Shown: positions 1 through 64,000 of the stretch, one piece after another
How positions within the stretch are numbered: the stretch's first letter is position 1
How the letters are laid out: the number at the start of each line of letters is the position of its first letter
From: Candidatus Eiseniibacteriota bacterium
GTDB lineage: Bacteria > Eisenbacteria > RBG-16-71-46 > DASYSL01
Assembly: GCA_031431875.1 (NCBI GenBank)
Contig: JANPEF010000106.1
Location: 32,001-96,000 of the forward strand
Direction of reading: 5' to 3'
Length of the DNA: 64,000 nt
The notes under the pieces: model-generated
What the model saw: the letters and a program-made list of their open reading frames with translations, nothing else
What the model was told of the DNA's origin: nothing
The model's database searches: none
Program-made: the position numbers and the translations under genes

Positions 1-1
1 C

Positions 2-532
2 ATCGCCGATCCCGCGCGCGTGCGGCTGGTCGCCTTCGATTCCGACGGCACGTTGACCGAGCGCGGCATCACCTGGGACGATCGTGGCGTCGGCACGCGG
101 CGCTTCGACGTGCGCGACGGGATCGCCATGCAGTGGGCGATGCAGGCCGGGCTACGGGTGGTCGTGATCTCCGGCAAGGAATCGCCGGCGACGAACGCGC
201 GCCTCGCCGAGCTCGGCGTGCCGGGGTTCCTGGGAGTGCTCGACAAGCCCGCCTGCCTCGCCGCGTTCGCCGCGTCGCACGGCCTCACGCTCGCCGATTG
301 CGCGTTCCTCGGCGACGACCTGCCCGACGTGCCCGTGATGCGCCAGGTCGCCTACCCGATGGCCGTCGCCGACGCGCACCCGATCGTGCACGCGGTCGCC
401 GCGTGGCGTACCGTCGCCGACGGTGGGCGCGGCGCGGGGCGCGAGGCGCTCGAGCACCTGCTGCGCGCCACCGGTCGCTGGCAGGCGATCCTCGCGCGCT
501 ACGACGCGGGCGATGTCGCGGTGTCGGCATGA
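2..532 (+). CDS. kdsC: KdsC-family HAD phosphatase (KDO 8-phosphate phosphatase), probably 5'-truncated by window edge
   Basis: AFDSDGTLT (DxDG), FDVRDG, ISGK, FLGDDLPD and GGRGAGRE motifs; frame open to the window start; stop overlaps kdsD ATG. Confidence 0.85.
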   Translation: MADPARVRLVAFDSDGTLTERGITWDDRGVGTRRFDVRDGIAMQWAMQAGLRVVVISGKESPATNARLAELGVPGFLGVLDKPACLAAFAASHGLTLADCAFLGDDLPDVPVMRQVAYPMAVADAHPIVHAVAAWRTVADGGRGAGREALEHLLRATGRWQAILARYDAGDVAVSA

Positions 533-1533
533 GCGGCGCCGCGCCGCGCACCGAGCTCGACGCGCTCGCGGCCGCACGCGCGTTGCTGCGCGCCCAGTCT
601 GCCGCGCTTGCCGCGGTGGCGACGCGGCTCGACGACGGGTTCGCGCGCGCCGTCTCGCTCCTCGCCGCGCGGCGCGGCAAGATCGTCGTCTCGGGGATCG
701 GCAAGAGCGGGCTGGTGGGTCGCAAGGTCGCAGCCACACTCACCTCGACGGGCGCGCCCGCCTTCTTCCTCCACCCGGTCGAGGCGCTGCATGGCGATGC
801 CGGGCTGGTCGAGGCGGGGGACGCCGCGATCGTTCTTTCCAAGAGCGGGGCAGGGGACGAACTGGCCGGCCTGTTGCCGCTGTTCGCCCGGCTCGCCGTG
901 CCGATCGTCGCGCTCACCGAACACGCCGACTCGCCGCTGGCACGCGCCGCAACGGTGGTCGTCGCGTTCGGCCCGATTGACGAGGCCGGCACCGTACCCG
1001 GCGCGCCGACCACGAGCACGCTGGTGAGCATGGCGCTGGGCGATGCGCTCGCCGCGGCGCTGGCCCGCGAGCGCGGGTTCGCTGCGGCCGACTTCCACTT
1101 CCTGCACCCGGGCGGCGTGCTCGGGCGGCGCGCCGCGATGCGCGTCGACGAACTCATGCACAGGGCACCCGACCTGCCGGTGGTGTGGTCCGGCGATTCC
1201 GTGCATGCCGCGTTGCTCGCGATCATGGCCGGACGACTCGGGCTGGCCTGCGTCGTCGATGAGGCCGGCGGGCTGTGCGGCATTCTCACCGACGGCGACC
1301 TCAAGCGCATCCTGCTCGCCCGGGGCGGCGAAAACGTGCTCGCGCTCCCGGTGGCCGAGGTGATGAATCGCCACCCGCGCACGATCGCCGGCGACGCCCT
1401 GGTCGCCGCTGCGGTCCGGGCGATGGAAGAGAACGAGCCGGGGCCCATTACGGCGCTCGTCGTGGTGGACGCGGAAGGTCGCCCTTCGGGCGTGCTGCAT
1501 CTGCACGACTGCATCCGGCTCGGGGTCCGCTGA
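529..1533 (+). CDS. kdsD: KpsF/GutQ arabinose-5-phosphate isomerase (SIS + CBS pair)
   Basis: GIGKSG, FLHPVEALHGD, APTTST, HPGG, GILTDGDLKR; ATGA overlap. Confidence 0.93.
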   Translation: MSGAAPRTELDALAAARALLRAQSAALAAVATRLDDGFARAVSLLAARRGKIVVSGIGKSGLVGRKVAATLTSTGAPAFFLHPVEALHGDAGLVEAGDAAIVLSKSGAGDELAGLLPLFARLAVPIVALTEHADSPLARAATVVVAFGPIDEAGTVPGAPTTSTLVSMALGDALAAALARERGFAAADFHFLHPGGVLGRRAAMRVDELMHRAPDLPVVWSGDSVHAALLAIMAGRLGLACVVDEAGGLCGILTDGDLKRILLARGGENVLALPVAEVMNRHPRTIAGDALVAAAVRAMEENEPGPITALVVVDAEGRPSGVLHLHDCIRLGVR

Positions 1534-1562
1534 GCGGTCCACCGGGCGGTCCGCGGACGCTG

Positions 1563-1579
1563 CTGGCATGCTTCCTGCA
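1563..1579 (+). promoter_or_regulatory. sigma54 (-24/-12) promoter-like site
   Basis: CTGGCATGCTTCCTGCA with GG(1565-66)-N10-GC(1577-78), intergenic, ~80 nt upstream of lptC ATG. Confidence 0.65.
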
Positions 1580-1656
1580 AGGCTTTCCTTGAATCCTCGC
1601 TCCCTCCTTTGTTAGCGTGCGGATGCACGGGGCGGACGCCCCGGGTGGGAGGTTCC

Positions 1657-2301
1657 ATGGTCGACGGGCGAACCCTCGGGTCGGACACGGACGCTCCGCG
1701 TCGCGCGCTGCGCGAGCGGTGCGCGGCGTCGTTGCGTGCGCTCATGGCCGTCGTGGCCATCGGCACCTGCGCGCCGCTCTCCGGCTGCAGCCGCGACACC
1801 ACGGTGCCACTCTCCCCGCGTGCCGCGAACCTGCCCAGCCAGGAAGTCACCGACTTCACGCTCGAGGAATCCGACACCGGCCGTCCCGAGTGGATCCTCG
1901 AGGCGAAGTACGCGGCCACCTATTCGCATCGCGGGCTCATCGTGGCGAAGGATGTGACGATCGACTTCTTCGACTCGGCGGGCGAGAAGTACTCGCACCT
2001 CACCGCTGCCGAGGGCACTGTGCAGCAGCCGGGCAACGACATGGAGGCGCGCGGAAAGGTGGTCGTCACGACGACCGACGGCACGCGCATCGCGACCGAG
2101 TCGTTGCGCTTCCTGCCGCGTCAGCGGCGCATCACGTCGGACCAGTTCGTGCGCTTCGAGCGCAATGGCGACGTGGTGACCGGGATCGGCTTCGAGAGCG
2201 ATCCGAGCCTCGAGCACTTCTCGATCAAGCGCGAGGTGAAGGCGCAGGTGCAGTCGAGCCCGGGCGGCGGCCTGCGTTTCGAGGAGCGCCGCGGCAAGTG
2301 A
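1657..2301 (+). CDS. lptC: LPS export periplasmic protein LptC, likely lipoprotein
   Basis: GGAGG RBS; LSGC lipobox; beta-jellyroll pattern (ITSDQFV, VTGIGFESD); lies between kdsD and lptB. Confidence 0.8.
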   Translation: MVDGRTLGSDTDAPRRALRERCAASLRALMAVVAIGTCAPLSGCSRDTTVPLSPRAANLPSQEVTDFTLEESDTGRPEWILEAKYAATYSHRGLIVAKDVTIDFFDSAGEKYSHLTAAEGTVQQPGNDMEARGKVVVTTTDGTRIATESLRFLPRQRRITSDQFVRFERNGDVVTGIGFESDPSLEHFSIKREVKAQVQSSPGGGLRFEERRGK

Positions 2302-3107
2302 TCGACTCCCCGCTCGACGCCACGCAGCCGGTCGCTCCCGTCGCTCCCGTCGACTCCGCGGAGCCCGCGCCGATGGCGCCCGGCGGCCCTGCGCTCGTCG
2401 CCACGGGACTCGTGCGTGCCTACGGCAAGCACCGCGTCGTCGACGACGTGAGCGTCACGGTGCGCCCGGGCGAGGTCGTCGGGCTGCTCGGGCCGAATGG
2501 CGCCGGCAAGACGACCACGTTCTACCTGATCGTCGGCCTGCTGCGTCCGGGCTCGGGGCGCATCCGCCTCGGTGACGAGGACCTGACCGACCTGCCCGTG
2601 TACCTCAGGGCGCGGCGCGGCATCGGCTACCTGGCACAGGAGCCGAGCATCTTCCGCAAGCTGTCGGTGCGCGACAACGTGCTGGCGGTGCTCGAGACGC
2701 TGCCCATTCCCGCGGTCGAGCGGCGGCGGCGACTCGACCAGTTGCTCGACGACCTGCACCTGACGGCGCTGGCCGACCGTCAGGGCACGAAGCTGTCGGG
2801 TGGGGAGAGGCGCCGGGTCGAGATCGCCCGCGCCCTCGCCACGCGACCGCGTTTCCTGCTGCTCGACGAGCCGTTCGTGGGCATCGACCCGATCGCCGTG
2901 TCCGAGATCCAGGACATCGTGCAGCGGCTCAAGGCCCAGGGGCTCGGCATGCTGATCACCGACCACAACGTGCGCGAGACGTTGCGCATCACCGACCGGG
3001 CCTCCATCATGTACGAGGGTCGGATCCTGGTCGAGGGCAGCGCGGCATACCTGACCACTCATCCCGAAGCCCGGAAGTTCTACCTCGGCGATCGCTTCGC
3101 CCTCTAG
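2298..3107 (+). CDS. lptB: LPS export ABC transporter ATPase
   Basis: GLLGPNGAGKTT, YLAQEPSIFRKL, LSGGERRRVEIAR, LITDHNVRET, YLG end. Confidence 0.96.
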   Translation: MIDSPLDATQPVAPVAPVDSAEPAPMAPGGPALVATGLVRAYGKHRVVDDVSVTVRPGEVVGLLGPNGAGKTTTFYLIVGLLRPGSGRIRLGDEDLTDLPVYLRARRGIGYLAQEPSIFRKLSVRDNVLAVLETLPIPAVERRRRLDQLLDDLHLTALADRQGTKLSGGERRRVEIARALATRPRFLLLDEPFVGIDPIAVSEIQDIVQRLKAQGLGMLITDHNVRETLRITDRASIMYEGRILVEGSAAYLTTHPEARKFYLGDRFAL

Positions 3108-3138
3108 GACGCGACCCCCGCCCGGAAGGATCGTCGGC

Positions 3139-4578
3139 ATGCACCAGAAACCCACGCTCGGACTCTCGCAGCAGCAGCGCCAGGTGATGACCCCGCAGAT
3201 GCAGCAGGCGCTCAAGCTGCTGCAGGTGCCGACGCTCGAGTTGCAGATGATGCTCAAGGAAGAGCTGACGCAGAACCCGTTCCTCGAGGAGGTCGACGAG
3301 TTCGCCGAGGTCGAGGACCAGAAGGCCGAGGGCGAGGACAACCCGCTCGAGCGGCAGGAGGAGGAGTCGGTGACCTCCGAGTCCGAGGCCTCGACCGAGA
3401 CCAAGGACGAGATCGACTGGTCCGACTACTCGCAGGACGACTTCGACCGCGTGCCCATGCCGCAGGGCGAGACCAACAGCGAGTTCTTCGAGAAGGTGCC
3501 GGTCCGCCGCGACAGCCTGGTCGAGCACCTGACGACCGAGCTGCACATGCTTCCCCTGTCCGAGGACGAACAGGCGCTGGGCGAGATCATCGTCGGCTCG
3601 CTCGACGACCGTGGCTACCTGGCGACGTCGATCGAGGACCTGGCCGAGTTCGCGAAGGCGACGGTCGAGGAGGTGCTGCGCCTGCTGGCGATCGTGCAGA
3701 CGCTCGAGCCGGCCGGCGTGGGCGCGCGCGACCTGCGCGAGTGCCTGCTCATCCAGCTCAAGGCGCGCGGGCAGGAGGGGACCCTCGCCTGGCGGATCAT
3801 CGAGACGCAGTTCGAAAACCTGAAGAACAACAAGCGCGCCGACATCGCGCGGGCGCTCAAGGTGACGGTCGAGCAGGTGCAGGACGCGACCGACTCCCTG
3901 GGCACGCTCTCGCCCAAGCCGGGATTCGAGCTGTCGGCCGAGGAAGCCCGCTATGTCGTGCCCGACCTCATCGTCGAGCGGGTGGGCGAGGACTACGTGG
4001 CGTTTCTCAACGACCGCAATGTCCCGCGGCTGCGCATCAACCAGGCGTACCAGTCGGTGCTCAGCGGCAAGCAGAAGGCGGGCCGCGAGGAGAAGAAGTA
4101 CGTCAATGACAAGCTGTCGGCGGCGCGCTGGCTGATCAAGACCATCGACCAGCGGCGGCGCACCATGATCAACGTCATGAACTGCATCATCCAGGAACAA
4201 CGGGAGTTCTTCGACAAGGGGATCCAATTCCTGCACCCGCTCACCCTGCAGGCCATCGCCCGCCAGGTCGGCGTGCACGAGTCGACGGTGAGCCGGGTCA
4301 CCAACAACAAGTACGTGCAGACTCCGCGCGGAATCTTCGAGCTCAAGTTCTTCTTCTCCAGCGGCCTGACGACGGACGACGGCGAGGATGTCTCGGCGCG
4401 CACGGCGCGCGACCGGATCAAGAACCTGATCGGGGACGAGGACTCGAAGGACCCGCTGTCGGACCAGAAGATCGCGGACCTCCTGCAGGCCGACGGACTC
4501 AACATCGCCCGCCGCACGGTGGCCAAGTATCGCGAGCAGCTCAGAATCCTGCCGGCCCGCATCCGCCGGCGCGTCTGA
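3139..4578 (+). CDS. rpoN: RNA polymerase sigma-54 factor
   Basis: Gln/Leu-rich region I, GVGARDLRECL, HESTVSR, RpoN box ARRTVAKYRE. Confidence 0.98.
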   Translation: MHQKPTLGLSQQQRQVMTPQMQQALKLLQVPTLELQMMLKEELTQNPFLEEVDEFAEVEDQKAEGEDNPLERQEEESVTSESEASTETKDEIDWSDYSQDDFDRVPMPQGETNSEFFEKVPVRRDSLVEHLTTELHMLPLSEDEQALGEIIVGSLDDRGYLATSIEDLAEFAKATVEEVLRLLAIVQTLEPAGVGARDLRECLLIQLKARGQEGTLAWRIIETQFENLKNNKRADIARALKVTVEQVQDATDSLGTLSPKPGFELSAEEARYVVPDLIVERVGEDYVAFLNDRNVPRLRINQAYQSVLSGKQKAGREEKKYVNDKLSAARWLIKTIDQRRRTMINVMNCIIQEQREFFDKGIQFLHPLTLQAIARQVGVHESTVSRVTNNKYVQTPRGIFELKFFFSSGLTTDDGEDVSARTARDRIKNLIGDEDSKDPLSDQKIADLLQADGLNIARRTVAKYREQLRILPARIRRRV

Positions 4579-4619
4579 CCCGTCGTCCAGAAGGGGCCAC
4601 GGCCCCGGAGGCATCGACC

Positions 4620-5192
4620 ATGCGCATTCACGTCACGAGCCGCCACGAACGGCTGACGCCGACCGTTCGTCGCTCGATCGAGGACCGGCTGCACAAGAGC
4701 TCCCGTTTCGCGGCACTGAGCGAGGTGCACGTCATCCTCGACGTGCAGAAGAACCGCCACGTGGCCGAGATCATCGCCCGCGCCGGTGGCAAGGAGGTCG
4801 TCGTCCGCGAGGTCTCGGCCGACGTGCGCACCTCGATCGACGCCGCGGTCGAGAGCCTCGAGGCGCGCGTCAAGCGGCTCAAGGAGAAGCGCAGCACGCA
4901 GCGCCTGCACGACGGCACGCGCCCGAACGGCGACGAGGCGATGGGCGCCATCCGCTCGGCCGCACGAGCCGCGCTGCCCGTGGCCGCGCCGAAGATCGTC
5001 GCCTCGCGTGGCGCGGGGACGAAACCGCTGAGCGTCGACGAGGCCGCCGAGCGCCTGCTCGCCACCGCGGCCGAGTACCTGGCGTTCGTCAACGCCGAGA
5101 CCGGGCGCCTGAACGTGCTGCACCGCCGGAAGGACGGCGACCTCGGCCTGATCGCGCCGAAGGAAGTGGTCGTGCGGCGCGGGCGCGGGTAG
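4620..5192 (+). CDS. hpf: Ribosome hibernation promoting factor (long HPF/RaiA)
   Basis: MRIHVTSRH N-domain; C-terminal KPLSVDEA...NVLHRRKDGDLGLI; follows rpoN. Confidence 0.9.
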   Translation: MRIHVTSRHERLTPTVRRSIEDRLHKSSRFAALSEVHVILDVQKNRHVAEIIARAGGKEVVVREVSADVRTSIDAAVESLEARVKRLKEKRSTQRLHDGTRPNGDEAMGAIRSAARAALPVAAPKIVASRGAGTKPLSVDEAAERLLATAAEYLAFVNAETGRLNVLHRRKDGDLGLIAPKEVVVRRGRG

Positions 5193-5200
5193 GGGACGGC

Positions 5201-6169
5201 GTGCAGAACCTGACCGCGGCCCGGCTGTTCGAGGAGCAACAGGCCGACCTCGAGCTCGAAGCGCTGACCGAGTCGCTCTCGTCCCAGCGCGACATCACGG
5301 TCGCCGACGTGCACCGGCCCGGGATGGCGCTCATGGGGTTCGACGAGAACTTCCTGCCCGAGCGCATCCAGATCCTGGGCCAGACCGAGATCGCCTACCT
5401 GGCGCAGCTCGCGCCGTCGGGCGCGCGGGAGGCGATCGATCGCCTGTTCGGCTTCACGCTGCCGTGCATCATGATCGCCAAGGGCCTCGAGCCGCCGGCC
5501 TACCTGCTCGAGCGCGCCGCTGCGGCCGACTGCCCGGTGCTGCGCTCGCCGCAGTCGACCACGCCGTTCATTCATTCCCTGACGGCGTATCTCGATGCGA
5601 TCTTCTCGCCGCAGACGACGCTGCACGGCTCGCTGGTCGACGTCTACGGCGTTGGCCTGCTGCTCACCGGCAAGAGCGGCATCGGCAAGAGCGAGTGCGC
5701 GCTCGACCTGGTCGAGCGCGGGCACCGGCTCGTCGCCGATGACGCGGTCACGGTCACGCGGCGGCACGGCAACGTGCTCATCGGTACGGGGAATGCGCTC
5801 CTGCGCCACCACATGGAGATCCGCGGCATCGGGATCATCGACGTGCAGAGCATCTTCGGGATCCGCTCGATCCGCGTGCAGAAGCGCGTCGAGGTGCAGT
5901 GCGACCTGCAACTCTGGGTGCCGGGCACCGAGTACGACCGCACGGGGCTCGACCAGCAGCGAATCGACGTGCTTGGCGTGCCCATCCCGTACGTGCCGAT
6001 CCCGATCGTGCCGGGCAAGAACATCACCGTCATCGCCGAGGTCGTCGCGCTGAATTACCTGACCCAGGCCTATGGCTACAATCCGGCCGAGAAGCTCAAT
6101 CGTCACCTGCTCGAGATGATGAAGCGCAAGAGCCAGAACCGCGCCTGGGTGCGCGAGGACATGGAATGA
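5201..6169 (+). CDS. hprK: HPr(Ser) kinase/phosphorylase
   Basis: HRPG, ERIQILG, GKSGIGKSECAL, GHRLVADD, EIRGIGII. Confidence 0.97.
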   Translation: MQNLTAARLFEEQQADLELEALTESLSSQRDITVADVHRPGMALMGFDENFLPERIQILGQTEIAYLAQLAPSGAREAIDRLFGFTLPCIMIAKGLEPPAYLLERAAAADCPVLRSPQSTTPFIHSLTAYLDAIFSPQTTLHGSLVDVYGVGLLLTGKSGIGKSECALDLVERGHRLVADDAVTVTRRHGNVLIGTGNALLRHHMEIRGIGIIDVQSIFGIRSIRVQKRVEVQCDLQLWVPGTEYDRTGLDQQRIDVLGVPIPYVPIPIVPGKNITVIAEVVALNYLTQAYGYNPAEKLNRHLLEMMKRKSQNRAWVREDME

Positions 6170-6630
6170 GCGAGCCCCGCCACGACACGGTTGCAGCCCC
6201 GGTCGCGCTCGTCCCCGCGCTGGTGGTCACCCACGGTGGGCTCGGCGCCGCGCTGCTCGGCGCGGCGCGCGCGATCGCGGGTGCCTTTACCGGGCTCGAG
6301 GCGATCTCCAACGACGGGCTGTCGCGCGATGCGCTGGTCGCCGCCGTCGGCGACCGGATCGCCGGGTTCGGGCCGGCGGGGGGCATCGTGTTTGCCGACG
6401 TCGCCGGCGGCTCGTGCGCACAGGCCGCGCTGGCTGCGGCCGCCCGTGGCGCGCCCGGCCCGGTGCGCGTGCTCTCCGGCGTCAATCTGCCGATGGTGCT
6501 CGACTACCTGCACAACCGCACGCGCCTCGAGCCGGCCGCGCTGGCCGATCACGTGCAGGCGCGCGGTCGGGCCTCGGTGCAACTGCTCGAGCCGCCCGCC
6601 GCGGCCACCGCCCCGGAGGGCGCGGAATGA
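6166..6630 (+). CDS. PTS mannose/fructose-class EIIA
   Basis: VVTHGG phospho-His, DVAGGS, GVNLPMVL. Confidence 0.85.
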   Translation: MSEPRHDTVAAPVALVPALVVTHGGLGAALLGAARAIAGAFTGLEAISNDGLSRDALVAAVGDRIAGFGPAGGIVFADVAGGSCAQAALAAAARGAPGPVRVLSGVNLPMVLDYLHNRTRLEPAALADHVQARGRASVQLLEPPAAATAPEGAE

Positions 6631-7124
6631 GCGTCGCGCTCGTGCGGGTCGATGACCGCCTGCTGCACGGTCAGGTGCTGCTCGCCTGGGGCTGCGCGCT
6701 GGCCGCCGATCGCTACCTCGTGGTCGACGACGCGCTGGCCGCGAGCCCGTTCGAGAGCGCCCTGGTGCAGAGCTGCGGCGGCGACGCCGAGGTCGCGATC
6801 GTGCCACTGGCCGAGGGTGCGCGCCGCTTCGCCGAGGAGGAGGCGCGCGCCGGCAGCGCCGTCGCCCTGGTGCGGGGGCTGCCCGAGGCGCTGGCCCTGG
6901 CGCGCGCCGTGCGCGACGCGGGCGGGCGGCTCGAGCGCGTGAACCTGGGCGGCGTGCACCACGCGCCCGGCAAGGAGCGCGTCCACGACTTCGTCTACCT
7001 GGGCCCCGAGGACCGCGCCGCGCTGGCGGCGCTGCGCGAGCTGTCCGTGCGCGTCGTCGTCCAGGACGTGCCGGCCTCGACGCCGTTCGACGCACCGCCG
7101 GCGTGGAGCGCCCGGGTCGCGTGA
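6627..7124 (+). CDS. PTS mannose/sorbose-class EIIB
   Basis: RVDDRLLHGQV, VNLGGVH, QDVP. Confidence 0.9.
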   Translation: MSVALVRVDDRLLHGQVLLAWGCALAADRYLVVDDALAASPFESALVQSCGGDAEVAIVPLAEGARRFAEEEARAGSAVALVRGLPEALALARAVRDAGGRLERVNLGGVHHAPGKERVHDFVYLGPEDRAALAALRELSVRVVVQDVPASTPFDAPPAWSARVA

Positions 7125-7831
7125 ACGTCCTCCCCGCGGTCTTCGGCACGCTGCTGTGGGGCGCATGGGTCGCGGCCGATGCGACGGCGTTCGTGCAGCT
7201 GCTGATCAGCCAGCCGATCGTCGCGGGCACGGTGACGGGTTGGCTGTGGGGGCGGCCGGCGATCGGCCTCGAACTCGGCGCCATCCTCCAGTTGTTCGCC
7301 TGTGGCGTGCTGCCGCTGGGTGGTCGCACGCCCGAGGACTTCCCGGCCGGCGCCGTGGTCGGCGTGGCGGTCGCTTCCTCGGTTGACCTGGCGTTGCCCG
7401 TCGCCTCGGCGCAGGGCGGTCCGCTGCTCTACGGCGCGTGCGTCGCGTTCGCGGTCGCGCTGCTCGGCAAGCCGCTGCTGGTGTGGCAGCGGCGGCGTAA
7501 CGAGCGTCTCGCCGCGTGGTGTGACGTCGAGCTGATGGCCGGCAACCTGGGGGCGCTGGGCCGCGCGCAGGTTGCCGGCGTGGCGCAGGCCGCCGCGGTG
7601 GGACTGGTGTGGACCGGTACTGCGATGCTGGTCTTCGGCCTGCTCGCAGGCCCGTTGTTCCGCACGCAGGGCGTGGCCCTGGGGCAGGCCTGGCACCTGG
7701 GTTCGCCGCTGTTGTGGGGCTTCGGTGCGGGGCTGGTGGCGAAGGGCTTCGTGCGCGGGCGACGGCCGACGTTGTTCTTCTGGTTCGCCTTGACCGCCTT
7801 CCTCGTGCTTCGCCTGGCGCAGCCGTCGTGA
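7121..7831 (+). CDS. PTS mannose-class EIIC (short, divergent)
   Basis: QLLISQPIVAG, GAILQL, LPLGGRTP; hydrophobic; operon position. Confidence 0.8.
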   Translation: MNVLPAVFGTLLWGAWVAADATAFVQLLISQPIVAGTVTGWLWGRPAIGLELGAILQLFACGVLPLGGRTPEDFPAGAVVGVAVASSVDLALPVASAQGGPLLYGACVAFAVALLGKPLLVWQRRRNERLAAWCDVELMAGNLGALGRAQVAGVAQAAAVGLVWTGTAMLVFGLLAGPLFRTQGVALGQAWHLGSPLLWGFGAGLVAKGFVRGRRPTLFFWFALTAFLVLRLAQPS

Positions 7832-8688
7832 GCGTGATTCCGCCCATGCCCGAGTCACCCGAGTCACCCGAGTCGCCGAAGCCGCCGGTCGCCGCGCCGG
7901 TCGTGGCACCACCGCCGCGGACCCGGCTCCTGACGTCGCAGGTGCTGGGTGCGGCGTTCGCGCGGCTGTTCCTGCTGCAGGCGACGTGGAACTACGAGCG
8001 CATGCAGGGGCTCGGGCTCGCCCACGCGCTGGCGCCCGTCGCGCGCGCACTGGAGAAGGATGAGGCTGCGGCCGCCCGCGCGCTGGTGCCGCACGCGGGT
8101 TACTTCAACACGCACCCGGTGATGGCGTCGGTCGCGGTCGGCGTGATCGCCGGCGAGATGGAGAAGCGCGCCGCCGGCGAGCCCGCTCTCGATGATGCCG
8201 GGCTCTTGCGCGCCAAGCAGGCGCTCGGCGCGTCGCTCGCCGCGGCGGGCGATCCGCTGTTCTGGAACGCGCTGCGCCCGATGGTCGCGCTGGCCGCGGT
8301 CTACGCGTGGCGCGAGGAACGCTCGCCGGTCGGGTTGTTCACCTTCCTCGCCGGCTACAACGTCATCGCCGTGGGCTACCGGATCCGCGGCCTGTTCGAG
8401 GGCTACCGCCGCGGGCTCGCCTACGTGGCGAACCTGCCGCGCCGACTGGCGCGGCTTACCGACGCCCTGCGCCTGCTCGGCGTCGTGCTCGCCGCGCTGC
8501 TGATCTCGACGATCCTGATCCCCGACGGTCCGGCGGCGCCACGACAGGTCCTGGCGGGCTCGATCGGGCTCGGGCTCGGTGCGCTGGCCTTGGGGCGCGC
8601 GCGGCTGGGCCCGGCCGAGTGGGGCGTCGCCCTGTCCCTCAGCGTCCTCGCCTGGGTCACCATCGGCCCGGGCCTCTCCCCGTTCTGA
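7828..8688 (+). CDS. PTS mannose-class EIID
   Basis: QATWNYERMQGLG, YFNTHP, AAAGDPLFW; alternative ATG at 7846. Confidence 0.88.
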   Translation: MSVIPPMPESPESPESPKPPVAAPVVAPPPRTRLLTSQVLGAAFARLFLLQATWNYERMQGLGLAHALAPVARALEKDEAAAARALVPHAGYFNTHPVMASVAVGVIAGEMEKRAAGEPALDDAGLLRAKQALGASLAAAGDPLFWNALRPMVALAAVYAWREERSPVGLFTFLAGYNVIAVGYRIRGLFEGYRRGLAYVANLPRRLARLTDALRLLGVVLAALLISTILIPDGPAAPRQVLAGSIGLGLGALALGRARLGPAEWGVALSLSVLAWVTIGPGLSPF

Positions 8689-8696
8689 AAGGCGCC

Positions 8697-8963
8697 ATGG
8701 TCGAAGCCGAGCTCACGATCACGAATCGCCAGGGCCTGCACGCCCGCGCCTGCCAGAAGTTCGTGCACCTCGCCTCGGCGTACCAGGCCGAGGTGTTCGT
8801 GACCCGCGACGGTGTCGAGGTCAACGGCAAGAGCATCCTCGGCGTCATGATGCTCGCCGCCGAGCCCGGGGCCGCCATCCGCGTGCGCGCCGACGGGCCC
8901 GACGAGACGGCTGCGCTGGCCGCGCTGACGCAGCTGGTGGAGGACAAGTTTGGCGAAGAGTGA
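8697..8963 (+). CDS. ptsH: Phosphocarrier HPr
   Basis: GLHAR (His15), VNGKSILG (Ser46), FGEE end. Confidence 0.95.
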   Translation: MVEAELTITNRQGLHARACQKFVHLASAYQAEVFVTRDGVEVNGKSILGVMMLAAEPGAAIRVRADGPDETAALAALTQLVEDKFGEE

Positions 8964-10731
8964 GCCGCTCCAGGGGATCGCCGCGTCGTCGGGCCTCGCC
9001 ATCGGCCCGGCGCGCGTGCTGCCCGCCGCCGACCAGGACGTGCCGCGACGGCTGCTCGCGGCGGCCGACGTGGCCGCCGAGCACGCGCGCCTCGACGGGG
9101 CGATCGCCGCGGCGTGCGGCGAACTGGGCGAACTCATCGCCCAGGTCGACGCGCTGCACGAGGACGAGACGCACGCCATCCTCGACGTGCAGCTCATGCT
9201 GCTCGGGGATCCGACGGTCCTCAGCGAGACGCGCCACGCGATCGCCGACGAGCTGCTCAACGCCGAGTTCGCCTACCATCGCGTGTTCGCCCGCGCCGCC
9301 ACGGCCTACGAGGCGAGCGGGGCCGAGATCTTTCGCGACCGCGCCGTCGACTTCCGCGACGTGTCGCGCCGAGTGCTGCGCCACCTGACGGGCTGGACGC
9401 CGTCGCGCCTGGCCGGCATCGAGGAGCCGTGCATCGTCGTGGCCCACGACCTCGAGCCGTCCGAGACGATCCACTTCCACAAGGGCAAGGTCCTCGCCGT
9501 CCTCACCGACGAGGGCGGCCGCACGTCGCACTCGGCGCTGCTGGCCCGCTCGCACGGCATCCCGGCGGTGGTCGGCCTGCGCAACGTGACGCGGCTGGTG
9601 CAGGACGGCGACCTCGTCGCCGTCGACGGCTACTCGGGCGCGGTGTGGCCACGGCCGTCGCAGCGGCGGGCCGAGCGCTTCCGCCGCCGCATCAAGGTCG
9701 TCGCCGCGCACGGCAAGGAACTCGAGGCGCTGCGCGACCTGCCCGCGATCACGCCCGACGGGAGGAGGATCGAGCTGTCGGCGAACCTCGAGATCCCCGA
9801 GGAGGTGGGGCACGTGCTCGAGTCCGGCGCGTCCGGCATCGGGCTCTACCGCACCGAGTTCTTCTACCTGGGCCGCCCGCACCTGCCGAGCGAGGAGGAG
9901 CAGACCGCGGCCTACCGCGGCGTCGCCGAGCGCATGCACCCGCGTCCGGTGATCATCCGCACGATGGACCTGGGCGGCGACAAGGTGGCGAGCTACATGC
10001 GCACCGACGACGAGGCGAACCCGTTCCTGGGCTGGCGTGGCATCCGCTTCGCGCTGCACCACCCCGAGGTGTTCCGCACGCAGCTGCGCGCCATCCTGCG
10101 CGCCAGCGCCGTGGGCAACGTCAAGGTGATGTTTCCCATGGTGACGACCTACGAGGAACTCGACCAGGCGCTCGCCCTGTGCGACGAGGTGAAGCGCGAG
10201 CTGACCGCCGAGCACGTGCCCTTCGACGCCGCCTGCGAGATCGGCATGATGGTCGAGACGCCGTCGGCCGTGTGGTCGGCCGAGTTCATGGCCCCACGAG
10301 TGGCGTTCTTCTCGATCGGCTCGAACGACCTGATCCAGTACACGCTGGCGATGGATCGCGGCAACGCGAAGATCGCCTACCTGTACGAGCCGCTCGACCC
10401 GGCGATCCTGCGCTCGATTCGCGCCACGGTCACCGCCGGCCACGCCGCCGGACGCTGGGTCGGGCTGTGTGGCGAGATGGCCGGCGATCCGCGGATCGCC
10501 GCCCTCCTGCTGGGCATGGACGTCGACGAGTTCTCGGTGTCGCCGTTCGACCTGCCGCGCGTCAAGGCCGTGATCCGCACCTTGACGCACGCACGCGCGC
10601 GGGAGATCGCGGCGCGCGCGCTCGAGTTACCGACCGCCGGGGAGATCCGCCGCCTGCTCGATCGCGAGCTCGAGGCGATCCTGCCCGCCGTGCTCCTGGG
10701 AGGGGACGATGCCGCACGCGACGCTGAGTGA
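8950..10731 (+). CDS. ptsI: PEP-protein phosphotransferase (Enzyme I)
   Basis: GGRTSHSA, GIGLYRTEF, IRTMDLGGDK, ANPFLGWRGIR, SIGSNDL, GLCGEMA. Confidence 0.96.
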   Translation: MAKSEPLQGIAASSGLAIGPARVLPAADQDVPRRLLAAADVAAEHARLDGAIAAACGELGELIAQVDALHEDETHAILDVQLMLLGDPTVLSETRHAIADELLNAEFAYHRVFARAATAYEASGAEIFRDRAVDFRDVSRRVLRHLTGWTPSRLAGIEEPCIVVAHDLEPSETIHFHKGKVLAVLTDEGGRTSHSALLARSHGIPAVVGLRNVTRLVQDGDLVAVDGYSGAVWPRPSQRRAERFRRRIKVVAAHGKELEALRDLPAITPDGRRIELSANLEIPEEVGHVLESGASGIGLYRTEFFYLGRPHLPSEEEQTAAYRGVAERMHPRPVIIRTMDLGGDKVASYMRTDDEANPFLGWRGIRFALHHPEVFRTQLRAILRASAVGNVKVMFPMVTTYEELDQALALCDEVKRELTAEHVPFDAACEIGMMVETPSAVWSAEFMAPRVAFFSIGSNDLIQYTLAMDRGNAKIAYLYEPLDPAILRSIRATVTAGHAAGRWVGLCGEMAGDPRIAALLLGMDVDEFSVSPFDLPRVKAVIRTLTHARAREIAARALELPTAGEIRRLLDRELEAILPAVLLGGDDAARDAE

Positions 10732-11812
10732 AGCCGACGTCGCCGCGCGCGACGCCGGCGGCATGGCCGCCCTGATCGCCTCGTGGCCGGCGCAGATCGC
10801 GGGGCAGCGCGCGGCGCTGGCGGCGAGCCCCTGGCCCGCGCAACCCGCGCCGTCGCTGCTCGCGGTGGGGGGGATGGGCGGCTCGGCGATCGCCTCGGAT
10901 CTCGTGTTCGCGCTGTCCGCCGATCGCCTGCAGTTTCCGACGCTGGTGTGCCGGGACTACACCTGGCCGGCCGCGGTCCGGCCCGGGGCGCTCGCGGTGC
11001 TGTCGAGCTACTCGGGCAACACCGAGGAGACCCTGGCCCTCTATGACGAGGCGAAGGCCCGGGGGGTGGCCCGACTGGCGATCACGACGGGGGGCGAACT
11101 GGCCCGCCGTTGCGAGGCCGATCGGGTGCCCTGGAGGGTCGTTCCGGGGGGCCTTCCCCCCCGGGCCGCCCTCGGTTATTCTGTTGTGTCACTATCCCTT
11201 GTGCTCGAATCACTGGGTGCTCCGGGCTGGGGCGATGCGGCCTGGGCCGAGGCGCACGCGGTCGCGGCCGAGCTGGGCACGCGCTGCGCGCCCGATCGAC
11301 CCGAGGCCGACAACCCGGCGAAGCAGCTGGCCCGCGCCGTGGTCGGGCGCGCCGTCTGCATCTACGGCGGGGCGGGCCTCGCGGCGCCGATCGCGCGGCG
11401 CTGGAAGGGTCAGCTCCACGAGAACGCGAAGACCCTGGCTTTCGACGCGGTCCTGCCGGAGATGAACCACAACGAGATCGTGGGCTGGCAGGCGCTCGCC
11501 GACCTGCACCCGCGGTTCGCCGTGATCCTGCTGCGGGACCGCGCCGAATCGGGTGCGCTGGCGCGGCGGATGGCGGTGACCCGCGAGATCCTCGAGGACG
11601 AGGGGGTCGGCGTGCACGAGGCGTGGTCGGTGGGCACGTCGCCGCTGGCGCGCATGCTCTCGCTGCTCGTGCTGGGCGACTGGACGAGCTTGTACCTGGC
11701 GGTGCTGGCCGGCGTGGATCCCACGCCGATCGTGAAGATCGACCGGCTCAAGGCGGCGCTCGCATCGGCGGGCGACGACCGGCCGGGGACTGCGGAGGCG
11801 ACCCCCCGATGA
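10709..11812 (+). CDS. Bifunctional phosphoglucose/phosphomannose isomerase (SIS)
   Basis: [38 protein letters not shown]. Confidence 0.9.
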
Positions 11813-12807
11813 CTCCGTCCGGCATCAAGGCGATCATCCCCGTGGCGGGGGTGGGCTCGCGGCTGCGGCCGCACACCCACACGACCCCGAAGGCGCTCAT
11901 CCACGTGGCGGGCCGCCCGATTCTGGCGCACATCCTCGACGACCTGGAGCGGCTGGGCGTCACGGACGTGGTCCTCGTCGTCGGCCACATGAGCGAGCAC
12001 ATCCGGGCCTACGTCGACGCGCACTACGCGCACCTGACGCGCTCCTACGTCGACCAGCCCGAGCGGCTGGGACTGGGCCACGCGGTGCGCCTGACGCGCG
12101 ACCTGGTGAGCGGGCACCCGGCGTTCATCGTGCTCGGCGACACCATCTTTCGCGCCGACTTCTCGGCGGTGGTGAACGGCGGCGAGAGCGCGATCGGCGT
12201 GCACGAAGTGAAGGATCCGCGGCGGTTCGGGATCGTCGAGACGAAGGACGGCTACGCCTCGCGACTGGTCGAAAAGCCCGATCATCCCACGTCGAACCTG
12301 GCGATCGTCGGGGTCTACTACCTGACCGACTCGAGGCTGCTGTTCGACGCGCTCGACACGCTGGTGGCGAAGGACATCCGGACCAAGGGCGAGTACCAGT
12401 TGACCGACGCGCTCCAGCTCATGATCGAGGGGGGCCACCGGATCCGGCCCTTCAAAGTCGACGGCTGGTACGACTGCGGGAAGACCGAGACGTTGCTCGA
12501 GACCAACCGCGAGCTGCTCGAGAGCAAGGGCGATGCGCCCGGAATGGCCCCGGCGGGGACGGTGATCGTGCCGCCGGTGGCCATCGATCCGACGGCCGTG
12601 ATCGAGCGTTCGATCATCGGCCCGCACGTCTCGATCGCCGCCCGCGCCGTGGTGCGCGAGGCGGTGGTGAAGAATTCGATCGTCAACGAAGACGCCGTCG
12701 TCGAGCGCATCCTGCTCGAAGGATCGGTGATCGGCGAGAACGCGCTCGTCCGCGGGACGTTCCGCCATCTCAACGTGGGAGACTCCTCCGAAGTGAGCAT
12801 GGGATAG
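11809..12807 (+). CDS. Sugar-phosphate nucleotidyltransferase (RmlA long-form-like) with C-terminal beta-helix
   Basis: [42 protein letters not shown]. Confidence 0.88.
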
Positions 12808-12842
12808 CTCACGGAGCCCCCGCCAACCCGCAAGGAGCAGGC

Positions 12843-13985
<1,143 letters not shown>

Positions 13986-13987
13986 CC

Positions 13988-15259
13988 ATGGCGGAGACGA
14001 TGACGACCACGCACGACGTGAAGGACCTGGGCCTCGCGCCCGCGGGCAAGCTGAAGATCGAGTGGGCGGACCGGCAGATGCCGGTGCTGCGCCAGATCCG
14101 CGCCCGCTTCGAGAAGGAGCAGCCGCTCAAGGGGCTGCGCGTTGCGGCCTGCCTGCACGTGACGGCCGAGACGGCGAACCTGATGCGCACCCTGAAGGCC
14201 GGCGGCGCCGACATCACGCTGTGCGGCTCGAACCCGCTGTCGACCAACGACGAGGTCGCGGCCTCGCTCGTCGTCGACTACGGCATCTCGACCCACGCGA
14301 TCAAGGGCGAGGATCACGACACGTACTACCGTCATATCCAGTCGGCGATCGACAGCAAGCCGCAGGTGACGATGGACGACGGCTGCGACCTGGTGACCGT
14401 GCTGCACACCAAGCGCAAGGACATGCTGGCGGGCGTCATCGGCGGCACCGAGGAGACGACGACCGGCGTCATCCGCCTGCAGGCGATGGCGAAGCAGGGC
14501 GTGCTCGGCTACCCGGTCGTGGCCATCAACGACGCCGACACCAAGCACCTGTTCGACAACCGCTACGGCACCGGCCAGAGCACGCTCGACGGCATCCTGC
14601 GCTGCACCAACATGCTGCTCGCCGGCTCGACCGTCGTCGTGGCCGGCTACGGCTGGTGCGGCCGCGGCGTCGCCATGCGTGCGCGCGGCATGGGTGCGAT
14701 CGTGCTCGTCACCGAGATCGATCCGGTCAAGGCGATCGAGGCGGCGATGGACGGCTTCGAGGTGGTGACCATGGAGAACGCCTCGTCACGCGGCATCCTC
14801 TTCATCACCATGACGGGCAACAAGAACGTGATCCGCGGCGAGCACTTCAAGGCGATGCAGGACGGCGCCGTGGTGTGCAACTCGGGCCACTTCAACGTCG
14901 AGATCGACATTCCCGCGCTGGAAAAGCTGGCGTCGGCCAAGAACGAGACGCGCCCGTTCGTCGAGGAGTTCGTGATCGGCGAGAAGCGCATCTTCCTGCT
15001 CGGCGAGGGCCGGCTGATCAACCTGGCGGCGGCCGAGGGGCACCCGGCCTCGGTGATGGACATGTCGTTCGCCAACCAGTCGCTCTCGGCCGAGTACCTG
15101 GCGAAGAATGCGGCGACCCTGCCCAAGGACGTCTTCACGGTGCCGAAGGAGATCGACGCGCAGGTGGCCCTGCTCAAGCTGGCGGCCATGGGTGTGACGA
15201 TCGACACGCTGACGCCCGAGCAGGTGAAGTACCTGGCCGAGTGGAGCGAGGGAACCTAG
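13988..15259 (+). CDS. ahcY: Adenosylhomocysteinase
   Basis: EETTTG, KHLFDNRYGTGQS, GYGWCG, EGRLINL, GHPASVMDMSFANQ. Confidence 0.98.
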   Translation: MAETMTTTHDVKDLGLAPAGKLKIEWADRQMPVLRQIRARFEKEQPLKGLRVAACLHVTAETANLMRTLKAGGADITLCGSNPLSTNDEVAASLVVDYGISTHAIKGEDHDTYYRHIQSAIDSKPQVTMDDGCDLVTVLHTKRKDMLAGVIGGTEETTTGVIRLQAMAKQGVLGYPVVAINDADTKHLFDNRYGTGQSTLDGILRCTNMLLAGSTVVVAGYGWCGRGVAMRARGMGAIVLVTEIDPVKAIEAAMDGFEVVTMENASSRGILFITMTGNKNVIRGEHFKAMQDGAVVCNSGHFNVEIDIPALEKLASAKNETRPFVEEFVIGEKRIFLLGEGRLINLAAAEGHPASVMDMSFANQSLSAEYLAKNAATLPKDVFTVPKEIDAQVALLKLAAMGVTIDTLTPEQVKYLAEWSEGT

Positions 15260-15276
15260 GCCGGGTGGCGAAACCG

Positions 15277-17892
15277 ATGCAGGACCGGCGGCCGCGGCGC
15301 ACGCGGTCGTCCGGCTCAAAGGGAACCGAGGCCCCCGCAGGCAGGGATCCCATGAAGATCGAGCTCTCGGAGCGACGCCGGCGGCATGTCGTCGGCGTCC
15401 TCCTCGGCGCCCTCGGGCTCGTCGCACTGGCGAGCCTCGTGACCTACCGTGCACCCGCTCTCGGGTACGCGGCGTGGTCGATGCCCAACGCCAGCGGTCC
15501 GCTCGGCGCGGGGCTCGCGCACGCCCTGGTCGGCACGTTCGGACGCATCGTCGCGTTCGGCACCCCGCTGCTGCTCTTCGCCTGGAGCCTGAACCGGCTG
15601 CGCAATCGCGCGGCCGGGCCGCTCGCGCTCGAGACCGCGTTCGGTGCGGCGATCGCGATCGAGGCGCTGGCGCTGGTCGGCCTGGCCGGCGTGCGCGTCG
15701 GCGCGTGGGCCGGCGGCATCGGCCTCGGTCTCGCGGGCGCCGCGCGCCTCGTGCTCGGCGACATCGGCGGCGCGATCGCGCTGGTCGCCGTGTTCCTCAT
15801 CACCGGATTGGTCGCCTCGGAGATCGGCTTCGGCCTGGTCACCCAGGCTTGGCGCCTGTTCGTCAAGGCGCCGGCGCGTGCCGTGCTCGAGGGGGCGCGC
15901 GAGAAGCACGCCGCCGTGCGCGCCCGTCGCGCCGACGAGGCGGCGCAGGCGGAGTCTGCCGTCGCCGTGCCGGTCGCGACCGCGCTCGCGCCGCCACGCG
16001 CGCGCCATCGTCGCCCGGCCGAGGCGGTCGAGTCCGCGATCGTCGTGCCCGCGGCCGAGGATCTCGTCCCGGTCGCGCCGCGCATCGTCGCACCCCGTCC
16101 GATCACCGAGGGCGACGCGCTCGCCCAGGCCCGCCGCGAGGAGGCCGAGGCGCGCGAGCGCCGGGTGCAGGAGAAGGAGGCGCGCGCGCTCGAGCGCGCC
16201 GCGAAGGCGAACGAGGCCGAGGCGCTGCCGGCACGGGCCAGCGGCGAGATCCCGCTCGCCTCGGACCCGGCCACGCACGCCGAGCTCGCGGTGGACGACG
16301 GTGCGCCCAAGCCCGGCGTCGATCCCGCGGCGCAGCTCACCGCGGGCATGGCCGGGATGTCGGGCGTGAACGTCGCCGCGCAGGCGATGGGGGCCAGGGC
16401 CCGGAATCTCGTGCGCACGCCCGAGATTCCGAAGGTGCCGTACGTGCCGGGCGACCGGCCCGGGCTCGACCTGCTCGAGGATCCGCCGACCGTGATCGAG
16501 GGCCCGAGCGCCGAGGAGCTCACCGCCGAAGCGCAGCTCCTGACCACGCGCATGCTCGACTTCGGGATCACCGGCCGCGTCACCGAGATCCAGCCGGGCC
16601 CCGTCGTCACCATGTTCGAGTTCGAGCCCGCCGCCGGCGTCAAGGTGTCGTCGATCACCAGCCGCGCCGACGACCTCGCGCTGGCCATGCGCGCCCGGCA
16701 GATCCGCATCATCGCGCCCATTCCCGGGAAGGCCGCGGTTGGCATCGAGATCCCGAACCGCAAGCCGCGGACGGTGTATCTCAAGGAGGTGCTCGCGTCC
16801 GACGTCTACAAGGGGGAGAAGGGAGCGCTCAAGATCGTGCTCGGGGTCGACGCGGGCGGCAACTCGTTCGCCTACGACATCGCGAAGATGCCGCACGTTC
16901 TGGTCGCGGGCGCGACCGGAGCGGGGAAGAGCGTGTACTTGAACGTGCTGGTCACCAGCCTCCTCTACGGGCACGGGCCGGACACGCTGCGCTTCGTCAT
17001 GGTCGACCCGAAGATGCTCGAGCTCACCGGCTACAACGGCATCCCGCACCTGCTCATGCCGGTCGTCACCGACGCCAAGAAGGCCGCGCGTGCGCTGCGC
17101 TGGACGGTGGGGGAGATGGAGCGACGCTACAAGCTGCTGGCCGGCACCGGCGCGCGCAACATCGACGGCTTCAACGGCAAGCTGGCCGGCCCCAATCCGC
17201 CGACCGGCGGCGAGGGCGAGAGCCTCGAGCCGCTGCCGTACATCGTGGTTCTGGTCGACGAGCTCGCCGACCTCATGCTCACCGCACCGGTCGACATCGA
17301 GGAGCCGATCGCCCGCCTGGCCCAGATGGCGCGCGCCGTCGGCATTCACCTGGTGCTCGCCACGCAGCGGCCCTCGGTCGACGTCCTGACTGGAGTGATC
17401 AAGGCCAACTTCCCGTCCCGCATCGCATTTCAGGTGGCCTCGAAAGTGGATTCGAGGACCATCCTCGACATGAATGGGGCCGAGGCGCTGCTCGGCCACG
17501 GCGACATGCTGTTCCTCCCGGCCGGCAAGCCCGAGCCCTACCGCGTGCACGCCCCGTGGCTCTCCGAGCCCGAGGCTTCGCGCGTCGCCGACTACTGGAA
17601 GGCGCGCGCGCCCGAACGCCCGGGGCTGTCGATCGAGGACCAGATCGAGGCCGAGGCCGAAGGCTTTGACGGGGACGACGACGAGCTGGTGCCCGAGGCG
17701 GTGCGCCTGGTGATCACCCACCAGCAGGGCTCGACGTCGCTGCTGCAGCGCCGCCTCAAGGTTGGTTACTCGCGGGCGTCGCGCCTCATGGACAAACTCG
17801 AGGCGATGGGTGTCGTCGGGCCATTCATGGGCAGCAAGGCCCGCGACGTGCTGGTCGACGAGACGCAGCTCGAGGAGTTCGAACGCCGATGA
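15277..17892 (+). CDS. ftsK: DNA translocase FtsK (start uncertain: 15265, 15277 or 15352)
   Basis: N-terminal TMs, Ala/Pro linker, PHVLVAGATGAGKS, DELADLM, ATQRPSVDV, gamma domain LQRRLKVGYSRA. Confidence 0.95.
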   Translation: MQDRRPRRTRSSGSKGTEAPAGRDPMKIELSERRRRHVVGVLLGALGLVALASLVTYRAPALGYAAWSMPNASGPLGAGLAHALVGTFGRIVAFGTPLLLFAWSLNRLRNRAAGPLALETAFGAAIAIEALALVGLAGVRVGAWAGGIGLGLAGAARLVLGDIGGAIALVAVFLITGLVASEIGFGLVTQAWRLFVKAPARAVLEGAREKHAAVRARRADEAAQAESAVAVPVATALAPPRARHRRPAEAVESAIVVPAAEDLVPVAPRIVAPRPITEGDALAQARREEAEARERRVQEKEARALERAAKANEAEALPARASGEIPLASDPATHAELAVDDGAPKPGVDPAAQLTAGMAGMSGVNVAAQAMGARARNLVRTPEIPKVPYVPGDRPGLDLLEDPPTVIEGPSAEELTAEAQLLTTRMLDFGITGRVTEIQPGPVVTMFEFEPAAGVKVSSITSRADDLALAMRARQIRIIAPIPGKAAVGIEIPNRKPRTVYLKEVLASDVYKGEKGALKIVLGVDAGGNSFAYDIAKMPHVLVAGATGAGKSVYLNVLVTSLLYGHGPDTLRFVMVDPKMLELTGYNGIPHLLMPVVTDAKKAARALRWTVGEMERRYKLLAGTGARNIDGFNGKLAGPNPPTGGEGESLEPLPYIVVLVDELADLMLTAPVDIEEPIARLAQMARAVGIHLVLATQRPSVDVLTGVIKANFPSRIAFQVASKVDSRTILDMNGAEALLGHGDMLFLPAGKPEPYRVHAPWLSEPEASRVADYWKARAPERPGLSIEDQIEAEAEGFDGDDDELVPEAVRLVITHQQGSTSLLQRRLKVGYSRASRLMDKLEAMGVVGPFMGSKARDVLVDETQLEEFERR

Positions 17893-19322
17893 TGCCACTC
17901 GCCCCCAAGCTCGCGTTCGTCACGCTCGGCTGCCCCAAGAACCAGGTCGACTCCGAGGCCATGCTCGGGCTCCTGGCGAAGGACGGCTTCCGCCCGACCG
18001 GCGACGTCAACGACGCCGATCTCGTGGTGGTCAACACCTGCGCCTTCCTCGGCAGCGCCGTCGCGGAGAGCAAGAAGACCATCCAGAAGATCGCCCGGCT
18101 CAAGAAGCGGGGGACGCTTCAGGGCCTCATCGTCGCCGGCTGCTGGGCGCAGCGCGACGGCACGACGATCGCCGACCAGATCCCCGGAGTCGATGCCGTG
18201 CTCGGCACCGGGTCGGTCGAGAAGATCGTCGGCCTGTCGCGCGCCGTGCTCGATCGCGCCGGCGTGCGCGCCGCGGCGCTGAAAACCGCCGGCAGCGCGC
18301 AGGCGCGCCTGCCACGCCAGGGTCCGCTCGACGAAGTGCACGAGCCGGGTGGCGCGCTGGTCGCGCTGCCGCGCGCGCTGTCGACGCCGCGCCACCTCGC
18401 CTACCTCAAGATCAGCGAGGGCTGCGACCACCGCTGCACCTTCTGCATCATCCCGCACCTGCGCGGCGACCAGCGGAGCCGTCCGCTCGACTCGCTCGTC
18501 GCCGAGGCGCGCCTGCTGGCGAAGAACGGCGTCAAGGAACTGGTCCTCATCGGCCAGGACACGACGGCGTACGGCATCGACCTGCCGGCAGCGGGGCGGC
18601 CGCGCCTGTCGACGCTCCTCCAGGCGCTGGTCGAGGTCGACGGGATCGAGTGGATCCGCGTCATGTACACGTATCCGCGCGAGTGGGACGAGGAGCTGAT
18701 GGACACGCTTGGCGGCCACCCCAAGCTGTGCAAGTACGTGGACATGCCGCTGCAGCACATCCACGACGTCATGCTCAAGCGCATGGCGCGGGCCTCGAAT
18801 CGGGCGAAGACCGAGAAGCTGCTGGGCGAGATCCGGCTCCGCATCCCGGGCGTGAGCCTGCGCACCTCGTTCATCGTGGGCTTCCCGGGCGAGACCAAGG
18901 AGCACTACGATACGCTGACGTCGTTCGTGCGCGACATGGAGTTCGACAAGGTGGTCGTGTTCGCCTACGAGCCCGAGCGCGAGGCGCCGTCGTCGTCGTT
19001 CAGCGGTCGTGTGCCCGAGTGGGTGAAGGCGTCACGAAGGGAACGGCTGCTGCTGACACAGCAGGAGATTTCGACGCGCCGGCTGGCCCGCCGCGTCGGG
19101 CGCGTCGAGACCGTGCTGATCGACGGTCCCGCCGCCGAGGGCCGCTGGCTCGCGCGTACGCAGGGGGAGGCGTACGAGGTGGACGGCGGCGTGTTCGTCG
19201 AAGGCAGCGATCTCTCCCCCGGCAGTTTCGTCCGCGTCCGGATCACCGGCGCGAGCGCCTACGACCTCTGGGCTGTCGCCCTCACGCCCGGACCTCTCGC
19301 CCTCCAGGGAGCGTCTCGATGA
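17889..19322 (+). CDS. rimO: Ribosomal protein S12 methylthiotransferase
   Basis: LGCPKNQVDSE, EGCDHRCTFCIIP radical-SAM motif, TRAM domain with EVDG. Confidence 0.95.
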   Translation: MMPLAPKLAFVTLGCPKNQVDSEAMLGLLAKDGFRPTGDVNDADLVVVNTCAFLGSAVAESKKTIQKIARLKKRGTLQGLIVAGCWAQRDGTTIADQIPGVDAVLGTGSVEKIVGLSRAVLDRAGVRAAALKTAGSAQARLPRQGPLDEVHEPGGALVALPRALSTPRHLAYLKISEGCDHRCTFCIIPHLRGDQRSRPLDSLVAEARLLAKNGVKELVLIGQDTTAYGIDLPAAGRPRLSTLLQALVEVDGIEWIRVMYTYPREWDEELMDTLGGHPKLCKYVDMPLQHIHDVMLKRMARASNRAKTEKLLGEIRLRIPGVSLRTSFIVGFPGETKEHYDTLTSFVRDMEFDKVVVFAYEPEREAPSSSFSGRVPEWVKASRRERLLLTQQEISTRRLARRVGRVETVLIDGPAAEGRWLARTQGEAYEVDGGVFVEGSDLSPGSFVRVRITGASAYDLWAVALTPGPLALQGASR

Positions 19323-20260
19323 TCGTTCCGTTCCGTCGTAACCCGATCCCGCCGGCCCTTGCCGCCCTGCTCGCGCTCGTGCTGCTCGCGCCGCCGGGAG
19401 CGGCGCCGCGTCCGGCGTGTGCGGACGATCGCGCGGTGACGAGGGAGCTGCCGCCGTCGAACACGGCGCTGCTCGCGCGCGCCTCGCGCGCGGCTGCGCA
19501 GCGGCTCGTCGCCGACGTGCCGCTGACGCCGGGCACGCGCATCGGCCTGCGCGCGGAGGGCGAGAGCAAGCTCGACGGCGACATGCGCGAGGCGCTGCTG
19601 CAGGCGTTCAACGCGCGGCAGATCACGTGCGTGCTGCTGGAGCCGGTCGGCGGAGCAAGGGACACGGCCGTGACCTTCGCCGAGCCGGCGGCCGCGGCGG
19701 ACACCCCGCCGCCGCCGGCCGCCGGGGGCAGCCTGGCCGACCTTTCCGCCCGGGCGGCGGCGGCCCAGCAGGCCGGGACGAGTGAGTTCGAGCGGCTGCA
19801 GGCCGAGCGTGAGGCGCAGGCGACGCGCGCCGATTCGATCCGCGCGGCGCGCGGGGCGGGCCATGCGGGCGGGAGCACGGGCGGTCCGGCCGCGTCAGCC
19901 GTGACCGCGCCGCGCGACCTGCCCGTGATCACGTGGCGAGTGCAGGAGGCGCGCGTCGACTACGTGCGCGAATATCGCAACGGCATCTTCGGCTCCCACC
20001 GGGTCGAGCGGCGCGCGCGGGCGGACCTCGCCCTGCGCCTCACGCCGGCCGGCTCGGACGCGGTGGCGTGGAGCGCCGCGGCCGACACCGCGATCGGCGA
20101 CGTCGTTCTCAAGAGCGAGCTCGCGGGGCTCGAGGACCGCACGCGTCCCGAGACGCGTCCCGTGCTGCCGCAGTCGAGCTTCAAGAAGGTGCTCGAGCCG
20201 GTGCTCGTCGTCGTGCTCGTCGCGGGGCTGGTCAGCCTCTTCTACCAGAACCGCCCGTGA
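19319..20260 (+). CDS. Hypothetical exported protein with C-terminal hydrophobic anchor
   Basis: Coupled to rimO (ATGA) and bamD (GTGA); signal-peptide-like N-terminus; KKVLEPVLVVVLVAGLVSLFY tail. Confidence 0.75.
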   Translation: MIVPFRRNPIPPALAALLALVLLAPPGAAPRPACADDRAVTRELPPSNTALLARASRAAAQRLVADVPLTPGTRIGLRAEGESKLDGDMREALLQAFNARQITCVLLEPVGGARDTAVTFAEPAAAADTPPPPAAGGSLADLSARAAAAQQAGTSEFERLQAEREAQATRADSIRAARGAGHAGGSTGGPAASAVTAPRDLPVITWRVQEARVDYVREYRNGIFGSHRVERRARADLALRLTPAGSDAVAWSAAADTAIGDVVLKSELAGLEDRTRPETRPVLPQSSFKKVLEPVLVVVLVAGLVSLFYQNRP

Positions 20261-21096
20261 TCGTCCGCACCCGCCCGCTGCTGCTCGTCGCTGCGCTGCT
20301 CCTGCCGTTGCTCGCGGGTTTCACCGGCTGCGCCGGCGCGGAACGGCCGATCGCTCCGGCTTCGCCGGGGGATCAGCTGCGCATGGCACGCCTGCGCTAC
20401 GACCGCAACGACTACACCGAGGCGATCGAGTTGCTCAACGGCTACGTGCAGTTCCGGGCCGACGCGCCGGACCTCGACGAGGCGCACTTCCTGCTCGGCA
20501 TGAGCCATGTGCAGCAGAAGGCGTGGCCGCTGGCGGCGGGGGAGTTCGTGGTCGTGACCAGCGATCATCCCGACTCGCCGCGCCTGCCCGATGCGCACTA
20601 CTGGCTCGGCGTGTCGTACTGGAAGCAGGCCCGCCCGCCGAAGTACGACCAGGATCCGACGAAGCGCGCGCTCGGCCAGTGGAACCGCTTCCTGCAGCTC
20701 TATCCCGACCACCCGCGCGCCGACGAGGCGCGGGCCATGCAGCAGGAGGGTCGCGACCGGCTCGCCGAGAAGGCGAAGCTGAACGGCGAGCTCTACATCA
20801 CGCTCCACCAGTGGCAGCCGGCGCTCTACTACTTCGACGAGATCCTGCGCGAGTACCCCGAGAGCAAGTGGGCCGAGTGGGCGCTGCTCGGCCGCGGCGA
20901 GGCGTTGGGCGGCATGCGCCGCCAGGACGAGGCGCGCGTCCAGCTCGAGGCCGTGCGCGACAGCGCGAAGGACGCGGCCGTGCGCAAGCGCGCCGAGGAT
21001 CGCCTGAAGAAGTTGCCGTACTCGCCGCCGTCGTCGGCCGGCAGCCCGTTGCCGGCGCCCGCGACGGCCGACTCCGATTCGGGGACGGCGGGGTGA
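20257..21096 (+). CDS. bamD: Outer membrane assembly lipoprotein BamD
   Basis: FTGC lipobox, TPRs, YDQDPT, RDRLAEK, YPES motifs. Confidence 0.88.
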   Translation: MIVRTRPLLLVAALLLPLLAGFTGCAGAERPIAPASPGDQLRMARLRYDRNDYTEAIELLNGYVQFRADAPDLDEAHFLLGMSHVQQKAWPLAAGEFVVVTSDHPDSPRLPDAHYWLGVSYWKQARPPKYDQDPTKRALGQWNRFLQLYPDHPRADEARAMQQEGRDRLAEKAKLNGELYITLHQWQPALYYFDEILREYPESKWAEWALLGRGEALGGMRRQDEARVQLEAVRDSAKDAAVRKRAEDRLKKLPYSPPSSAGSPLPAPATADSDSGTAG

Positions 21097-21725
21097 GCCG
21101 CCGCGCGGCCGGCGGCCTCCGCATCGGCCTCCTCGGCGGCACATTCGATCCGCCGCACGTCGGTCACCTGCTGCTCGCCGAGGCGGCGCGCGAGCAACTG
21201 CGCCTCGACCGCATCCTCTTCGTGCCCGCCCACGTCCCCCCGCACAAGCGCGGCCGCCCGGTGACGCCGGCCCGCACGCGGCGCGCGCTGCTCGCCGCGG
21301 CGTTGCGCGGCACGGGCTTCGGCCTGTCGACGATCGAGCTCGATCGCCCCGGTCCCTCGTACACGGTCGATACTTTGACGTCGCTGGCCCGGGCGCAGCC
21401 CGGGGCGAGACTGTTCTTGCTCATCGGCGCGGACAGTCTCATCGACCTCCCCGAATGGCGCGATCCGGAGCGAATCCTGTCCCTCGCGACGCTTGCCGTT
21501 GCCGTCCGTCCGGGCACGAAGCTCCCAGCCATGGCGCGCGGACCGCTCGCCCGGCATCGCTCTGCAGTCAAGTTCCTCGGCAACGTCCCGGTCGACGTGT
21601 CCTCGACGCAGCTGCGCGCGCGCGTCGCCGCCGGCCGCTCGATCCGCTTCCTCGTGCCCTCGGCGGTCGAGCGCGCGATCGCGCGCCTGGGCCTGTACCG
21701 GCGCACCGGCGGGGGGCGGCCGTGA
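21093..21725 (+). CDS. nadD: Nicotinate-nucleotide adenylyltransferase
   Basis: GGTFDPPHVGH, PPHK, SYTVDT, IGADS, VSST. Confidence 0.95.
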   Translation: MSRRAAGGLRIGLLGGTFDPPHVGHLLLAEAAREQLRLDRILFVPAHVPPHKRGRPVTPARTRRALLAAALRGTGFGLSTIELDRPGPSYTVDTLTSLARAQPGARLFLLIGADSLIDLPEWRDPERILSLATLAVAVRPGTKLPAMARGPLARHRSAVKFLGNVPVDVSSTQLRARVAAGRSIRFLVPSAVERAIARLGLYRRTGGGRP

Positions 21726-24607
21726 GCCCGGCAAAGCGCGAGCGGCTGTTCCTGCTCGACGGGCTGGCGCTGGCCTACCGCAGTCACTTCGCGTTCATCC
21801 GCCGGCCGCTCACCAACTCGCGCGGCGAGAACACGAGCGCGGTGTTCGCCTTCGCCAATACGGTCATCAAGCTGCGCGACCAGGAGAAGCCCGAGCACTG
21901 GGCGCTGGCCTGGGACTCGATCCTGCCGACGCGACGCCACGTGAAGTACCCCGACTACAAGGCGCATCGCCCGCCGATGCCCGAGGACCTGGTCTTCCAG
22001 CTGCCGCGCCTCCTCGCGCTGGCCGAGGCGATCGGCCTGCCCAAGATCGAGGTCGCCGGCACCGAGGCCGACGACGTGATGGCGACGCTGACCAGGCGCG
22101 CGGTGGCCGACGGCATGGACGTCGTGCTGGTGACCAACGACAAGGACCTGCAGCAGCTCGTCTCGCCGCACGTCAAGGTGCTCGCCCCCGGTGGTGGCGC
22201 GCGCGAGGACGCGTGGATGGACGAGGCGGCGGTGCAGGCCAAGTGGGGCGTGCCGCCGGGGGGACTCCGCGACGTCCTCGCGCTGATGGGTGACGCCAGC
22301 GACAACGTGCCCGGCGTGCCCGGCGTCGGCGAGAAGACCGCCGTCGAGCTGATCGCCCAGTTCGGTTCGCTCGACCAGGTCTACGCCCGGCTGTCCGAGG
22401 TGAAGAAGGACGGCGTGCGCAAGAAGCTGGCCGAGAATCGCGATGCCGCGTACCTGTCCCAGGAGCTGGTGACCGTCGACGACGACCTCCCCATCGCCGA
22501 GGACTGGAGCACGATGGTGGTGCGCCCGATCGACGGCGCGAAGTTGCGGGCGCTCGCCACCGAACTCGACATCAACCGGCTCAAGAGCTACGCCGACCAG
22601 GCCGATGCCGGCGGGGAGGTGAAGGTATCCCACGCGCGAAGCGCGCAGGCGAGTGTCACGCCGGAGGCAGCCCCGGTCGTCGAAGCCTTCGGCCTCGACG
22701 AGACACAGCTCGGCTTCGGCTTCGACGTGCCGGCCGAGGCCGTCGTGCCGCGCCCCGCGAACATCGCTCCCGCTTCGTGGGAGGAGGGCACGCTGCCTCC
22801 GGCGTACGGGCCGAAGGTGCGCATCCTCACCACCGCCACGGAACTCGATGCGCTGGCGAAGCAGCTGCGCGCACTGCCGCACGGCTTCGTCGTCGACACC
22901 GAGACGACGTCCGAGGACCCGCTGCGTGCCCGGCTGGTCGGCGTCGGCTTCGCCTGGGGCGAGGCGCCCGTGTACGTGCCGCTCGCGCACAACGAGGGGA
23001 CGAACGCACCGCGTGACGCGTTCGACCGGGCGATCGCGCCGCTGCTGGCCGATCCGGCGGTGAAGAAGACCGGACAGAACTTCAAATACGACCAGCTCGT
23101 CTTCCGCACCGAGGGCTACGCCGTCGCGGGGCTCGCCGGCGACACGATGATCGCCTCGTACCTGCTCGATCCCGAGACGCCGCACAACCTCGACTGGCTG
23201 TCGGCCAATCACCTGAGCGTGACCAAGATTCCGACCTCGGCGCTGATCGGCAAGCGCGGCAAGGAACAGCGCACCATGGACCAGGTGCCGATCGAGATCG
23301 TCGCCGCGTACTGCGGCGAGGACGTGCACTGCACGTGGGAACTGGCCGAGCGATTCCAGCCGCAGCTCGAGATCCAGGGCTTCGAGCCGCTGTACAAGGA
23401 CGTCGAGATCCCGCTGTCGAACGTGCTCGCCGCGATGGAGTGGGAGGGCGTCCTGCTCGACGTCGACTTCCTCGCCGTCATGTCAAGGAGGCTGGGCGGG
23501 GAGATCGCCGGGCTCGAGGTGAAGGTGCACGCCGCCGCGGGTCAGGCGTTCAACATCCAGTCGCCGCCCCAGCTCGCCGAGATCCTGTTCAAGAAACTGG
23601 GCCTGCCCGGCGGCAAGAAGACGAAGACCGGCTTCTCGACCGACAGCGACGTGCTCGCGGGCCTCGCGGGCATGCACGACCTGCCGCGCCTCGTCCTCGA
23701 CTACCGCCAGCTCGCCAAGCTCAAGTCGACGTACGTCGACGCGCTGCCCGCGATGGTGCTGCCCCGCGACGGCCGGCTCCACACCAGCTTCGGCCAGACG
23801 ATCGCCGCGACCGGACGGCTGTCGTCGTCCGATCCGAATCTGCAGAACATCCCGTTCCGCACATCGCTGGGCCGCGAGGTCCGCCGCGCGTTCATCGCCC
23901 GCCCCGGGTGGAGGTTCGTCTCGGCCGACTACTCGCAGATCGAGCTGCGGCTCATGGCGCACTTCTCGCGCGACCCCGCGCTGGTCGAGGCGTTCCAGCG
24001 CGGCGAGGACGTGCACGCGCGCACCGCCGAGCGCGTGTTCTCCCTGCCGCCGGGAACGAAACCCACGTCCGAGCAGCGCGGCATGGCGAAGACGGTGAAC
24101 TTCGGGGTGATGTACGGGATGGGCGCACGTGCGCTGGGCCAGCAGCTGGGCATCCCGGTCGCTGAGGCCAGCCGCTTCATCGCCGAGTATTACCGAACGC
24201 ACGAGGGCGTGAAGCGGCACCTCGACTCCATGGTCGCTGCCGCGCGCGAGAAGGGTTACGCCGAGACGATCCTCGGTCGCCGTCGTCGCCTGCCCGCGCT
24301 CACGGCGGGGGAGGGCCGCGCCCGCGCCGACGCCGAGCGCGCCGCGATCAACACGCCGATCCAGGGCTCGGCTGCGGACCTGATCAAGGTCGCGATGATC
24401 CGCCTTGCCCGCGACCTCGAGGTGAAGGGCCTGGAGGCGAAGCTCCTGCTGCAGGTGCACGACGAACTGCTCGTCGAGTGTCCCGAGTCCGAGGTCGATG
24501 CCGCGCAGGCCGCGCTCGTCGAGGCGATGACCAGGGCGATGGACCTCTCCGTGCCACTCGAGGTGCAGGCCGGCGTCGGCGTCAACTGGTTCGAGGTCCA
24601 CGCATGA
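21722..24607 (+). CDS. polA: DNA polymerase I (5'-3' exo, 3'-5' exo, polymerase)
   Basis: YKAHR, EADD, GDASDNVPG, DTET, ATGRLSSSDPNLQNIP, ADYSQIELR, QVHDEL. Confidence 0.98.
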   Translation: MSPAKRERLFLLDGLALAYRSHFAFIRRPLTNSRGENTSAVFAFANTVIKLRDQEKPEHWALAWDSILPTRRHVKYPDYKAHRPPMPEDLVFQLPRLLALAEAIGLPKIEVAGTEADDVMATLTRRAVADGMDVVLVTNDKDLQQLVSPHVKVLAPGGGAREDAWMDEAAVQAKWGVPPGGLRDVLALMGDASDNVPGVPGVGEKTAVELIAQFGSLDQVYARLSEVKKDGVRKKLAENRDAAYLSQELVTVDDDLPIAEDWSTMVVRPIDGAKLRALATELDINRLKSYADQADAGGEVKVSHARSAQASVTPEAAPVVEAFGLDETQLGFGFDVPAEAVVPRPANIAPASWEEGTLPPAYGPKVRILTTATELDALAKQLRALPHGFVVDTETTSEDPLRARLVGVGFAWGEAPVYVPLAHNEGTNAPRDAFDRAIAPLLADPAVKKTGQNFKYDQLVFRTEGYAVAGLAGDTMIASYLLDPETPHNLDWLSANHLSVTKIPTSALIGKRGKEQRTMDQVPIEIVAAYCGEDVHCTWELAERFQPQLEIQGFEPLYKDVEIPLSNVLAAMEWEGVLLDVDFLAVMSRRLGGEIAGLEVKVHAAAGQAFNIQSPPQLAEILFKKLGLPGGKKTKTGFSTDSDVLAGLAGMHDLPRLVLDYRQLAKLKSTYVDALPAMVLPRDGRLHTSFGQTIAATGRLSSSDPNLQNIPFRTSLGREVRRAFIARPGWRFVSADYSQIELRLMAHFSRDPALVEAFQRGEDVHARTAERVFSLPPGTKPTSEQRGMAKTVNFGVMYGMGARALGQQLGIPVAEASRFIAEYYRTHEGVKRHLDSMVAAAREKGYAETILGRRRRLPALTAGEGRARADAERAAINTPIQGSAADLIKVAMIRLARDLEVKGLEAKLLLQVHDELLVECPESEVDAAQAALVEAMTRAMDLSVPLEVQAGVGVNWFEVHA

Positions 24608-25281
24608 AACCGCGACGCCCGCCCGGCGACGACGGTGCCTACGTCGTCGGCGTGACCGGCGGCGTGGCCAGCGGCAAGACCACGTTCGTCGACGAGCTGG
24701 CGCGCGGCGGCAGCGCCCGGGTGATCGACGCCGACCGCCTGGGCCACGCGATCCTGCGCCGCAGCGACGTCGCCAGAGCGCTCGCCGTCGCCTTCGGCGA
24801 CGACGTGCTCGACTCTTCGGGTGCGGTTCGCCGCGACGTGCTCGGCCCGCGCGCGTTCGTTACGCCCGAAGCGCTGGCTCGGCTGAACGCGATCGTGCAC
24901 CCGCCGCTGCTCGTCGAGCTGGACCGGATTCTGGCCGCCTACGCGGGCTCGACGTACCGCGGCCTCGTCATCCTCGATGCCGCGCTGCTCGTCGAGTGGG
25001 ACGCCGGCGACCGCTGTGACGAAGTGGTCGCCGTGATCGCTTCGCCCGCGACCCAGGTTTTCCGGCTCCTGCACGATCGCGGGCGCAGTGGGGACGAGGC
25101 GCGGGCGATCGTCGAGCGGCAGCTGCCCGCGGCTGTTCGCGCGGCCTACGCCGACGTCGTGATCGAGAACGACGGGACGCGCGCGGAGTTCCTGGCAAAG
25201 GCGCGCGCGGTGGCGGGGGAGATCCGGGAGCGAGCGGGGGCTGGCCGCCCCGCCCCGGGATCGGCTAAGGTGCAGCCATGA
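24604..25281 (+). CDS. coaE: Dephospho-CoA kinase
   Basis: GVTGGVASGKTT, IDAD, LNAIVHP, DAALLVE. Confidence 0.93.
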   Translation: MKPRRPPGDDGAYVVGVTGGVASGKTTFVDELARGGSARVIDADRLGHAILRRSDVARALAVAFGDDVLDSSGAVRRDVLGPRAFVTPEALARLNAIVHPPLLVELDRILAAYAGSTYRGLVILDAALLVEWDAGDRCDEVVAVIASPATQVFRLLHDRGRSGDEARAIVERQLPAAVRAAYADVVIENDGTRAEFLAKARAVAGEIRERAGAGRPAPGSAKVQP

Positions 25282-26388
25282 ACGAGACACTCCAACCGCA
25301 GGAACTCGAAAAGCGCCTCGAGAAGCTCGGCGCCACGTTGGACCAGCTCCGGGGGTATCTTTGACCTTCCCGCGCGCCGGGAAGAGGTCGCCCGCCTCGA
25401 AGTGAAGATGGCCGAGAACGGTTTCTGGGATCGGCCCGAGGACGCCCGCAAGGTCATCGGCCAGCTGAAGATCGCGCGTCACGTGGTCGTCGGCTTCGAC
25501 AGCCCGGCGAAGACCTACACCGATCTCCAGGAACTCTACGAAATGGCCCGCGACGAGGCCGACGCCGCGACGATCGAGGCGGTCGCCCGCGACCTCGGAG
25601 CGCTCGAGGTGCGCGTTCACGACTTCGAACTCGAGAGCCTGCTCGCCGGCGACAACGATCACCTCGGTGCGGTCGTCACCATCCACCCGGGCGCCGGTGG
25701 CACCGAGTCGCAGGACTGGGCGGAGATGCTGTACCGCATGTACACGCGCTACTGCGAGCGCCGCGGCTGGCCGGCGGCAGTGCTCGACCTGCAACCCGGC
25801 GAGGAAGCCGGGCTCAAGGACGCGTCGTTCGAGGTGGACACCGAGTATGCGTTCGGCTTTCTCAAGGCCGAGACCGGCGTGCATCGCCTCGTGCGCATCT
25901 CGCCGTTCGATGCAGCGAAGCGGCGCCAGACCTCGTTCGCCTCGGTGCACGTCACGCCGCTCATCGACGACACGATCGTGGTCGACATCAAGGACGACGA
26001 CCTGCGCATCGATACCTATCGCGCCTCGGGCGCCGGCGGTCAGCACGTCAACAAGACCGAGTCGGCAGTGCGCATCACGCACATCCCGACCAGCATCGTC
26101 GCCCAGTCGCAGGCCGAGCGCAGCCAGCACAAGAACCGGGAATCCGCGATGAAGATGCTCAAGTCAAGGCTCTACACGCACTTCCAGGCGATCGAGAAGG
26201 CGCGCCAGGCGGGCCTCACCGAGCCCAAGAAGGACATCAACTTCGGCAGCCAGATCCGCTCGTACGTGCTCCAGCCGTACACGATGGTCAAGGACCTGCG
26301 CACGAGCGCCGAGACCTCGGACGTCAGTCGCGTCCTCGACGGCGACATCGACCTGTTCATCGACGCGTTCCTGCGTCACAAGGAGTAG
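25278..26388 (+). CDS. prfB: Peptide chain release factor 2 with programmed +1 frameshift (join 25278..25361, 25363..26388)
   Basis: SPF and GGQ motifs; GGGGG-TAT-CTT-TGA-C site in frame with ATG 25278; +1 frame continues into the 25402 ORF. Confidence 0.96.
25351..25365 (+). promoter_or_regulatory. RF2 autoregulatory frameshift site
   Basis: GGGGGTATCTTTGAC: internal SD-like run plus CTT TGA C. Confidence 0.93.
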
Positions 26389-26392
26389 CGGC

Positions 26393-27751
26393 ATGAACCG
26401 ACGCATCTTCCGCGAGTACGACGTGCGCGGTCTGCACGCGACCGATCTCACCGACGACGTGGTCACCGACCTGGGCCGCGCGTTCGGCAGCTACCTGCGC
26501 CGCAAGGGTGCGAAGACAGTCGCGCTGGGTCGCGACTTCCGGCCGTCGTCGCCGCGCCTGGCCGCCGCGCTCGAGGCGGGGATCCGCGAGGTCGGCTGCG
26601 ACGTGCTGCGCGTCGGCGTGCTGCCCACGCCCGGCCTGTACTGGTCGATCGCGCACCTTTCGACCGACGCCGGTGTGCAGATCACCGGTTCGCACAATCC
26701 GTCCGAGTACAATGGCTTCAAGATGAACCTCGGTCTCGCCTCGGTCTACGGCGAGGAGATCCAGAAGCTGCTGGCGATGATCCTCGCGCGCGATTTCGAG
26801 AAGCCCACGGCGCCGGGCACGGTGAGCGACCACCCGACCGAGGCGGCCTACATGGACATGCTCGCCTCGAAGGTGGCGCCGAAGCGCAAACTCAAGGTCG
26901 TGCTCGACGCGGGCAACGGCTGCGCCGGCCCGGTCGCGCCCGACGTATTCCGCCGTGTCGGCTGCGAGGTGGTGGAACTCTTCACCGAGCCCGACGGCAC
27001 CTACCCGAATCACCAGCCGGACCCGACGGTCGAGGCGAACATGCAGGACCTGATCAAGGCCGTCCGCGAGCACAAGGCCGACTTCGGGATCGGCTACGAC
27101 GGCGATGCCGACCGCGTCGGCGCGGTCGACGAGAAGGGCCGCATCGTGTGGGGCGACCAGATCCTGGCGCTGCTGTCACGCGAGGTGCTGGCCAAGTATC
27201 CCGGCGCGCCGATCGTGTTCGACGTCAAGTGCTCGCAGGGCCTCGAGGAGGACATCCTCGCCCACGGTGGCCGCCCGATCATGGCCCGCACCGGCCACTC
27301 GGTGATGAAGGCGCGCATGAAGGAAGAGAAGGCGCCGCTCGCCGGCGAGCTCTCGGGCCACATCTTCTACGAAGACGACTTCTACGGCTTCGACGACGCG
27401 ATCTACGTCTCGCTGCGGCTGTTGAGAATTGTCGCCGACTCGGGCAAGTCGCTGGGCACGCTGATCGACTCGGTGCCGCAATACGTGGCCACGCCCGAGA
27501 TCCGCCTCGACACCGACGACGACCTCAAGTTCGGCATCGTCGACCGCGTGCGCGATCACTTCGCGAAGGACCACGAGGTGATCGCCATCGATGGCGCGCG
27601 CATCAAGTTCGGCGACGGCTGGGCGTTGGTGCGCGCCTCGAATACGCAACCCGTGCTGGTCGTGCGTTTCGAGGCGAAGACGCAGCAGCGCCTCGACGCA
27701 ATCCGCACCGAGGTGATGGACGTGCTGGCGGGTGAGGGCGTGCGCGGGTGA
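26393..27751 (+). CDS. Phosphomannomutase/phosphoglucomutase (AlgC-like)
   Basis: FREYDVRG, ITGSHNP, DGDADR, GELSGH, RASNTQP. Confidence 0.94.
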   Translation: MNRRIFREYDVRGLHATDLTDDVVTDLGRAFGSYLRRKGAKTVALGRDFRPSSPRLAAALEAGIREVGCDVLRVGVLPTPGLYWSIAHLSTDAGVQITGSHNPSEYNGFKMNLGLASVYGEEIQKLLAMILARDFEKPTAPGTVSDHPTEAAYMDMLASKVAPKRKLKVVLDAGNGCAGPVAPDVFRRVGCEVVELFTEPDGTYPNHQPDPTVEANMQDLIKAVREHKADFGIGYDGDADRVGAVDEKGRIVWGDQILALLSREVLAKYPGAPIVFDVKCSQGLEEDILAHGGRPIMARTGHSVMKARMKEEKAPLAGELSGHIFYEDDFYGFDDAIYVSLRLLRIVADSGKSLGTLIDSVPQYVATPEIRLDTDDDLKFGIVDRVRDHFAKDHEVIAIDGARIKFGDGWALVRASNTQPVLVVRFEAKTQQRLDAIRTEVMDVLAGEGVRG

Positions 27752-28575
27752 AGCGCGCCGCCGCGACCCGTCGGACGGCGCCGCGTCCCGCGCCGGTGAC
27801 CGACGTCGCGCTGTACGACGGCCTGTTCGAGCGGTGGATGGGCAAGCTCGCCGCCGACCTGCCCATGATCCTCGAGGTGGCGAAGGGCGCGAGGGGCCCC
27901 GTGCTCGAGCTGGGCGTGGGCGCCGGAAGGGTCGCGATCGAACTGGCGCGCCGCGGTCACCACGTCACCGGCGTCGACGATTCGAAGCCGATGCTGGCCG
28001 CACTTGCCCGCCGCCTCGCCGCCGAGCCACCCGTCGTGCGCGCCCGCGTCACCGCGCTGCGCCAGGACCTGCGGCGCCTCAGGGTGCCGCGTGGGAAGTT
28101 TCGCCTGGCCCTCCTGCCGTTCAACACGTTCTGCCACTTCGAGACGATCGCCGATCAGGACAAAGTGCTCGCCGGCGCGGCGGGCGCGCTCGCGCGCGGC
28201 GGCTGGCTGTGGCTCTCGGTGTTCCGCGTCGATCCGGCCCGCCCCACGGGTGTGCTGCGCGCCGAGCCGGGGCCGCTGTCAGGCGAGGCGCCGGGGCTGC
28301 CCGGTTCGCGCACCGAGGTGTTCTTCCAGCAGGCGTTCGAGCGCGCGGCGCAGGTGACCGAGGCGCGCTTCTGGCTCGACACGGTCGCGCCCGACGGACT
28401 GGTCCGCCGGCAGACCACGCAACTGCGCCTGCGCTGGTTCGAGCGCTACGAGTTGGAGCGCGCGCTCGCCGCGCACGGGTTCGTCGTGCGCCGGTTGTGG
28501 GGCGACTTCGACGGCGTCGACTTCGACGACACGAGCCCGCAGATCATCCTGCTCGCCCAGCGCGCGGCGCGTTGA
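27748..28575 (+). CDS. Class I SAM-dependent methyltransferase
   Basis: VLELGVGAGR motif I; GTGA coupling. Confidence 0.85.
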   Translation: MKRAAATRRTAPRPAPVTDVALYDGLFERWMGKLAADLPMILEVAKGARGPVLELGVGAGRVAIELARRGHHVTGVDDSKPMLAALARRLAAEPPVVRARVTALRQDLRRLRVPRGKFRLALLPFNTFCHFETIADQDKVLAGAAGALARGGWLWLSVFRVDPARPTGVLRAEPGPLSGEAPGLPGSRTEVFFQQAFERAAQVTEARFWLDTVAPDGLVRRQTTQLRLRWFERYELERALAAHGFVVRRLWGDFDGVDFDDTSPQIILLAQRAAR

Positions 28576-28582
28576 GCCCGCC

Positions 28583-29173
28583 GTGGCCGTCCTGTCCCGC
28601 CGCTTCTACGCCCGCCCGGCGCTCGCGGTGGCGGCCGACCTGATCGGCACCAGGCTGGTTCATCGCTCGCCGTTCGGCACGCTCGGCGGTGTGATCGTCG
28701 AGGTCGAGGCCTACGGCGGCGCCGAGGATGCGGCGAGCCACGCGAAGAACGGGCCCACACCACGCAACCGGAGCATGTTCGGTCCTCCCGGCCACGCCTA
28801 TGTCTACTTCATCTACGGGATGCACCATTGCCTGAACGTCGTCACCGGACGGGAGGGGGAGGGTGCGGCGGTTCTCCTCCGGGCGATCGCGCCGTCGCTC
28901 GGCGGGGCGCTGTGGCGTGGCCGGCGATCCGACCTCCCCGTCGGGCGCGAGGCCTCGGGTCCCGGCCGGCTCGCCCGGGCGCTCGGGCTGACCCGCGCGC
29001 ACGATGGGCTCGATCTCCTCGATTCCCCGCTGATCATCCGCCCGCGGCGGGGGGAGGAACCCCCGCTCTCGAGCGGCCCACGGATCGGGATTCGTCTCGC
29101 CCGGGAGATCCCTGGGCGGATCTGGTGGACCGGGCACCCGGCGGTCTCGCGAACCGTCTCGCGGACCGGTTGA
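28583..29173 (+). CDS. mpg: DNA-3-methyladenine glycosylase (AAG/MPG family)
   Basis: IVEVEAY, YVYFIYGMH, AVLLRA, GPGRL, PRIGI. Confidence 0.93.
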   Translation: MAVLSRRFYARPALAVAADLIGTRLVHRSPFGTLGGVIVEVEAYGGAEDAASHAKNGPTPRNRSMFGPPGHAYVYFIYGMHHCLNVVTGREGEGAAVLLRAIAPSLGGALWRGRRSDLPVGREASGPGRLARALGLTRAHDGLDLLDSPLIIRPRRGEEPPLSSGPRIGIRLAREIPGRIWWTGHPAVSRTVSRTG

Positions 29174-29198
29174 CAGCCGCCGCTTCCCGACCTAGGAT
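29170..29198 (+). promoter_or_regulatory. sigma70-type promoter
   Basis: TTGACA-N17-TAGGAT overlapping the mpg stop. Confidence 0.7.
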
Positions 29199-29230
29199 GC
29201 GCAGCGGTGCGCACTTGCGTGCCGACCGAG

Positions 29231-29274
29231 GCGTCCCCGGGTCTGCGACCCCGGCTCGACGCGTTTTTTGTTTT
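29231..29274 (+). terminator. Intrinsic terminator-like hairpin with U-tract
   Basis: GCGTC..CCGGGTC-TGC-GACCCCGG..GACGC followed by TTTTTTGTTTT. Confidence 0.6.
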
Positions 29275-29291
29275 CCCCAAGGAGTCCATGG

Positions 29292-30881
29292 ATGAATCGT
29301 GCCGTGTTCGCGTGCGCCGCGTACCTCGCGTCCGCCGCCGCCGCGATCCTGTGCGCCGCGCCGGCGGGGGCCCAGTTCCTCGCGCCCGCGCTGGAGAAGT
29401 CGGGCTTCGATCAGCGCTTGCGGCAACCGTCGCTGCGCCTCGCCACGCTCGGTCGCGCCACACTCGCGTTCGATGACGAGAACAACGAGATCAACCAGTG
29501 GGATTTCGGCGCCTCGACCGTCGGCCTGGTGAGCGATCGCAACGGGAACTCCGTCGACCTGTATTTTGACGCCGCCGGGACGTCGGCCGAGCGCACCGTC
29601 GGGGGGGTCCCGGGGGAAGTCGATCGCTATGACGGCTCGGTCTACGGCCTGAGTGCGGTGGCCCGCAACGGGTCGAAGTTCGCCTTCGGCCTCAGCCTTG
29701 GTTACCAGGGCCTCGGCACGGGCGTCCCGCTGCAGCCCGGCTTCTACCAGGATGAGAAGGCCGCGCTGCGCGAGGGAGTCGCCACGTTCAGCGGCCGGAT
29801 GGCCGGCGGCAAGCTGGGCTGGGGCGCCCGCCTGGGCTTCGGCAACGAGACCTACGACAGCCAGAGCCGGACCCGCGGCAACGAGGACGGCGAAGCGGTG
29901 CTCTCGGGCGGTGACGTCATCGAGTCCCCCTCCGCCTTCGACCTCACCGAGGCAACGGCCAAGCGCACGTTGTTCGGCCTCGGGCTCGGCTGGATGGCCG
30001 CCTCGTGGGGTGACGTCGCGATCAACTGGGACAACCTCAAGTCGTCGATCGACGGCAGCAACGAGACGCGCAAGCGGATCTACGAGATCGACGAGCCGCG
30101 CCGCTCCAACACGTTCTCGCTGACCACCACGCTCAAGCCGATCGACGGGCTCACCTTCGGCGGTGTCGTGGGGACCGGCGGTTTCAGCGTCGACGAGACC
30201 TATCGCTACACGCAGTCGAACGGGCAGGGGGCGACGCCGCTCGTCGCGCGAGGCGACCGTCTCGCTCGCGACGTCGAGGGCGACTTCCTGAAGACTCGCC
30301 TGGCGTTCACGCCGGGCGGCCTGCCGAATCTGCTCGTCGGTGCGGACTTCCGGGTGCTCTATCACAAGGATGCCATCACGGCGGCGACCACGCCCGGCAG
30401 CTTCAACGAATTCCTCGCCTCGCTGAACGGGACCGGCGTCAACCCGGGAATGCCCGTGCTCGACGAGAGCCAGGAGATCCGGCACTGGGATGCCGGTGTC
30501 GGCGTCGGCTACCTGATCGCGCCGCGCCTGCGGGTGGGGGCCGAGGGCCATCGCGCCAATGACGCGCGCGACGGCACGGGCGTGCATGCGCGGACGCGCA
30601 TCACCGACTTCCGCGGGGGTGTCGAGTACGGCGTCTCGAGCGAGTGGCAGGCGCGCATCGGCGGCTGGCATCGCGCGCTCGACCAGGACGTCTACACGGC
30701 GAACAACGAGGGGATCGGCGCCGCGCTGACGCTGGGTGCGGGCTATCGCCCCACGAACAGCAAGTACTCGCTCGACGGGGGCGTCGAGATCATGGATCGC
30801 ACGACGGACTACCCGGATCCGGGCGATGGAACCGGCTCGGGCTTCCGCTTCGTTCTCTACAATCGCTGGTCCTTCAACTGA
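29292..30881 (+). CDS. Outer-membrane beta-barrel protein of unknown function
   Basis: AAGGAG RBS; Ala-rich signal peptide; many amphipathic strands; C-terminal FVLYNRWSFN resembles a beta-signal. Confidence 0.75.
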   Translation: MNRAVFACAAYLASAAAAILCAAPAGAQFLAPALEKSGFDQRLRQPSLRLATLGRATLAFDDENNEINQWDFGASTVGLVSDRNGNSVDLYFDAAGTSAERTVGGVPGEVDRYDGSVYGLSAVARNGSKFAFGLSLGYQGLGTGVPLQPGFYQDEKAALREGVATFSGRMAGGKLGWGARLGFGNETYDSQSRTRGNEDGEAVLSGGDVIESPSAFDLTEATAKRTLFGLGLGWMAASWGDVAINWDNLKSSIDGSNETRKRIYEIDEPRRSNTFSLTTTLKPIDGLTFGGVVGTGGFSVDETYRYTQSNGQGATPLVARGDRLARDVEGDFLKTRLAFTPGGLPNLLVGADFRVLYHKDAITAATTPGSFNEFLASLNGTGVNPGMPVLDESQEIRHWDAGVGVGYLIAPRLRVGAEGHRANDARDGTGVHARTRITDFRGGVEYGVSSEWQARIGGWHRALDQDVYTANNEGIGAALTLGAGYRPTNSKYSLDGGVEIMDRTTDYPDPGDGTGSGFRFVLYNRWSFN

Positions 30882-30910
30882 CCGGTGGCGGGTTTCCGCA
30901 AAATTCGAGG

Positions 30911-31111
30911 TTGACAGTCGCCGCCCGGTCGGGCACTCTATGCCTCGACCGGGCGTCGGCCTCGCGAGGCCAGCGCCCCCAACCTGTGTTCGGGACGTGT
31001 CGCGAGGCGACGCGTCCCGTTTCATTTGGGACCCTTCGACGCTCTGAACACCCACTTCCCGTCCGGGAAGGGGCGCCTACGGAGGACCCGTCCGTGCAGC
31101 GCATGGATGGG
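30911..31111 (+). ncRNA. Candidate structured RNA or leader (unassigned)
   Basis: TTGACA at 30911; several nested stems with G-U pairs (see findings). Confidence 0.35.
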
Positions 31112-31134
31112 CCAAGAGCATGAGGACAAACGGG

Positions 31135-31164
31135 TTGACTCAATCCTTGCTTGCTCCCTATAGT
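31135..31164 (+). promoter_or_regulatory. sigma70-type promoter for TBDR operon
   Basis: TTGACT-N18-TATAGT, 70 nt before ATG 31234. Confidence 0.6.
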
Positions 31165-31233
31165 GGCGACGCCCTTCCCCGGGGCATCCCCTCGCCTGGT
31201 CGATCCGAACTCCCTCGGAGAGGTGCGCACACG

Positions 31234-33951
31234 ATGGTTCGCCAGTCTCTTCTCGGGCGCCTTCTGGGTGCCGGTCTTCTCGTCGTCGGGGCCGTCCTGG
31301 CCCTTTGGGTTGCCCCGGAGCCGGCCTTTGGCCAGGCCATGGGCACGGTCAAGGGCCGCGTCATGGAGGGCAAGCAGCCCGGCGCGTACGCCAACGTGGT
31401 CGTCCTCGGTTCCCGCCGCGGCGGCGCCACGGATGACGATGGCTACTTCACCATCCCCAACGTTCCGGTCGGCGCCTACACCCTCAAGGTGCAGCTCACC
31501 GGCTTCGAGCCCAAGTCGCTGGCGATCACGGTGAATGCCGGGGTCAACGACGTGGGCACGATCACCGTCGGCGGCTCGAAGGTGGTCAAGGAGATCGCGG
31601 AAGTCAGGGTCACCGCGGAGCGCATGATCGACACCAAGACCTCGTCCACCAAGCACACGGTGTCGGGCGAGTCGCTCAGTGACCTGCCGGTCGAGAACCT
31701 GCGCGAGGCGGTCGCGCTCAAGGCCGGCATCGTCGCCACCAACGGCGAGTTGCACGTGCGCGGCGGTCGCGGCGGCGAGATCAAGCAGACCATCGACGGG
31801 ATCGAAGTCTCCGATCCGTTGTTCGGCCGCAGCTCGTCGATCGCCAATCTGTCGGTCGCCGGCGCCGACGTCCTGTCGGGCGGCTTCGATGCCGAGTTCG
31901 GCAATGCCCTCTCCGGCGTGATCAACATCACCACCAAGGAGGGCGGCGACAAGTTCGGCGGCGACTTCCAGTGGCACACCGACCGCTACGGAGAGAACTC
32001 GAAGACGTTCAACAATTACGATCGCTTCACCATCGGCCTCGGCGGTCCCATGCCGATCCGGAACCTGACGTACTTCCTCACCTACGAGGGGGTGTGGTCC
32101 GACACCTACCTCGATGCCGGCCGGACGCGCAGCACGACGACGGTGCTCGATTTCCTCAAGTTCGGGGATCGCCAGTCGAACGCGATCAACACCAACGCCA
32201 AGCTGGCGTGGCGGCCGACCCAGACGAAGAAGCTGACGTTCGAGGCGATCAACAACCACGCGACGACCTCGCCGTACAACCACATGTGGAGCCGCAAGGG
32301 CTACGTGGCGGTGACCTACGACACGTCGAGCACCAGCACGGGCGGGCAGCAGCTCACCCCGCGCTACGGCAAGTGGTCGTTCTTCGAGGAAGACTCCACT
32401 TACCAGTACCAGAACCTCGCCGACAACGTGCCGACGACCGACAATCGCTTCCAGCAGCTCAAGTCGGTGTGGACGCACCAGCTCTCGGCCAAGGACATCT
32501 ACACGGTGCGCCTGTCGCGGTTCATCTTCGACACCGAACAGACGGTGCAGTCGAAGGAGCCGTGGGAGTACGACACGCAGTCGCCGCAGTACTGGTCGGG
32601 CAACCTCGACTTCGATCCCTTCTACGTCACGCACGGCGATTTCCCGCGCTACTCGAAGCAGCTGACGACGACGTGGACGGCGAAGGGCGACTACACGACC
32701 CAGCGCTGGAAGGGCCACACGGTCAAGGCCGGCGTCGAGGGCGTGTACAACGAGGTCCAGCTCCTGTCGATGCAGAACCCGAACCAGGAAGCGAACGGCC
32801 TGCCGGGCCTCAACCGCTCGGACTTCACGAACTACAATCCCGAGGGTTCGGCCTTCCTGCAGGATCGCTGGGAGTACGAAGGCCTGGTGCTCAACGCCGG
32901 CCTGCGCTACGACCTGTTCACGCCGGGCCCGCAGATTCCCGATGAAGAACTGCCGAACGGGCGCTACAAGAGCCAGATCTCGCCGCGTCTCGGGGTGGCC
33001 TACCCGATCTCGGATCGCGACGTGCTGTCGTTCCACTACGGTTGGACGTTCCAGACGCCGCAGCGCAACTTCGTGTTCGAGAACCGCGGCTCCGAGTCGA
33101 CCGTGGCCGTCCGCGGCAATCCGGACCTGCAGCCCGAGACCAACATCAGCTACCAGGCGGCGGTGCAGCACCTGTTCTCGAAGGACGTCTCCGGGCAGTT
33201 CGCCGTGTTCTTCAAGGACATCTTCGGGCTGATCTCGGTGCGCCAGGAAATCGATGCCGTGACCGGGCTCCAGGTGCCCGTCTACGTCAACCAGGATTAC
33301 GCGTCGGCGCGCGGCTTCGAGGCGTCGTTGACCAAGCGCTTCAGCCACAAGTTCTCGGCCGAGGTGAACTACACGTACTCGATCGCGACCGGCGTCGCCT
33401 CGGATCCGAACAACGGATTGCAGTTCGCCAACGGCAACCTGCTGTACCTGCCGATCGCCGAGCAGGCGCTCGACTGGGACCAGCGCCACACGCTGAATGC
33501 GAACCTGATCCTGCGCGACCCGGGCAAGTGGGGCGTCACCTTCCTGTGGACCTACGGATCGGGACTGCCGTACACGCCGACGTTCCGCAACGATCGCCGT
33601 CCGGACCCCACGTACAACAACACGCGTCGACTGCCCAGCCAGTCGACGCTGTCGCTCGTGGCCGACAAGTACTTCCGCATCTGGGGCCAGAACGTGACGT
33701 TCTTCGCCGATGCCCGCAACGTGCTCGACGCGGAGTCGATCATCAACCTGGCGCCCGACAACTCGCAGAATCCCTACATCAACCAGGTCGGGAACGACTA
33801 CGAGATCTACTACACCGAGACCGGTCGCGGCGGTGGCGCTTACCTCCGTGACACCAACGGCGACCGGGTCGAGGACTGGGTGCCGGTGAACGATCCCCGT
33901 GTCTACTCCGAGGGACGCAACGTCCGCCTCGGCGTGGGCGTGTCGTTCTGA
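31234..33951 (+). CDS. TonB-dependent receptor with N-terminal carboxypeptidase-regulatory-like domain
   Basis: Signal peptide; GAYANVVV/TDDDGYF; plug LHVRGGR and GGFDAEFGNALSGVINITTK; NAGLRYD, SPRLG, GNPDLQPE; terminal F. Confidence 0.93.
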   Translation: MVRQSLLGRLLGAGLLVVGAVLALWVAPEPAFGQAMGTVKGRVMEGKQPGAYANVVVLGSRRGGATDDDGYFTIPNVPVGAYTLKVQLTGFEPKSLAITVNAGVNDVGTITVGGSKVVKEIAEVRVTAERMIDTKTSSTKHTVSGESLSDLPVENLREAVALKAGIVATNGELHVRGGRGGEIKQTIDGIEVSDPLFGRSSSIANLSVAGADVLSGGFDAEFGNALSGVINITTKEGGDKFGGDFQWHTDRYGENSKTFNNYDRFTIGLGGPMPIRNLTYFLTYEGVWSDTYLDAGRTRSTTTVLDFLKFGDRQSNAINTNAKLAWRPTQTKKLTFEAINNHATTSPYNHMWSRKGYVAVTYDTSSTSTGGQQLTPRYGKWSFFEEDSTYQYQNLADNVPTTDNRFQQLKSVWTHQLSAKDIYTVRLSRFIFDTEQTVQSKEPWEYDTQSPQYWSGNLDFDPFYVTHGDFPRYSKQLTTTWTAKGDYTTQRWKGHTVKAGVEGVYNEVQLLSMQNPNQEANGLPGLNRSDFTNYNPEGSAFLQDRWEYEGLVLNAGLRYDLFTPGPQIPDEELPNGRYKSQISPRLGVAYPISDRDVLSFHYGWTFQTPQRNFVFENRGSESTVAVRGNPDLQPETNISYQAAVQHLFSKDVSGQFAVFFKDIFGLISVRQEIDAVTGLQVPVYVNQDYASARGFEASLTKRFSHKFSAEVNYTYSIATGVASDPNNGLQFANGNLLYLPIAEQALDWDQRHTLNANLILRDPGKWGVTFLWTYGSGLPYTPTFRNDRRPDPTYNNTRRLPSQSTLSLVADKYFRIWGQNVTFFADARNVLDAESIINLAPDNSQNPYINQVGNDYEIYYTETGRGGGAYLRDTNGDRVEDWVPVNDPRVYSEGRNVRLGVGVSF

Positions 33952-33982
33952 GCGGGGCGCCGACATGCCCAAGGAGCCATCG

Positions 33983-36742
33983 ATGATCCGCAGCGCCCCG
34001 ATGCGTCGTGGCCTCGCCTGCTTCGTGCTGGCGGGCCTCGTTCTGCCCTGGTCGACCCCGGCACTCGCCCGGATCTGGACCGACACGCCGATCGACGACG
34101 CGACGCTCCTGCCCGCGCCGGGCGCCGCCAGCGGCGGGTCCCCGTACAGCCTGCAGGCGGTGCCCGAGATCAATGGCGTGGGCCGCGTCTCGACCGCGGG
34201 CAACGTGTGGATGAAGACGACCAACATCGGCATCCTGGGCAACCCGTTCACGGCCCAGTCGCCCGATCCGTCGGCGCAGTGGCCGGGCCCGTCGGGCGTC
34301 GAGTACTTGTTCTTCATCGGCCTGTATGTCGCGGCAAAGAATCCCGAGGCAACCGATCCGGCCCTGGTGCGCCGCGTCAGCCACAACACCGAGTGGCGTC
34401 CGCCGACGCTCGCGCCCGAGGACCGGATCTACCAGTCCTACGACGGGCAGGTGGACGGCGGCCGCGCGGTCGACGACGACGGCGACCTCCAGATCGACGA
34501 GGAGTTCTTCAACGGCAAGGACGACGACTTCGACGGCCGCATCGACGAGGACTACGCCGCCATTTCCCAGCTCATGTACACCTGCGAACTCCGCGACGAC
34601 ACCGAGCAGGCCGAGAACAGCAACTTCGCCGAGAAGCACGTCGGCTTCGGCCTGCGGGTGCAGCAGACTTCGTTCTCCTTCGCCGTTCCCGGGGCGAACG
34701 ACTTCGCGGCGGCCGACTTCAAGGTCATCAACGATTCCGGGCACCAGCTCGACTCGGTGTTCGTCGGGTTCTTCGTCGAGCAGGATGTCGGCCCGACGCA
34801 GCTCGACCGCTACTTCTCCGATGACCTGCCGGACGCCCGCGTTCCGCAGGGGGACTTCCTCGAGATCATCGAGTCGAGCGATCCGCGCTTCGACACGGTT
34901 CTGTGCCGACAGGACACGATCAAGGTCCGCGGGTTCACCATGACCGACGACGATGGCGACATGGGCCGGACACCGGGGGGCTCGAGCTTCCTGCTGCTCG
35001 GCCACACCACGGACCCGACGGGCCAGAAGGCCCCTCGAACGGTCGGCTTCCGCATGTTCCGCGCCTACCTGCCGGGGACGCCGTACGTGCAGGGCGGGGC
35101 GCCTGCGGTCGACATCGAGCGCTACGGTGCCATGTCCTCGCTCAATTCCGAGGGCGCCTGTTGCATCGGGGTCGATCCGCTGACGGGCCTGCTCAACGAC
35201 GAGCGCGCCGAGGAGTCGACCAAGAGCGACTACTTCTCGCTCTGCTCCGTCGGGCCATTCCTCGACTGGGAAAACGGCGAATCGATCTCGATCCAGATCG
35301 CCCTGGCCGTCCAGCGCTGTGACTACACTCGACCGGCGGACGATCCGTCCCCGCCGCTCCCGAACGAATTGGACACGTACGGCGGCTACCGTCGCATTTC
35401 GGACAATCCCTCCGGAACGGCCTGGCCGAATCCCGAACGCTACAGTGCGATGATCGTGAACGCGATCGAGGCCCAGAAGACCTTCCGTGGAAAGTACCAG
35501 CGAGTCTCGCAGGGAGAGACGCCGGACCTCCGCGGTCGGGAGACCCCGTTTCTGGCCCCCCCGGGTCTGACGGAATCGCTCGCCGATTGCCGCGACGAGG
35601 AAGCGGGCCAGACCCGCGACGTGACGGACGACATCACGGTCTGGTTCGACTTCGATTGCAACTTCTGCACCGGCGTCCCGGGCTTCGAGCTCCGCGAGTG
35701 GCTCGCGGCTGCACCGCCGCCGAATCCGGGCCTGCGCCTCACCTCGCAGGACAGGAGGATCCTGCTCGAGTGGGACAACCTCAGCGAGGTCACGCCGGAT
35801 CCCTCGACGAACCTACTGGACTTCCATTCGTATCGCGTGTGGAAGGCCTCGAACTTCACCCGACCCGTGGGATCGTCCGGCCCGTCCGAGGATCTGTGGG
35901 CGCTCCTCGCCGAACTCTATCTCTATGACGAGCTGACGCCGCTGCGGGACTCCGTGGACTCGAACCAGGATGGCCGGCTCGACAGCCTGGTTGCTGCGAC
36001 CTATCCCGTGCTGCTCAATCGGCAGACCGGAGAGCGGATCGATCCCGCGGGCATCCAGCCCTGTGCCAACGGCCAGACGCTGATCGACGGAACGTGCGTC
36101 CAGTCCACCGGGGCCCCGGGAGACACCGCATACGTCTTCGGCGATCGCCTGTACCTCGCGGAGAACGGGGCCGAGCGCCGAGCGACGGGCTACAAGCAGG
36201 CGCTCTACCCGGCCGGGCGCTACCGGTACGTGGATCCGAACGTGCTCAACGGCTTCGTCTACTTCTACTCGGTGACAGGCAAGGACTCGACCGGCCAGCG
36301 AAGCCAGACCGGTGGTCGCGGCACCCTCGCCGAGCAGGAGGGGCGCCGCAGCGCGACGGAGCTGGACGGCGTCTATCCGCAGGTCGCGGCGGACTCGAAG
36401 CCGGGCGGAATCTACGTCGTGCCCAATCCGTACCGGGGCAGCTCGCAGTGGGATCTGACCCCGAGCGCCTCGGATCCGACCGGAACCAAGGTCGACTTCT
36501 ACAACATGCCGCAGGGGCGGTGGACGCTCAAGATCTTCACCATCTCGGGAGACCTGGTGGAAGAGATCACGAGCGAAGACACGCAGGTGAACGAGAAGCC
36601 GCAGAAAGAGAATGCTGAAGACGGTCAGGCGTCCTGGAACCTGATTTCGCGCAATGGCCAGGACGTGGTGAGCGGCATCTACATGTTCAGCGTCGAGTCG
36701 GACGCGGGAATGTCGCAGGGCAAGTTCGTCATCATCCGCTGA
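33983..36742 (+). CDS. Large secreted protein with Ca-binding motifs and T9SS-CTD-like C-terminal domain
   Basis: AAGGAG RBS; signal peptide; DDDGDLQIDEE/DDDFDGRIDED; FN3-like LEWDN; CTD VVPNPY...KIFTISGDLV...WNLISRNGQDVVSGIY...KFVIIR. Confidence 0.8.
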   Translation: MIRSAPMRRGLACFVLAGLVLPWSTPALARIWTDTPIDDATLLPAPGAASGGSPYSLQAVPEINGVGRVSTAGNVWMKTTNIGILGNPFTAQSPDPSAQWPGPSGVEYLFFIGLYVAAKNPEATDPALVRRVSHNTEWRPPTLAPEDRIYQSYDGQVDGGRAVDDDGDLQIDEEFFNGKDDDFDGRIDEDYAAISQLMYTCELRDDTEQAENSNFAEKHVGFGLRVQQTSFSFAVPGANDFAAADFKVINDSGHQLDSVFVGFFVEQDVGPTQLDRYFSDDLPDARVPQGDFLEIIESSDPRFDTVLCRQDTIKVRGFTMTDDDGDMGRTPGGSSFLLLGHTTDPTGQKAPRTVGFRMFRAYLPGTPYVQGGAPAVDIERYGAMSSLNSEGACCIGVDPLTGLLNDERAEESTKSDYFSLCSVGPFLDWENGESISIQIALAVQRCDYTRPADDPSPPLPNELDTYGGYRRISDNPSGTAWPNPERYSAMIVNAIEAQKTFRGKYQRVSQGETPDLRGRETPFLAPPGLTESLADCRDEEAGQTRDVTDDITVWFDFDCNFCTGVPGFELREWLAAAPPPNPGLRLTSQDRRILLEWDNLSEVTPDPSTNLLDFHSYRVWKASNFTRPVGSSGPSEDLWALLAELYLYDELTPLRDSVDSNQDGRLDSLVAATYPVLLNRQTGERIDPAGIQPCANGQTLIDGTCVQSTGAPGDTAYVFGDRLYLAENGAERRATGYKQALYPAGRYRYVDPNVLNGFVYFYSVTGKDSTGQRSQTGGRGTLAEQEGRRSATELDGVYPQVAADSKPGGIYVVPNPYRGSSQWDLTPSASDPTGTKVDFYNMPQGRWTLKIFTISGDLVEEITSEDTQVNEKPQKENAEDGQASWNLISRNGQDVVSGIYMFSVESDAGMSQGKFVIIR

Positions 36743-36794
36743 CGCGGAAGTCGGCGGAGCCTTCGACGCACCGCCCCACAGAGGAGGAGCCAGA

Positions 36795-37739
36795 GTGAAG
36801 CGGACCCTGATCGCGCTGACCGTGCTGAGCCTCGCGGCCGCGGATGCGCGCGCCGCCGAGATCTTCGAAAAGGTCGGCACGTTCGACGGCCAGTTCCTGA
36901 AGATCGGAATCGGCGCTCGCGCGGCAGGCATGGGCGGCGCCTTCGTCGCCATCGCCGACGACCCCACGGCGGTGTTCTGGAATCCGTCGGGGATCGCGCG
37001 CCTGAACGAGGAAGAGACCAACGTGCAGGTCAACCACCTGACGTGGCCGGCCGACGTGGCGGTCGACCAGGCGGTGCTCGCCTTCAAGATCGGCAAGCTC
37101 CCCGGCATCTGGGCGGTCAATGCCCGGTCGCTGACCATCGACGACCAGCCGGTGCGCGACTCGTTCCGGCCGGAGGGCACCGGCGTGTACTTCGATGCCG
37201 GCTACACGTCGTTCGGCGCCACCTACGCGCGTTCGTTCACGGACAAGTTCTCGGCCGGCGCGACCGTCAACCTGGTGCGCATGGGACTCGCCGAGTTCAA
37301 GCAGGAGACGATCACGTTCGACCTCGGGACCCTGTACGACGTCGGCGTCGCGGGCATGAAGATCGGTTTCGCCATCCAGAGCATCGGCGGCCAGGTCCAG
37401 TTCATCGATCGTGAGGCGCGGGTCCCGACCGTGTTTCGCGTCGGCACGTCGGCGGACCTCATCACCACCAGCACCAGCAAGCTGATCGGCTCGTTCGAGT
37501 TCTCGCACCCGCCCGACAACGCCGAGCGCGCGAACGTCGGCGCCGAGTACGCCTACAAGGACTTCCTGTTCCTGCGTTCGGGCATGAACCTCAACTACGA
37601 CACCGAGGGCTTCGCGGCCGGCGCCGGCGTGCGCTTCCCCATCTCTGCCCTCAAGACGAACGCAAACTTCGATTACGCATACACGGACATGAAGACGCTC
37701 GGTTCCGCGCACCGCTTCTCGCTCCGAGTCCGCTTCTAG
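36795..37739 (+). CDS. PorV/PorQ-family (UPF0164-like) outer-membrane barrel
   Basis: GAGGAG RBS; FLKIGIGARAAGMGGAFVAIADDPTAVFWNPSG signature; DYAY...HRFSLRVRF end. Confidence 0.87.
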   Translation: MKRTLIALTVLSLAAADARAAEIFEKVGTFDGQFLKIGIGARAAGMGGAFVAIADDPTAVFWNPSGIARLNEEETNVQVNHLTWPADVAVDQAVLAFKIGKLPGIWAVNARSLTIDDQPVRDSFRPEGTGVYFDAGYTSFGATYARSFTDKFSAGATVNLVRMGLAEFKQETITFDLGTLYDVGVAGMKIGFAIQSIGGQVQFIDREARVPTVFRVGTSADLITTSTSKLIGSFEFSHPPDNAERANVGAEYAYKDFLFLRSGMNLNYDTEGFAAGAGVRFPISALKTNANFDYAYTDMKTLGSAHRFSLRVRF

Positions 37740-37760
37740 GATCGGGCGACGCCTACGCGC

Positions 37761-39260
37761 CTGAACACGACCCTCGTCGCCGCCCTCCTCGCCCTCGTGG
37801 CGGGGACGGCGGGGGACGCCCCGGCCGGGATCGATCCCGATCGAGAGCGGCCCCTGCCCTGGCGGAGCGAGGGTCGTTTGCTGTTCATCACCGACATCGT
37901 GGCCTCGCCCGGGCACGCTGGCGACGGGCGCTCCCGGCTCGACGTCGCGCTGCGCATCCCCGGCGACCAGCTCCGCTACGTCGATCGCGGCGACTCGATC
38001 GTTGCCGACCTGCGGCTCACCGTCGAGTTCCGCACCCGTTTCGGCCAGAAGGAGCTGGGCGAGTCGCGCACGCTGCGCGTCACGGCCCCGCCACGCGCGC
38101 CGAGCGGCTATAGCCCCGGGCACCTGCTCGTCCAGACGTTCGCCGTCCCGCCGGGACAGCACCAGCTGGTCGTGAAGCTCGAGGACCTGCAGAAGAACAA
38201 GACCGGCCTCGCCTACGTCGGGCGCAGGGTCCCGGAGAAGGGCTCGGCCGAGGGCCTGGTCCGCATCCCCACGTACCCCGCCGATTCGCTGGCCCTGGGC
38301 ACGCCCATGCTCGCCTGGCCGGCTGCCGCGCTTGACAGCGCCGATACGCGCGGCGCGCGCTCGTTCCGGCGCACGCCGGGCGGCGCGCCCGTCCTGCCCG
38401 ATCCCGATCGCACCTACGGCCTGTACGCGCCGGTCGCGCGCGCCTACTTCGAGGTGCGGCCGGCGCGAGAGGCGATGGGCCCGGCGACGGTGGTCGCCCG
38501 CGTGCGCACGACCGAGGGGCGACTGCTGGCCATCGTCGATTCCGCCGTCGTCGACGAGCAGGAACCGTGGTCCGGGCGCTTCGGCTTCGACGTCTCGACG
38601 CTGCCGGCCGGCGCCTACGACCTCGAGGTCACGGTGGCGCAGGGCGCAGCCACCGCGCGGTCCATGAACCGCTTCAACGTCGCGTGGCGGCCCGAGTCGT
38701 GGGAGCGCGATCCGCGCGAGTTCCTCGAGGAGGCGCACTTCCTGCTCGACGATGCCGACCTCGAGGAGCGCTACGCCGAGTTCACCGCCGGCGAGCAGGA
38801 GGCCTACCTCGACCGCTACTGGCGGGACCGCGACCCGACGCCGCTGTCGGCGCAGAACGAGGAGCGCGACAAGTTCTACGACCGTGTGCGCTACGCCAAC
38901 GACCACTTCGGGCTCCAGGGCGTGGTCAAGGGCATGCTGTCGGACCGCGGGCGCATCTACGTGCGCTTCGGCGAGCCGGACGAGATCCGCCAGCAGGTCA
39001 TGCCCGTCGGCGGTGCCACCGTGCAGCAGGTGGCACGCGAGATCGCCGTCGTCGACGACGATCCCTCCGCGGTCCAGCTCCGCAAGCCGCTGTCGATCGG
39101 CACCGACGAGCGGCCGTTCGAGGTGTGGACCTACATCCGCGTCCTCGAATCCCAGCAGGAGCGCGTGCAGGGTGGCTCGCAGCGTCGCATGCAGCGCAAG
39201 TTCGTCTTCGTCGACGAGCAGGGCTACGGAAACTACACGCTGGGCTATTCGAGCGAGTGA
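37761..39260 (+). CDS. GWxTD-domain protein (probable CTG start; first GTG at 37797)
   Basis: YWRDRDPTP...NE...RVRYANDHF...GMLSDRGRIYVRFGEPDEI...EVWTY; signal-like NTTLVAALLALVAG lies upstream of the GTG. Confidence 0.82.
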   Translation: MNTTLVAALLALVAGTAGDAPAGIDPDRERPLPWRSEGRLLFITDIVASPGHAGDGRSRLDVALRIPGDQLRYVDRGDSIVADLRLTVEFRTRFGQKELGESRTLRVTAPPRAPSGYSPGHLLVQTFAVPPGQHQLVVKLEDLQKNKTGLAYVGRRVPEKGSAEGLVRIPTYPADSLALGTPMLAWPAAALDSADTRGARSFRRTPGGAPVLPDPDRTYGLYAPVARAYFEVRPAREAMGPATVVARVRTTEGRLLAIVDSAVVDEQEPWSGRFGFDVSTLPAGAYDLEVTVAQGAATARSMNRFNVAWRPESWERDPREFLEEAHFLLDDADLEERYAEFTAGEQEAYLDRYWRDRDPTPLSAQNEERDKFYDRVRYANDHFGLQGVVKGMLSDRGRIYVRFGEPDEIRQQVMPVGGATVQQVAREIAVVDDDPSAVQLRKPLSIGTDERPFEVWTYIRVLESQQERVQGGSQRRMQRKFVFVDEQGYGNYTLGYSSE

Positions 39261-39655
39261 TCGAGCCTCCCCGGCGGCGACGGCCGCACGAGTCCCGCTG
39301 AATGGCCCTCGACTTGTCACGGCTTTACGGGGAGCTATCTGTGGCTGTGGACGAACCGGACTCCCCACGGGGTCCGGTTGAGGCACGAAGTAGGTGACCT
39401 CGACGGACAGCCGCCTGTGCACGCGCACCTCATTCACCATCCGGTGGAGGACTCCAGCCACGGGCCGCGAGTGTGCCCTCCTTGCGTCTGCGGCGGTTGG
39501 GATCGAGTTGTATCGTGTACAATGCGTGGGTGTCACGCTTGGGGGTGGAGCTTGTCAGTAGCATAGGGCTTCGCTGTACGACCGGGAGGACCCACACTCG
39601 TCCCCACAATCGTTCCTAGCGCACGAACGTCGTTCCACTCGCGCACTAAAACAAA

Positions 39656-41021
39656 GGGGCTTCCGGGTTTGGTGTGGCCCGATTCATTGGCCGCGCCTGA
39701 CGCTGGCCGGGTAGAGATCGAGCCCACCGCAGTGGAAGAAGATCGCCTGGCGGAAGCGCTCCCGATTGCGGAAGCCGCATGAGCGCGCCTTCACCCGCTG
39801 GATCTTTGCGTTCATCGACTCCGAGCCGGCATTGGTGATGCGATGCACGAAGTAGTTCCGCACGTGATGCCAGTGGCGGCGAAGCATGCGTGCGACGCGC
39901 TTGATCGGCTCGAGCTTGCTCCGCATCGCAAGGAAGAGCCACGCCTTGAAGTTGCGCTCGGCGGCCCACGGTGCGCTCAGGTCGAAGATCTTCATCGCCA
40001 TCTCCTTGAGCCCCCAGGCCCGGCCCAGTCGCTCGACCTGGCGTCTCAGTCCCGTCAGCACGCACTTCTCCAGGTGGCTCAGCGATCCGGGATGCCGGAG
40101 CCAGTCGTACTTCGTGCCCCCGAGCGGCGAGAACCCCTCGGCGTGCAGCCGCCGGTGCTCGCTGCGGCGCACCTGATCGACCGCGTCGTTCAGGTACTTC
40201 GCGAGGTGGAACTTGTCGAACACGATCTTCGAGTCGGCGTCGGGCAGGTGCTCGAGCGTCGACTGGATGTAGGGACCCCACATGTCCATGGCGACACCCT
40301 CGATCATGTTGATCTGCGTCGGCGACAGCCCCTTCCAGAACGCATCCAGGCTCTCGCGCCTGCGGTCGTCGGCGACGTCGAGCACGATGCCGCGCTCGAG
40401 ATCGCTGACCACCGTGACATACTCGTGCCGCTTCTGGTACGCCGTCTCATCGATGCCCACATACCGCGGAGCCACCGCGTCGCGGCGAGCCCGGCCACGC
40501 TTGACGGCGCGACCGAGGATCCCGTCGGCTTCGTCCCACGAGATCCTGAGGTGCTTCGCCACCGCACTCACGCTCGCCTGCTTCAGCCAGTCGATGGCCA
40601 GCGCCTCGAACAGCGCAGTGAACTGCGAGCCCGGCTCCGCCCACGGCACCGTGAGCTGCCGGATCCCGTGCGTCGGGCAGTTCAGCCGCGGCACGCGCGC
40701 ATGCACGATGGTCCGAAACTGACAGGTGTCCAGGTGTCGCCAGCTCCGCTCCTGATGGTCGTGAATCGGAGCCGCTGAATGACACTCCGGGCAGACCCAG
40801 CGCACCTGCTTCGGCAGCGCCACCCAGACCTCGACTTCCCCGGCGCTCAGGTTCGTCTCAACGCGCTCCACGATCCACGGGCTGCTCAGTCCCAGCACGG
40901 CGGCATACAGGCTCTTGATCTCGCTCAGGCTCGTCCTCCCGGTGAAGGTCCGAGCCCCAGCCTATCAACCCGCTACGCCGCTCGCGTCGCCGATTTCACC
41001 CACACCAGAGCCGGAAGCCCC
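39656..41021 (-). mobile_element. ISL3-family insertion sequence, complete (1366 bp)
   Basis: IRs GGGGCTTCCGG(G/C)T(T/C)TGGTGTGG at both ends; 8-bp direct repeat AAAACAAA at 39648-39655 and 41022-41029. Confidence 0.93.
39684..40928 (-). CDS. ISL3 transposase (probable CTG start at 40928; GTG at 40898)
   Basis: CPEC/CPTH zinc finger, WRHLD, GIDE, AMDM, FDKFH, TNAGSESMN. Confidence 0.93.
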   Translation of the reverse strand: MSEIKSLYAAVLGLSSPWIVERVETNLSAGEVEVWVALPKQVRWVCPECHSAAPIHDHQERSWRHLDTCQFRTIVHARVPRLNCPTHGIRQLTVPWAEPGSQFTALFEALAIDWLKQASVSAVAKHLRISWDEADGILGRAVKRGRARRDAVAPRYVGIDETAYQKRHEYVTVVSDLERGIVLDVADDRRRESLDAFWKGLSPTQINMIEGVAMDMWGPYIQSTLEHLPDADSKIVFDKFHLAKYLNDAVDQVRRSEHRRLHAEGFSPLGGTKYDWLRHPGSLSHLEKCVLTGLRRQVERLGRAWGLKEMAMKIFDLSAPWAAERNFKAWLFLAMRSKLEPIKRVARMLRRHWHHVRNYFVHRITNAGSESMNAKIQRVKARSCGFRNRERFRQAIFFHCGGLDLYPASVRRGQ

Positions 41022-41126
41022 AAAACAAATAGCAAGGTCGCCGTCTGCCTGGAGGAAGAGAGTTGGCGCCACGCGCGCTGTGTAGTGTAGTCGTCGCCCA
41101 GGACTGGGGTGGAATGAATTCCAGAT

Positions 41127-42047
41127 GGCTCTTCCGGCTCTGGTGTCGGCCGATTCATTGGCCGCACCTGACGCCGGCCGGGTAGAGATCGAGCCCGCCG
41201 CAGTGGAAGAAGATCACGCGGCGGAGCCGCTCGCGATTGCGGAACCCGCGGGCGCGCCCCTTGAGCTGCTGGATCTTCGTGTTCATGGCCTCTGACCCGG
41301 CGTTGGTGATGCGATGCACGAAGTAGTTCCGGAGCTGGCCCCAGTGCTTTCGCAGCATGCGCGCCACGCGCTTGATCGGCTCGAGCTTGCTTCTCATCGC
41401 GCCGATCAGCCAGGTCTCGAAGTTGCGATCGGCGGCCCACGGCGCGGTGAGATCGAAGATCTTCATCGCCATCTCATTGAGCGCCCAGGCACGACCCAGG
41501 CGCCGGACGTGGCCCCGAAGCTCCGCCAGCGCGCATTTCTCCGCGTGAGTCAGCGTCCCGGGATGGCGCAGCCAGTCGTACTTCGTCCGCGCCAGCGACG
41601 AGTCGCCCTCGGCCAGGAGCCGCCGGTGCTCGCTCCTACGCACGCGATCGACGGCGTCGTTCAAGTGCTGGGCGACATGGAACTTGTCGAACACGATCTT
41701 CGACTCGGCGTCCGGCAGGTGCTCGAACGTCGAGTGGATGTAGGGGCCCCACATGTCCATCGCGACGGCCTCGACGTTTGCGATCTGGGACGGCGAGAGC
41801 TTCTGCCAGAACGCATCCAGACTCTCGATCCTGCGGTCGTCGGCGACGTCGAGCACGATGCCGCGCTCGAGATCACTCACCACGGTGACGTACTCGTGAC
41901 GCTTCTGGAACGCCGTCTCATCGATCCCCACGTAGCGCGGAGCCACGACATCCCGCCTCGCCAGACCGCGGCGAACGGCCCGGGCCAGGATTCCGTCCGC
42001 CTCGTCCCACGAGATCCGCAGGTGCTTCGCCACCGCGCTCACGCTCG
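41127..42047 (-). pseudogene. Second, diverged ISL3 copy, 5'-truncated (one IR, transposase C-terminal two-thirds, stop at 41155)
   Basis: GGCTCTTCCGGCTCTGGTGT IR at 41127; similarity to first transposase stops at SVSAVAKHL (~42047); no zinc finger or second IR. Confidence 0.88.
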
Positions 42048-42049
42048 GC

Positions 42050-42193
42050 TTCCAGCAGGAAGGGCCGTACCTCCTCGTCGCAGGGGAGTACATCGGGACG
42101 AGTGCCCGAGTTGTGGATCTGCGAACGGGGGAGATCCTGTTACGCGCACCACATGAGGCACGGTGGAGCGTGTGGGTTCCGTGGCCCAGGTGA
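42050..42193 (+). pseudogene. 3' remnant of a gene cut at the IS junction
   Basis: Frame reads FQQEGPYLLVAGEYIGTSARVVDLRTGEILLRAPHEARWSVWVPWPR*, beta-propeller-like, no start. Confidence 0.4.
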
Positions 42194-42607
42194 GGCCAAG
42201 GGCCGCGCTCGACGACTCTTCTCGCGCTCGCGCGTGAGGCGTGCGCAATCGGGGTTGCTTCCGGCCCTTCTTCCGCGTGCTCACCCCAACACTTCCCCCG
42301 TCGCAATTGCCGCAGCGGATGAGGCCGGTGTGGAAGCGCGCGCTTCCGACCCGGCCGTGGCGTGGAGCGACGGGGGCGAGACCGAGCGGCCGCGTGCATG
42401 GCACGATCGAGCGGTCCGCGAAGCGCAGGCGGTCGCAGCCTTCGCCATTGTCTGGCTAAGTTCTGGCTCCGGCCGGAGAAACTGCAAAGTCCTTGACAAG
42501 CGAGGCGAATATGGCAAAGCTAGTAGGTCCGAGAAAAGCGCGCGCCCTTCGCGACTCATGCGACGGGCACTTCCGGCCTTGACGCACGACCGAAGGGCCA
42601 TCTTGCC

Positions 42608-45016
42608 ATGCGGTTGCACGTGTGCCTCCCGAATCCTCATTTCATCCGCACCGTGCTCGTGGGGCCCTTGTCGGCTCTCCTCGGCTTTCTCATACAGCCG
42701 CCTACTGTTCAGTCCGGGGAGGCCTCGCTCGAATTCGCCGTCAGTACGCGAAGCCCAAGCGAGAACGGGCCCAAGATCGTGCTCGCAGACAATCGGCAGG
42801 TTGCCATGTGGTCGGTGAGCACTTCGCGTGTCCGGGTCGATTGGGCGGAATCCCTCGACGATGGGGCAAGCTGGCGAATCGGGGCAAAGCTCCCACTGCG
42901 GGACCCCGTCAGCCATGGCATCAATGGACTCCCGGCGCTATGCGGTACCGCGTCGGGCACCGGCTATGCGGCGGTGTTCTATATCGGAGAGGGCTTCCAG
43001 GAGACTCTGGCGATCTATCGAGGGGATCCCGCCGGCGATTCCCTGGTGTGGTCGGGTCCGACCTACGCCGTGCCGCTGACCCCTCAAGTCGTGGAGGCGA
43101 GGAACTACGACGCTCCCGACCTGCGCTGGAATTCGACCTCGGGCACGCTCTATCTCGCCTTTGCGCGCGTTGACGGACCGAGCTCGGAAAGCACGATCCA
43201 ATTTGTCCGCTCGACCGACGGCGGCGCCACCTGGAGCGCGCCGCTCTCCTTGAGCACGAGCGAGTGCAATGGGCCACGCCTGGCGATCGGCCCCGACGGC
43301 GAGTTCTACGTGGTCTGGAACGACCTGCGGCAGCAGAAGATCCTGGGACGGCGCTCCACCGATGACGGGCTCAGCTTCGGCAGCACCTTCGTTTGCGGCT
43401 CGATCGAGGACAACCGCGGCGCCGCTCCGCCCGGGTACGTCGAGAATACGCAGCGGATCTATCAGGTCGCATTTCCTGCGATCGACGTGGATCAGACGAC
43501 CGGCGTCACCCGCGGACGGGTCTACGTCGCCTGGCCCGAGCGCGCGAGCGGTACGGTGACGGGCACCTTCCGGGGCGAGTTCGAGTGGGAGCCCAACGGG
43601 AACCTCTCGACGGCGACGCCGATTGTCTTCGGAACCGAAGCCTCCGGGATCGCGAACTCCTCGGACTCCGCGCCCTTCGAGCTCGATTACGACGTCTTCA
43701 GCTTCGAGGGCGAGGCCGGAACGATCGTCTGGATCGACGGCCGAGTCACAAGTACCGCGCCCTTGAGCAAGAGTCTGGAATGGGTAAGCTACGAAGTCCT
43801 CTGCGGGGAGGACACGCTGCAGACCGTGCAGCTGGCCAGGGGCAGGTGGGGCGACGTGCGTGCGGACTCGGCGACGGCGAGCCGCGACAACCAGCCCGCC
43901 GTGTTCACCCTGCCGAGGAGCGGGACCTACTACATCCGGACGCTGACCGCGGGCGGGCAGTACTCCCTCTTCTACCGCTTCTCGCTCGTGACCTTGCTGC
44001 CGGATCCTTCGTCCGTGGCCCGCGACAGCCGCGACATCGTTCTCGTCAGCTCCCCGGATGGGGGAGTCACCTGGCAGAACAAGATCCGGGTGAATGACGA
44101 TCCGTCCCTCTATGACAACGCACTGCCCGCGGTCGCGGTGGACCGCTCCGGGGCGGTGCACGTGGCCTGGTATGGCCGTCGCGACGACCCCGTCTGCGGC
44201 TTCTTCGCCGACACGTATCTCTCGCGCATGGAACCCGGGGGCCAGTTCCTCGCGGCCCAGCGGCTGAGCACGACATCGAGCAACTGGCGGCGCACGACCC
44301 AGGTCTCGAACATCGGCGACGGGTTGACCCTGCTGGCGGGGACGGCGTCCCTGTACTGCCTGTGGACCGACTTCCGAGGCGCAACGACCGATATCTATGG
44401 AGCGAAGCTGGTCACCGACGGGCCCACGGAGGCCCGCTCCTTCCTCCAGGCCGAGCGCCTTCAGACCGGAGTTCGACTGACCTGGCGCTTCGCCGGGCAA
44501 GCCGATCCGGACCCTCTCGTCCACTGCCGGCCACACCGGGCAGTTGCAGGCTCGGAGGAGTTCGTGCCTCTCCTCGCGGAGCCCTTGTCGCTCGAGCGGG
44601 AGGCCACTCAGTGGGACGATCCGTCGGCGCTGCTCGACTCGAGCTATGACTACAAGCTCGAACTCTTTCGCGCCTCCGGTCATGCCGAGTGGAGCGAGAT
44701 CGTGACGATCGAGGCGGAACTTCGTCCCCCTTTGCTCTCCTGGATGTCGGTGGCGCCGAATCCCCTTCGCGGGCCCGTCGAGGCCGTGCTCGTCACCTCG
44801 AGGACCGGCGAAGGACGAGTCGACGTCTATGACGTCCGGGGGGTTCGCGTCGCGACTCTGCACCACGGCCGAGTGCCCGCGGGTCGGCTGACGCTCTCGT
44901 GGAACGGCCAAGGCGCCCAGGGTCGTGTTTCCGCGGGGATCTACTTCCTGCACGCTCAACTCGGCTCCGAGACTGCCACAGCAAAACTCCACCAGCTCGA
45001 CACCACGGCGCGGTAG
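42608..45016 (+). CDS. BNR/Asp-box (sialidase-like) propeller with inserted PPC-like domain, FN3-like domain and FlgD-Ig CTD
   Basis: SLDDGASW, STDGGATW, STDDGLSF, SPDGGVTW; EWEPNG...DYDVFSF...GTYYIR; APNP...VYDVRG...WNG...SAGIYFL. Confidence 0.8.
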   Translation: MRLHVCLPNPHFIRTVLVGPLSALLGFLIQPPTVQSGEASLEFAVSTRSPSENGPKIVLADNRQVAMWSVSTSRVRVDWAESLDDGASWRIGAKLPLRDPVSHGINGLPALCGTASGTGYAAVFYIGEGFQETLAIYRGDPAGDSLVWSGPTYAVPLTPQVVEARNYDAPDLRWNSTSGTLYLAFARVDGPSSESTIQFVRSTDGGATWSAPLSLSTSECNGPRLAIGPDGEFYVVWNDLRQQKILGRRSTDDGLSFGSTFVCGSIEDNRGAAPPGYVENTQRIYQVAFPAIDVDQTTGVTRGRVYVAWPERASGTVTGTFRGEFEWEPNGNLSTATPIVFGTEASGIANSSDSAPFELDYDVFSFEGEAGTIVWIDGRVTSTAPLSKSLEWVSYEVLCGEDTLQTVQLARGRWGDVRADSATASRDNQPAVFTLPRSGTYYIRTLTAGGQYSLFYRFSLVTLLPDPSSVARDSRDIVLVSSPDGGVTWQNKIRVNDDPSLYDNALPAVAVDRSGAVHVAWYGRRDDPVCGFFADTYLSRMEPGGQFLAAQRLSTTSSNWRRTTQVSNIGDGLTLLAGTASLYCLWTDFRGATTDIYGAKLVTDGPTEARSFLQAERLQTGVRLTWRFAGQADPDPLVHCRPHRAVAGSEEFVPLLAEPLSLEREATQWDDPSALLDSSYDYKLELFRASGHAEWSEIVTIEAELRPPLLSWMSVAPNPLRGPVEAVLVTSRTGEGRVDVYDVRGVRVATLHHGRVPAGRLTLSWNGQGAQGRVSAGIYFLHAQLGSETATAKLHQLDTTAR

Positions 45017-45055
45017 ACAAGGAAGTCGAACCTCACAGCTACTCACGGAGGCGTC

Positions 45056-48000
45056 ATGCGCCGGTTGACTGGTGGTTCGTCCGCTGCGGCGGCAGTGGTC
45101 GTGCTTTGCGGCATCCTGGCTGCGAGTCGGGACAGCTTCGCGTCGCTTCAGGACACGGGACGGTGGGAGACAAGCGCCATCGAGCTTGGAGCCCAGGCGA
45201 CGCACATGTGCATGCTCCGAGGCGATGGCGACAGTACGAAGATTGCCTACTGGCACAGTGGACAAGTCGACGCGCGGATGTGGGACCCGTCGGATGCCAG
45301 TTCTGCGCGACGCTTCCCATCGCCCAATCCAATCTTTTGTGCCGGACACTCGATGCTCTCCGATGGTCGACTCCTCGTGACCGGAGGGACGGAAGGGAAC
45401 GTTGGCTCCATTGGGCTCCGGCCCAGCACTCTCTTCAATCCACGCCGATCGCAATGGGCCGGACAGGGGCCCTGGCGAAGTGGTCCCTCCGCGACCCACG
45501 GCCGCTGGTATCCGACCAACGTCACACTGGGAAACGGCAAGGTGTGGACCTTCTCGGGAAACAAATATAGCCAGCTCATCGCATATGGCGGTCACGACGG
45601 GACGAGCACGCTGTCCGCCGTGAAGCCGCTCACCATGACCACGACACCAGCCTGGAAGAGCGAAGTGTCCGGAATGCCCGCGCGGACGAACCACTCCGCC
45701 ATCCAATGGCATGACAAGCAGCGCACGATCGTATTTGGTGGCCGATCCGGAACAACGCTCTACGACGAGATCTGGGAACTGCAGTACTTGCGATACGATG
45801 ATCAGAGCGAGGACCTCTGGTCCGCGCAGAAGCTCTCACCAGGCTACGACCCGGCACTTGGCTCCACGTTGGGCTATCCGTCTGCACGCGAGAATCACGG
45901 CGCCATCGTGGACCCTGCGACTGCAGCCATGTTCATCTATGGCGGGCGAAACGCATCGGGCACCGCTCTTTCCGACCTGTGGATGCTGGACCTCGATGCA
46001 ATCTCCCTGCAGTGGAAGCGGGTGTCGGACGCTGCCGACCCCGGAGCGCGCTATGGCCATAGCTGCGTGTACGATCGGGGAGCGACGGACGCTGGTCGCC
46101 AGATGCTTGTCTTCGGTGGCGCGACGAGCAGCACCCAGCTCGCCACGACGTCGGTCTGGGCTCTCTCTCTGGAGGGTTCAACGTATAGCTGGAGCACTCC
46201 CACTCTGCAGGTGGGAAGCCCTGTTCCGGACGCGCGGTACGGTCACGCGGCGTCGTTTGACGGCATCACTCGGCCACATGGCCAGCCGGCAAAGAACGCA
46301 AGGCGCATGCTGCTCGTGGGTGGGCGGCAAGACGAAAGCAGCGTCATCGAAAGCGATGCTATCTGGAACTTGTGGATTCCTCAAGACGGCTCGGCTCCCT
46401 ACTGGCAAAGCGTGATCCCGGCTACCCCGCGTCCGGAGCGTCGTGCAAATGCTGCGCTCGCATTCGACGGGGCGAGCGGCCAGTTCGTGCTCACGGGCGG
46501 CGAACGGCCTTCAACCATCTACGGAAATACCTGGGCCCTTCGGCGCCTCAGTCCCTGCGACGGGAGCGCCCTGTGTGACATTGATCCTTACTGGATCGAA
46601 GTGGCGACTTCGAGCGGACCAAGACCGCGGAAGGGGGCCACAGCCGTAGTCGATGCGACTGGCGTCTTCGCGCGAATTCCCGAAGAGTTTAGCTCCAGCG
46701 GCAGCGGAAGTTGGACCGAACTCGCCACAGGGTTTCCCAAGTGGCAGCTCTTGTATCCGTTCATGCACCTCCTGCCCAGCGGATACCTGTTTGAATCCGG
46801 ACCAACCAACCCACAGCTGCTCAACCCGCAGTCGGGATGGATTGCCACGGAATATGACGCAGGCTTCATCGGTGGTTCGAGCGTGATGTATGCGCCTAAC
46901 AAGGTGATGAAGTGCGGTGGCCCGCTCTCCGCCTCAAGTAAGCTGGCGATTCCCGTGACGAAGTACATTGAGTTCAATGGTAGTCCGCCTTCCGGCGGGT
47001 GGCAGTCAGCAGCCATTATGACATTTGCGAGACAGGATCACAACTTGACAATGCTACCCGATGGAAGGGTGCTCGCGACGGGAGGTGTCGGCACGAACGG
47101 TGATATTAATACGGCCGTAAAGATCCCCGAAATCTGGGACCCCGCTTCTCATCTCTGGGAGAACGACTTCGAGCTGCCGGAAGACCCATCGGCCCGTGGA
47201 TACCACGCCGTCGCCATACTGCTGCCAGATGCGCGAGTCATGACCGCAGGTGGTGATGGCGTTGGGGCCTACCAGCTCAAGGGAACGATTTACTCCCCTG
47301 GCTATCTGTTCAGCGGGGAAGATCTGGCTGTGCGACCGGCCATTACGCGCGCGCCTTCCGTCATGGGCTATGGGCATCAACGCATGGTTTGCGTCGACAA
47401 CGTGGGGGCTATTGGTAGTGTGTGCCTGATTCGTCCCGGCGCGGTCACCCACTCGTTCGACCAGAGTCAGCGTTATGTGCCTCTCTCGTTCAGCACGTGT
47501 TCGAGTGGGCTTCTGGTGACGACGCCAGCCGACGAGAACGCCGCTCCTCCGGGTGACTATCTGCTCTTTGTCCTCAATACGGCCGGCGTACCCTCAGTCG
47601 CCAAGTGGGTCCGCGTGCAGAGTGATGCTACAACGGAAGGTTGCGACAACACGGCGCCCGCGGCGGCGGGGAGCTTCACGGCCGATCCACAGACAGGCCG
47701 CTATTCGGTGAAGCTGACCTGGACCGGGCCCGGCGACGATGGTACCTCGGGCACTCCGGTGGAGTTCGATTTGAGGCAATCAACGGCGGCCATTACGGAA
47801 TCGAACTTCGGCCTTGCCAACCGCATCACGGCGAATGTGCCCATTCCTGGATCGGGTCAGACGCAGTACTGCATGGAAGTGGACTACCTCGCCCCCTGTC
47901 AGACGCACTACTTCCGGCTCAAGGCAATGGATGATGGGTGCAATTGGAGCCCGCTGAGTGCCGTCGCCTCCGCCACGACCACCTGCTCCGGGTATACCGC

Positions 48001-49240
48001 GGTTCTCTGCGACGGCGGCGGCCTCCTGGGCGGCGGCGGTGGGGAAGGCGGAGAGGGCGCACAAGCCATGCGCCTGGCCTCGACCGGTTCGGGCTCGATC
48101 GTCTCGGCCGAGGAGGCAAGCGGCGACAACAGCCTGCTCTGGGCCGGTGACGGGGCATTCGTCGCGGATCTCCATCACCTCGGATCTTCAGCTCGCGAGC
48201 GCGGCGGGTCGTACGGGGTGCGCCTGCAGCAGGCGGGAAGCTGGCGGTCGGCGATCGACCGGCTGAGTGTCGGGATCGTGGATCATGATCCCGGAGTTGA
48301 GGCCTTCGCGGAAAGTGACAGCGTTCTTCTCGGGACGGTCGAACCCGTCAGCGGGGTGACGGACGCGACCGGTGCGGCCGTCACCTTGGGTCGGGGGCAG
48401 GAATCGGGCGAGTCGCTTGTGGGCCGGGCTGGGGACCAGTTCCTCGTGCAACTCAACGGCGGCCCGAGTTCTGCCCTCGTCCTCGAATCGAAGGCCCCGG
48501 CCCCACGGCCGGGAACGAGTTCCGGAGGCATTCTCGTCCAAAGCCCGAGCCCGGAAGGCGGCTGGGTCACCCTCTCCGAGGTGCAACCGAGGCGGAAGTT
48601 CGCCCGGCGCGCCGTGCGGACCGATGGAAGCAGCCTTCTTCGGCTGGTCTTCCTGCGCGATTGCGAGCTGAGATCCCTATCACAGTTGACGGTGATGGAT
48701 GCCGTCTCACCTCAGCCGCTCGAACTGGCCGGGGCCAACCACTCGAGCCAGGGAGAAGTCGGAGACGCCCTCAGCCAAACGGATGGATCGACCTCCTCCC
48801 TGATGCCCGGCGATACGCTGGGCCTCTCATTCCATCTGCCACCAAGGAATTCGATTCAAACTCGGGATGTCTTCCTCACGGTCCGGGGCGCACTCGAGCC
48901 GGCCACGACGACGGGATCCGCGGAGATCGCTCGGGAGTCCTCCACACCTGAAGTCGCGTGGGCGTTCGCACTCGGCGGTGCAAGGCCGAATCCGAGCTTC
49001 GGCACGGTCTTGATCGACTACACGTTGGCCCACAAGACTCGAGTCAATCTCCGCGTCTATGACGCCCTGGGACGACTCGTGCGGACGGTCGTAAACGAGG
49101 AACGCCCGGCCGGTCCACAGTCGGTCTCCTGGGATGGGCGCACGGACCGGGGTCAGGCCGTTGCGGCGGGCATCTACTTCTACCGCATGGACACTACCGG
49201 CTGGCACAGCGAGCGGAAGCTGATCGTTCTGCAGAAGTGA
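45056..49240 (+). CDS. Galactose/glyoxal oxidase-like copper radical oxidase with inserted Kelch propeller, DUF1929-like Ig domain, FN3 and FlgD-Ig CTD
   Basis: GGAGG RBS; FCAGH, RWYPT, RGYHAVAILLPD, GAVTHSFDQSQR, APPGDYLLF; LTWTGPGDD; PNPS...VYDALGRLVR...WDGRT...AGIYFYR. Confidence 0.87.
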   Translation: MRRLTGGSSAAAAVVVLCGILAASRDSFASLQDTGRWETSAIELGAQATHMCMLRGDGDSTKIAYWHSGQVDARMWDPSDASSARRFPSPNPIFCAGHSMLSDGRLLVTGGTEGNVGSIGLRPSTLFNPRRSQWAGQGPWRSGPSATHGRWYPTNVTLGNGKVWTFSGNKYSQLIAYGGHDGTSTLSAVKPLTMTTTPAWKSEVSGMPARTNHSAIQWHDKQRTIVFGGRSGTTLYDEIWELQYLRYDDQSEDLWSAQKLSPGYDPALGSTLGYPSARENHGAIVDPATAAMFIYGGRNASGTALSDLWMLDLDAISLQWKRVSDAADPGARYGHSCVYDRGATDAGRQMLVFGGATSSTQLATTSVWALSLEGSTYSWSTPTLQVGSPVPDARYGHAASFDGITRPHGQPAKNARRMLLVGGRQDESSVIESDAIWNLWIPQDGSAPYWQSVIPATPRPERRANAALAFDGASGQFVLTGGERPSTIYGNTWALRRLSPCDGSALCDIDPYWIEVATSSGPRPRKGATAVVDATGVFARIPEEFSSSGSGSWTELATGFPKWQLLYPFMHLLPSGYLFESGPTNPQLLNPQSGWIATEYDAGFIGGSSVMYAPNKVMKCGGPLSASSKLAIPVTKYIEFNGSPPSGGWQSAAIMTFARQDHNLTMLPDGRVLATGGVGTNGDINTAVKIPEIWDPASHLWENDFELPEDPSARGYHAVAILLPDARVMTAGGDGVGAYQLKGTIYSPGYLFSGEDLAVRPAITRAPSVMGYGHQRMVCVDNVGAIGSVCLIRPGAVTHSFDQSQRYVPLSFSTCSSGLLVTTPADENAAPPGDYLLFVLNTAGVPSVAKWVRVQSDATTEGCDNTAPAAAGSFTADPQTGRYSVKLTWTGPGDDGTSGTPVEFDLRQSTAAITESNFGLANRITANVPIPGSGQTQYCMEVDYLAPCQTHYFRLKAMDDGCNWSPLSAVASATTTCSGYTAVLCDGGGLLGGGGGEGGEGAQAMRLASTGSGSIVSAEEASGDNSLLWAGDGAFVADLHHLGSSARERGGSYGVRLQQAGSWRSAIDRLSVGIVDHDPGVEAFAESDSVLLGTVEPVSGVTDATGAAVTLGRGQESGESLVGRAGDQFLVQLNGGPSSALVLESKAPAPRPGTSSGGILVQSPSPEGGWVTLSEVQPRRKFARRAVRTDGSSLLRLVFLRDCELRSLSQLTVMDAVSPQPLELAGANHSSQGEVGDALSQTDGSTSSLMPGDTLGLSFHLPPRNSIQTRDVFLTVRGALEPATTTGSAEIARESSTPEVAWAFALGGARPNPSFGTVLIDYTLAHKTRVNLRVYDALGRLVRTVVNEERPAGPQSVSWDGRTDRGQAVAAGIYFYRMDTTGWHSERKLIVLQK

Positions 49241-49459
49241 AGTGGCGTTGTGTCGAGTGGGCCGCGTCCGGGCCATGAGCGCGCCGGCCCGTCGGACGCG
49301 GCGAGAAGAAGGTCACGCCGAGTGGCCAGAATGGGGATGATCCTAGAGGGAATGGCTGGGGTGTGCCCCGAGCGAGTGGAGGATCTGCGTAATCCGGGCG
49401 CGGGAGAGACCTTCACGGCGAGCGAGGGCCGCCCGGGATGGGATCGATCCGTTCGCGAG

Positions 49460-49830
49460 CTCGTGCCGCCAGGCCCCCGCGCGGTCAGCCTTTTCGGCCC
49501 GAATCCGACTGGGGGGAAGAGCCCGGGGCCGGGTCTCGTCCCACTCGGACTCAGGGCGCAGGCGGTGAAAAACGCGAAATATCGCGAATTCCGGGCCGAA
49601 TCGCCCGTTCGTACACTGGGCAACCCGGGGAGCCGAGTAGGACTCGAACCGACGGCGATCTCGTTGCTGATTTGCGATCTACACTTCGGTCAAGTAGCTC
49701 TTGGGTGCTATTCAGCGCGGAGCAGTCGCTCGGGGTTCGCGAGTTCCTGTGGGACGGGCGCGACGAGGCGGGGCGAACTGTGTCCGCGGGCGCCTGCTTC
49801 TACTGGCTTCAGGCCGATTGTGCCTCGCAC
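49460..49830 (+). pseudogene. Decayed, frameshifted FlgD-Ig CTD remnant
   Basis: FGPNPTGG and ISLLICDL in one frame; FLWDGRDEAGRTVSAGACFYWLQA in another. Confidence 0.55.
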
Positions 49831-49880
49831 GTTCAGCGGGACGGGAGTTCTGTTCAGTGTCGGACCAAGGAGGGCGAGCG

Positions 49881-50903
49881 ATGAGAGTCGGCATCCTGAC
49901 CGGCGGAGGCGACTGCCCGGGCCTCAACGCCGTGCTGCGTGGCTTCGTGCTGCGTCATGTCCAGAACGGCGGCGAGACGGTCGGCTTCCTGCGCGGGTGG
50001 CGGGGCGTGCTCGACGGTCTGGTCCGGCCGCTGGCGCCCGCCGACGTCGAGGAACTGTGGAACGTCGGCGGCACGGTGCTGGGCACCTCGCGCACCAATC
50101 CGCTCAAGACCGAGGGCGGCCTCGAGGCCGTCCGCACGACCTGGACGGCGCAGCGGCTCGACGCGCTGGTGGCCATCGGCGGCGACGACACGCTGGGCGT
50201 GGCGACGAAGCTGGCCGCGGCCGGCCTGTCCGTCATCGGCGTGCCCAAGACGATCGACAACGACCTCTCCGGCACCGACTACACATTCGGTTTCGACACG
50301 GCGATCAATATCTGCGCCGAGGCGCTCGATCGCCTGCACACCACGGCCCGCTCGCACGGTCGGACGTTCGTGGTCGAGGTGATGGGCCGCCAGGCCGGCT
50401 GGATCGGCGCCTACGCGGGGCTCGCCGGCGGCGCGCACGTCACGTTGCTGCCCGAGTTTCCGATCGACGTCGCCGCGGTTTGTGGCGTGGTGTCGCGCCG
50501 CAAGGCGCAGGGCCTCTACACGATCATCGTCGTCTCCGAAGGCGCCGCCCTCGGCACGTCCGGCGAGATCACCGTCTCGACCGAGACCGACGCGTTCGGC
50601 CACGCCCGCCTCGGCGGCATCGCCGAGCGCCTGGCGGCGCGCATCGAGCAGGAGACCGGCGTCGAGGTGCGCAGCACGGTGCTCGGCCACATCCAGCGGG
50701 GCGGTGCGCCCTCGGCGTACGACCGCGTGCTGGCGACGCGGTTCGGCGTGCGGGCGGCCGACCTCGTGCAGGAAGGGCAGTTCGGCGTCATGGTCGCGCT
50801 GCGCGGCACGGGGATCGTGACCGTCCCGCTGGCCGAGGCGACCGGCACGCTGAAGCAGGTTCCACGTTCGTTCTATGACATGATCCAGGGCGTCTCGGGC
50901 TGA
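49881..50903 (+). CDS. pfkA: 6-phosphofructokinase, group III (PPi-type signature)
   Basis: TGGGDCPGLN, GGTVLGTSR, GGDDT, PKTIDND, VEVMGR, LGHIQRGG. Confidence 0.93.
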   Translation: MRVGILTGGGDCPGLNAVLRGFVLRHVQNGGETVGFLRGWRGVLDGLVRPLAPADVEELWNVGGTVLGTSRTNPLKTEGGLEAVRTTWTAQRLDALVAIGGDDTLGVATKLAAAGLSVIGVPKTIDNDLSGTDYTFGFDTAINICAEALDRLHTTARSHGRTFVVEVMGRQAGWIGAYAGLAGGAHVTLLPEFPIDVAAVCGVVSRRKAQGLYTIIVVSEGAALGTSGEITVSTETDAFGHARLGGIAERLAARIEQETGVEVRSTVLGHIQRGGAPSAYDRVLATRFGVRAADLVQEGQFGVMVALRGTGIVTVPLAEATGTLKQVPRSFYDMIQGVSG

Positions 50904-50922
50904 ATCACGACGGAGGTCGCGG

Positions 50923-51921
50923 ATGGCGGTGAAGGTGGGGATCAACGGTTTCGGGCGCATCGGTCGCCTGGTCGTGCGGGCGGCGAAGAAGCGCGGCGCG
51001 GCGATCGACTTCGTGGCCGTCAACGACGTCACCGACGCGCCGACGCTGGCGCACCTGCTGCAGTACGACTCGGTGCACGGCACCTGGCCCGAGGCCGTGA
51101 CCGCCGAGGGCGACTCGATCCGGATCGGCGACGACGTCATTCGCGTGCTCAAGGTGAGGGATCCTGCCGAGCTGCCGTGGAAGGACCTGGGCGTCGACGT
51201 CGTGCTCGAGGCGACCGGCCTGTTCACCGACCGCGACAAGGCGATCGCGCACCGCACCGCCGGTGCGCGCGTCGTCGCCGTCTCGGCGCCGGCCAAGGGC
51301 GCCGACTCGACGATCGTGCTGGGCGTCAACGACGCGGCCTACGTGAAGGGCAAGCACGAGGTCGTCTCGGTCGCGTCGTGCACCACGAACTGCCTCGCGC
51401 CGGTGGCCAAGGTATTGCACGAGCACTTCGGCATCGAGCGCGGCTTCATGACCACGACCCACGCCTACACCAACGACCAGAAGATCCTCGACCTGCCGCA
51501 CAAGGACCTGCGCCGCGCCCGTGCGGCGGCGTGCAACATGATCCCCACCTCGACCGGCGCGGCGAAGGCGATCGGCCTGGTGCTGCCGGAGCTGGCCGGC
51601 CGCCTCGACGGCGTGGCCATGCGCGTCCCGGTCCCGGATGGCTCGGTCGTCGACCTGACCTGCATCGTGAAGAAGCCGACCGACGCGAAGGCGGTCAACG
51701 CCGCGTTCGCCGCCGCCGCCGCCGCCGGCCCGCTGGCCGGCATCCTGCGTTACACCGAGGCGCCGCTCGTCTCGAGTGACATCATCGGCGATCCGCATTC
51801 GTCGATCGTGGACGGGCAACTGACCGCGGTGCTCGACGGCACGATGGTGAAGGTGTTTTCCTGGTACGACAACGAGTGGGGCTTCTCCAACCGCGTCGTC
51901 GACCTGCTCGGGCGCCTCTAG
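50923..51921 (+). CDS. gap: Glyceraldehyde-3-phosphate dehydrogenase type I
   Basis: INGFGRIGR, ASCTTNC, WYDNEWG. Confidence 0.99.
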   Translation: MAVKVGINGFGRIGRLVVRAAKKRGAAIDFVAVNDVTDAPTLAHLLQYDSVHGTWPEAVTAEGDSIRIGDDVIRVLKVRDPAELPWKDLGVDVVLEATGLFTDRDKAIAHRTAGARVVAVSAPAKGADSTIVLGVNDAAYVKGKHEVVSVASCTTNCLAPVAKVLHEHFGIERGFMTTTHAYTNDQKILDLPHKDLRRARAAACNMIPTSTGAAKAIGLVLPELAGRLDGVAMRVPVPDGSVVDLTCIVKKPTDAKAVNAAFAAAAAAGPLAGILRYTEAPLVSSDIIGDPHSSIVDGQLTAVLDGTMVKVFSWYDNEWGFSNRVVDLLGRL

Positions 51922-51947
51922 GCGTCGTTCTCCTTCCGGGAGGCTCC

Positions 51948-53177
51948 ATGGAATCACCGCTCGATCGCATGACGCTGCGCGACCTCGATGTCGACGGCCG
52001 CCGCGTCCTCGTGCGCGTCGACTACAACGTGCCGCTCGACGCCGACGGCGCCGTGGCCGACGATACGCGCCTGACGGCGACGCTGCCGACGCTGCGCTAC
52101 CTGATCGAGAAGGGCGCGGCCGTGATCCTCATGTCGCACCTGGGGCGGCCGAAGAGCGGGCCCGACCCGAAGGCGTCCCTGGCCCCCGTCGCGGCACGAC
52201 TGTCGCGCTTCCTGCGCCAGCCCGTGCCGCTGGCGCCCGATTGCATCGGGGAGGCGACCACGGCCCTGGCCATGGCGCTCAAGCCGGGGCAGTGCCTGAT
52301 GCTCGAGAACCTGCGCTTCCACGCCGGCGAGGAGGCAAACGATCCCGCTTTCGCCGAAGCGCTGGCGCGCCTGGGCGAGGTCTACGTCAACGACGCGTTC
52401 GGCACCGCGCACCGCGCGCACGCCTCGACCGTCGGCGTGCCCGAGCGCCTCAAGCCTGCCGCCGCCGGATTCCTCATGCAGAAGGAACTGGAGTACCTGG
52501 GCCGCGCCCTGCTCGAGCCCGCCCGCCCGTTCGCGGCGATCCTGGGCGGGGCCAAGATCTCGACCAAGATGCCCGTGCTCGAGCACCTGGTCGACCAGTG
52601 CGACCGTGTGCTCGTCGGTGGTGCGATGACGTTCACGTTCCTGCGGGCGCAGGGGTTGGGCACCGGGCAGTCGCTGGTCGAAGACGCGTTCGTCCCCACC
52701 GCGAAGGCGTTCCTCGAGAAGGCGCGCGCCGCCGACGTCGACGTCGTGCTGCCGGTCGACATGCGCTGGTCGGCGAGCCTCGACGGCGACCAGCCGGTGA
52801 GCGTGCACACCGTGCAGGCGCTGCCCGAGAAGGGCTACGGCGTCGACATCGGCCCCGAGACCGAGTCGTTGTTCGCCGGCGTGCTCGGCGACTGCCGCAC
52901 CGTCGTGTGGAACGGGCCGATGGGCATCTTCGAGAAGCCTGCGTTCGCCCATGGCACGCTCGCCGTGGCGCGCACGCTGGCCGCGCTGACCCGCGAGCGC
53001 GACGCGATCACCGTGGTCGGCGGGGGCGACTCGGCGGCGGCCCTCGAGCAGAGCGGGCTCGCCGATCGCGTGAGCCACGTGTCGACCGGCGGCGGCGCGT
53101 CGCTCGAGTTCCTCGAGGGCAAGGTGCTGCCCGGGGTCGCTGCGTTGTCGAAGCGGGCGACCGCGGTCGAGTCGTGA
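51948..53177 (+). CDS. pgk: Phosphoglycerate kinase
   Basis: RVDYNVP, SHLGRP, DAFGTAHRAHAS, STGGGASLE. Confidence 0.98.
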   Translation: MESPLDRMTLRDLDVDGRRVLVRVDYNVPLDADGAVADDTRLTATLPTLRYLIEKGAAVILMSHLGRPKSGPDPKASLAPVAARLSRFLRQPVPLAPDCIGEATTALAMALKPGQCLMLENLRFHAGEEANDPAFAEALARLGEVYVNDAFGTAHRAHASTVGVPERLKPAAAGFLMQKELEYLGRALLEPARPFAAILGGAKISTKMPVLEHLVDQCDRVLVGGAMTFTFLRAQGLGTGQSLVEDAFVPTAKAFLEKARAADVDVVLPVDMRWSASLDGDQPVSVHTVQALPEKGYGVDIGPETESLFAGVLGDCRTVVWNGPMGIFEKPAFAHGTLAVARTLAALTRERDAITVVGGGDSAAALEQSGLADRVSHVSTGGGASLEFLEGKVLPGVAALSKRATAVES

Positions 53178-53962
53178 GCTCGTCGCGCCGGCGGCTGGTC
53201 GCCGGCAACTGGAAACTCCACAAGACCAACGACGAGGCGCCGCGGCTCGTGCGCGCGCTGCTCGCCGAGTTGCTGCCCGCGCCCGGCTGTGACGTCGTGC
53301 TGTGCCCGCCGTTCACCGCGCTCAGCGAGGTGTCGTACCTCCTCGCCGGCACGCCGATCCGCCTCGGCGCGCAGGACGTGTTCTGGGAGAACACGGGTGC
53401 GTGGACCGGCGAGGTCTCGGCGCCGATGCTCGTGTCGGCCGGCTGCCGCTGCGTCCTCGTCGGTCACTCCGAGCGGCGCCAGTTCTTTGCCGAGACCGAT
53501 GCGACCGTGGCGAAGAAGGCGCGCGCCGCGGTCGACGCGGGCCTCACCGCCATCGTCTGCGTCGGCGAGTCGCTGGTCGAGCGCGACGCCGGAAAGACGA
53601 TCGACGTGCTCCTCACCCAGTTCGAGGCCGGACCGGGCGCGCTGACGGCAGGCGACCTGCCGCGGCTCGTGCTGGCCTACGAGCCCGTGTGGGCGATCGG
53701 CACCGGGCGCAACGCGACGCCGGCCCAGGCCGTCGAGGCGCACGCGGCGCTGCGCGATCGCGCCCGGGCCCGCTGGGGTGCGGCGGCCGAGTCGCTGCGC
53801 ATCCTCTACGGGGGCTCGGTCAAGGGCGACAACGCGGCGGCCCTGTTCGCCGAGGAAGAAATCGACGGCGCCCTGGTGGGGGGTGCCTCGCTCGAACCCG
53901 TGTCGTTCCTGCCCATCGTGCGGGCCGCGGGGGATAGCCGGGGGGGGCATCGAAGCGGTTGA
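53174..53962 (+). CDS. tpiA: Triosephosphate isomerase
   Basis: AGNWK, GHSERR, AYEPVWAIGTG, LYGGSV. Confidence 0.98.
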   Translation: MSSSRRRLVAGNWKLHKTNDEAPRLVRALLAELLPAPGCDVVLCPPFTALSEVSYLLAGTPIRLGAQDVFWENTGAWTGEVSAPMLVSAGCRCVLVGHSERRQFFAETDATVAKKARAAVDAGLTAIVCVGESLVERDAGKTIDVLLTQFEAGPGALTAGDLPRLVLAYEPVWAIGTGRNATPAQAVEAHAALRDRARARWGAAAESLRILYGGSVKGDNAAALFAEEEIDGALVGGASLEPVSFLPIVRAAGDSRGGHRSG

Positions 53963-54047
53963 CGCCGGGGGCGGCCGCATGCGATGTTTCGGGGTGTGTT
54001 CGGGGCCTTCTTCGAGGGCCCCCCGTCGTTTTGGCCCCGAGGTTCGC

Positions 54048-54473
54048 ATGTTCGGATTCGTTCTCTCGATTCACGTGCTCATCTGCTTCCTGATGATCGT
54101 CGTCATCCTCCTCCAGTCGGGGAAGGGCGGCGGGCTGGCCGGCGCCTTCGGTGGCGGCGGCGCCACGACCGTCTTCGGCGGCCGCGGTGCGACCACCGTG
54201 CTCACGCGCGCGACCATGGTGCTTGGCTTCCTGTTCTTCGTCACGTCGCTCACGCTCGCCCTCACCGGCGGCGTGACGCGTCCGGCCACGCGGAGCCTCC
54301 TCCAGGAGGAGGCGCGCCGCGCCGCTCCGGCCGGGGCACCGGTGGGCGCCGGTGGTCTCGGCGCGCCGGCAGCGCCGCAGGCCCTGCCGACGTCGCCGCC
54401 GGCGACGACGCCGCAGACCGCGCCCGCGCCGACCGGCGCAGTGCCGGCTCCCGCCCCAGGTGGGGGCCGCTGA
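54048..54473 (+). CDS. secG: Preprotein translocase SecG with Pro/Ala-rich tail
   Basis: ILLQSGKGGGLAGAFGG between two TMs; tpiA-secG-tRNA-Leu synteny. Confidence 0.93.
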   Translation: MFGFVLSIHVLICFLMIVVILLQSGKGGGLAGAFGGGGATTVFGGRGATTVLTRATMVLGFLFFVTSLTLALTGGVTRPATRSLLQEEARRAAPAGAPVGAGGLGAPAAPQALPTSPPATTPQTAPAPTGAVPAPAPGGGR

Positions 54474-54540
54474 TCCGTTGTTCCGCGCGCAAGCGCGGGG
54501 TCGCCCTCCTCGAGACGTCTTCGGCGATCGCAGGACGAGT

Positions 54541-54625
<85 letters not shown>

Positions 54626-54708
54626 CACTTCGGAGACCCCGCCCGTGCGCGCCTCGGCGCTGCACGGTTGCGGGGTCGATCCGTTTCGGGCAACGGTGGA
54701 GCGAACGC

Positions 54709-55071
54709 ATGAGCGACTGCATCTTCTGCCGCATTGCGACGGGGGAGATTCCGGCGACGATAGTGCACGCCGACGACCGCGTGATCGCCTTCCGCGACCT
54801 CGACCCGCAGGCCCCTGTGCATGTGCTGGTCGTGCCGCGGCGCCACGTCGGCTCGCTGGCCGAGCTTGCGGCCGACGACGGGGGCGAGGACGCCGCGCTC
54901 GCGGCGGCGCTGCTCGCGACTGCCCGGCGGGTCGCCCGGGCCGAGGGTCTGGATGCGCCCGGACGCGGGTTCCGTCTCGTGGCGAACACGGGGCCCGAGG
55001 GAGGGCAGTCGGTCGGTCACCTCCACTTCCACCTGCTCGGCGGACGCCGCCTGGACTGGCCGCCCGGCTGA
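54709..55071 (+). CDS. HIT-family nucleotide-binding protein (HinT-like)
   Basis: DCIFCRI, PQAPVHVLVVP, GQSVGHLHFHLLGG. Confidence 0.93.
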   Translation: MSDCIFCRIATGEIPATIVHADDRVIAFRDLDPQAPVHVLVVPRRHVGSLAELAADDGGEDAALAAALLATARRVARAEGLDAPGRGFRLVANTGPEGGQSVGHLHFHLLGGRRLDWPPG

Positions 55072-55172
55072 GGGGGTTGCGAAAGTGCTCCAAACGAGGC
55101 GGGTAACACAATAAACCCAAAAGACTTGTGATCCGCCTTCAGCGGATCACGACATCTGCCGATCACCCCCGG

Positions 55173-56054
55173 ATGATGCCGCCCACCCCGCTTCCAGACC
55201 CTGAATCCACACCCGGGCTCGATCTCGAGGCCCTGCGGGAACGCCTGCGCTCCGCACGCGCCGAGCGGGGCGCCTGCCCGCCCTGGGACGAGCTGCGCGC
55301 CGACCTGTTGCCGGGCGGCGGCGCTCGTGCCGGGCGTGAGGCCCGCTGGGCGCATCGCGAGCTCTGCCCGTACTGTGACGCGCACGTGCGCGAGTGGGAG
55401 CGCAGCACCGATCGCACCGCCGACACGCTCGAGGCTGTCGAGCAGCACGTGGCGCGCGGCGTCGTCGAGGGCGCGCGGCGCCTGATCGCTCTCGGCAGCA
55501 CGCGCGCGCCGGCTGCGGCGACGCCGACACCGGCGGCCCCGCTGAGCCCCGGGCCGGCCCCCGCGCCGGAGCGTCGCGCCAAGGCCCCGCTTTCGATCGT
55601 GCCACCGCCGACGTACACGCCGCCGCCGGTGCGCCCGGCGACATCGCCGGAGCCGGTCGTGGCGGACCCACCCGTCGCACCTGTCGCCTCGCCCGGGTTG
55701 CGGCTGCTGGTGGTGGAGGCCACGGCCGTTGAGCGGATTCCGTCGAGCGTCTTCCTGTGCGCGCAGGTGCTCGGGGCCGAGGTCGCGCAGGTCGCGTCCG
55801 TCGACGAGCTGGCGGGTGATCCCGACCTCGACGCGGTGTGCGCAATCGTGTTCGCGGGTGCGCGGCCGTCATCCGAGTGGCCCGAGGCCCTGCGCCGCGG
55901 CCGTGACCTCGCGCCGGGGCGGCCGGTCCTCATCCTCGCGGGTGGGGGCGCGCCGCCCAGAGGGGGCGCCCTCCGCGCGCTTCGCGGGGCGCTCCTGTCG
56001 GTCGATGATCCGGCGGAGCTCCTGCTCCTCGCGCTCGATCCGCGCCTGCGCTAG
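55173..56054 (+). CDS. Hypothetical regulator: zf-HC2-like domain, Pro-rich linker, degenerate receiver-like domain
   Basis: CPPWDEL...HRELCPYC; LRLLVVE...AIVF...RPVLIL. Confidence 0.6.
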   Translation: MMPPTPLPDPESTPGLDLEALRERLRSARAERGACPPWDELRADLLPGGGARAGREARWAHRELCPYCDAHVREWERSTDRTADTLEAVEQHVARGVVEGARRLIALGSTRAPAAATPTPAAPLSPGPAPAPERRAKAPLSIVPPPTYTPPPVRPATSPEPVVADPPVAPVASPGLRLLVVEATAVERIPSSVFLCAQVLGAEVAQVASVDELAGDPDLDAVCAIVFAGARPSSEWPEALRRGRDLAPGRPVLILAGGGAPPRGGALRALRGALLSVDDPAELLLLALDPRLR

Positions 56055-57703
56055 GGCAGCACGACCACTTTGAGCGCGGCCGACGAACGGCCGTGGCGCG
56101 GCGCGCTCCACCGCACTCGAGCGAAGTAGACCCCCGCCGTCACGCGCCTTCCGTCGCCACCCGCGGTCGACCAGTCGAGTGCCCCGGTATTGCCGCCCGC
56201 TTCGCCCGCCCACACTCGGCGCCCCCGCACATCGCTGACCTCGACGCGGAACGCCCCGGCCGGTGCACCTGCCGCGCGCACGAAACGGATCACGTTGCGG
56301 CGCGGAAAGACCACCCGCACGGGGCTCGGGTCCGGCTCGGGCACGGGCGTCGCCGTCACCGTGTCCTCGACGGGCACGAAGGCGAGCGTGTCGCGCACCG
56401 TGCTGCCGATCGTCGCCGCGGCCTCGAGCAGGAACGAGCGACCGTCGACGGCCGTTGGCAGGACGCAGACGAATGATGTCGTGTCGTTGGTCAGGTCCAG
56501 CGTATCGGGCAGGGCGAGCTCGGCGGGCAGGAGGGGGGCCGACCAACCGCTCTCGAGGCGGAGAAAGCGCGGCGCCAGCCGGCGCCCGGCGCCGTTCACC
56601 GCATGGACGATGAAGCGCACCGTGTCCCCCGGTGAGGCGCGATCCGGATCGAAACGCACGGAGATCAGCTGCAGGGGATCAGGCGGGGCAAGGCGGAAAG
56701 TGTCGACCGCCGTCCACTTCGCGTCCCACAGGTCGATCCACTCGTTGTGCACGTCCCCGAAGTACCAGCGCTCCCCGTCGCGCACCATCTCCGAACCCCA
56801 CCAGCCGGAGGTCGAGTAGCCGAGCATGCTGCGCAGCCGGCGGCTGGTGTTCCAGCCGTTCACCGAGTCGGTCGAGCGCCCGTAGGTGAGCGACTGTCCC
56901 GCGTCGGTCGTCCACAGGATGAGCAGGAGCGAATCGTCGCGGCTGAACACGTGCGGGGACTCGGCGACGTCCGAGAAGGCGACCTGCGGCAGCGCCAGCG
57001 GCATCTGGCCGCGGTCGCTCCAGGTCTCGAGGTCGCTCGAGCCGGCGATCCCGATCGTCATGCTCAGCGGCTGGGCCGCCGGGCGCACGGCCACGTACAT
57101 CAGCCACTCGCCGTGCAACGCATCCCACCACAGGAAGGGATCACGGCAGTCGCTTCCCGTCCCCGCGCCCGGGTCGACGTGGGCCCATGGAAAGATCGTG
57201 TTGTCGAACAGCGGCGTGCCGCGCCGCGTCCACGTGTAGAGGTCGGGCGAGGTCGCGGACGTGATCGTCTGGGCGAGGTTGTAGGTGGGCGGCTCGTGCC
57301 GCATGCCTGGGTAGAACAGGTGCCAGAGAGTGCCGATCCGGTGCAGCGACGGTGCCCAGACCTGCGTTCCCTCGAAGGTGCCCGGGACGACCGGGAGAAT
57401 CGTGTCCTGCTCGGCCCACAGGTAGAGGTCGCGCGAGATCGCATGCCCGAACGAGCGCTGCGTCGGGGCGTTGGGAATGTCGTTCTCGCGCAGGTAGAAC
57501 AGGTGGAACCACCCGCCGTCGCGGACGAGCGTGAACTCCTTGGGGCGGTAGCCCGGGGGCGGGAAGTACCGTGCCGGGGAGGTGGGGCCCTCCTGCGCGA
57601 GGGCGACCGCGGGAGCGAACACGCCGCGCACGCCGAGCGGGTCCGCGGCGATGATCAGCGCGGCGAGGACGCAGGGCAGGATGCGGGCGCAAGACCGGGG
57701 CAT
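56051..57703 (-). CDS. Secreted five-bladed propeller glycoside hydrolase (GH32/GH43-like) with FlgD-Ig-like CTD
   Basis: Signal peptide; FHLFY, GHAISRDL, WAP, CRDPF, AESP; EVSDVRGRRV...VTAGVYF...KVVVLP. Confidence 0.75.
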   Translation of the reverse strand: MPRSCARILPCVLAALIIAADPLGVRGVFAPAVALAQEGPTSPARYFPPPGYRPKEFTLVRDGGWFHLFYLRENDIPNAPTQRSFGHAISRDLYLWAEQDTILPVVPGTFEGTQVWAPSLHRIGTLWHLFYPGMRHEPPTYNLAQTITSATSPDLYTWTRRGTPLFDNTIFPWAHVDPGAGTGSDCRDPFLWWDALHGEWLMYVAVRPAAQPLSMTIGIAGSSDLETWSDRGQMPLALPQVAFSDVAESPHVFSRDDSLLLILWTTDAGQSLTYGRSTDSVNGWNTSRRLRSMLGYSTSGWWGSEMVRDGERWYFGDVHNEWIDLWDAKWTAVDTFRLAPPDPLQLISVRFDPDRASPGDTVRFIVHAVNGAGRRLAPRFLRLESGWSAPLLPAELALPDTLDLTNDTTSFVCVLPTAVDGRSFLLEAAATIGSTVRDTLAFVPVEDTVTATPVPEPDPSPVRVVFPRRNVIRFVRAAGAPAGAFRVEVSDVRGRRVWAGEAGGNTGALDWSTAGGDGRRVTAGVYFARVRWSAPRHGRSSAALKVVVLP

Positions 57704-57748
57704 GACCCCTCCGGGATCCGGATGATACGGGGGTGTTCGAGGAGGAGA

Positions 57749-58273
57749 CTACAGCAGCGGGCGGATCGCCGCGTCCAGCTTTTCTTCGGCCACCAGCCCC
57801 TGGTAGCGCTCGACGATCCGGCCGTCCTTGTCGATCAGGAACGCCGTGGGGACGAAGCGGATCTCGCCGAACGCATCCATGGTCTTCTCGTCGGCCAGCG
57901 CGGTGGTCCAGGGGATCGCGTTCTTGCGCACAAAATCGCGCACCACGCCTGCCCCCTCGTGGTCGACCGAGAGACCGAGGATGACGAAGCCCTTTTTCCC
58001 GTAGCGGGCATGCAGGTTCTTGAGATGCGGGATGGAACGTCGGCAGGGGCCGCACCACGTCGCCCAGAAGTCGACGAACACGACCTTGCCACGGTAGGAC
58101 GACAGGCGCACCGCCTTGCCGTCCAGATCGCGCAGCGTGAACTCGGGCGCGGCCGGGCGGGGTTTGCCGGCCGCGGCCGCGGCGGTCGCGGTTGCGGCGG
58201 TTGCGGCGGGGGCGCCCGCGGTGAGCGCCGTCGCGAGCATGAGCAGGAGCACGAGGAGTCGGAGAAGGTCCAT
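57749..58273 (-). CDS. TlpA/ResA-family thiol-disulfide oxidoreductase
   Basis: APEFTL, DFWATWCGPC, VPTAFLIDKDG. Confidence 0.93.
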   Translation of the reverse strand: MDLLRLLVLLLMLATALTAGAPAATAATATAAAAAGKPRPAAPEFTLRDLDGKAVRLSSYRGKVVFVDFWATWCGPCRRSIPHLKNLHARYGKKGFVILGLSVDHEGAGVVRDFVRKNAIPWTTALADEKTMDAFGEIRFVPTAFLIDKDGRIVERYQGLVAEEKLDAAIRPLL

Positions 58274-58475
58274 GCCGTGAGGATGGCACGCAGCCGGCGC
58301 CGGGGACAAGGACTGCGGCCGGCCGCGCGGTCAACTCGGCGTAAACGGACCGCGCCCTGCGCGGCCGATCGCGGTTGTGACCGCGCGCGATCCCGTGCTA
58401 CCGTCCCGCTGAAGCCAGCCATCGAGGGAAGGATCGCGCGCGGCAACGGCACCGCGCTTCACATGGAGGGACGGC

Positions 58476-59246
58476 ATGCTTCCAGGTCTCATCGCGCCAC
58501 TGCAGGGCGGGGTTCGCGCCAGTGTTCCCTCGCTCATCATGCAGTCCGGCGGCTTCAACAAGTTCCTTCTGCTGCTGCTCATCGTGCTCTCGGTGGCGAC
58601 CTGGGCGATCCTGGTCGATCGCTGGCGCCTGTTGAGCGTCGCCCAGGCCGCCGATCGGCGCTTTCGCGCTGCATTCCGCGGGGCCTCCGGCCTCGCCGAG
58701 ACCCGCCTCATGGCCTCGCAGCACCCGCTCTCCCTGCAGGCCAAGCTCGCCCAGGAGGGCCTCGGCCTGCTGGCGCCCCGCGGCGAGTCGGCGGACCTCT
58801 CCACCGAATCGCTCGAGCTGGCCGCTCGCGCCATGGAGCGCGCCCGCTCCGACGAGCTCGATCGCCTGGAAAAGAACGTCGGCTTCCTCGCCACCGTCGG
58901 CTCGGTCGCCCCGTTCGTCGGCCTGATGGGCACGGTGTGGGGGATCATGAGCGCGTTCCTCAACATCGGTGTCCAGGGTTCGGCCAGCCTCGTCGTCGTC
59001 GCGCCGGGCATCGCCGAGGCACTCATCGCCACCGTTGCCGGGCTCGCCGCGGCGATCCCCGCCGTCGTCGCCTACAACATCCTGGTCGGTCGCCTGCGCT
59101 CGCTGGGCAATGACGCTTCGACGTTCGTCTCCGAGTTCGTCGACTCGGCGGTGCGCGAAGCGCGGAGCCGCAAGCGGCCCGCCCCTGCCGGCGCGCGCGC
59201 GACCGAGGCGCCGAGCGCGCCGCTGTTCGAGGCCGCGCCGCGATGA
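58476..59246 (+). CDS. tolQ: TolQ (MotA/TolQ/ExbB)
   Basis: LATVGSVAPFVGLMGTVWGIM, APGIAEALIAT; tol-pal context. Confidence 0.9.
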   Translation: MLPGLIAPLQGGVRASVPSLIMQSGGFNKFLLLLLIVLSVATWAILVDRWRLLSVAQAADRRFRAAFRGASGLAETRLMASQHPLSLQAKLAQEGLGLLAPRGESADLSTESLELAARAMERARSDELDRLEKNVGFLATVGSVAPFVGLMGTVWGIMSAFLNIGVQGSASLVVVAPGIAEALIATVAGLAAAIPAVVAYNILVGRLRSLGNDASTFVSEFVDSAVREARSRKRPAPAGARATEAPSAPLFEAAPR

Positions 59247-59659
59247 TGGCCGCCCCGCGCGACGAACGTCGCGCCCCGATCGCCGAGATCAACGTCACGC
59301 CGCTGGTCGACGTGATGCTCGTGCTGCTCATCATCTTCATGGTGACCGCGCCGTTCCTGCAGGGCGGGCTCGACGTCGACCTGCCCAAGGTCTCGGCCCA
59401 GGGCCTCGACATGCGCGAGGGGATCACCCTGACCATCGACCCGAGTGGGGCGATCTACATGGACAAGGAGCCGGTCAAGCTCGCCGAGCTGGGGCGCGTG
59501 CTCGAGGCGAAGGATGCCGCGTCTCGCCCGGTGTTCCTGCGCGCCGACCAGAAGGTGCCGTACGGTGTCGTCGCCCAGGTGATCGGCCGGGTGCGCGCCG
59601 CCGGGGTGACCGACCTGGGGCTCGTCACCGAGCCGGACGCGGTCGAGCGACGGCGGTAG
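59243..59659 (+). CDS. tolR: TolR (ExbD/TolR)
   Basis: EINVTPLVDVMLVLLIIFMV, RADQKVPYG. Confidence 0.9.
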   Translation: MMAAPRDERRAPIAEINVTPLVDVMLVLLIIFMVTAPFLQGGLDVDLPKVSAQGLDMREGITLTIDPSGAIYMDKEPVKLAELGRVLEAKDAASRPVFLRADQKVPYGVVAQVIGRVRAAGVTDLGLVTEPDAVERRR

Positions 59660-59664
59660 GGGCG

Positions 59665-60330
59665 ATGAGCCGCCAGTCGATCGCGGCGTCGGCGCTCGGG
59701 CACGCGCTCGTGGTGTGGGTGCTGTTCATCTTCGTGCCATTGTCGCCGGCGCGCGTGCTGCCGAGCACGATCCAGGTGGCGCTGGTCAACCTCCCAGCCG
59801 GGCGGTCGATGCCTGCGCGCGGTGTCCCGTCCGATGCTTCGGCCCCCAAGACGGCGCCCGAGCCGAAGGCCGAGGACAAGGCCGAGGCGCCGCCCGAGAA
59901 GAACGCGGTGCGGCCGCCGGACACGAAGAAGCCGGCACCGCGCCGGCCCACGCCCGGACTGCCGCAGGGTGCGACGGGGCTGCCGAGCGTGGCAATGGGT
60001 GTGGCCGGGCTGTCGGGATCGGTCGCCGTCGATGGCGACTTTCGTTGGACGTACTGGCTGCTCGCCGTGCGCTCGACAGTCGATCGGAACTGGGGTGGCT
60101 CGCCGGGCATCGTCACCGGCGGGAAGCCGATTCGCTGCACGGTCTACTTCCGGGTGGATCGCGGCGGTGGTGTGAGCAGCGTGAAGTTGACCGAATCCTC
60201 GGGCGTGGCCTACTTCGATCAGAAGGCGCTGCGCGCAGTGACCGTGTCGGACCCGCTGGTGCGGTTGCCCGAGGATTACGCCAACGACTGGGTGGGAGTG
60301 CACTTTGGTTTCGAATACTCGGATCAGTAG
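59665..60330 (+). CDS. TolA/TonB-like energy transducer (short)
   Basis: SxxxH TM motif (SALGH), Pro/Lys linker, TonB-C fold (SSGVAYFDQKALRAV). Confidence 0.8.
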   Translation: MSRQSIAASALGHALVVWVLFIFVPLSPARVLPSTIQVALVNLPAGRSMPARGVPSDASAPKTAPEPKAEDKAEAPPEKNAVRPPDTKKPAPRRPTPGLPQGATGLPSVAMGVAGLSGSVAVDGDFRWTYWLLAVRSTVDRNWGGSPGIVTGGKPIRCTVYFRVDRGGGVSSVKLTESSGVAYFDQKALRAVTVSDPLVRLPEDYANDWVGVHFGFEYSDQ

Positions 60331-60346
60331 ATCGGGTCGCCGTGGA

Positions 60347-61672
60347 GTGTCGCTCGTCGCGCTCGTCGCGCTCGTCGCGCTCGTCGCGTGCATGGCGGCG
60401 TCCGCCGCGCGGGCACAGGATGAGGTGCGCATCGAGGTCCAGGACGGCGGCGAACGCAAGATCGGCATCCTGGTCGAGAGCTTCGTGCCCGCCGGGGATC
60501 GTGCCGCTGCGCGCCCGAAGGCGGTCGAGGCCGATCCGATCCTGGCCAACGACCTCGAGAACTCGACCGTATTCGCGGTGGCCCGCGCGTGGGACGCGAC
60601 CGGCGCGTCGCCGCAGGGCGTGACTGCGGTGGTCAGCGCCACCCTCACCGTGAAGGGCACGACGCTGACGCTGAGCGGCCGACTGTCCGATTTCCCGGCG
60701 CGGCGCCTGATTGCAAAGAGCGAGTACAAGGGCACGACCGGCGAGCTGCGGCGCCTCGTGCACCGCTTCGCCGACGACGTGATCCTCCAGCTCACCGGCG
60801 AGGCCGGTGTGGCGCAGACCCAGATCGCCTTCGTCTCCAAGGCGGCGAAGAGCTCCGAGCTGTGGGTCGTCGACGTGGACGGCTTCGGCGCGCGCGCGCT
60901 GACCGCGTTCAAGGCGCCGATCACCTCGCCGACATGGTCCCCGAGTCGCGCCGATGTCGCGTTCTCCTCGCTGCGTGGCGCCGGCTGGAACATCTATGCG
61001 GTCCCGTATCGCGGCGGCGCCTCGCGCCAGCTCACGCGGGCGGGGACGCTCAACGTCGCGCCCGCCTGGTCGCCCGACGGCGGCAGCATCGCGTATGTGT
61101 CGAACCGGGATGGCAACAGCGAGATCTATGTCGCGGGCGCTGACGGTTCGGGACCGCGACGGCTCACCTCGAACCGGGCGATCGACACCTCGCCGGCGTG
61201 GGCGCCGCATGGGCAGCAGCTGGCGTTCGCCTCGGATCGGGGCGGCAGCGTGCAGGTGTACGTGATGGACCGCGACGGCGGAAACCAGCACCGGCTGATC
61301 CAGGGTTTCCCGTATGCGGACTCGCCCGACTGGTCGCCGCGCGGGGATCGCATCGCGTTCGTCGTGCGCACCGGCGGAGGCTTCGACCTGTACATTGCGA
61401 ATGCCGACGGATCGAATGTGCGCGCGGTGGTGACCGGCGGATCGAACGAGAATCCGCGCTGGGCGCCCGACGGGCGGCAAATCGTTTTCAGTTCCAACCG
61501 CGGGGGCGGACGCGGCCTGTGGATCACGGACCTGCGGGGCCGTTCGATCCGCAAGCTCGCCGTGCCCGGGGCCGTCGCGGCGAACCCCGCATGGTCGCCG
61601 CGCCCGGTGCAACCGCCGGGATCGACTCTGGGCAGCGCCGCTGCCCCGAACCCAGGGAGAACGAATCCATGA
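60347..61672 (+). CDS. tolB: TolB (start uncertain; TTG 60305 possible)
   Basis: VHRFADD, TQIAFV, repeated PxWSPDG (PD40) blades. Confidence 0.9.
60352..60387 (+). repeat. 9-bp tandem repeat (GCTCGTCGC)x4 encoding (LVA)4
   Basis: Read directly from the sequence. Confidence 0.9.
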
Positions 61673-62202
61673 ACCACAACGCACGCTTCGCCTCGCGCGC
61701 CGCACTGGCGCTGCCGCTCCTCGCTGTCCTCGTCCTGACCGGCTGCTCGAAGAACAAGGACGTGGCCGAGGCCACGCCGCCGCCGCCTCCTCCGGTCGAG
61801 GCCGCACCCGCCCCGGCGGCGCCGCCGCCATCGACCCATCCCGCCCCGACGGAAACCGCACCGACGGTGGCGGACCAGCTCAAGGACGTGTTCTACGACT
61901 ACGACGCCGCCGCGCTGTCGTCCGAGGCGCAGGCATCGCTCGACGGCAACGGCAAGGTGCTGCTCGACAACGCCGATGTCTCCGTGCAGATCGAGGGCCA
62001 CTGCGACGAGCGCGGTACGGTCGAGTACAACCTGTCGCTCGGCGATCGCCGCGCCCAGTCGGCGCGCGACTACCTGGTGCGCTACGGCGTGCCGGCGGGG
62101 CGCGTGTCGACCGTGTCGTACGGCGAGGAGCGTCCGTTCGCCACCGGCGGCGACGAGGCCGCGTGGGCGCAGAATCGCCGCGCCCACTTCGTGGTCCGGT
62201 GA
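61669..62202 (+). CDS. pal: Peptidoglycan-associated lipoprotein
   Basis: LTGC lipobox; [25 protein letters not shown]. Confidence 0.96.
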
Positions 62203-63053
62203 GGCCCGGCGCCCGGCGCGGCCTGGCCACGGCGAGTGCCATCCTCGCGATCGCGCTCGTGGCGGGACCGGGCTGCTACTCCAAGCGATTCCGCACCCTC
62301 GAGGAGTCGGTCGCGTCGCTGTCGCGGCAGGCCGATTCCCTGCAGGCCGAGCACGACCGCACCCGCGACGAGCTCGACGCCACGCGCGCCGAGCTGGGGC
62401 AGACCACGCGCTCGCTGCGCGCCGGCAGCGAGACCTCGGTGCAGGAGATGGCGGCCCGCGTCGAGCAGATCGAGGCGCGGCTCGAAGAGCAGTCGCAGCT
62501 CCTCAACGAAATCCAGCAGCGCGCCCGCACGCGCAGCCTCGGCCTCGATTCGACGAGCGTCGGGGGCACGAGCACGGCACCGCACCCGGGTGCCGCGGGT
62601 GCGGCCACAGCGGGGGCGGGCGTGGCGAAGGCGGCCAAGCCGTCCGCGGCAGCGAACCCGGGCGACGTGCGCGTCGACCCGACCGCGGCCTACGACCAGG
62701 CGGTGGCCGACTTCACGCAGGGACGATTCCCGCTCGCGCAGCGCGAGTTCCGCGAGTTCGTCGGCACGTACCGCACGAGCGATCTGGCCGACAACGCGCA
62801 GTACGGCGTCGGCGAGTCGTTCTACGCGCAGGGCCAGTACGACTCGGCCGCCGTCGAGTACCGGGAGGTCGTCGAGGCCTGGCCGTCGGGGGACAAGGTG
62901 CCCGCGGCGTTGTACAAGCTCGGCGTCACCTACCAGAAGATGAACCTGCCCGCCGAGGCGAGGACCACGTACAGCACGCTGATCGAGAAGCATCCGCGTT
63001 CGGGCGAGGCGAAGCTCGCCGGCGAACGGCTCCGCGAGCTGGAGAGCCGCTGA
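62199..63053 (+). CDS. cpoB: Tol-Pal protein CpoB/YbgF
   Basis: Coiled coil plus TPRs ([21 protein letters not shown]); follows pal. Confidence 0.9.
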
Positions 63054-63850
63054 ACGCGCGCACCGGGGGCTGGGCGGAGAACGCCCGCGCCTGGGTGCGC
63101 TACGTGGATCACGATCCCCACCGGACCGCGTTGCTCGACGACGCGGTCCGTCGGGTCACGCCGGGCGTGCGCGGCGAGGCGTGGCTCGATGCCGGTTGTG
63201 GCGAGGGCCGTGTGGCGCGCGCACTGGCCGCCCGCGGCGCACGCGTACTCGGCGTCGACGTGGCCCCGGGGCTGATCGCTGCCGCGCGACGGCGCGCTCG
63301 AGTGTTGCCCACCGCTGTGCGCGGGCGGCTCCACTTCGAGACGGGGGAGTTGGGCGCCCGCGGGCTGCTCGAACGCGGCGGGCTCGACGGCGTGCTGTGC
63401 GTGCTCGCGCTCATGCACGTCGCGCGCGAGCGGCCGGTGCTGGCCGCCTGGGCGCGGGCGTTGCGCCCGGGCGGGCGGCTCGTGCTCGTGCTTCCGCACC
63501 CGTGCTTCATGGGACCGGACACGACCTGGGGGGCGACGCTGCCGCAGGTGCCGCGCGGCGCGCCCGCGCTCGATCACCTGCGCGTCGCCTCGTATCCCGG
63601 GCGGGGCCGGCAGACCTTTCGTTTCTCGCCCGCGTTTCCCGCCACCACCGTGAACCACCACCGCTCGCTGGCGACACTGTCGGCGGGGCTCGCCGCGCAC
63701 GGCTTCCTGACGCGCCGGCTGTTCGAGCCACGCCCGGCCGGCCGGGGGACGCCGTCGACCCCTGGCGCCGACCCCGCATGGGAGGCGCGGCGGCGTATCC
63801 CGTTCTTCCTCGTCTGGGAAGCGGTGCGCGTGATGGGCGCTCCGTTGTGA
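63050..63850 (+). CDS. Class I SAM-dependent methyltransferase (probable CTG start)
   Basis: WLDAGCGEG, LRPGG, PHPCF, HRSL, EPRP, IPFFL; CTGA overlap with cpoB stop. Confidence 0.85.
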   Translation: MNARTGGWAENARAWVRYVDHDPHRTALLDDAVRRVTPGVRGEAWLDAGCGEGRVARALAARGARVLGVDVAPGLIAAARRRARVLPTAVRGRLHFETGELGARGLLERGGLDGVLCVLALMHVARERPVLAAWARALRPGGRLVLVLPHPCFMGPDTTWGATLPQVPRGAPALDHLRVASYPGRGRQTFRFSPAFPATTVNHHRSLATLSAGLAAHGFLTRRLFEPRPAGRGTPSTPGADPAWEARRRIPFFLVWEAVRVMGAPL

Positions 63851-63928
63851 GGCCCCGCAGCGTTTGCTAGACTGCGCCCGGCCGCACCCGAACACCGCCC
63901 GTTCCTTCCCCGCACCCGAGCTCATTCC

Positions 63929-64000
63929 ATGGCCGATTCGATTCCGACCGCCGCCGGCAGCCCCGTCGCGATCACGCCCGTCGCGCTCGACGAGGCACTG
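63929..64000 (+). CDS. Possible start of a CDS truncated by window end
   Basis: ATG then open frame MADSIPTAAGSPVAITPVALDEAL. Confidence 0.4.
   Translation, partial: MADSIPTAAGSPVAITPVALDEAL

Follow-up and report, generated by a model that had tools for sequence, protein, structure and literature searches.

In the SusC/SusD and RagA/RagB systems of Bacteroidota PULs, the gene of a CarboxypepD_reg TonB-dependent receptor (TBDR) is followed directly by that of a large surface partner, SusD having a TPR-like fold. Other outer-membrane systems join a surface protein to a barrel of its own. PorZ of the P. gingivalis attachment complex is reported to be held by PorQ with its CTD uncleaved (PMC10947112), and accounts of type B cargo place the cognate barrel gene after the cargo gene and suggest that orphans may share a barrel (PMC12618676; PMC9143113). 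In the BamG-BamH pair of the Bacteroidota BAM, a FadL-family barrel that sits next to a larger one is described as the anchor of a surface protein (PMC12611786).

The locus analysed here lies in the genome of an uncultured bacterium of Ca. Eisenbacteria, within a stretch of 64,000 nucleotides (the window), and the literature searched contains no description of its TBDR-partner-PorV-GWxTD module. The module shares with SusC/SusD and RagA/RagB the order of receptor and partner and, through its paralogues, a setting close to LacI, ABC and glycan-enzyme genes. Unlike SusD, however, the partner (g3) gives no PF07980 match, is predicted to be all-beta, has no lipobox and ends in a T9SS tail, while a PorV-family barrel (g4) is an extra part of the unit and the TBDR (g2) falls outside TIGR04056. 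The PorV-family assignment of g4 and the tail of g3, which best matches that of PorZ, recall PorQ-PorZ and PorV-PorU, but g4 stays below equivalog level for PorQ and PorV, g3 is not PorZ, and the unit is TBDR-coupled with many paralogues. As in SprB-SprF and PG1035-PorP-PorE, the cargo gene precedes its own barrel gene, whereas the predicted CTD is type A-like, the barrel is of the PorV family and the GWxTD protein (g5) has no OmpA-type PorE domain. An analogy to BamG-BamH is possible for g1 or g4, although BamH is a lipoprotein and the locus showed no BAM gene.

Gene arrangement and transcription

The five co-directional genes for exported proteins of the original prediction all exist as open reading frames on the + strand, accompanied by the following elements:

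29170..29198, +, sigma70-like promoter of g1, TTGACA-17-TAGGAT, 10/12 matches
29292..30881, +, g1, predicted outer-membrane beta-barrel of an unnamed family, 529 aa; linked, not core
30911..31026, +, TTGACA site, then a two-hairpin element closing in a terminator-like stem, z -5.4
31135..31164, +, sigma70-like promoter of the TBDR-partner-PorV-GWxTD unit, TTGAC-N17/18-TATAGT
31234..33951, +, g2, TBDR, 905 aa from ATG 31234
33983..36742 (alternative start 33965), +, g3, secreted partner, 919 aa
36795..37739, +, g4, dedicated PorV/PorQ-family barrel, 314 aa
37740..39260, +, g5, GWxTD protein; frame open from 37740, start codon uncertain

The promoter scan at g1 gave two sites against 0.7 in shuffles, and the motif before the TBDR recurs in two relatives (L058, L059). 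Because g1 has its own promoter-like site, and the g1-TBDR gap of about 350 nt contains both a hairpin resembling a terminator (30991-31019) and a further promoter, a single operon of all five genes is unlikely, g1 probably being transcribed apart from the other four. The five-gene system first proposed is thus reduced to a core of TBDR, partner, PorV and GWxTD genes, with g1 outside the minimal module. Within this core, the TBDR-g3 junction (13-31 nt in the window) is the tightest link of the array. For the TBDR the most probable start is ATG 31234, which has an RBS and the promoter before it, rather than 31120; for g5, a start at GTG 37797 would cut a hydrophobic segment. In small shares of two metatranscriptome runs, short contigs overlap parts of all five genes, from which transcription and operon structure are not readable.

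The two-hairpin element is a candidate small RNA or leader. It is similar in two same-family genomes, and its GGGCG core alone is found in eight more distant ones; the consensus fold over 11 genomes yielded no covariation or compensatory pairs, and Rfam gave no match in 28000-43000, the element included. The copy in the window is surrounded by housekeeping genes, with no glycan enzyme, transporter or regulator nearby.

Sequence and predicted structure of the encoded proteins

The TBDR consists of a signal peptide, a CarboxypepD_reg N-domain, an EVRVTA motif (read from the sequence) that we take to resemble a TonB box, a plug (22.1 bits, just below the 23.9 cut-off) and a barrel (PF00593, 97.9 bits); plug, barrel and TonB-box-like motif together mark g2 as a TonB-dependent receptor by sequence. 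It scores far too low for any of the named NCBIfam TBDR subfamilies and has no match to TIGR04056 (SusC/RagA subfamily) at E 0.1, two paralogous TBDRs in the genome reaching 55.5 and 60.1 bits against a cut-off of 368.

The partner matches no Pfam family, SusD included; its own family, which has yet to enter Pfam, is large (774 representatives at 50% identity, E up to 1e-30). Its weak NCBIfam matches, both below cut-off, are to the PorZ tail (E 4.3e-5) and TIGR04183 (E 0.023; 14.7 vs 23 bits), and the PorZ model is matched in the tail region only (22 vs 260 bits). The AlphaFold model (pLDDT 89, pTM 0.90) predicts a beta-supersandwich with DxDxDG-type acidic loops, FN3-like sandwiches and a seven-stranded T9SS CTD. 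The best fold comparison is to a glucoamylase N-domain (Z 18.6), and the top matches are non-catalytic N-domains of GH15/GH94-type enzymes, aligned mainly over those domains; mutarotases reach Z 13.0 (rmsd 4.3, 217 aligned), and the Foldseek list includes copper amine oxidases. Three residues, D176, H190 and E491, are invariant. A GH15/GH65/GH94 glycoside hydrolase was rejected, as the model has six short helices only and no catalytic (alpha/alpha)6 barrel. A sequence search of solved structures with g3 found nothing, and the ESM Atlas returned only unnamed clusters for the N-domain. The TBDR barrel (mature residues 253-872) and the g3 supersandwich (38-417), both trimmed, scored 0.00 in a complex prediction in which the controls were not folded.

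The seven strands of the CTD are predicted in mature residues 782-888 and the protein ends in GKFVIIR, so that the model carries the marks of type A cargo: signal peptide, seven-stranded CTD and a Lys near the C-terminus. The analogy originally drawn with type B cargo was abandoned on this predicted fold, on the lack of a match to the type B tail model TIGR04131 and on the PorV-family neighbour barrel. A genome-wide search with PF11751 came back empty, though its control never responded either. Among the parts of g3, compared solely with one another, conservation is highest in the CTD (0.71 vs 0.55), and when the CTD profile was run over the 164 CTD proteins of the genome, seven scored 53-189 bits and the rest at most 25, which supports a distinct subtype. 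Four of these seven lie in TBDR/PorV loci. Apart from PorU and a candidate PorZ, seven ordinary CTD proteins are matched by the PorZ-tail model as well. A lipobox-like motif occurs in only 2/45 g3 homologues, both on uncertain starts, supporting the predicted non-lipoprotein character of this CTD-bearing partner.

The barrel g4 belongs to the PorV/PorQ family (NF033709, 184.8 bits, cut-off 90) and stays under the equivalog cut-offs for PorQ (74.5 vs 220) and canonical PorV (NF033710, 66 vs 250). In a quick tree, g4 and its orthologues form their own clade, apart from FadL and from the PorU-linked PorV (136 bits), which lies elsewhere in the genome (C58); the dedicated PorV-like barrel of the original prediction is retained. 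A canonical PorV shuttle was set aside on the missed NF033710 cut-off and the porU-linked copy elsewhere, and a FadL transporter on PF03349 (25.1 vs 29.7) and on the tree, which separates the genome's FadL-like protein (long branch).

The GWxTD assignment of g5 rests on TIGR04514 (73 bits, cut-off 28) and PF20094 (32.1 bits, cut-off 26.9), the motif itself reading FWRDRD-like. The protein comprises two tandem Ig-like sandwiches, a helical GWxTD domain and an alpha/beta tail, which we suspect to be BamE-like. Fold searches returned generic Ig-like domains and barely covered the GWxTD domain, a sequence search of solved structures gave one chance-level match, and neither a peptidoglycan-binding nor an OmpA-type PorE domain was found in g5.

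The product of g1 ends in F and is predicted to resemble the FadL/PorV group distantly: 6/17 orthologues match NF033709 weakly, the C-terminus has weak FadL/TodX/OmpA matches, and its profile matches PorV at no more than prob 28.6. It matched no Pfam family, and a homologue search returned 32 proteins with no functional name among them.

Conservation and paralogous loci

The gene set is kept phylum-wide, with near-universal retention (150/151) and the g5 profile matched in 149/151 genomes; retention at this level is unusual for a substrate-specific uptake locus and runs counter to such a role. The four-gene order was intact in 26/40 loci fetched around g3 hits (30 genomes), the remainder being orphans (12/40) or TBDR-g3 without PorV (2/40). 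The linkage is not due to chance, as the original prediction required, for different families of the phylum show this gene order again. The gene g1 is present in 25/26 four-gene loci and adjoins in 17, and can be separated or absent. Housekeeping synteny around the locus is likewise conserved. In Krumholzibacteriia-type loci the order is found in 4/4, with exbB and tonB directly after and exbD in 3/4.

A homologous partner family, which matches the g3 profile (prob 99.9), occurs in records whose titles name Rhodothermales, Ignavibacteria, Chlorobiales and Krumholzibacteriia. It has a TBDR upstream in 64/68 and PorV downstream in 65/66 evaluable loci, and these loci lie among glucan enzymes, LacI and ABC genes and carry their own hydrolases. 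The top TBDR matches are much weaker in genomes titled Ignavibacteria or Rhodothermia (E 1e-57 to 1e-120), and GWxTD was not seen in the 14 loci fetched from these.

Triads also recur as independent paralogues in different contexts of the host genome. Across genomes the number of paralogous cassettes reaches about 20, and many of them adjoin glycan-enzyme genes, which supports the SusCD analogy first proposed. Matches to the TBDR subfamily and to PorV_fam rise together over 33 genomes (rho 0.91). The paralogues share only 21-25% identity, and Mantel correlations among 16 triads are 0.53-0.64, a co-divergence of sequences that speaks for co-inheritance, not contact. Shared ancestry and linkage alone could explain both this co-divergence and the CTD subtype.

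T9SS components and SusD

The host genome encodes SprA (440.7 bits summed vs 200) and PorU (552 vs 420 bits) with PorV outside the locus, which therefore is not the stand-alone minimal T9SS that had been considered. Of the genome search proposed for SprA and GldKLMN, the SprA part was positive; no GldM was found in this 98% complete genome with a responding positive control, very divergent homologues being able to escape, GldK and GldL gave sub-cut-off matches only, and GldN gave none, with no control responding. SprA was found in 60/61 phylum genomes and 31/33 triad genomes and GldM in 0/101 and 0/33, while the identical GldM search was positive in 14/61 genomes of another phylum sample, and 13 of these 14 yielded no member of the g3 family. 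This anti-correlation follows lineage. The pattern of sprA without gld genes may be in print already, as an earlier paper reportedly described it in Rhodothermus and Ignavibacterium. SusD (PF07980), already noted as missing from the window, had no match in the whole host genome with a responding control; it was not found in 21/33 triad genomes and coexists with triads in 12/33.

Discussion

Our working model, to which we give an even chance, is that SprA exports the partner, that the partner stays docked on a PorV-like barrel of its own as PorZ does on PorQ, and that it acts as a capture lid of the TBDR in place of SusD. In its favour are the conserved gene order, the joint rise of TBDR and PorV numbers, the distinct and conserved CTD with its PorZ-tail match, the lack of a catalytic barrel in the g3 model and the failure to find SusD in the host genome. 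All five proteins would be exported by Sec; g4 would dock on SprA, as proposed for PorV/PorQ, and collect g3 by its CTD. The CTD would stay uncleaved, as in PorZ-PorQ, making g4 a one-to-one anchor rather than a recycling shuttle. The beta-supersandwich would then bind a polymeric or oligomeric nutrient and present it to the TBDR for import with TonB-ExbBD energy, GWxTD serving as a putative periplasmic accessory of the core copy. As to substrate, the predicted fold of g3 hints at a glycan, while the neighbours in relatives, opp-type ABC genes upstream in 5/5 non-Eisenbacteria core-type loci and tldD/E in 8/26 Eisenbacteria loci, hint weakly at a peptide; Opp-type importers may also carry glucans. 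The orphan and PorV-less g3 loci, the three of seven g3-type CTD proteins outside TBDR/PorV loci, the housekeeping surroundings of the window's copy, the triad genomes that also have SusD and the ordinary CTD proteins matched by the PorZ-tail model run counter to the model.

Since mutarotases, lyases and amine oxidases have the supersandwich too, g3 could be a surface enzyme (epimerase-, lyase- or oxidase-like) that sits on the PorV-like barrel and makes the product imported by the TBDR, with no lid at all. This is unlikely: the fold alone is catalytic in mutarotases, copper amine oxidases are listed by Foldseek, three residues are invariant and orphan copies exist, but the top folds are non-catalytic N-domains whose catalytic barrel is missing here, the glucan loci already hold hydrolases, and the low paralogue identity fits a variable binding module. 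The orphans, the acidic loops and the FN3-like domains would equally suit an adhesin or scaffold on a private PorV-like barrel, with a PorE-like GWxTD and a TBDR that is co-regulated without contact; cargo-then-barrel order and one-to-one anchoring are described for type B cargo (PMC12618676; PMC9143113). We consider this quite unlikely, given the tight TBDR-g3 link, which holds in 64/68 glucan-type loci and in two loci without PorV, and the lack of a peptidoglycan-binding domain in g5.

It is improbable that the core copy is envelope or secretion machinery, providing TonB-coupled energy or assembly help for a T9SS with SprA and without the GldKLMN motor. The SprA and GldM counts, the lack of the g3 family in most GldM-positive genomes and the near-universal position among housekeeping genes favour such a role, and pulling the carrier-cargo complex off SprA is reported to cost energy (PMC10994853). 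However, the many cassettes beside glycan enzymes point to uptake, the TBDR plug and TonB-box-like motif are ordinary, the GldM anti-correlation follows lineage, and Ignavibacteria- and Rhodothermia-titled genomes also lack detected GldM, yet show much weaker TBDR matches and no GWxTD in their 14 loci. Mere co-inheritance, with PorV a general spare shuttle and each protein in a separate job, is very improbable; it would fit the conserved housekeeping synteny and the separable g1, but not the recurrence of the triad as independent paralogues within one genome and across phyla, nor a PorV number that tracks TBDR number.

Extending the lid model, we propose, with slightly less than even confidence, that another, so far undescribed kind of lid-assisted TonB importer operates in the FCB lineages that possess SprA but no GldKLMN motor (Eisenbacteria, Krumholzibacteriota, Ignavibacteria, Rhodothermia). 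Every receptor would be paired with a capture protein of its own, which the T9SS exports and which a special, uncleaved tail anchors to a private PorV barrel. The copy linked to GWxTD throughout the phylum may be ancestral and might couple TonB energy to cargo release from SprA. PUL prediction, as described, begins from susCD pairs (PMC5753385), and module loci would therefore be missed or mislabelled; Mros0761-0759 of M. roseus, labelled 'SusC, SusD, SusE' (PMC3534657), may be a triad of this kind whose names were given by gene position.

Should the partner prove to be a lid, SusD would have a general counterpart made from T9SS parts; this would explain why PorV paralogues have multiplied in these lineages, which carry 5-20 PorV-family copies, and a large Pfam-less family would gain a function. 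With SprA and PorU encoded in these genomes, joined by 164 CTD proteins in the present one, and GldM undetected, the energy source of T9SS export in these phyla becomes a concrete, testable question.

Gene content and transcription units

The five open reading frames of the original prediction (g1-g5, + strand, 29292..39260) were all located where predicted, and named homologues belong to Ca. Eisenbacteria. Profile matches identified g2 as a TonB-dependent receptor (TBDR; PF00593, 97.9 bits; plug; CarboxypepD_reg), g4 as a member of the PorV/PorQ family (NF033709, 184.8 bits, cut-off 90) that scores under both the PorV and the PorQ equivalog cut-offs, and g5 as a GWxTD protein. No Pfam family was found for g1, a 529-aa predicted barrel, or g3, a 919-aa secreted protein hereafter termed the partner. 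For g5, structure prediction gives two Ig-like sandwiches and a GWxTD region made of helical and alpha/beta parts; fold searches returned generic matches only.

29170: promoter-like site before g1
30911-31026, + strand: two-hairpin, terminator-ended element after a promoter-like TTGACA (z -5.4)
31135: promoter-like site before the TBDR gene

The g1 and TBDR genes each have a promoter-like site of their own, and a terminator-like stem lies in between, so g1 is probably transcribed separately. The TBDR promoter and ribosome-binding site are also present in two relatives and indicate a start at ATG 31234. The element at 30911-31026 is similar in two same-family genomes, and in eight more a GGGCG core follows a TTGAC site; it has no Rfam match and is a candidate small RNA or leader.

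Conservation of the core locus

A g3 homologue occurs in 150/151 genomes of the phylum, including all 118 high-quality ones, and the GWxTD profile matches 149/151. The neighbourhood was surveyed in 40 regions around g3 matches from 30 genomes, picked to span families. The linkage put forward in the original prediction proved to be conserved, the core locus TBDR-g3-PorV-GWxTD being present in 26 regions; TBDR-g3 without PorV was seen in two, and g3 alone in 12. The g1 gene accompanies 25 of the 26 core loci (the remaining contig stops inside the TBDR gene), adjacent in 17 and with tldD/tldE-type genes intervening in eight. The core locus is mostly flanked by prfB-pgm-mpg on one side and pfk/gap on the other. 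In the window, an insertion separates the GWxTD gene from pfkA, where relatives are uninterrupted:

39684-42400 and 42608-49240: two genes for ISL3 transposases, the second with an apparent frameshift, and two genes for cargo with a type IX secretion system (T9SS) C-terminal domain (CTD), namely a BNR/PPC protein and a kelch/galactose-oxidase-like protein

Four more genomes, three titled Krumholzibacteriia and one titled Fibrobacteraceae yet clustering with them in the PorV tree, have the core locus without g1; it is preceded by opp-type ABC genes and immediately followed by exbB-tonB, and exbD was seen in three of these genomes.

Three loci (L067, L072, L088) have a second g3 copy within or just after the core locus, which suggests several interchangeable partners per receptor. 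In two same-family genomes, a duplicated TBDR-g3 pair without PorV (L061:4514-10097) and an orphan g3 (L060:7983-10667) adjoin purine-catabolism genes (allantoicase/OHCU decarboxylase). Orphan g3-type proteins often stand beside large lipoprotein-like proteins, 620-840 aa long and without a name (L021:4984-7296, L024:5861-10305, L071, L093, L094).

Secretion context

Concerning the T9SS components SprA and GldKLMN considered in the original prediction, the host genome (G000, 98% complete) encodes SprA, GldM was not found, and GldK and GldL gave sub-cut-off matches only. Searches for GldN and PorP, in which no control responded, were empty. A PorU-PorV pair and 164 CTD proteins are also encoded.

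C25:3617-10003 and C58:12776-18289 (host genome): T9SS genes

No GldM was found in the host genome, 101 phylum genomes or 33 genomes carrying the triad (TBDR, partner and PorV-family barrel); the same search detected it in 14/61 genomes sampled from another phylum, that of genome G172. SprA is present in 60/61 phylum genomes and 31/33 triad genomes, so that SprA without GldM also recurs across the Eisenbacteria sample and the triad-bearing FCB genomes. Searches of the 14 GldM-positive genomes for the g3 family were negative in 13 and gave a weak tail match in the other; these 14 have 1-5 PorV-family matches versus 5-20 in triad genomes. No SusD, which the original prediction had already missed in the window, was found in the whole genome, where a positive control was detected; SusD and triads coexist in 12/33 genomes.

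On C58, after porU-porV and two DUF5683 genes, lies a gene for a protein of 1147 aa, with F as its last residue and a stretch weakly resembling SprA (L020:12599-16042), a candidate T9SS component.

Paralogous triads and barrel families

Additional TBDR-partner-PorV triads lie on contigs C147 and C145 of the host genome, and C75 has the order TBDR-PorV-NHL protein-partner. The C147 triad neighbours LacI, two PF10091 enzymes, which we take to be GH144 beta-1,2-glucanases, a GH94 protein and a sugar ABC importer, and the partner there is a homologue of g3 (hhalign probability 99.9, 678 columns). Of 317 confirmed stretches from a scan with this partner, 78 loci were kept; the titles of their records name Eisenbacteria, Rhodothermales, Ignavibacteria, Chlorobiales and Krumholzibacteriia, among others. 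Among evaluable loci, a TBDR is directly upstream in 64/68, PorV directly downstream in 65/66, and both in 52/57. Over the 33 triad genomes, TBDR-profile and PorV-family matches rise together (rho 0.91), a value that counts matches, not copies, in genomes selected for the triad whose kin are not independent.

In a quick tree, g4 groups with its orthologues (SH-aLRT 95), and this clade stands apart from FadL-like barrels and also from glucan-type (C147-like), C75-type and PorU-linked barrels.

L181, L184-L190, L192; host genome C75:48895-56259: second conserved variant

This variant comprises partner, CTD protein, lipoprotein, TBDR, PorV and NHL-type protein in varying order, and is common to the host genome, Ignavibacteria-type genomes and one Krumholzibacteriia genome. 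Most phylum genomes have two GWxTD matches; on C145 (L017:5304-16581), the second GWxTD gene precedes NlpC/P60, a PopA-like barrel and another triad.

Fold and C-terminal domain of the partner

In the AlphaFold model of g3 (pLDDT 89, pTM 0.90), residues about 33-417 form a predicted beta-supersandwich, followed by FN3-like sandwiches and a 7-stranded CTD. The supersandwich resembles the N-domains of glucoamylase (Z 18.6, rmsd 3.1, 249 aligned), dextran dextrinase (Z 18.4) and laminaribiose phosphorylase (Z 18.3), and mutarotases (Z 13.0). The invariant acidic loops of the DxDxDG type may bind calcium.

Seven of the 164 CTD proteins score 53-189 bits with a g3-CTD profile, the other 157 at most 25, and four of the seven are located in TBDR/PorV loci. 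Within g3, conservation is highest in the CTD (mean column majority 0.71 versus 0.55 in the N-domain; 0.77 versus 0.75 in the glucan partner family). Its best NCBIfam match, the PorZ tail, lends modest support to a PorZ-like reading of the tail, because that NCBIfam model matches three of the seven g3-type proteins and also PorU, a possible PorZ and seven ordinary CTD proteins.

Proposed mechanism and alternatives

According to earlier reports, the carrier barrel attaches to SprA, engages the CTD and requires energy to leave (PMC10994853), cognate barrels encoded downstream of type B cargo serve as one-to-one anchors (PMC12618676; PMC9143113), and PorZ retains its CTD while on PorQ (PMC10947112). 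By analogy, g3 would likely leave SprA on g4 and remain there. Gene position, fold and the paralogues resembling polysaccharide utilisation loci (PULs) suggest that it would then capture substrate for the TBDR. That g3 is exported via SprA, kept on g4 and captures substrate through such presumed contacts has, in our judgement, an even chance of being correct; orphan g3 copies, the absence of substrate genes around the window copy and near-universal retention speak against this reading.

A tethered enzyme is an unlikely reading of g3, whose model contains no catalytic helical barrel. An adhesin without contact to the TBDR is about equally unlikely. We regard as improbable that the cassette is a TonB-coupled helper of a motor-less T9SS, and as very improbable that the genes are merely linked.

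In full-text literature, with subscription journals mostly outside coverage, no description of the TBDR-partner-PorV-GWxTD cassette was found (supplements excluded), nor any occurrence of the term 'GWxTD' or of Eisenbacteria together with type IX secretion. The M. roseus genome paper names a SusC-SusD-SusE operon (PMC3534657). The original prediction saw in g3 a lid or capture partner of the TBDR, docked by its CTD in the PorV-like barrel, and in the whole a SusCD analogue or part of a minimal T9SS. The parts of the unit are known in kind; because it falls outside the SusC/SusD pair by the membership tests of that pair, the whole is classed here as a separate, putative form of lid-assisted TonB import.
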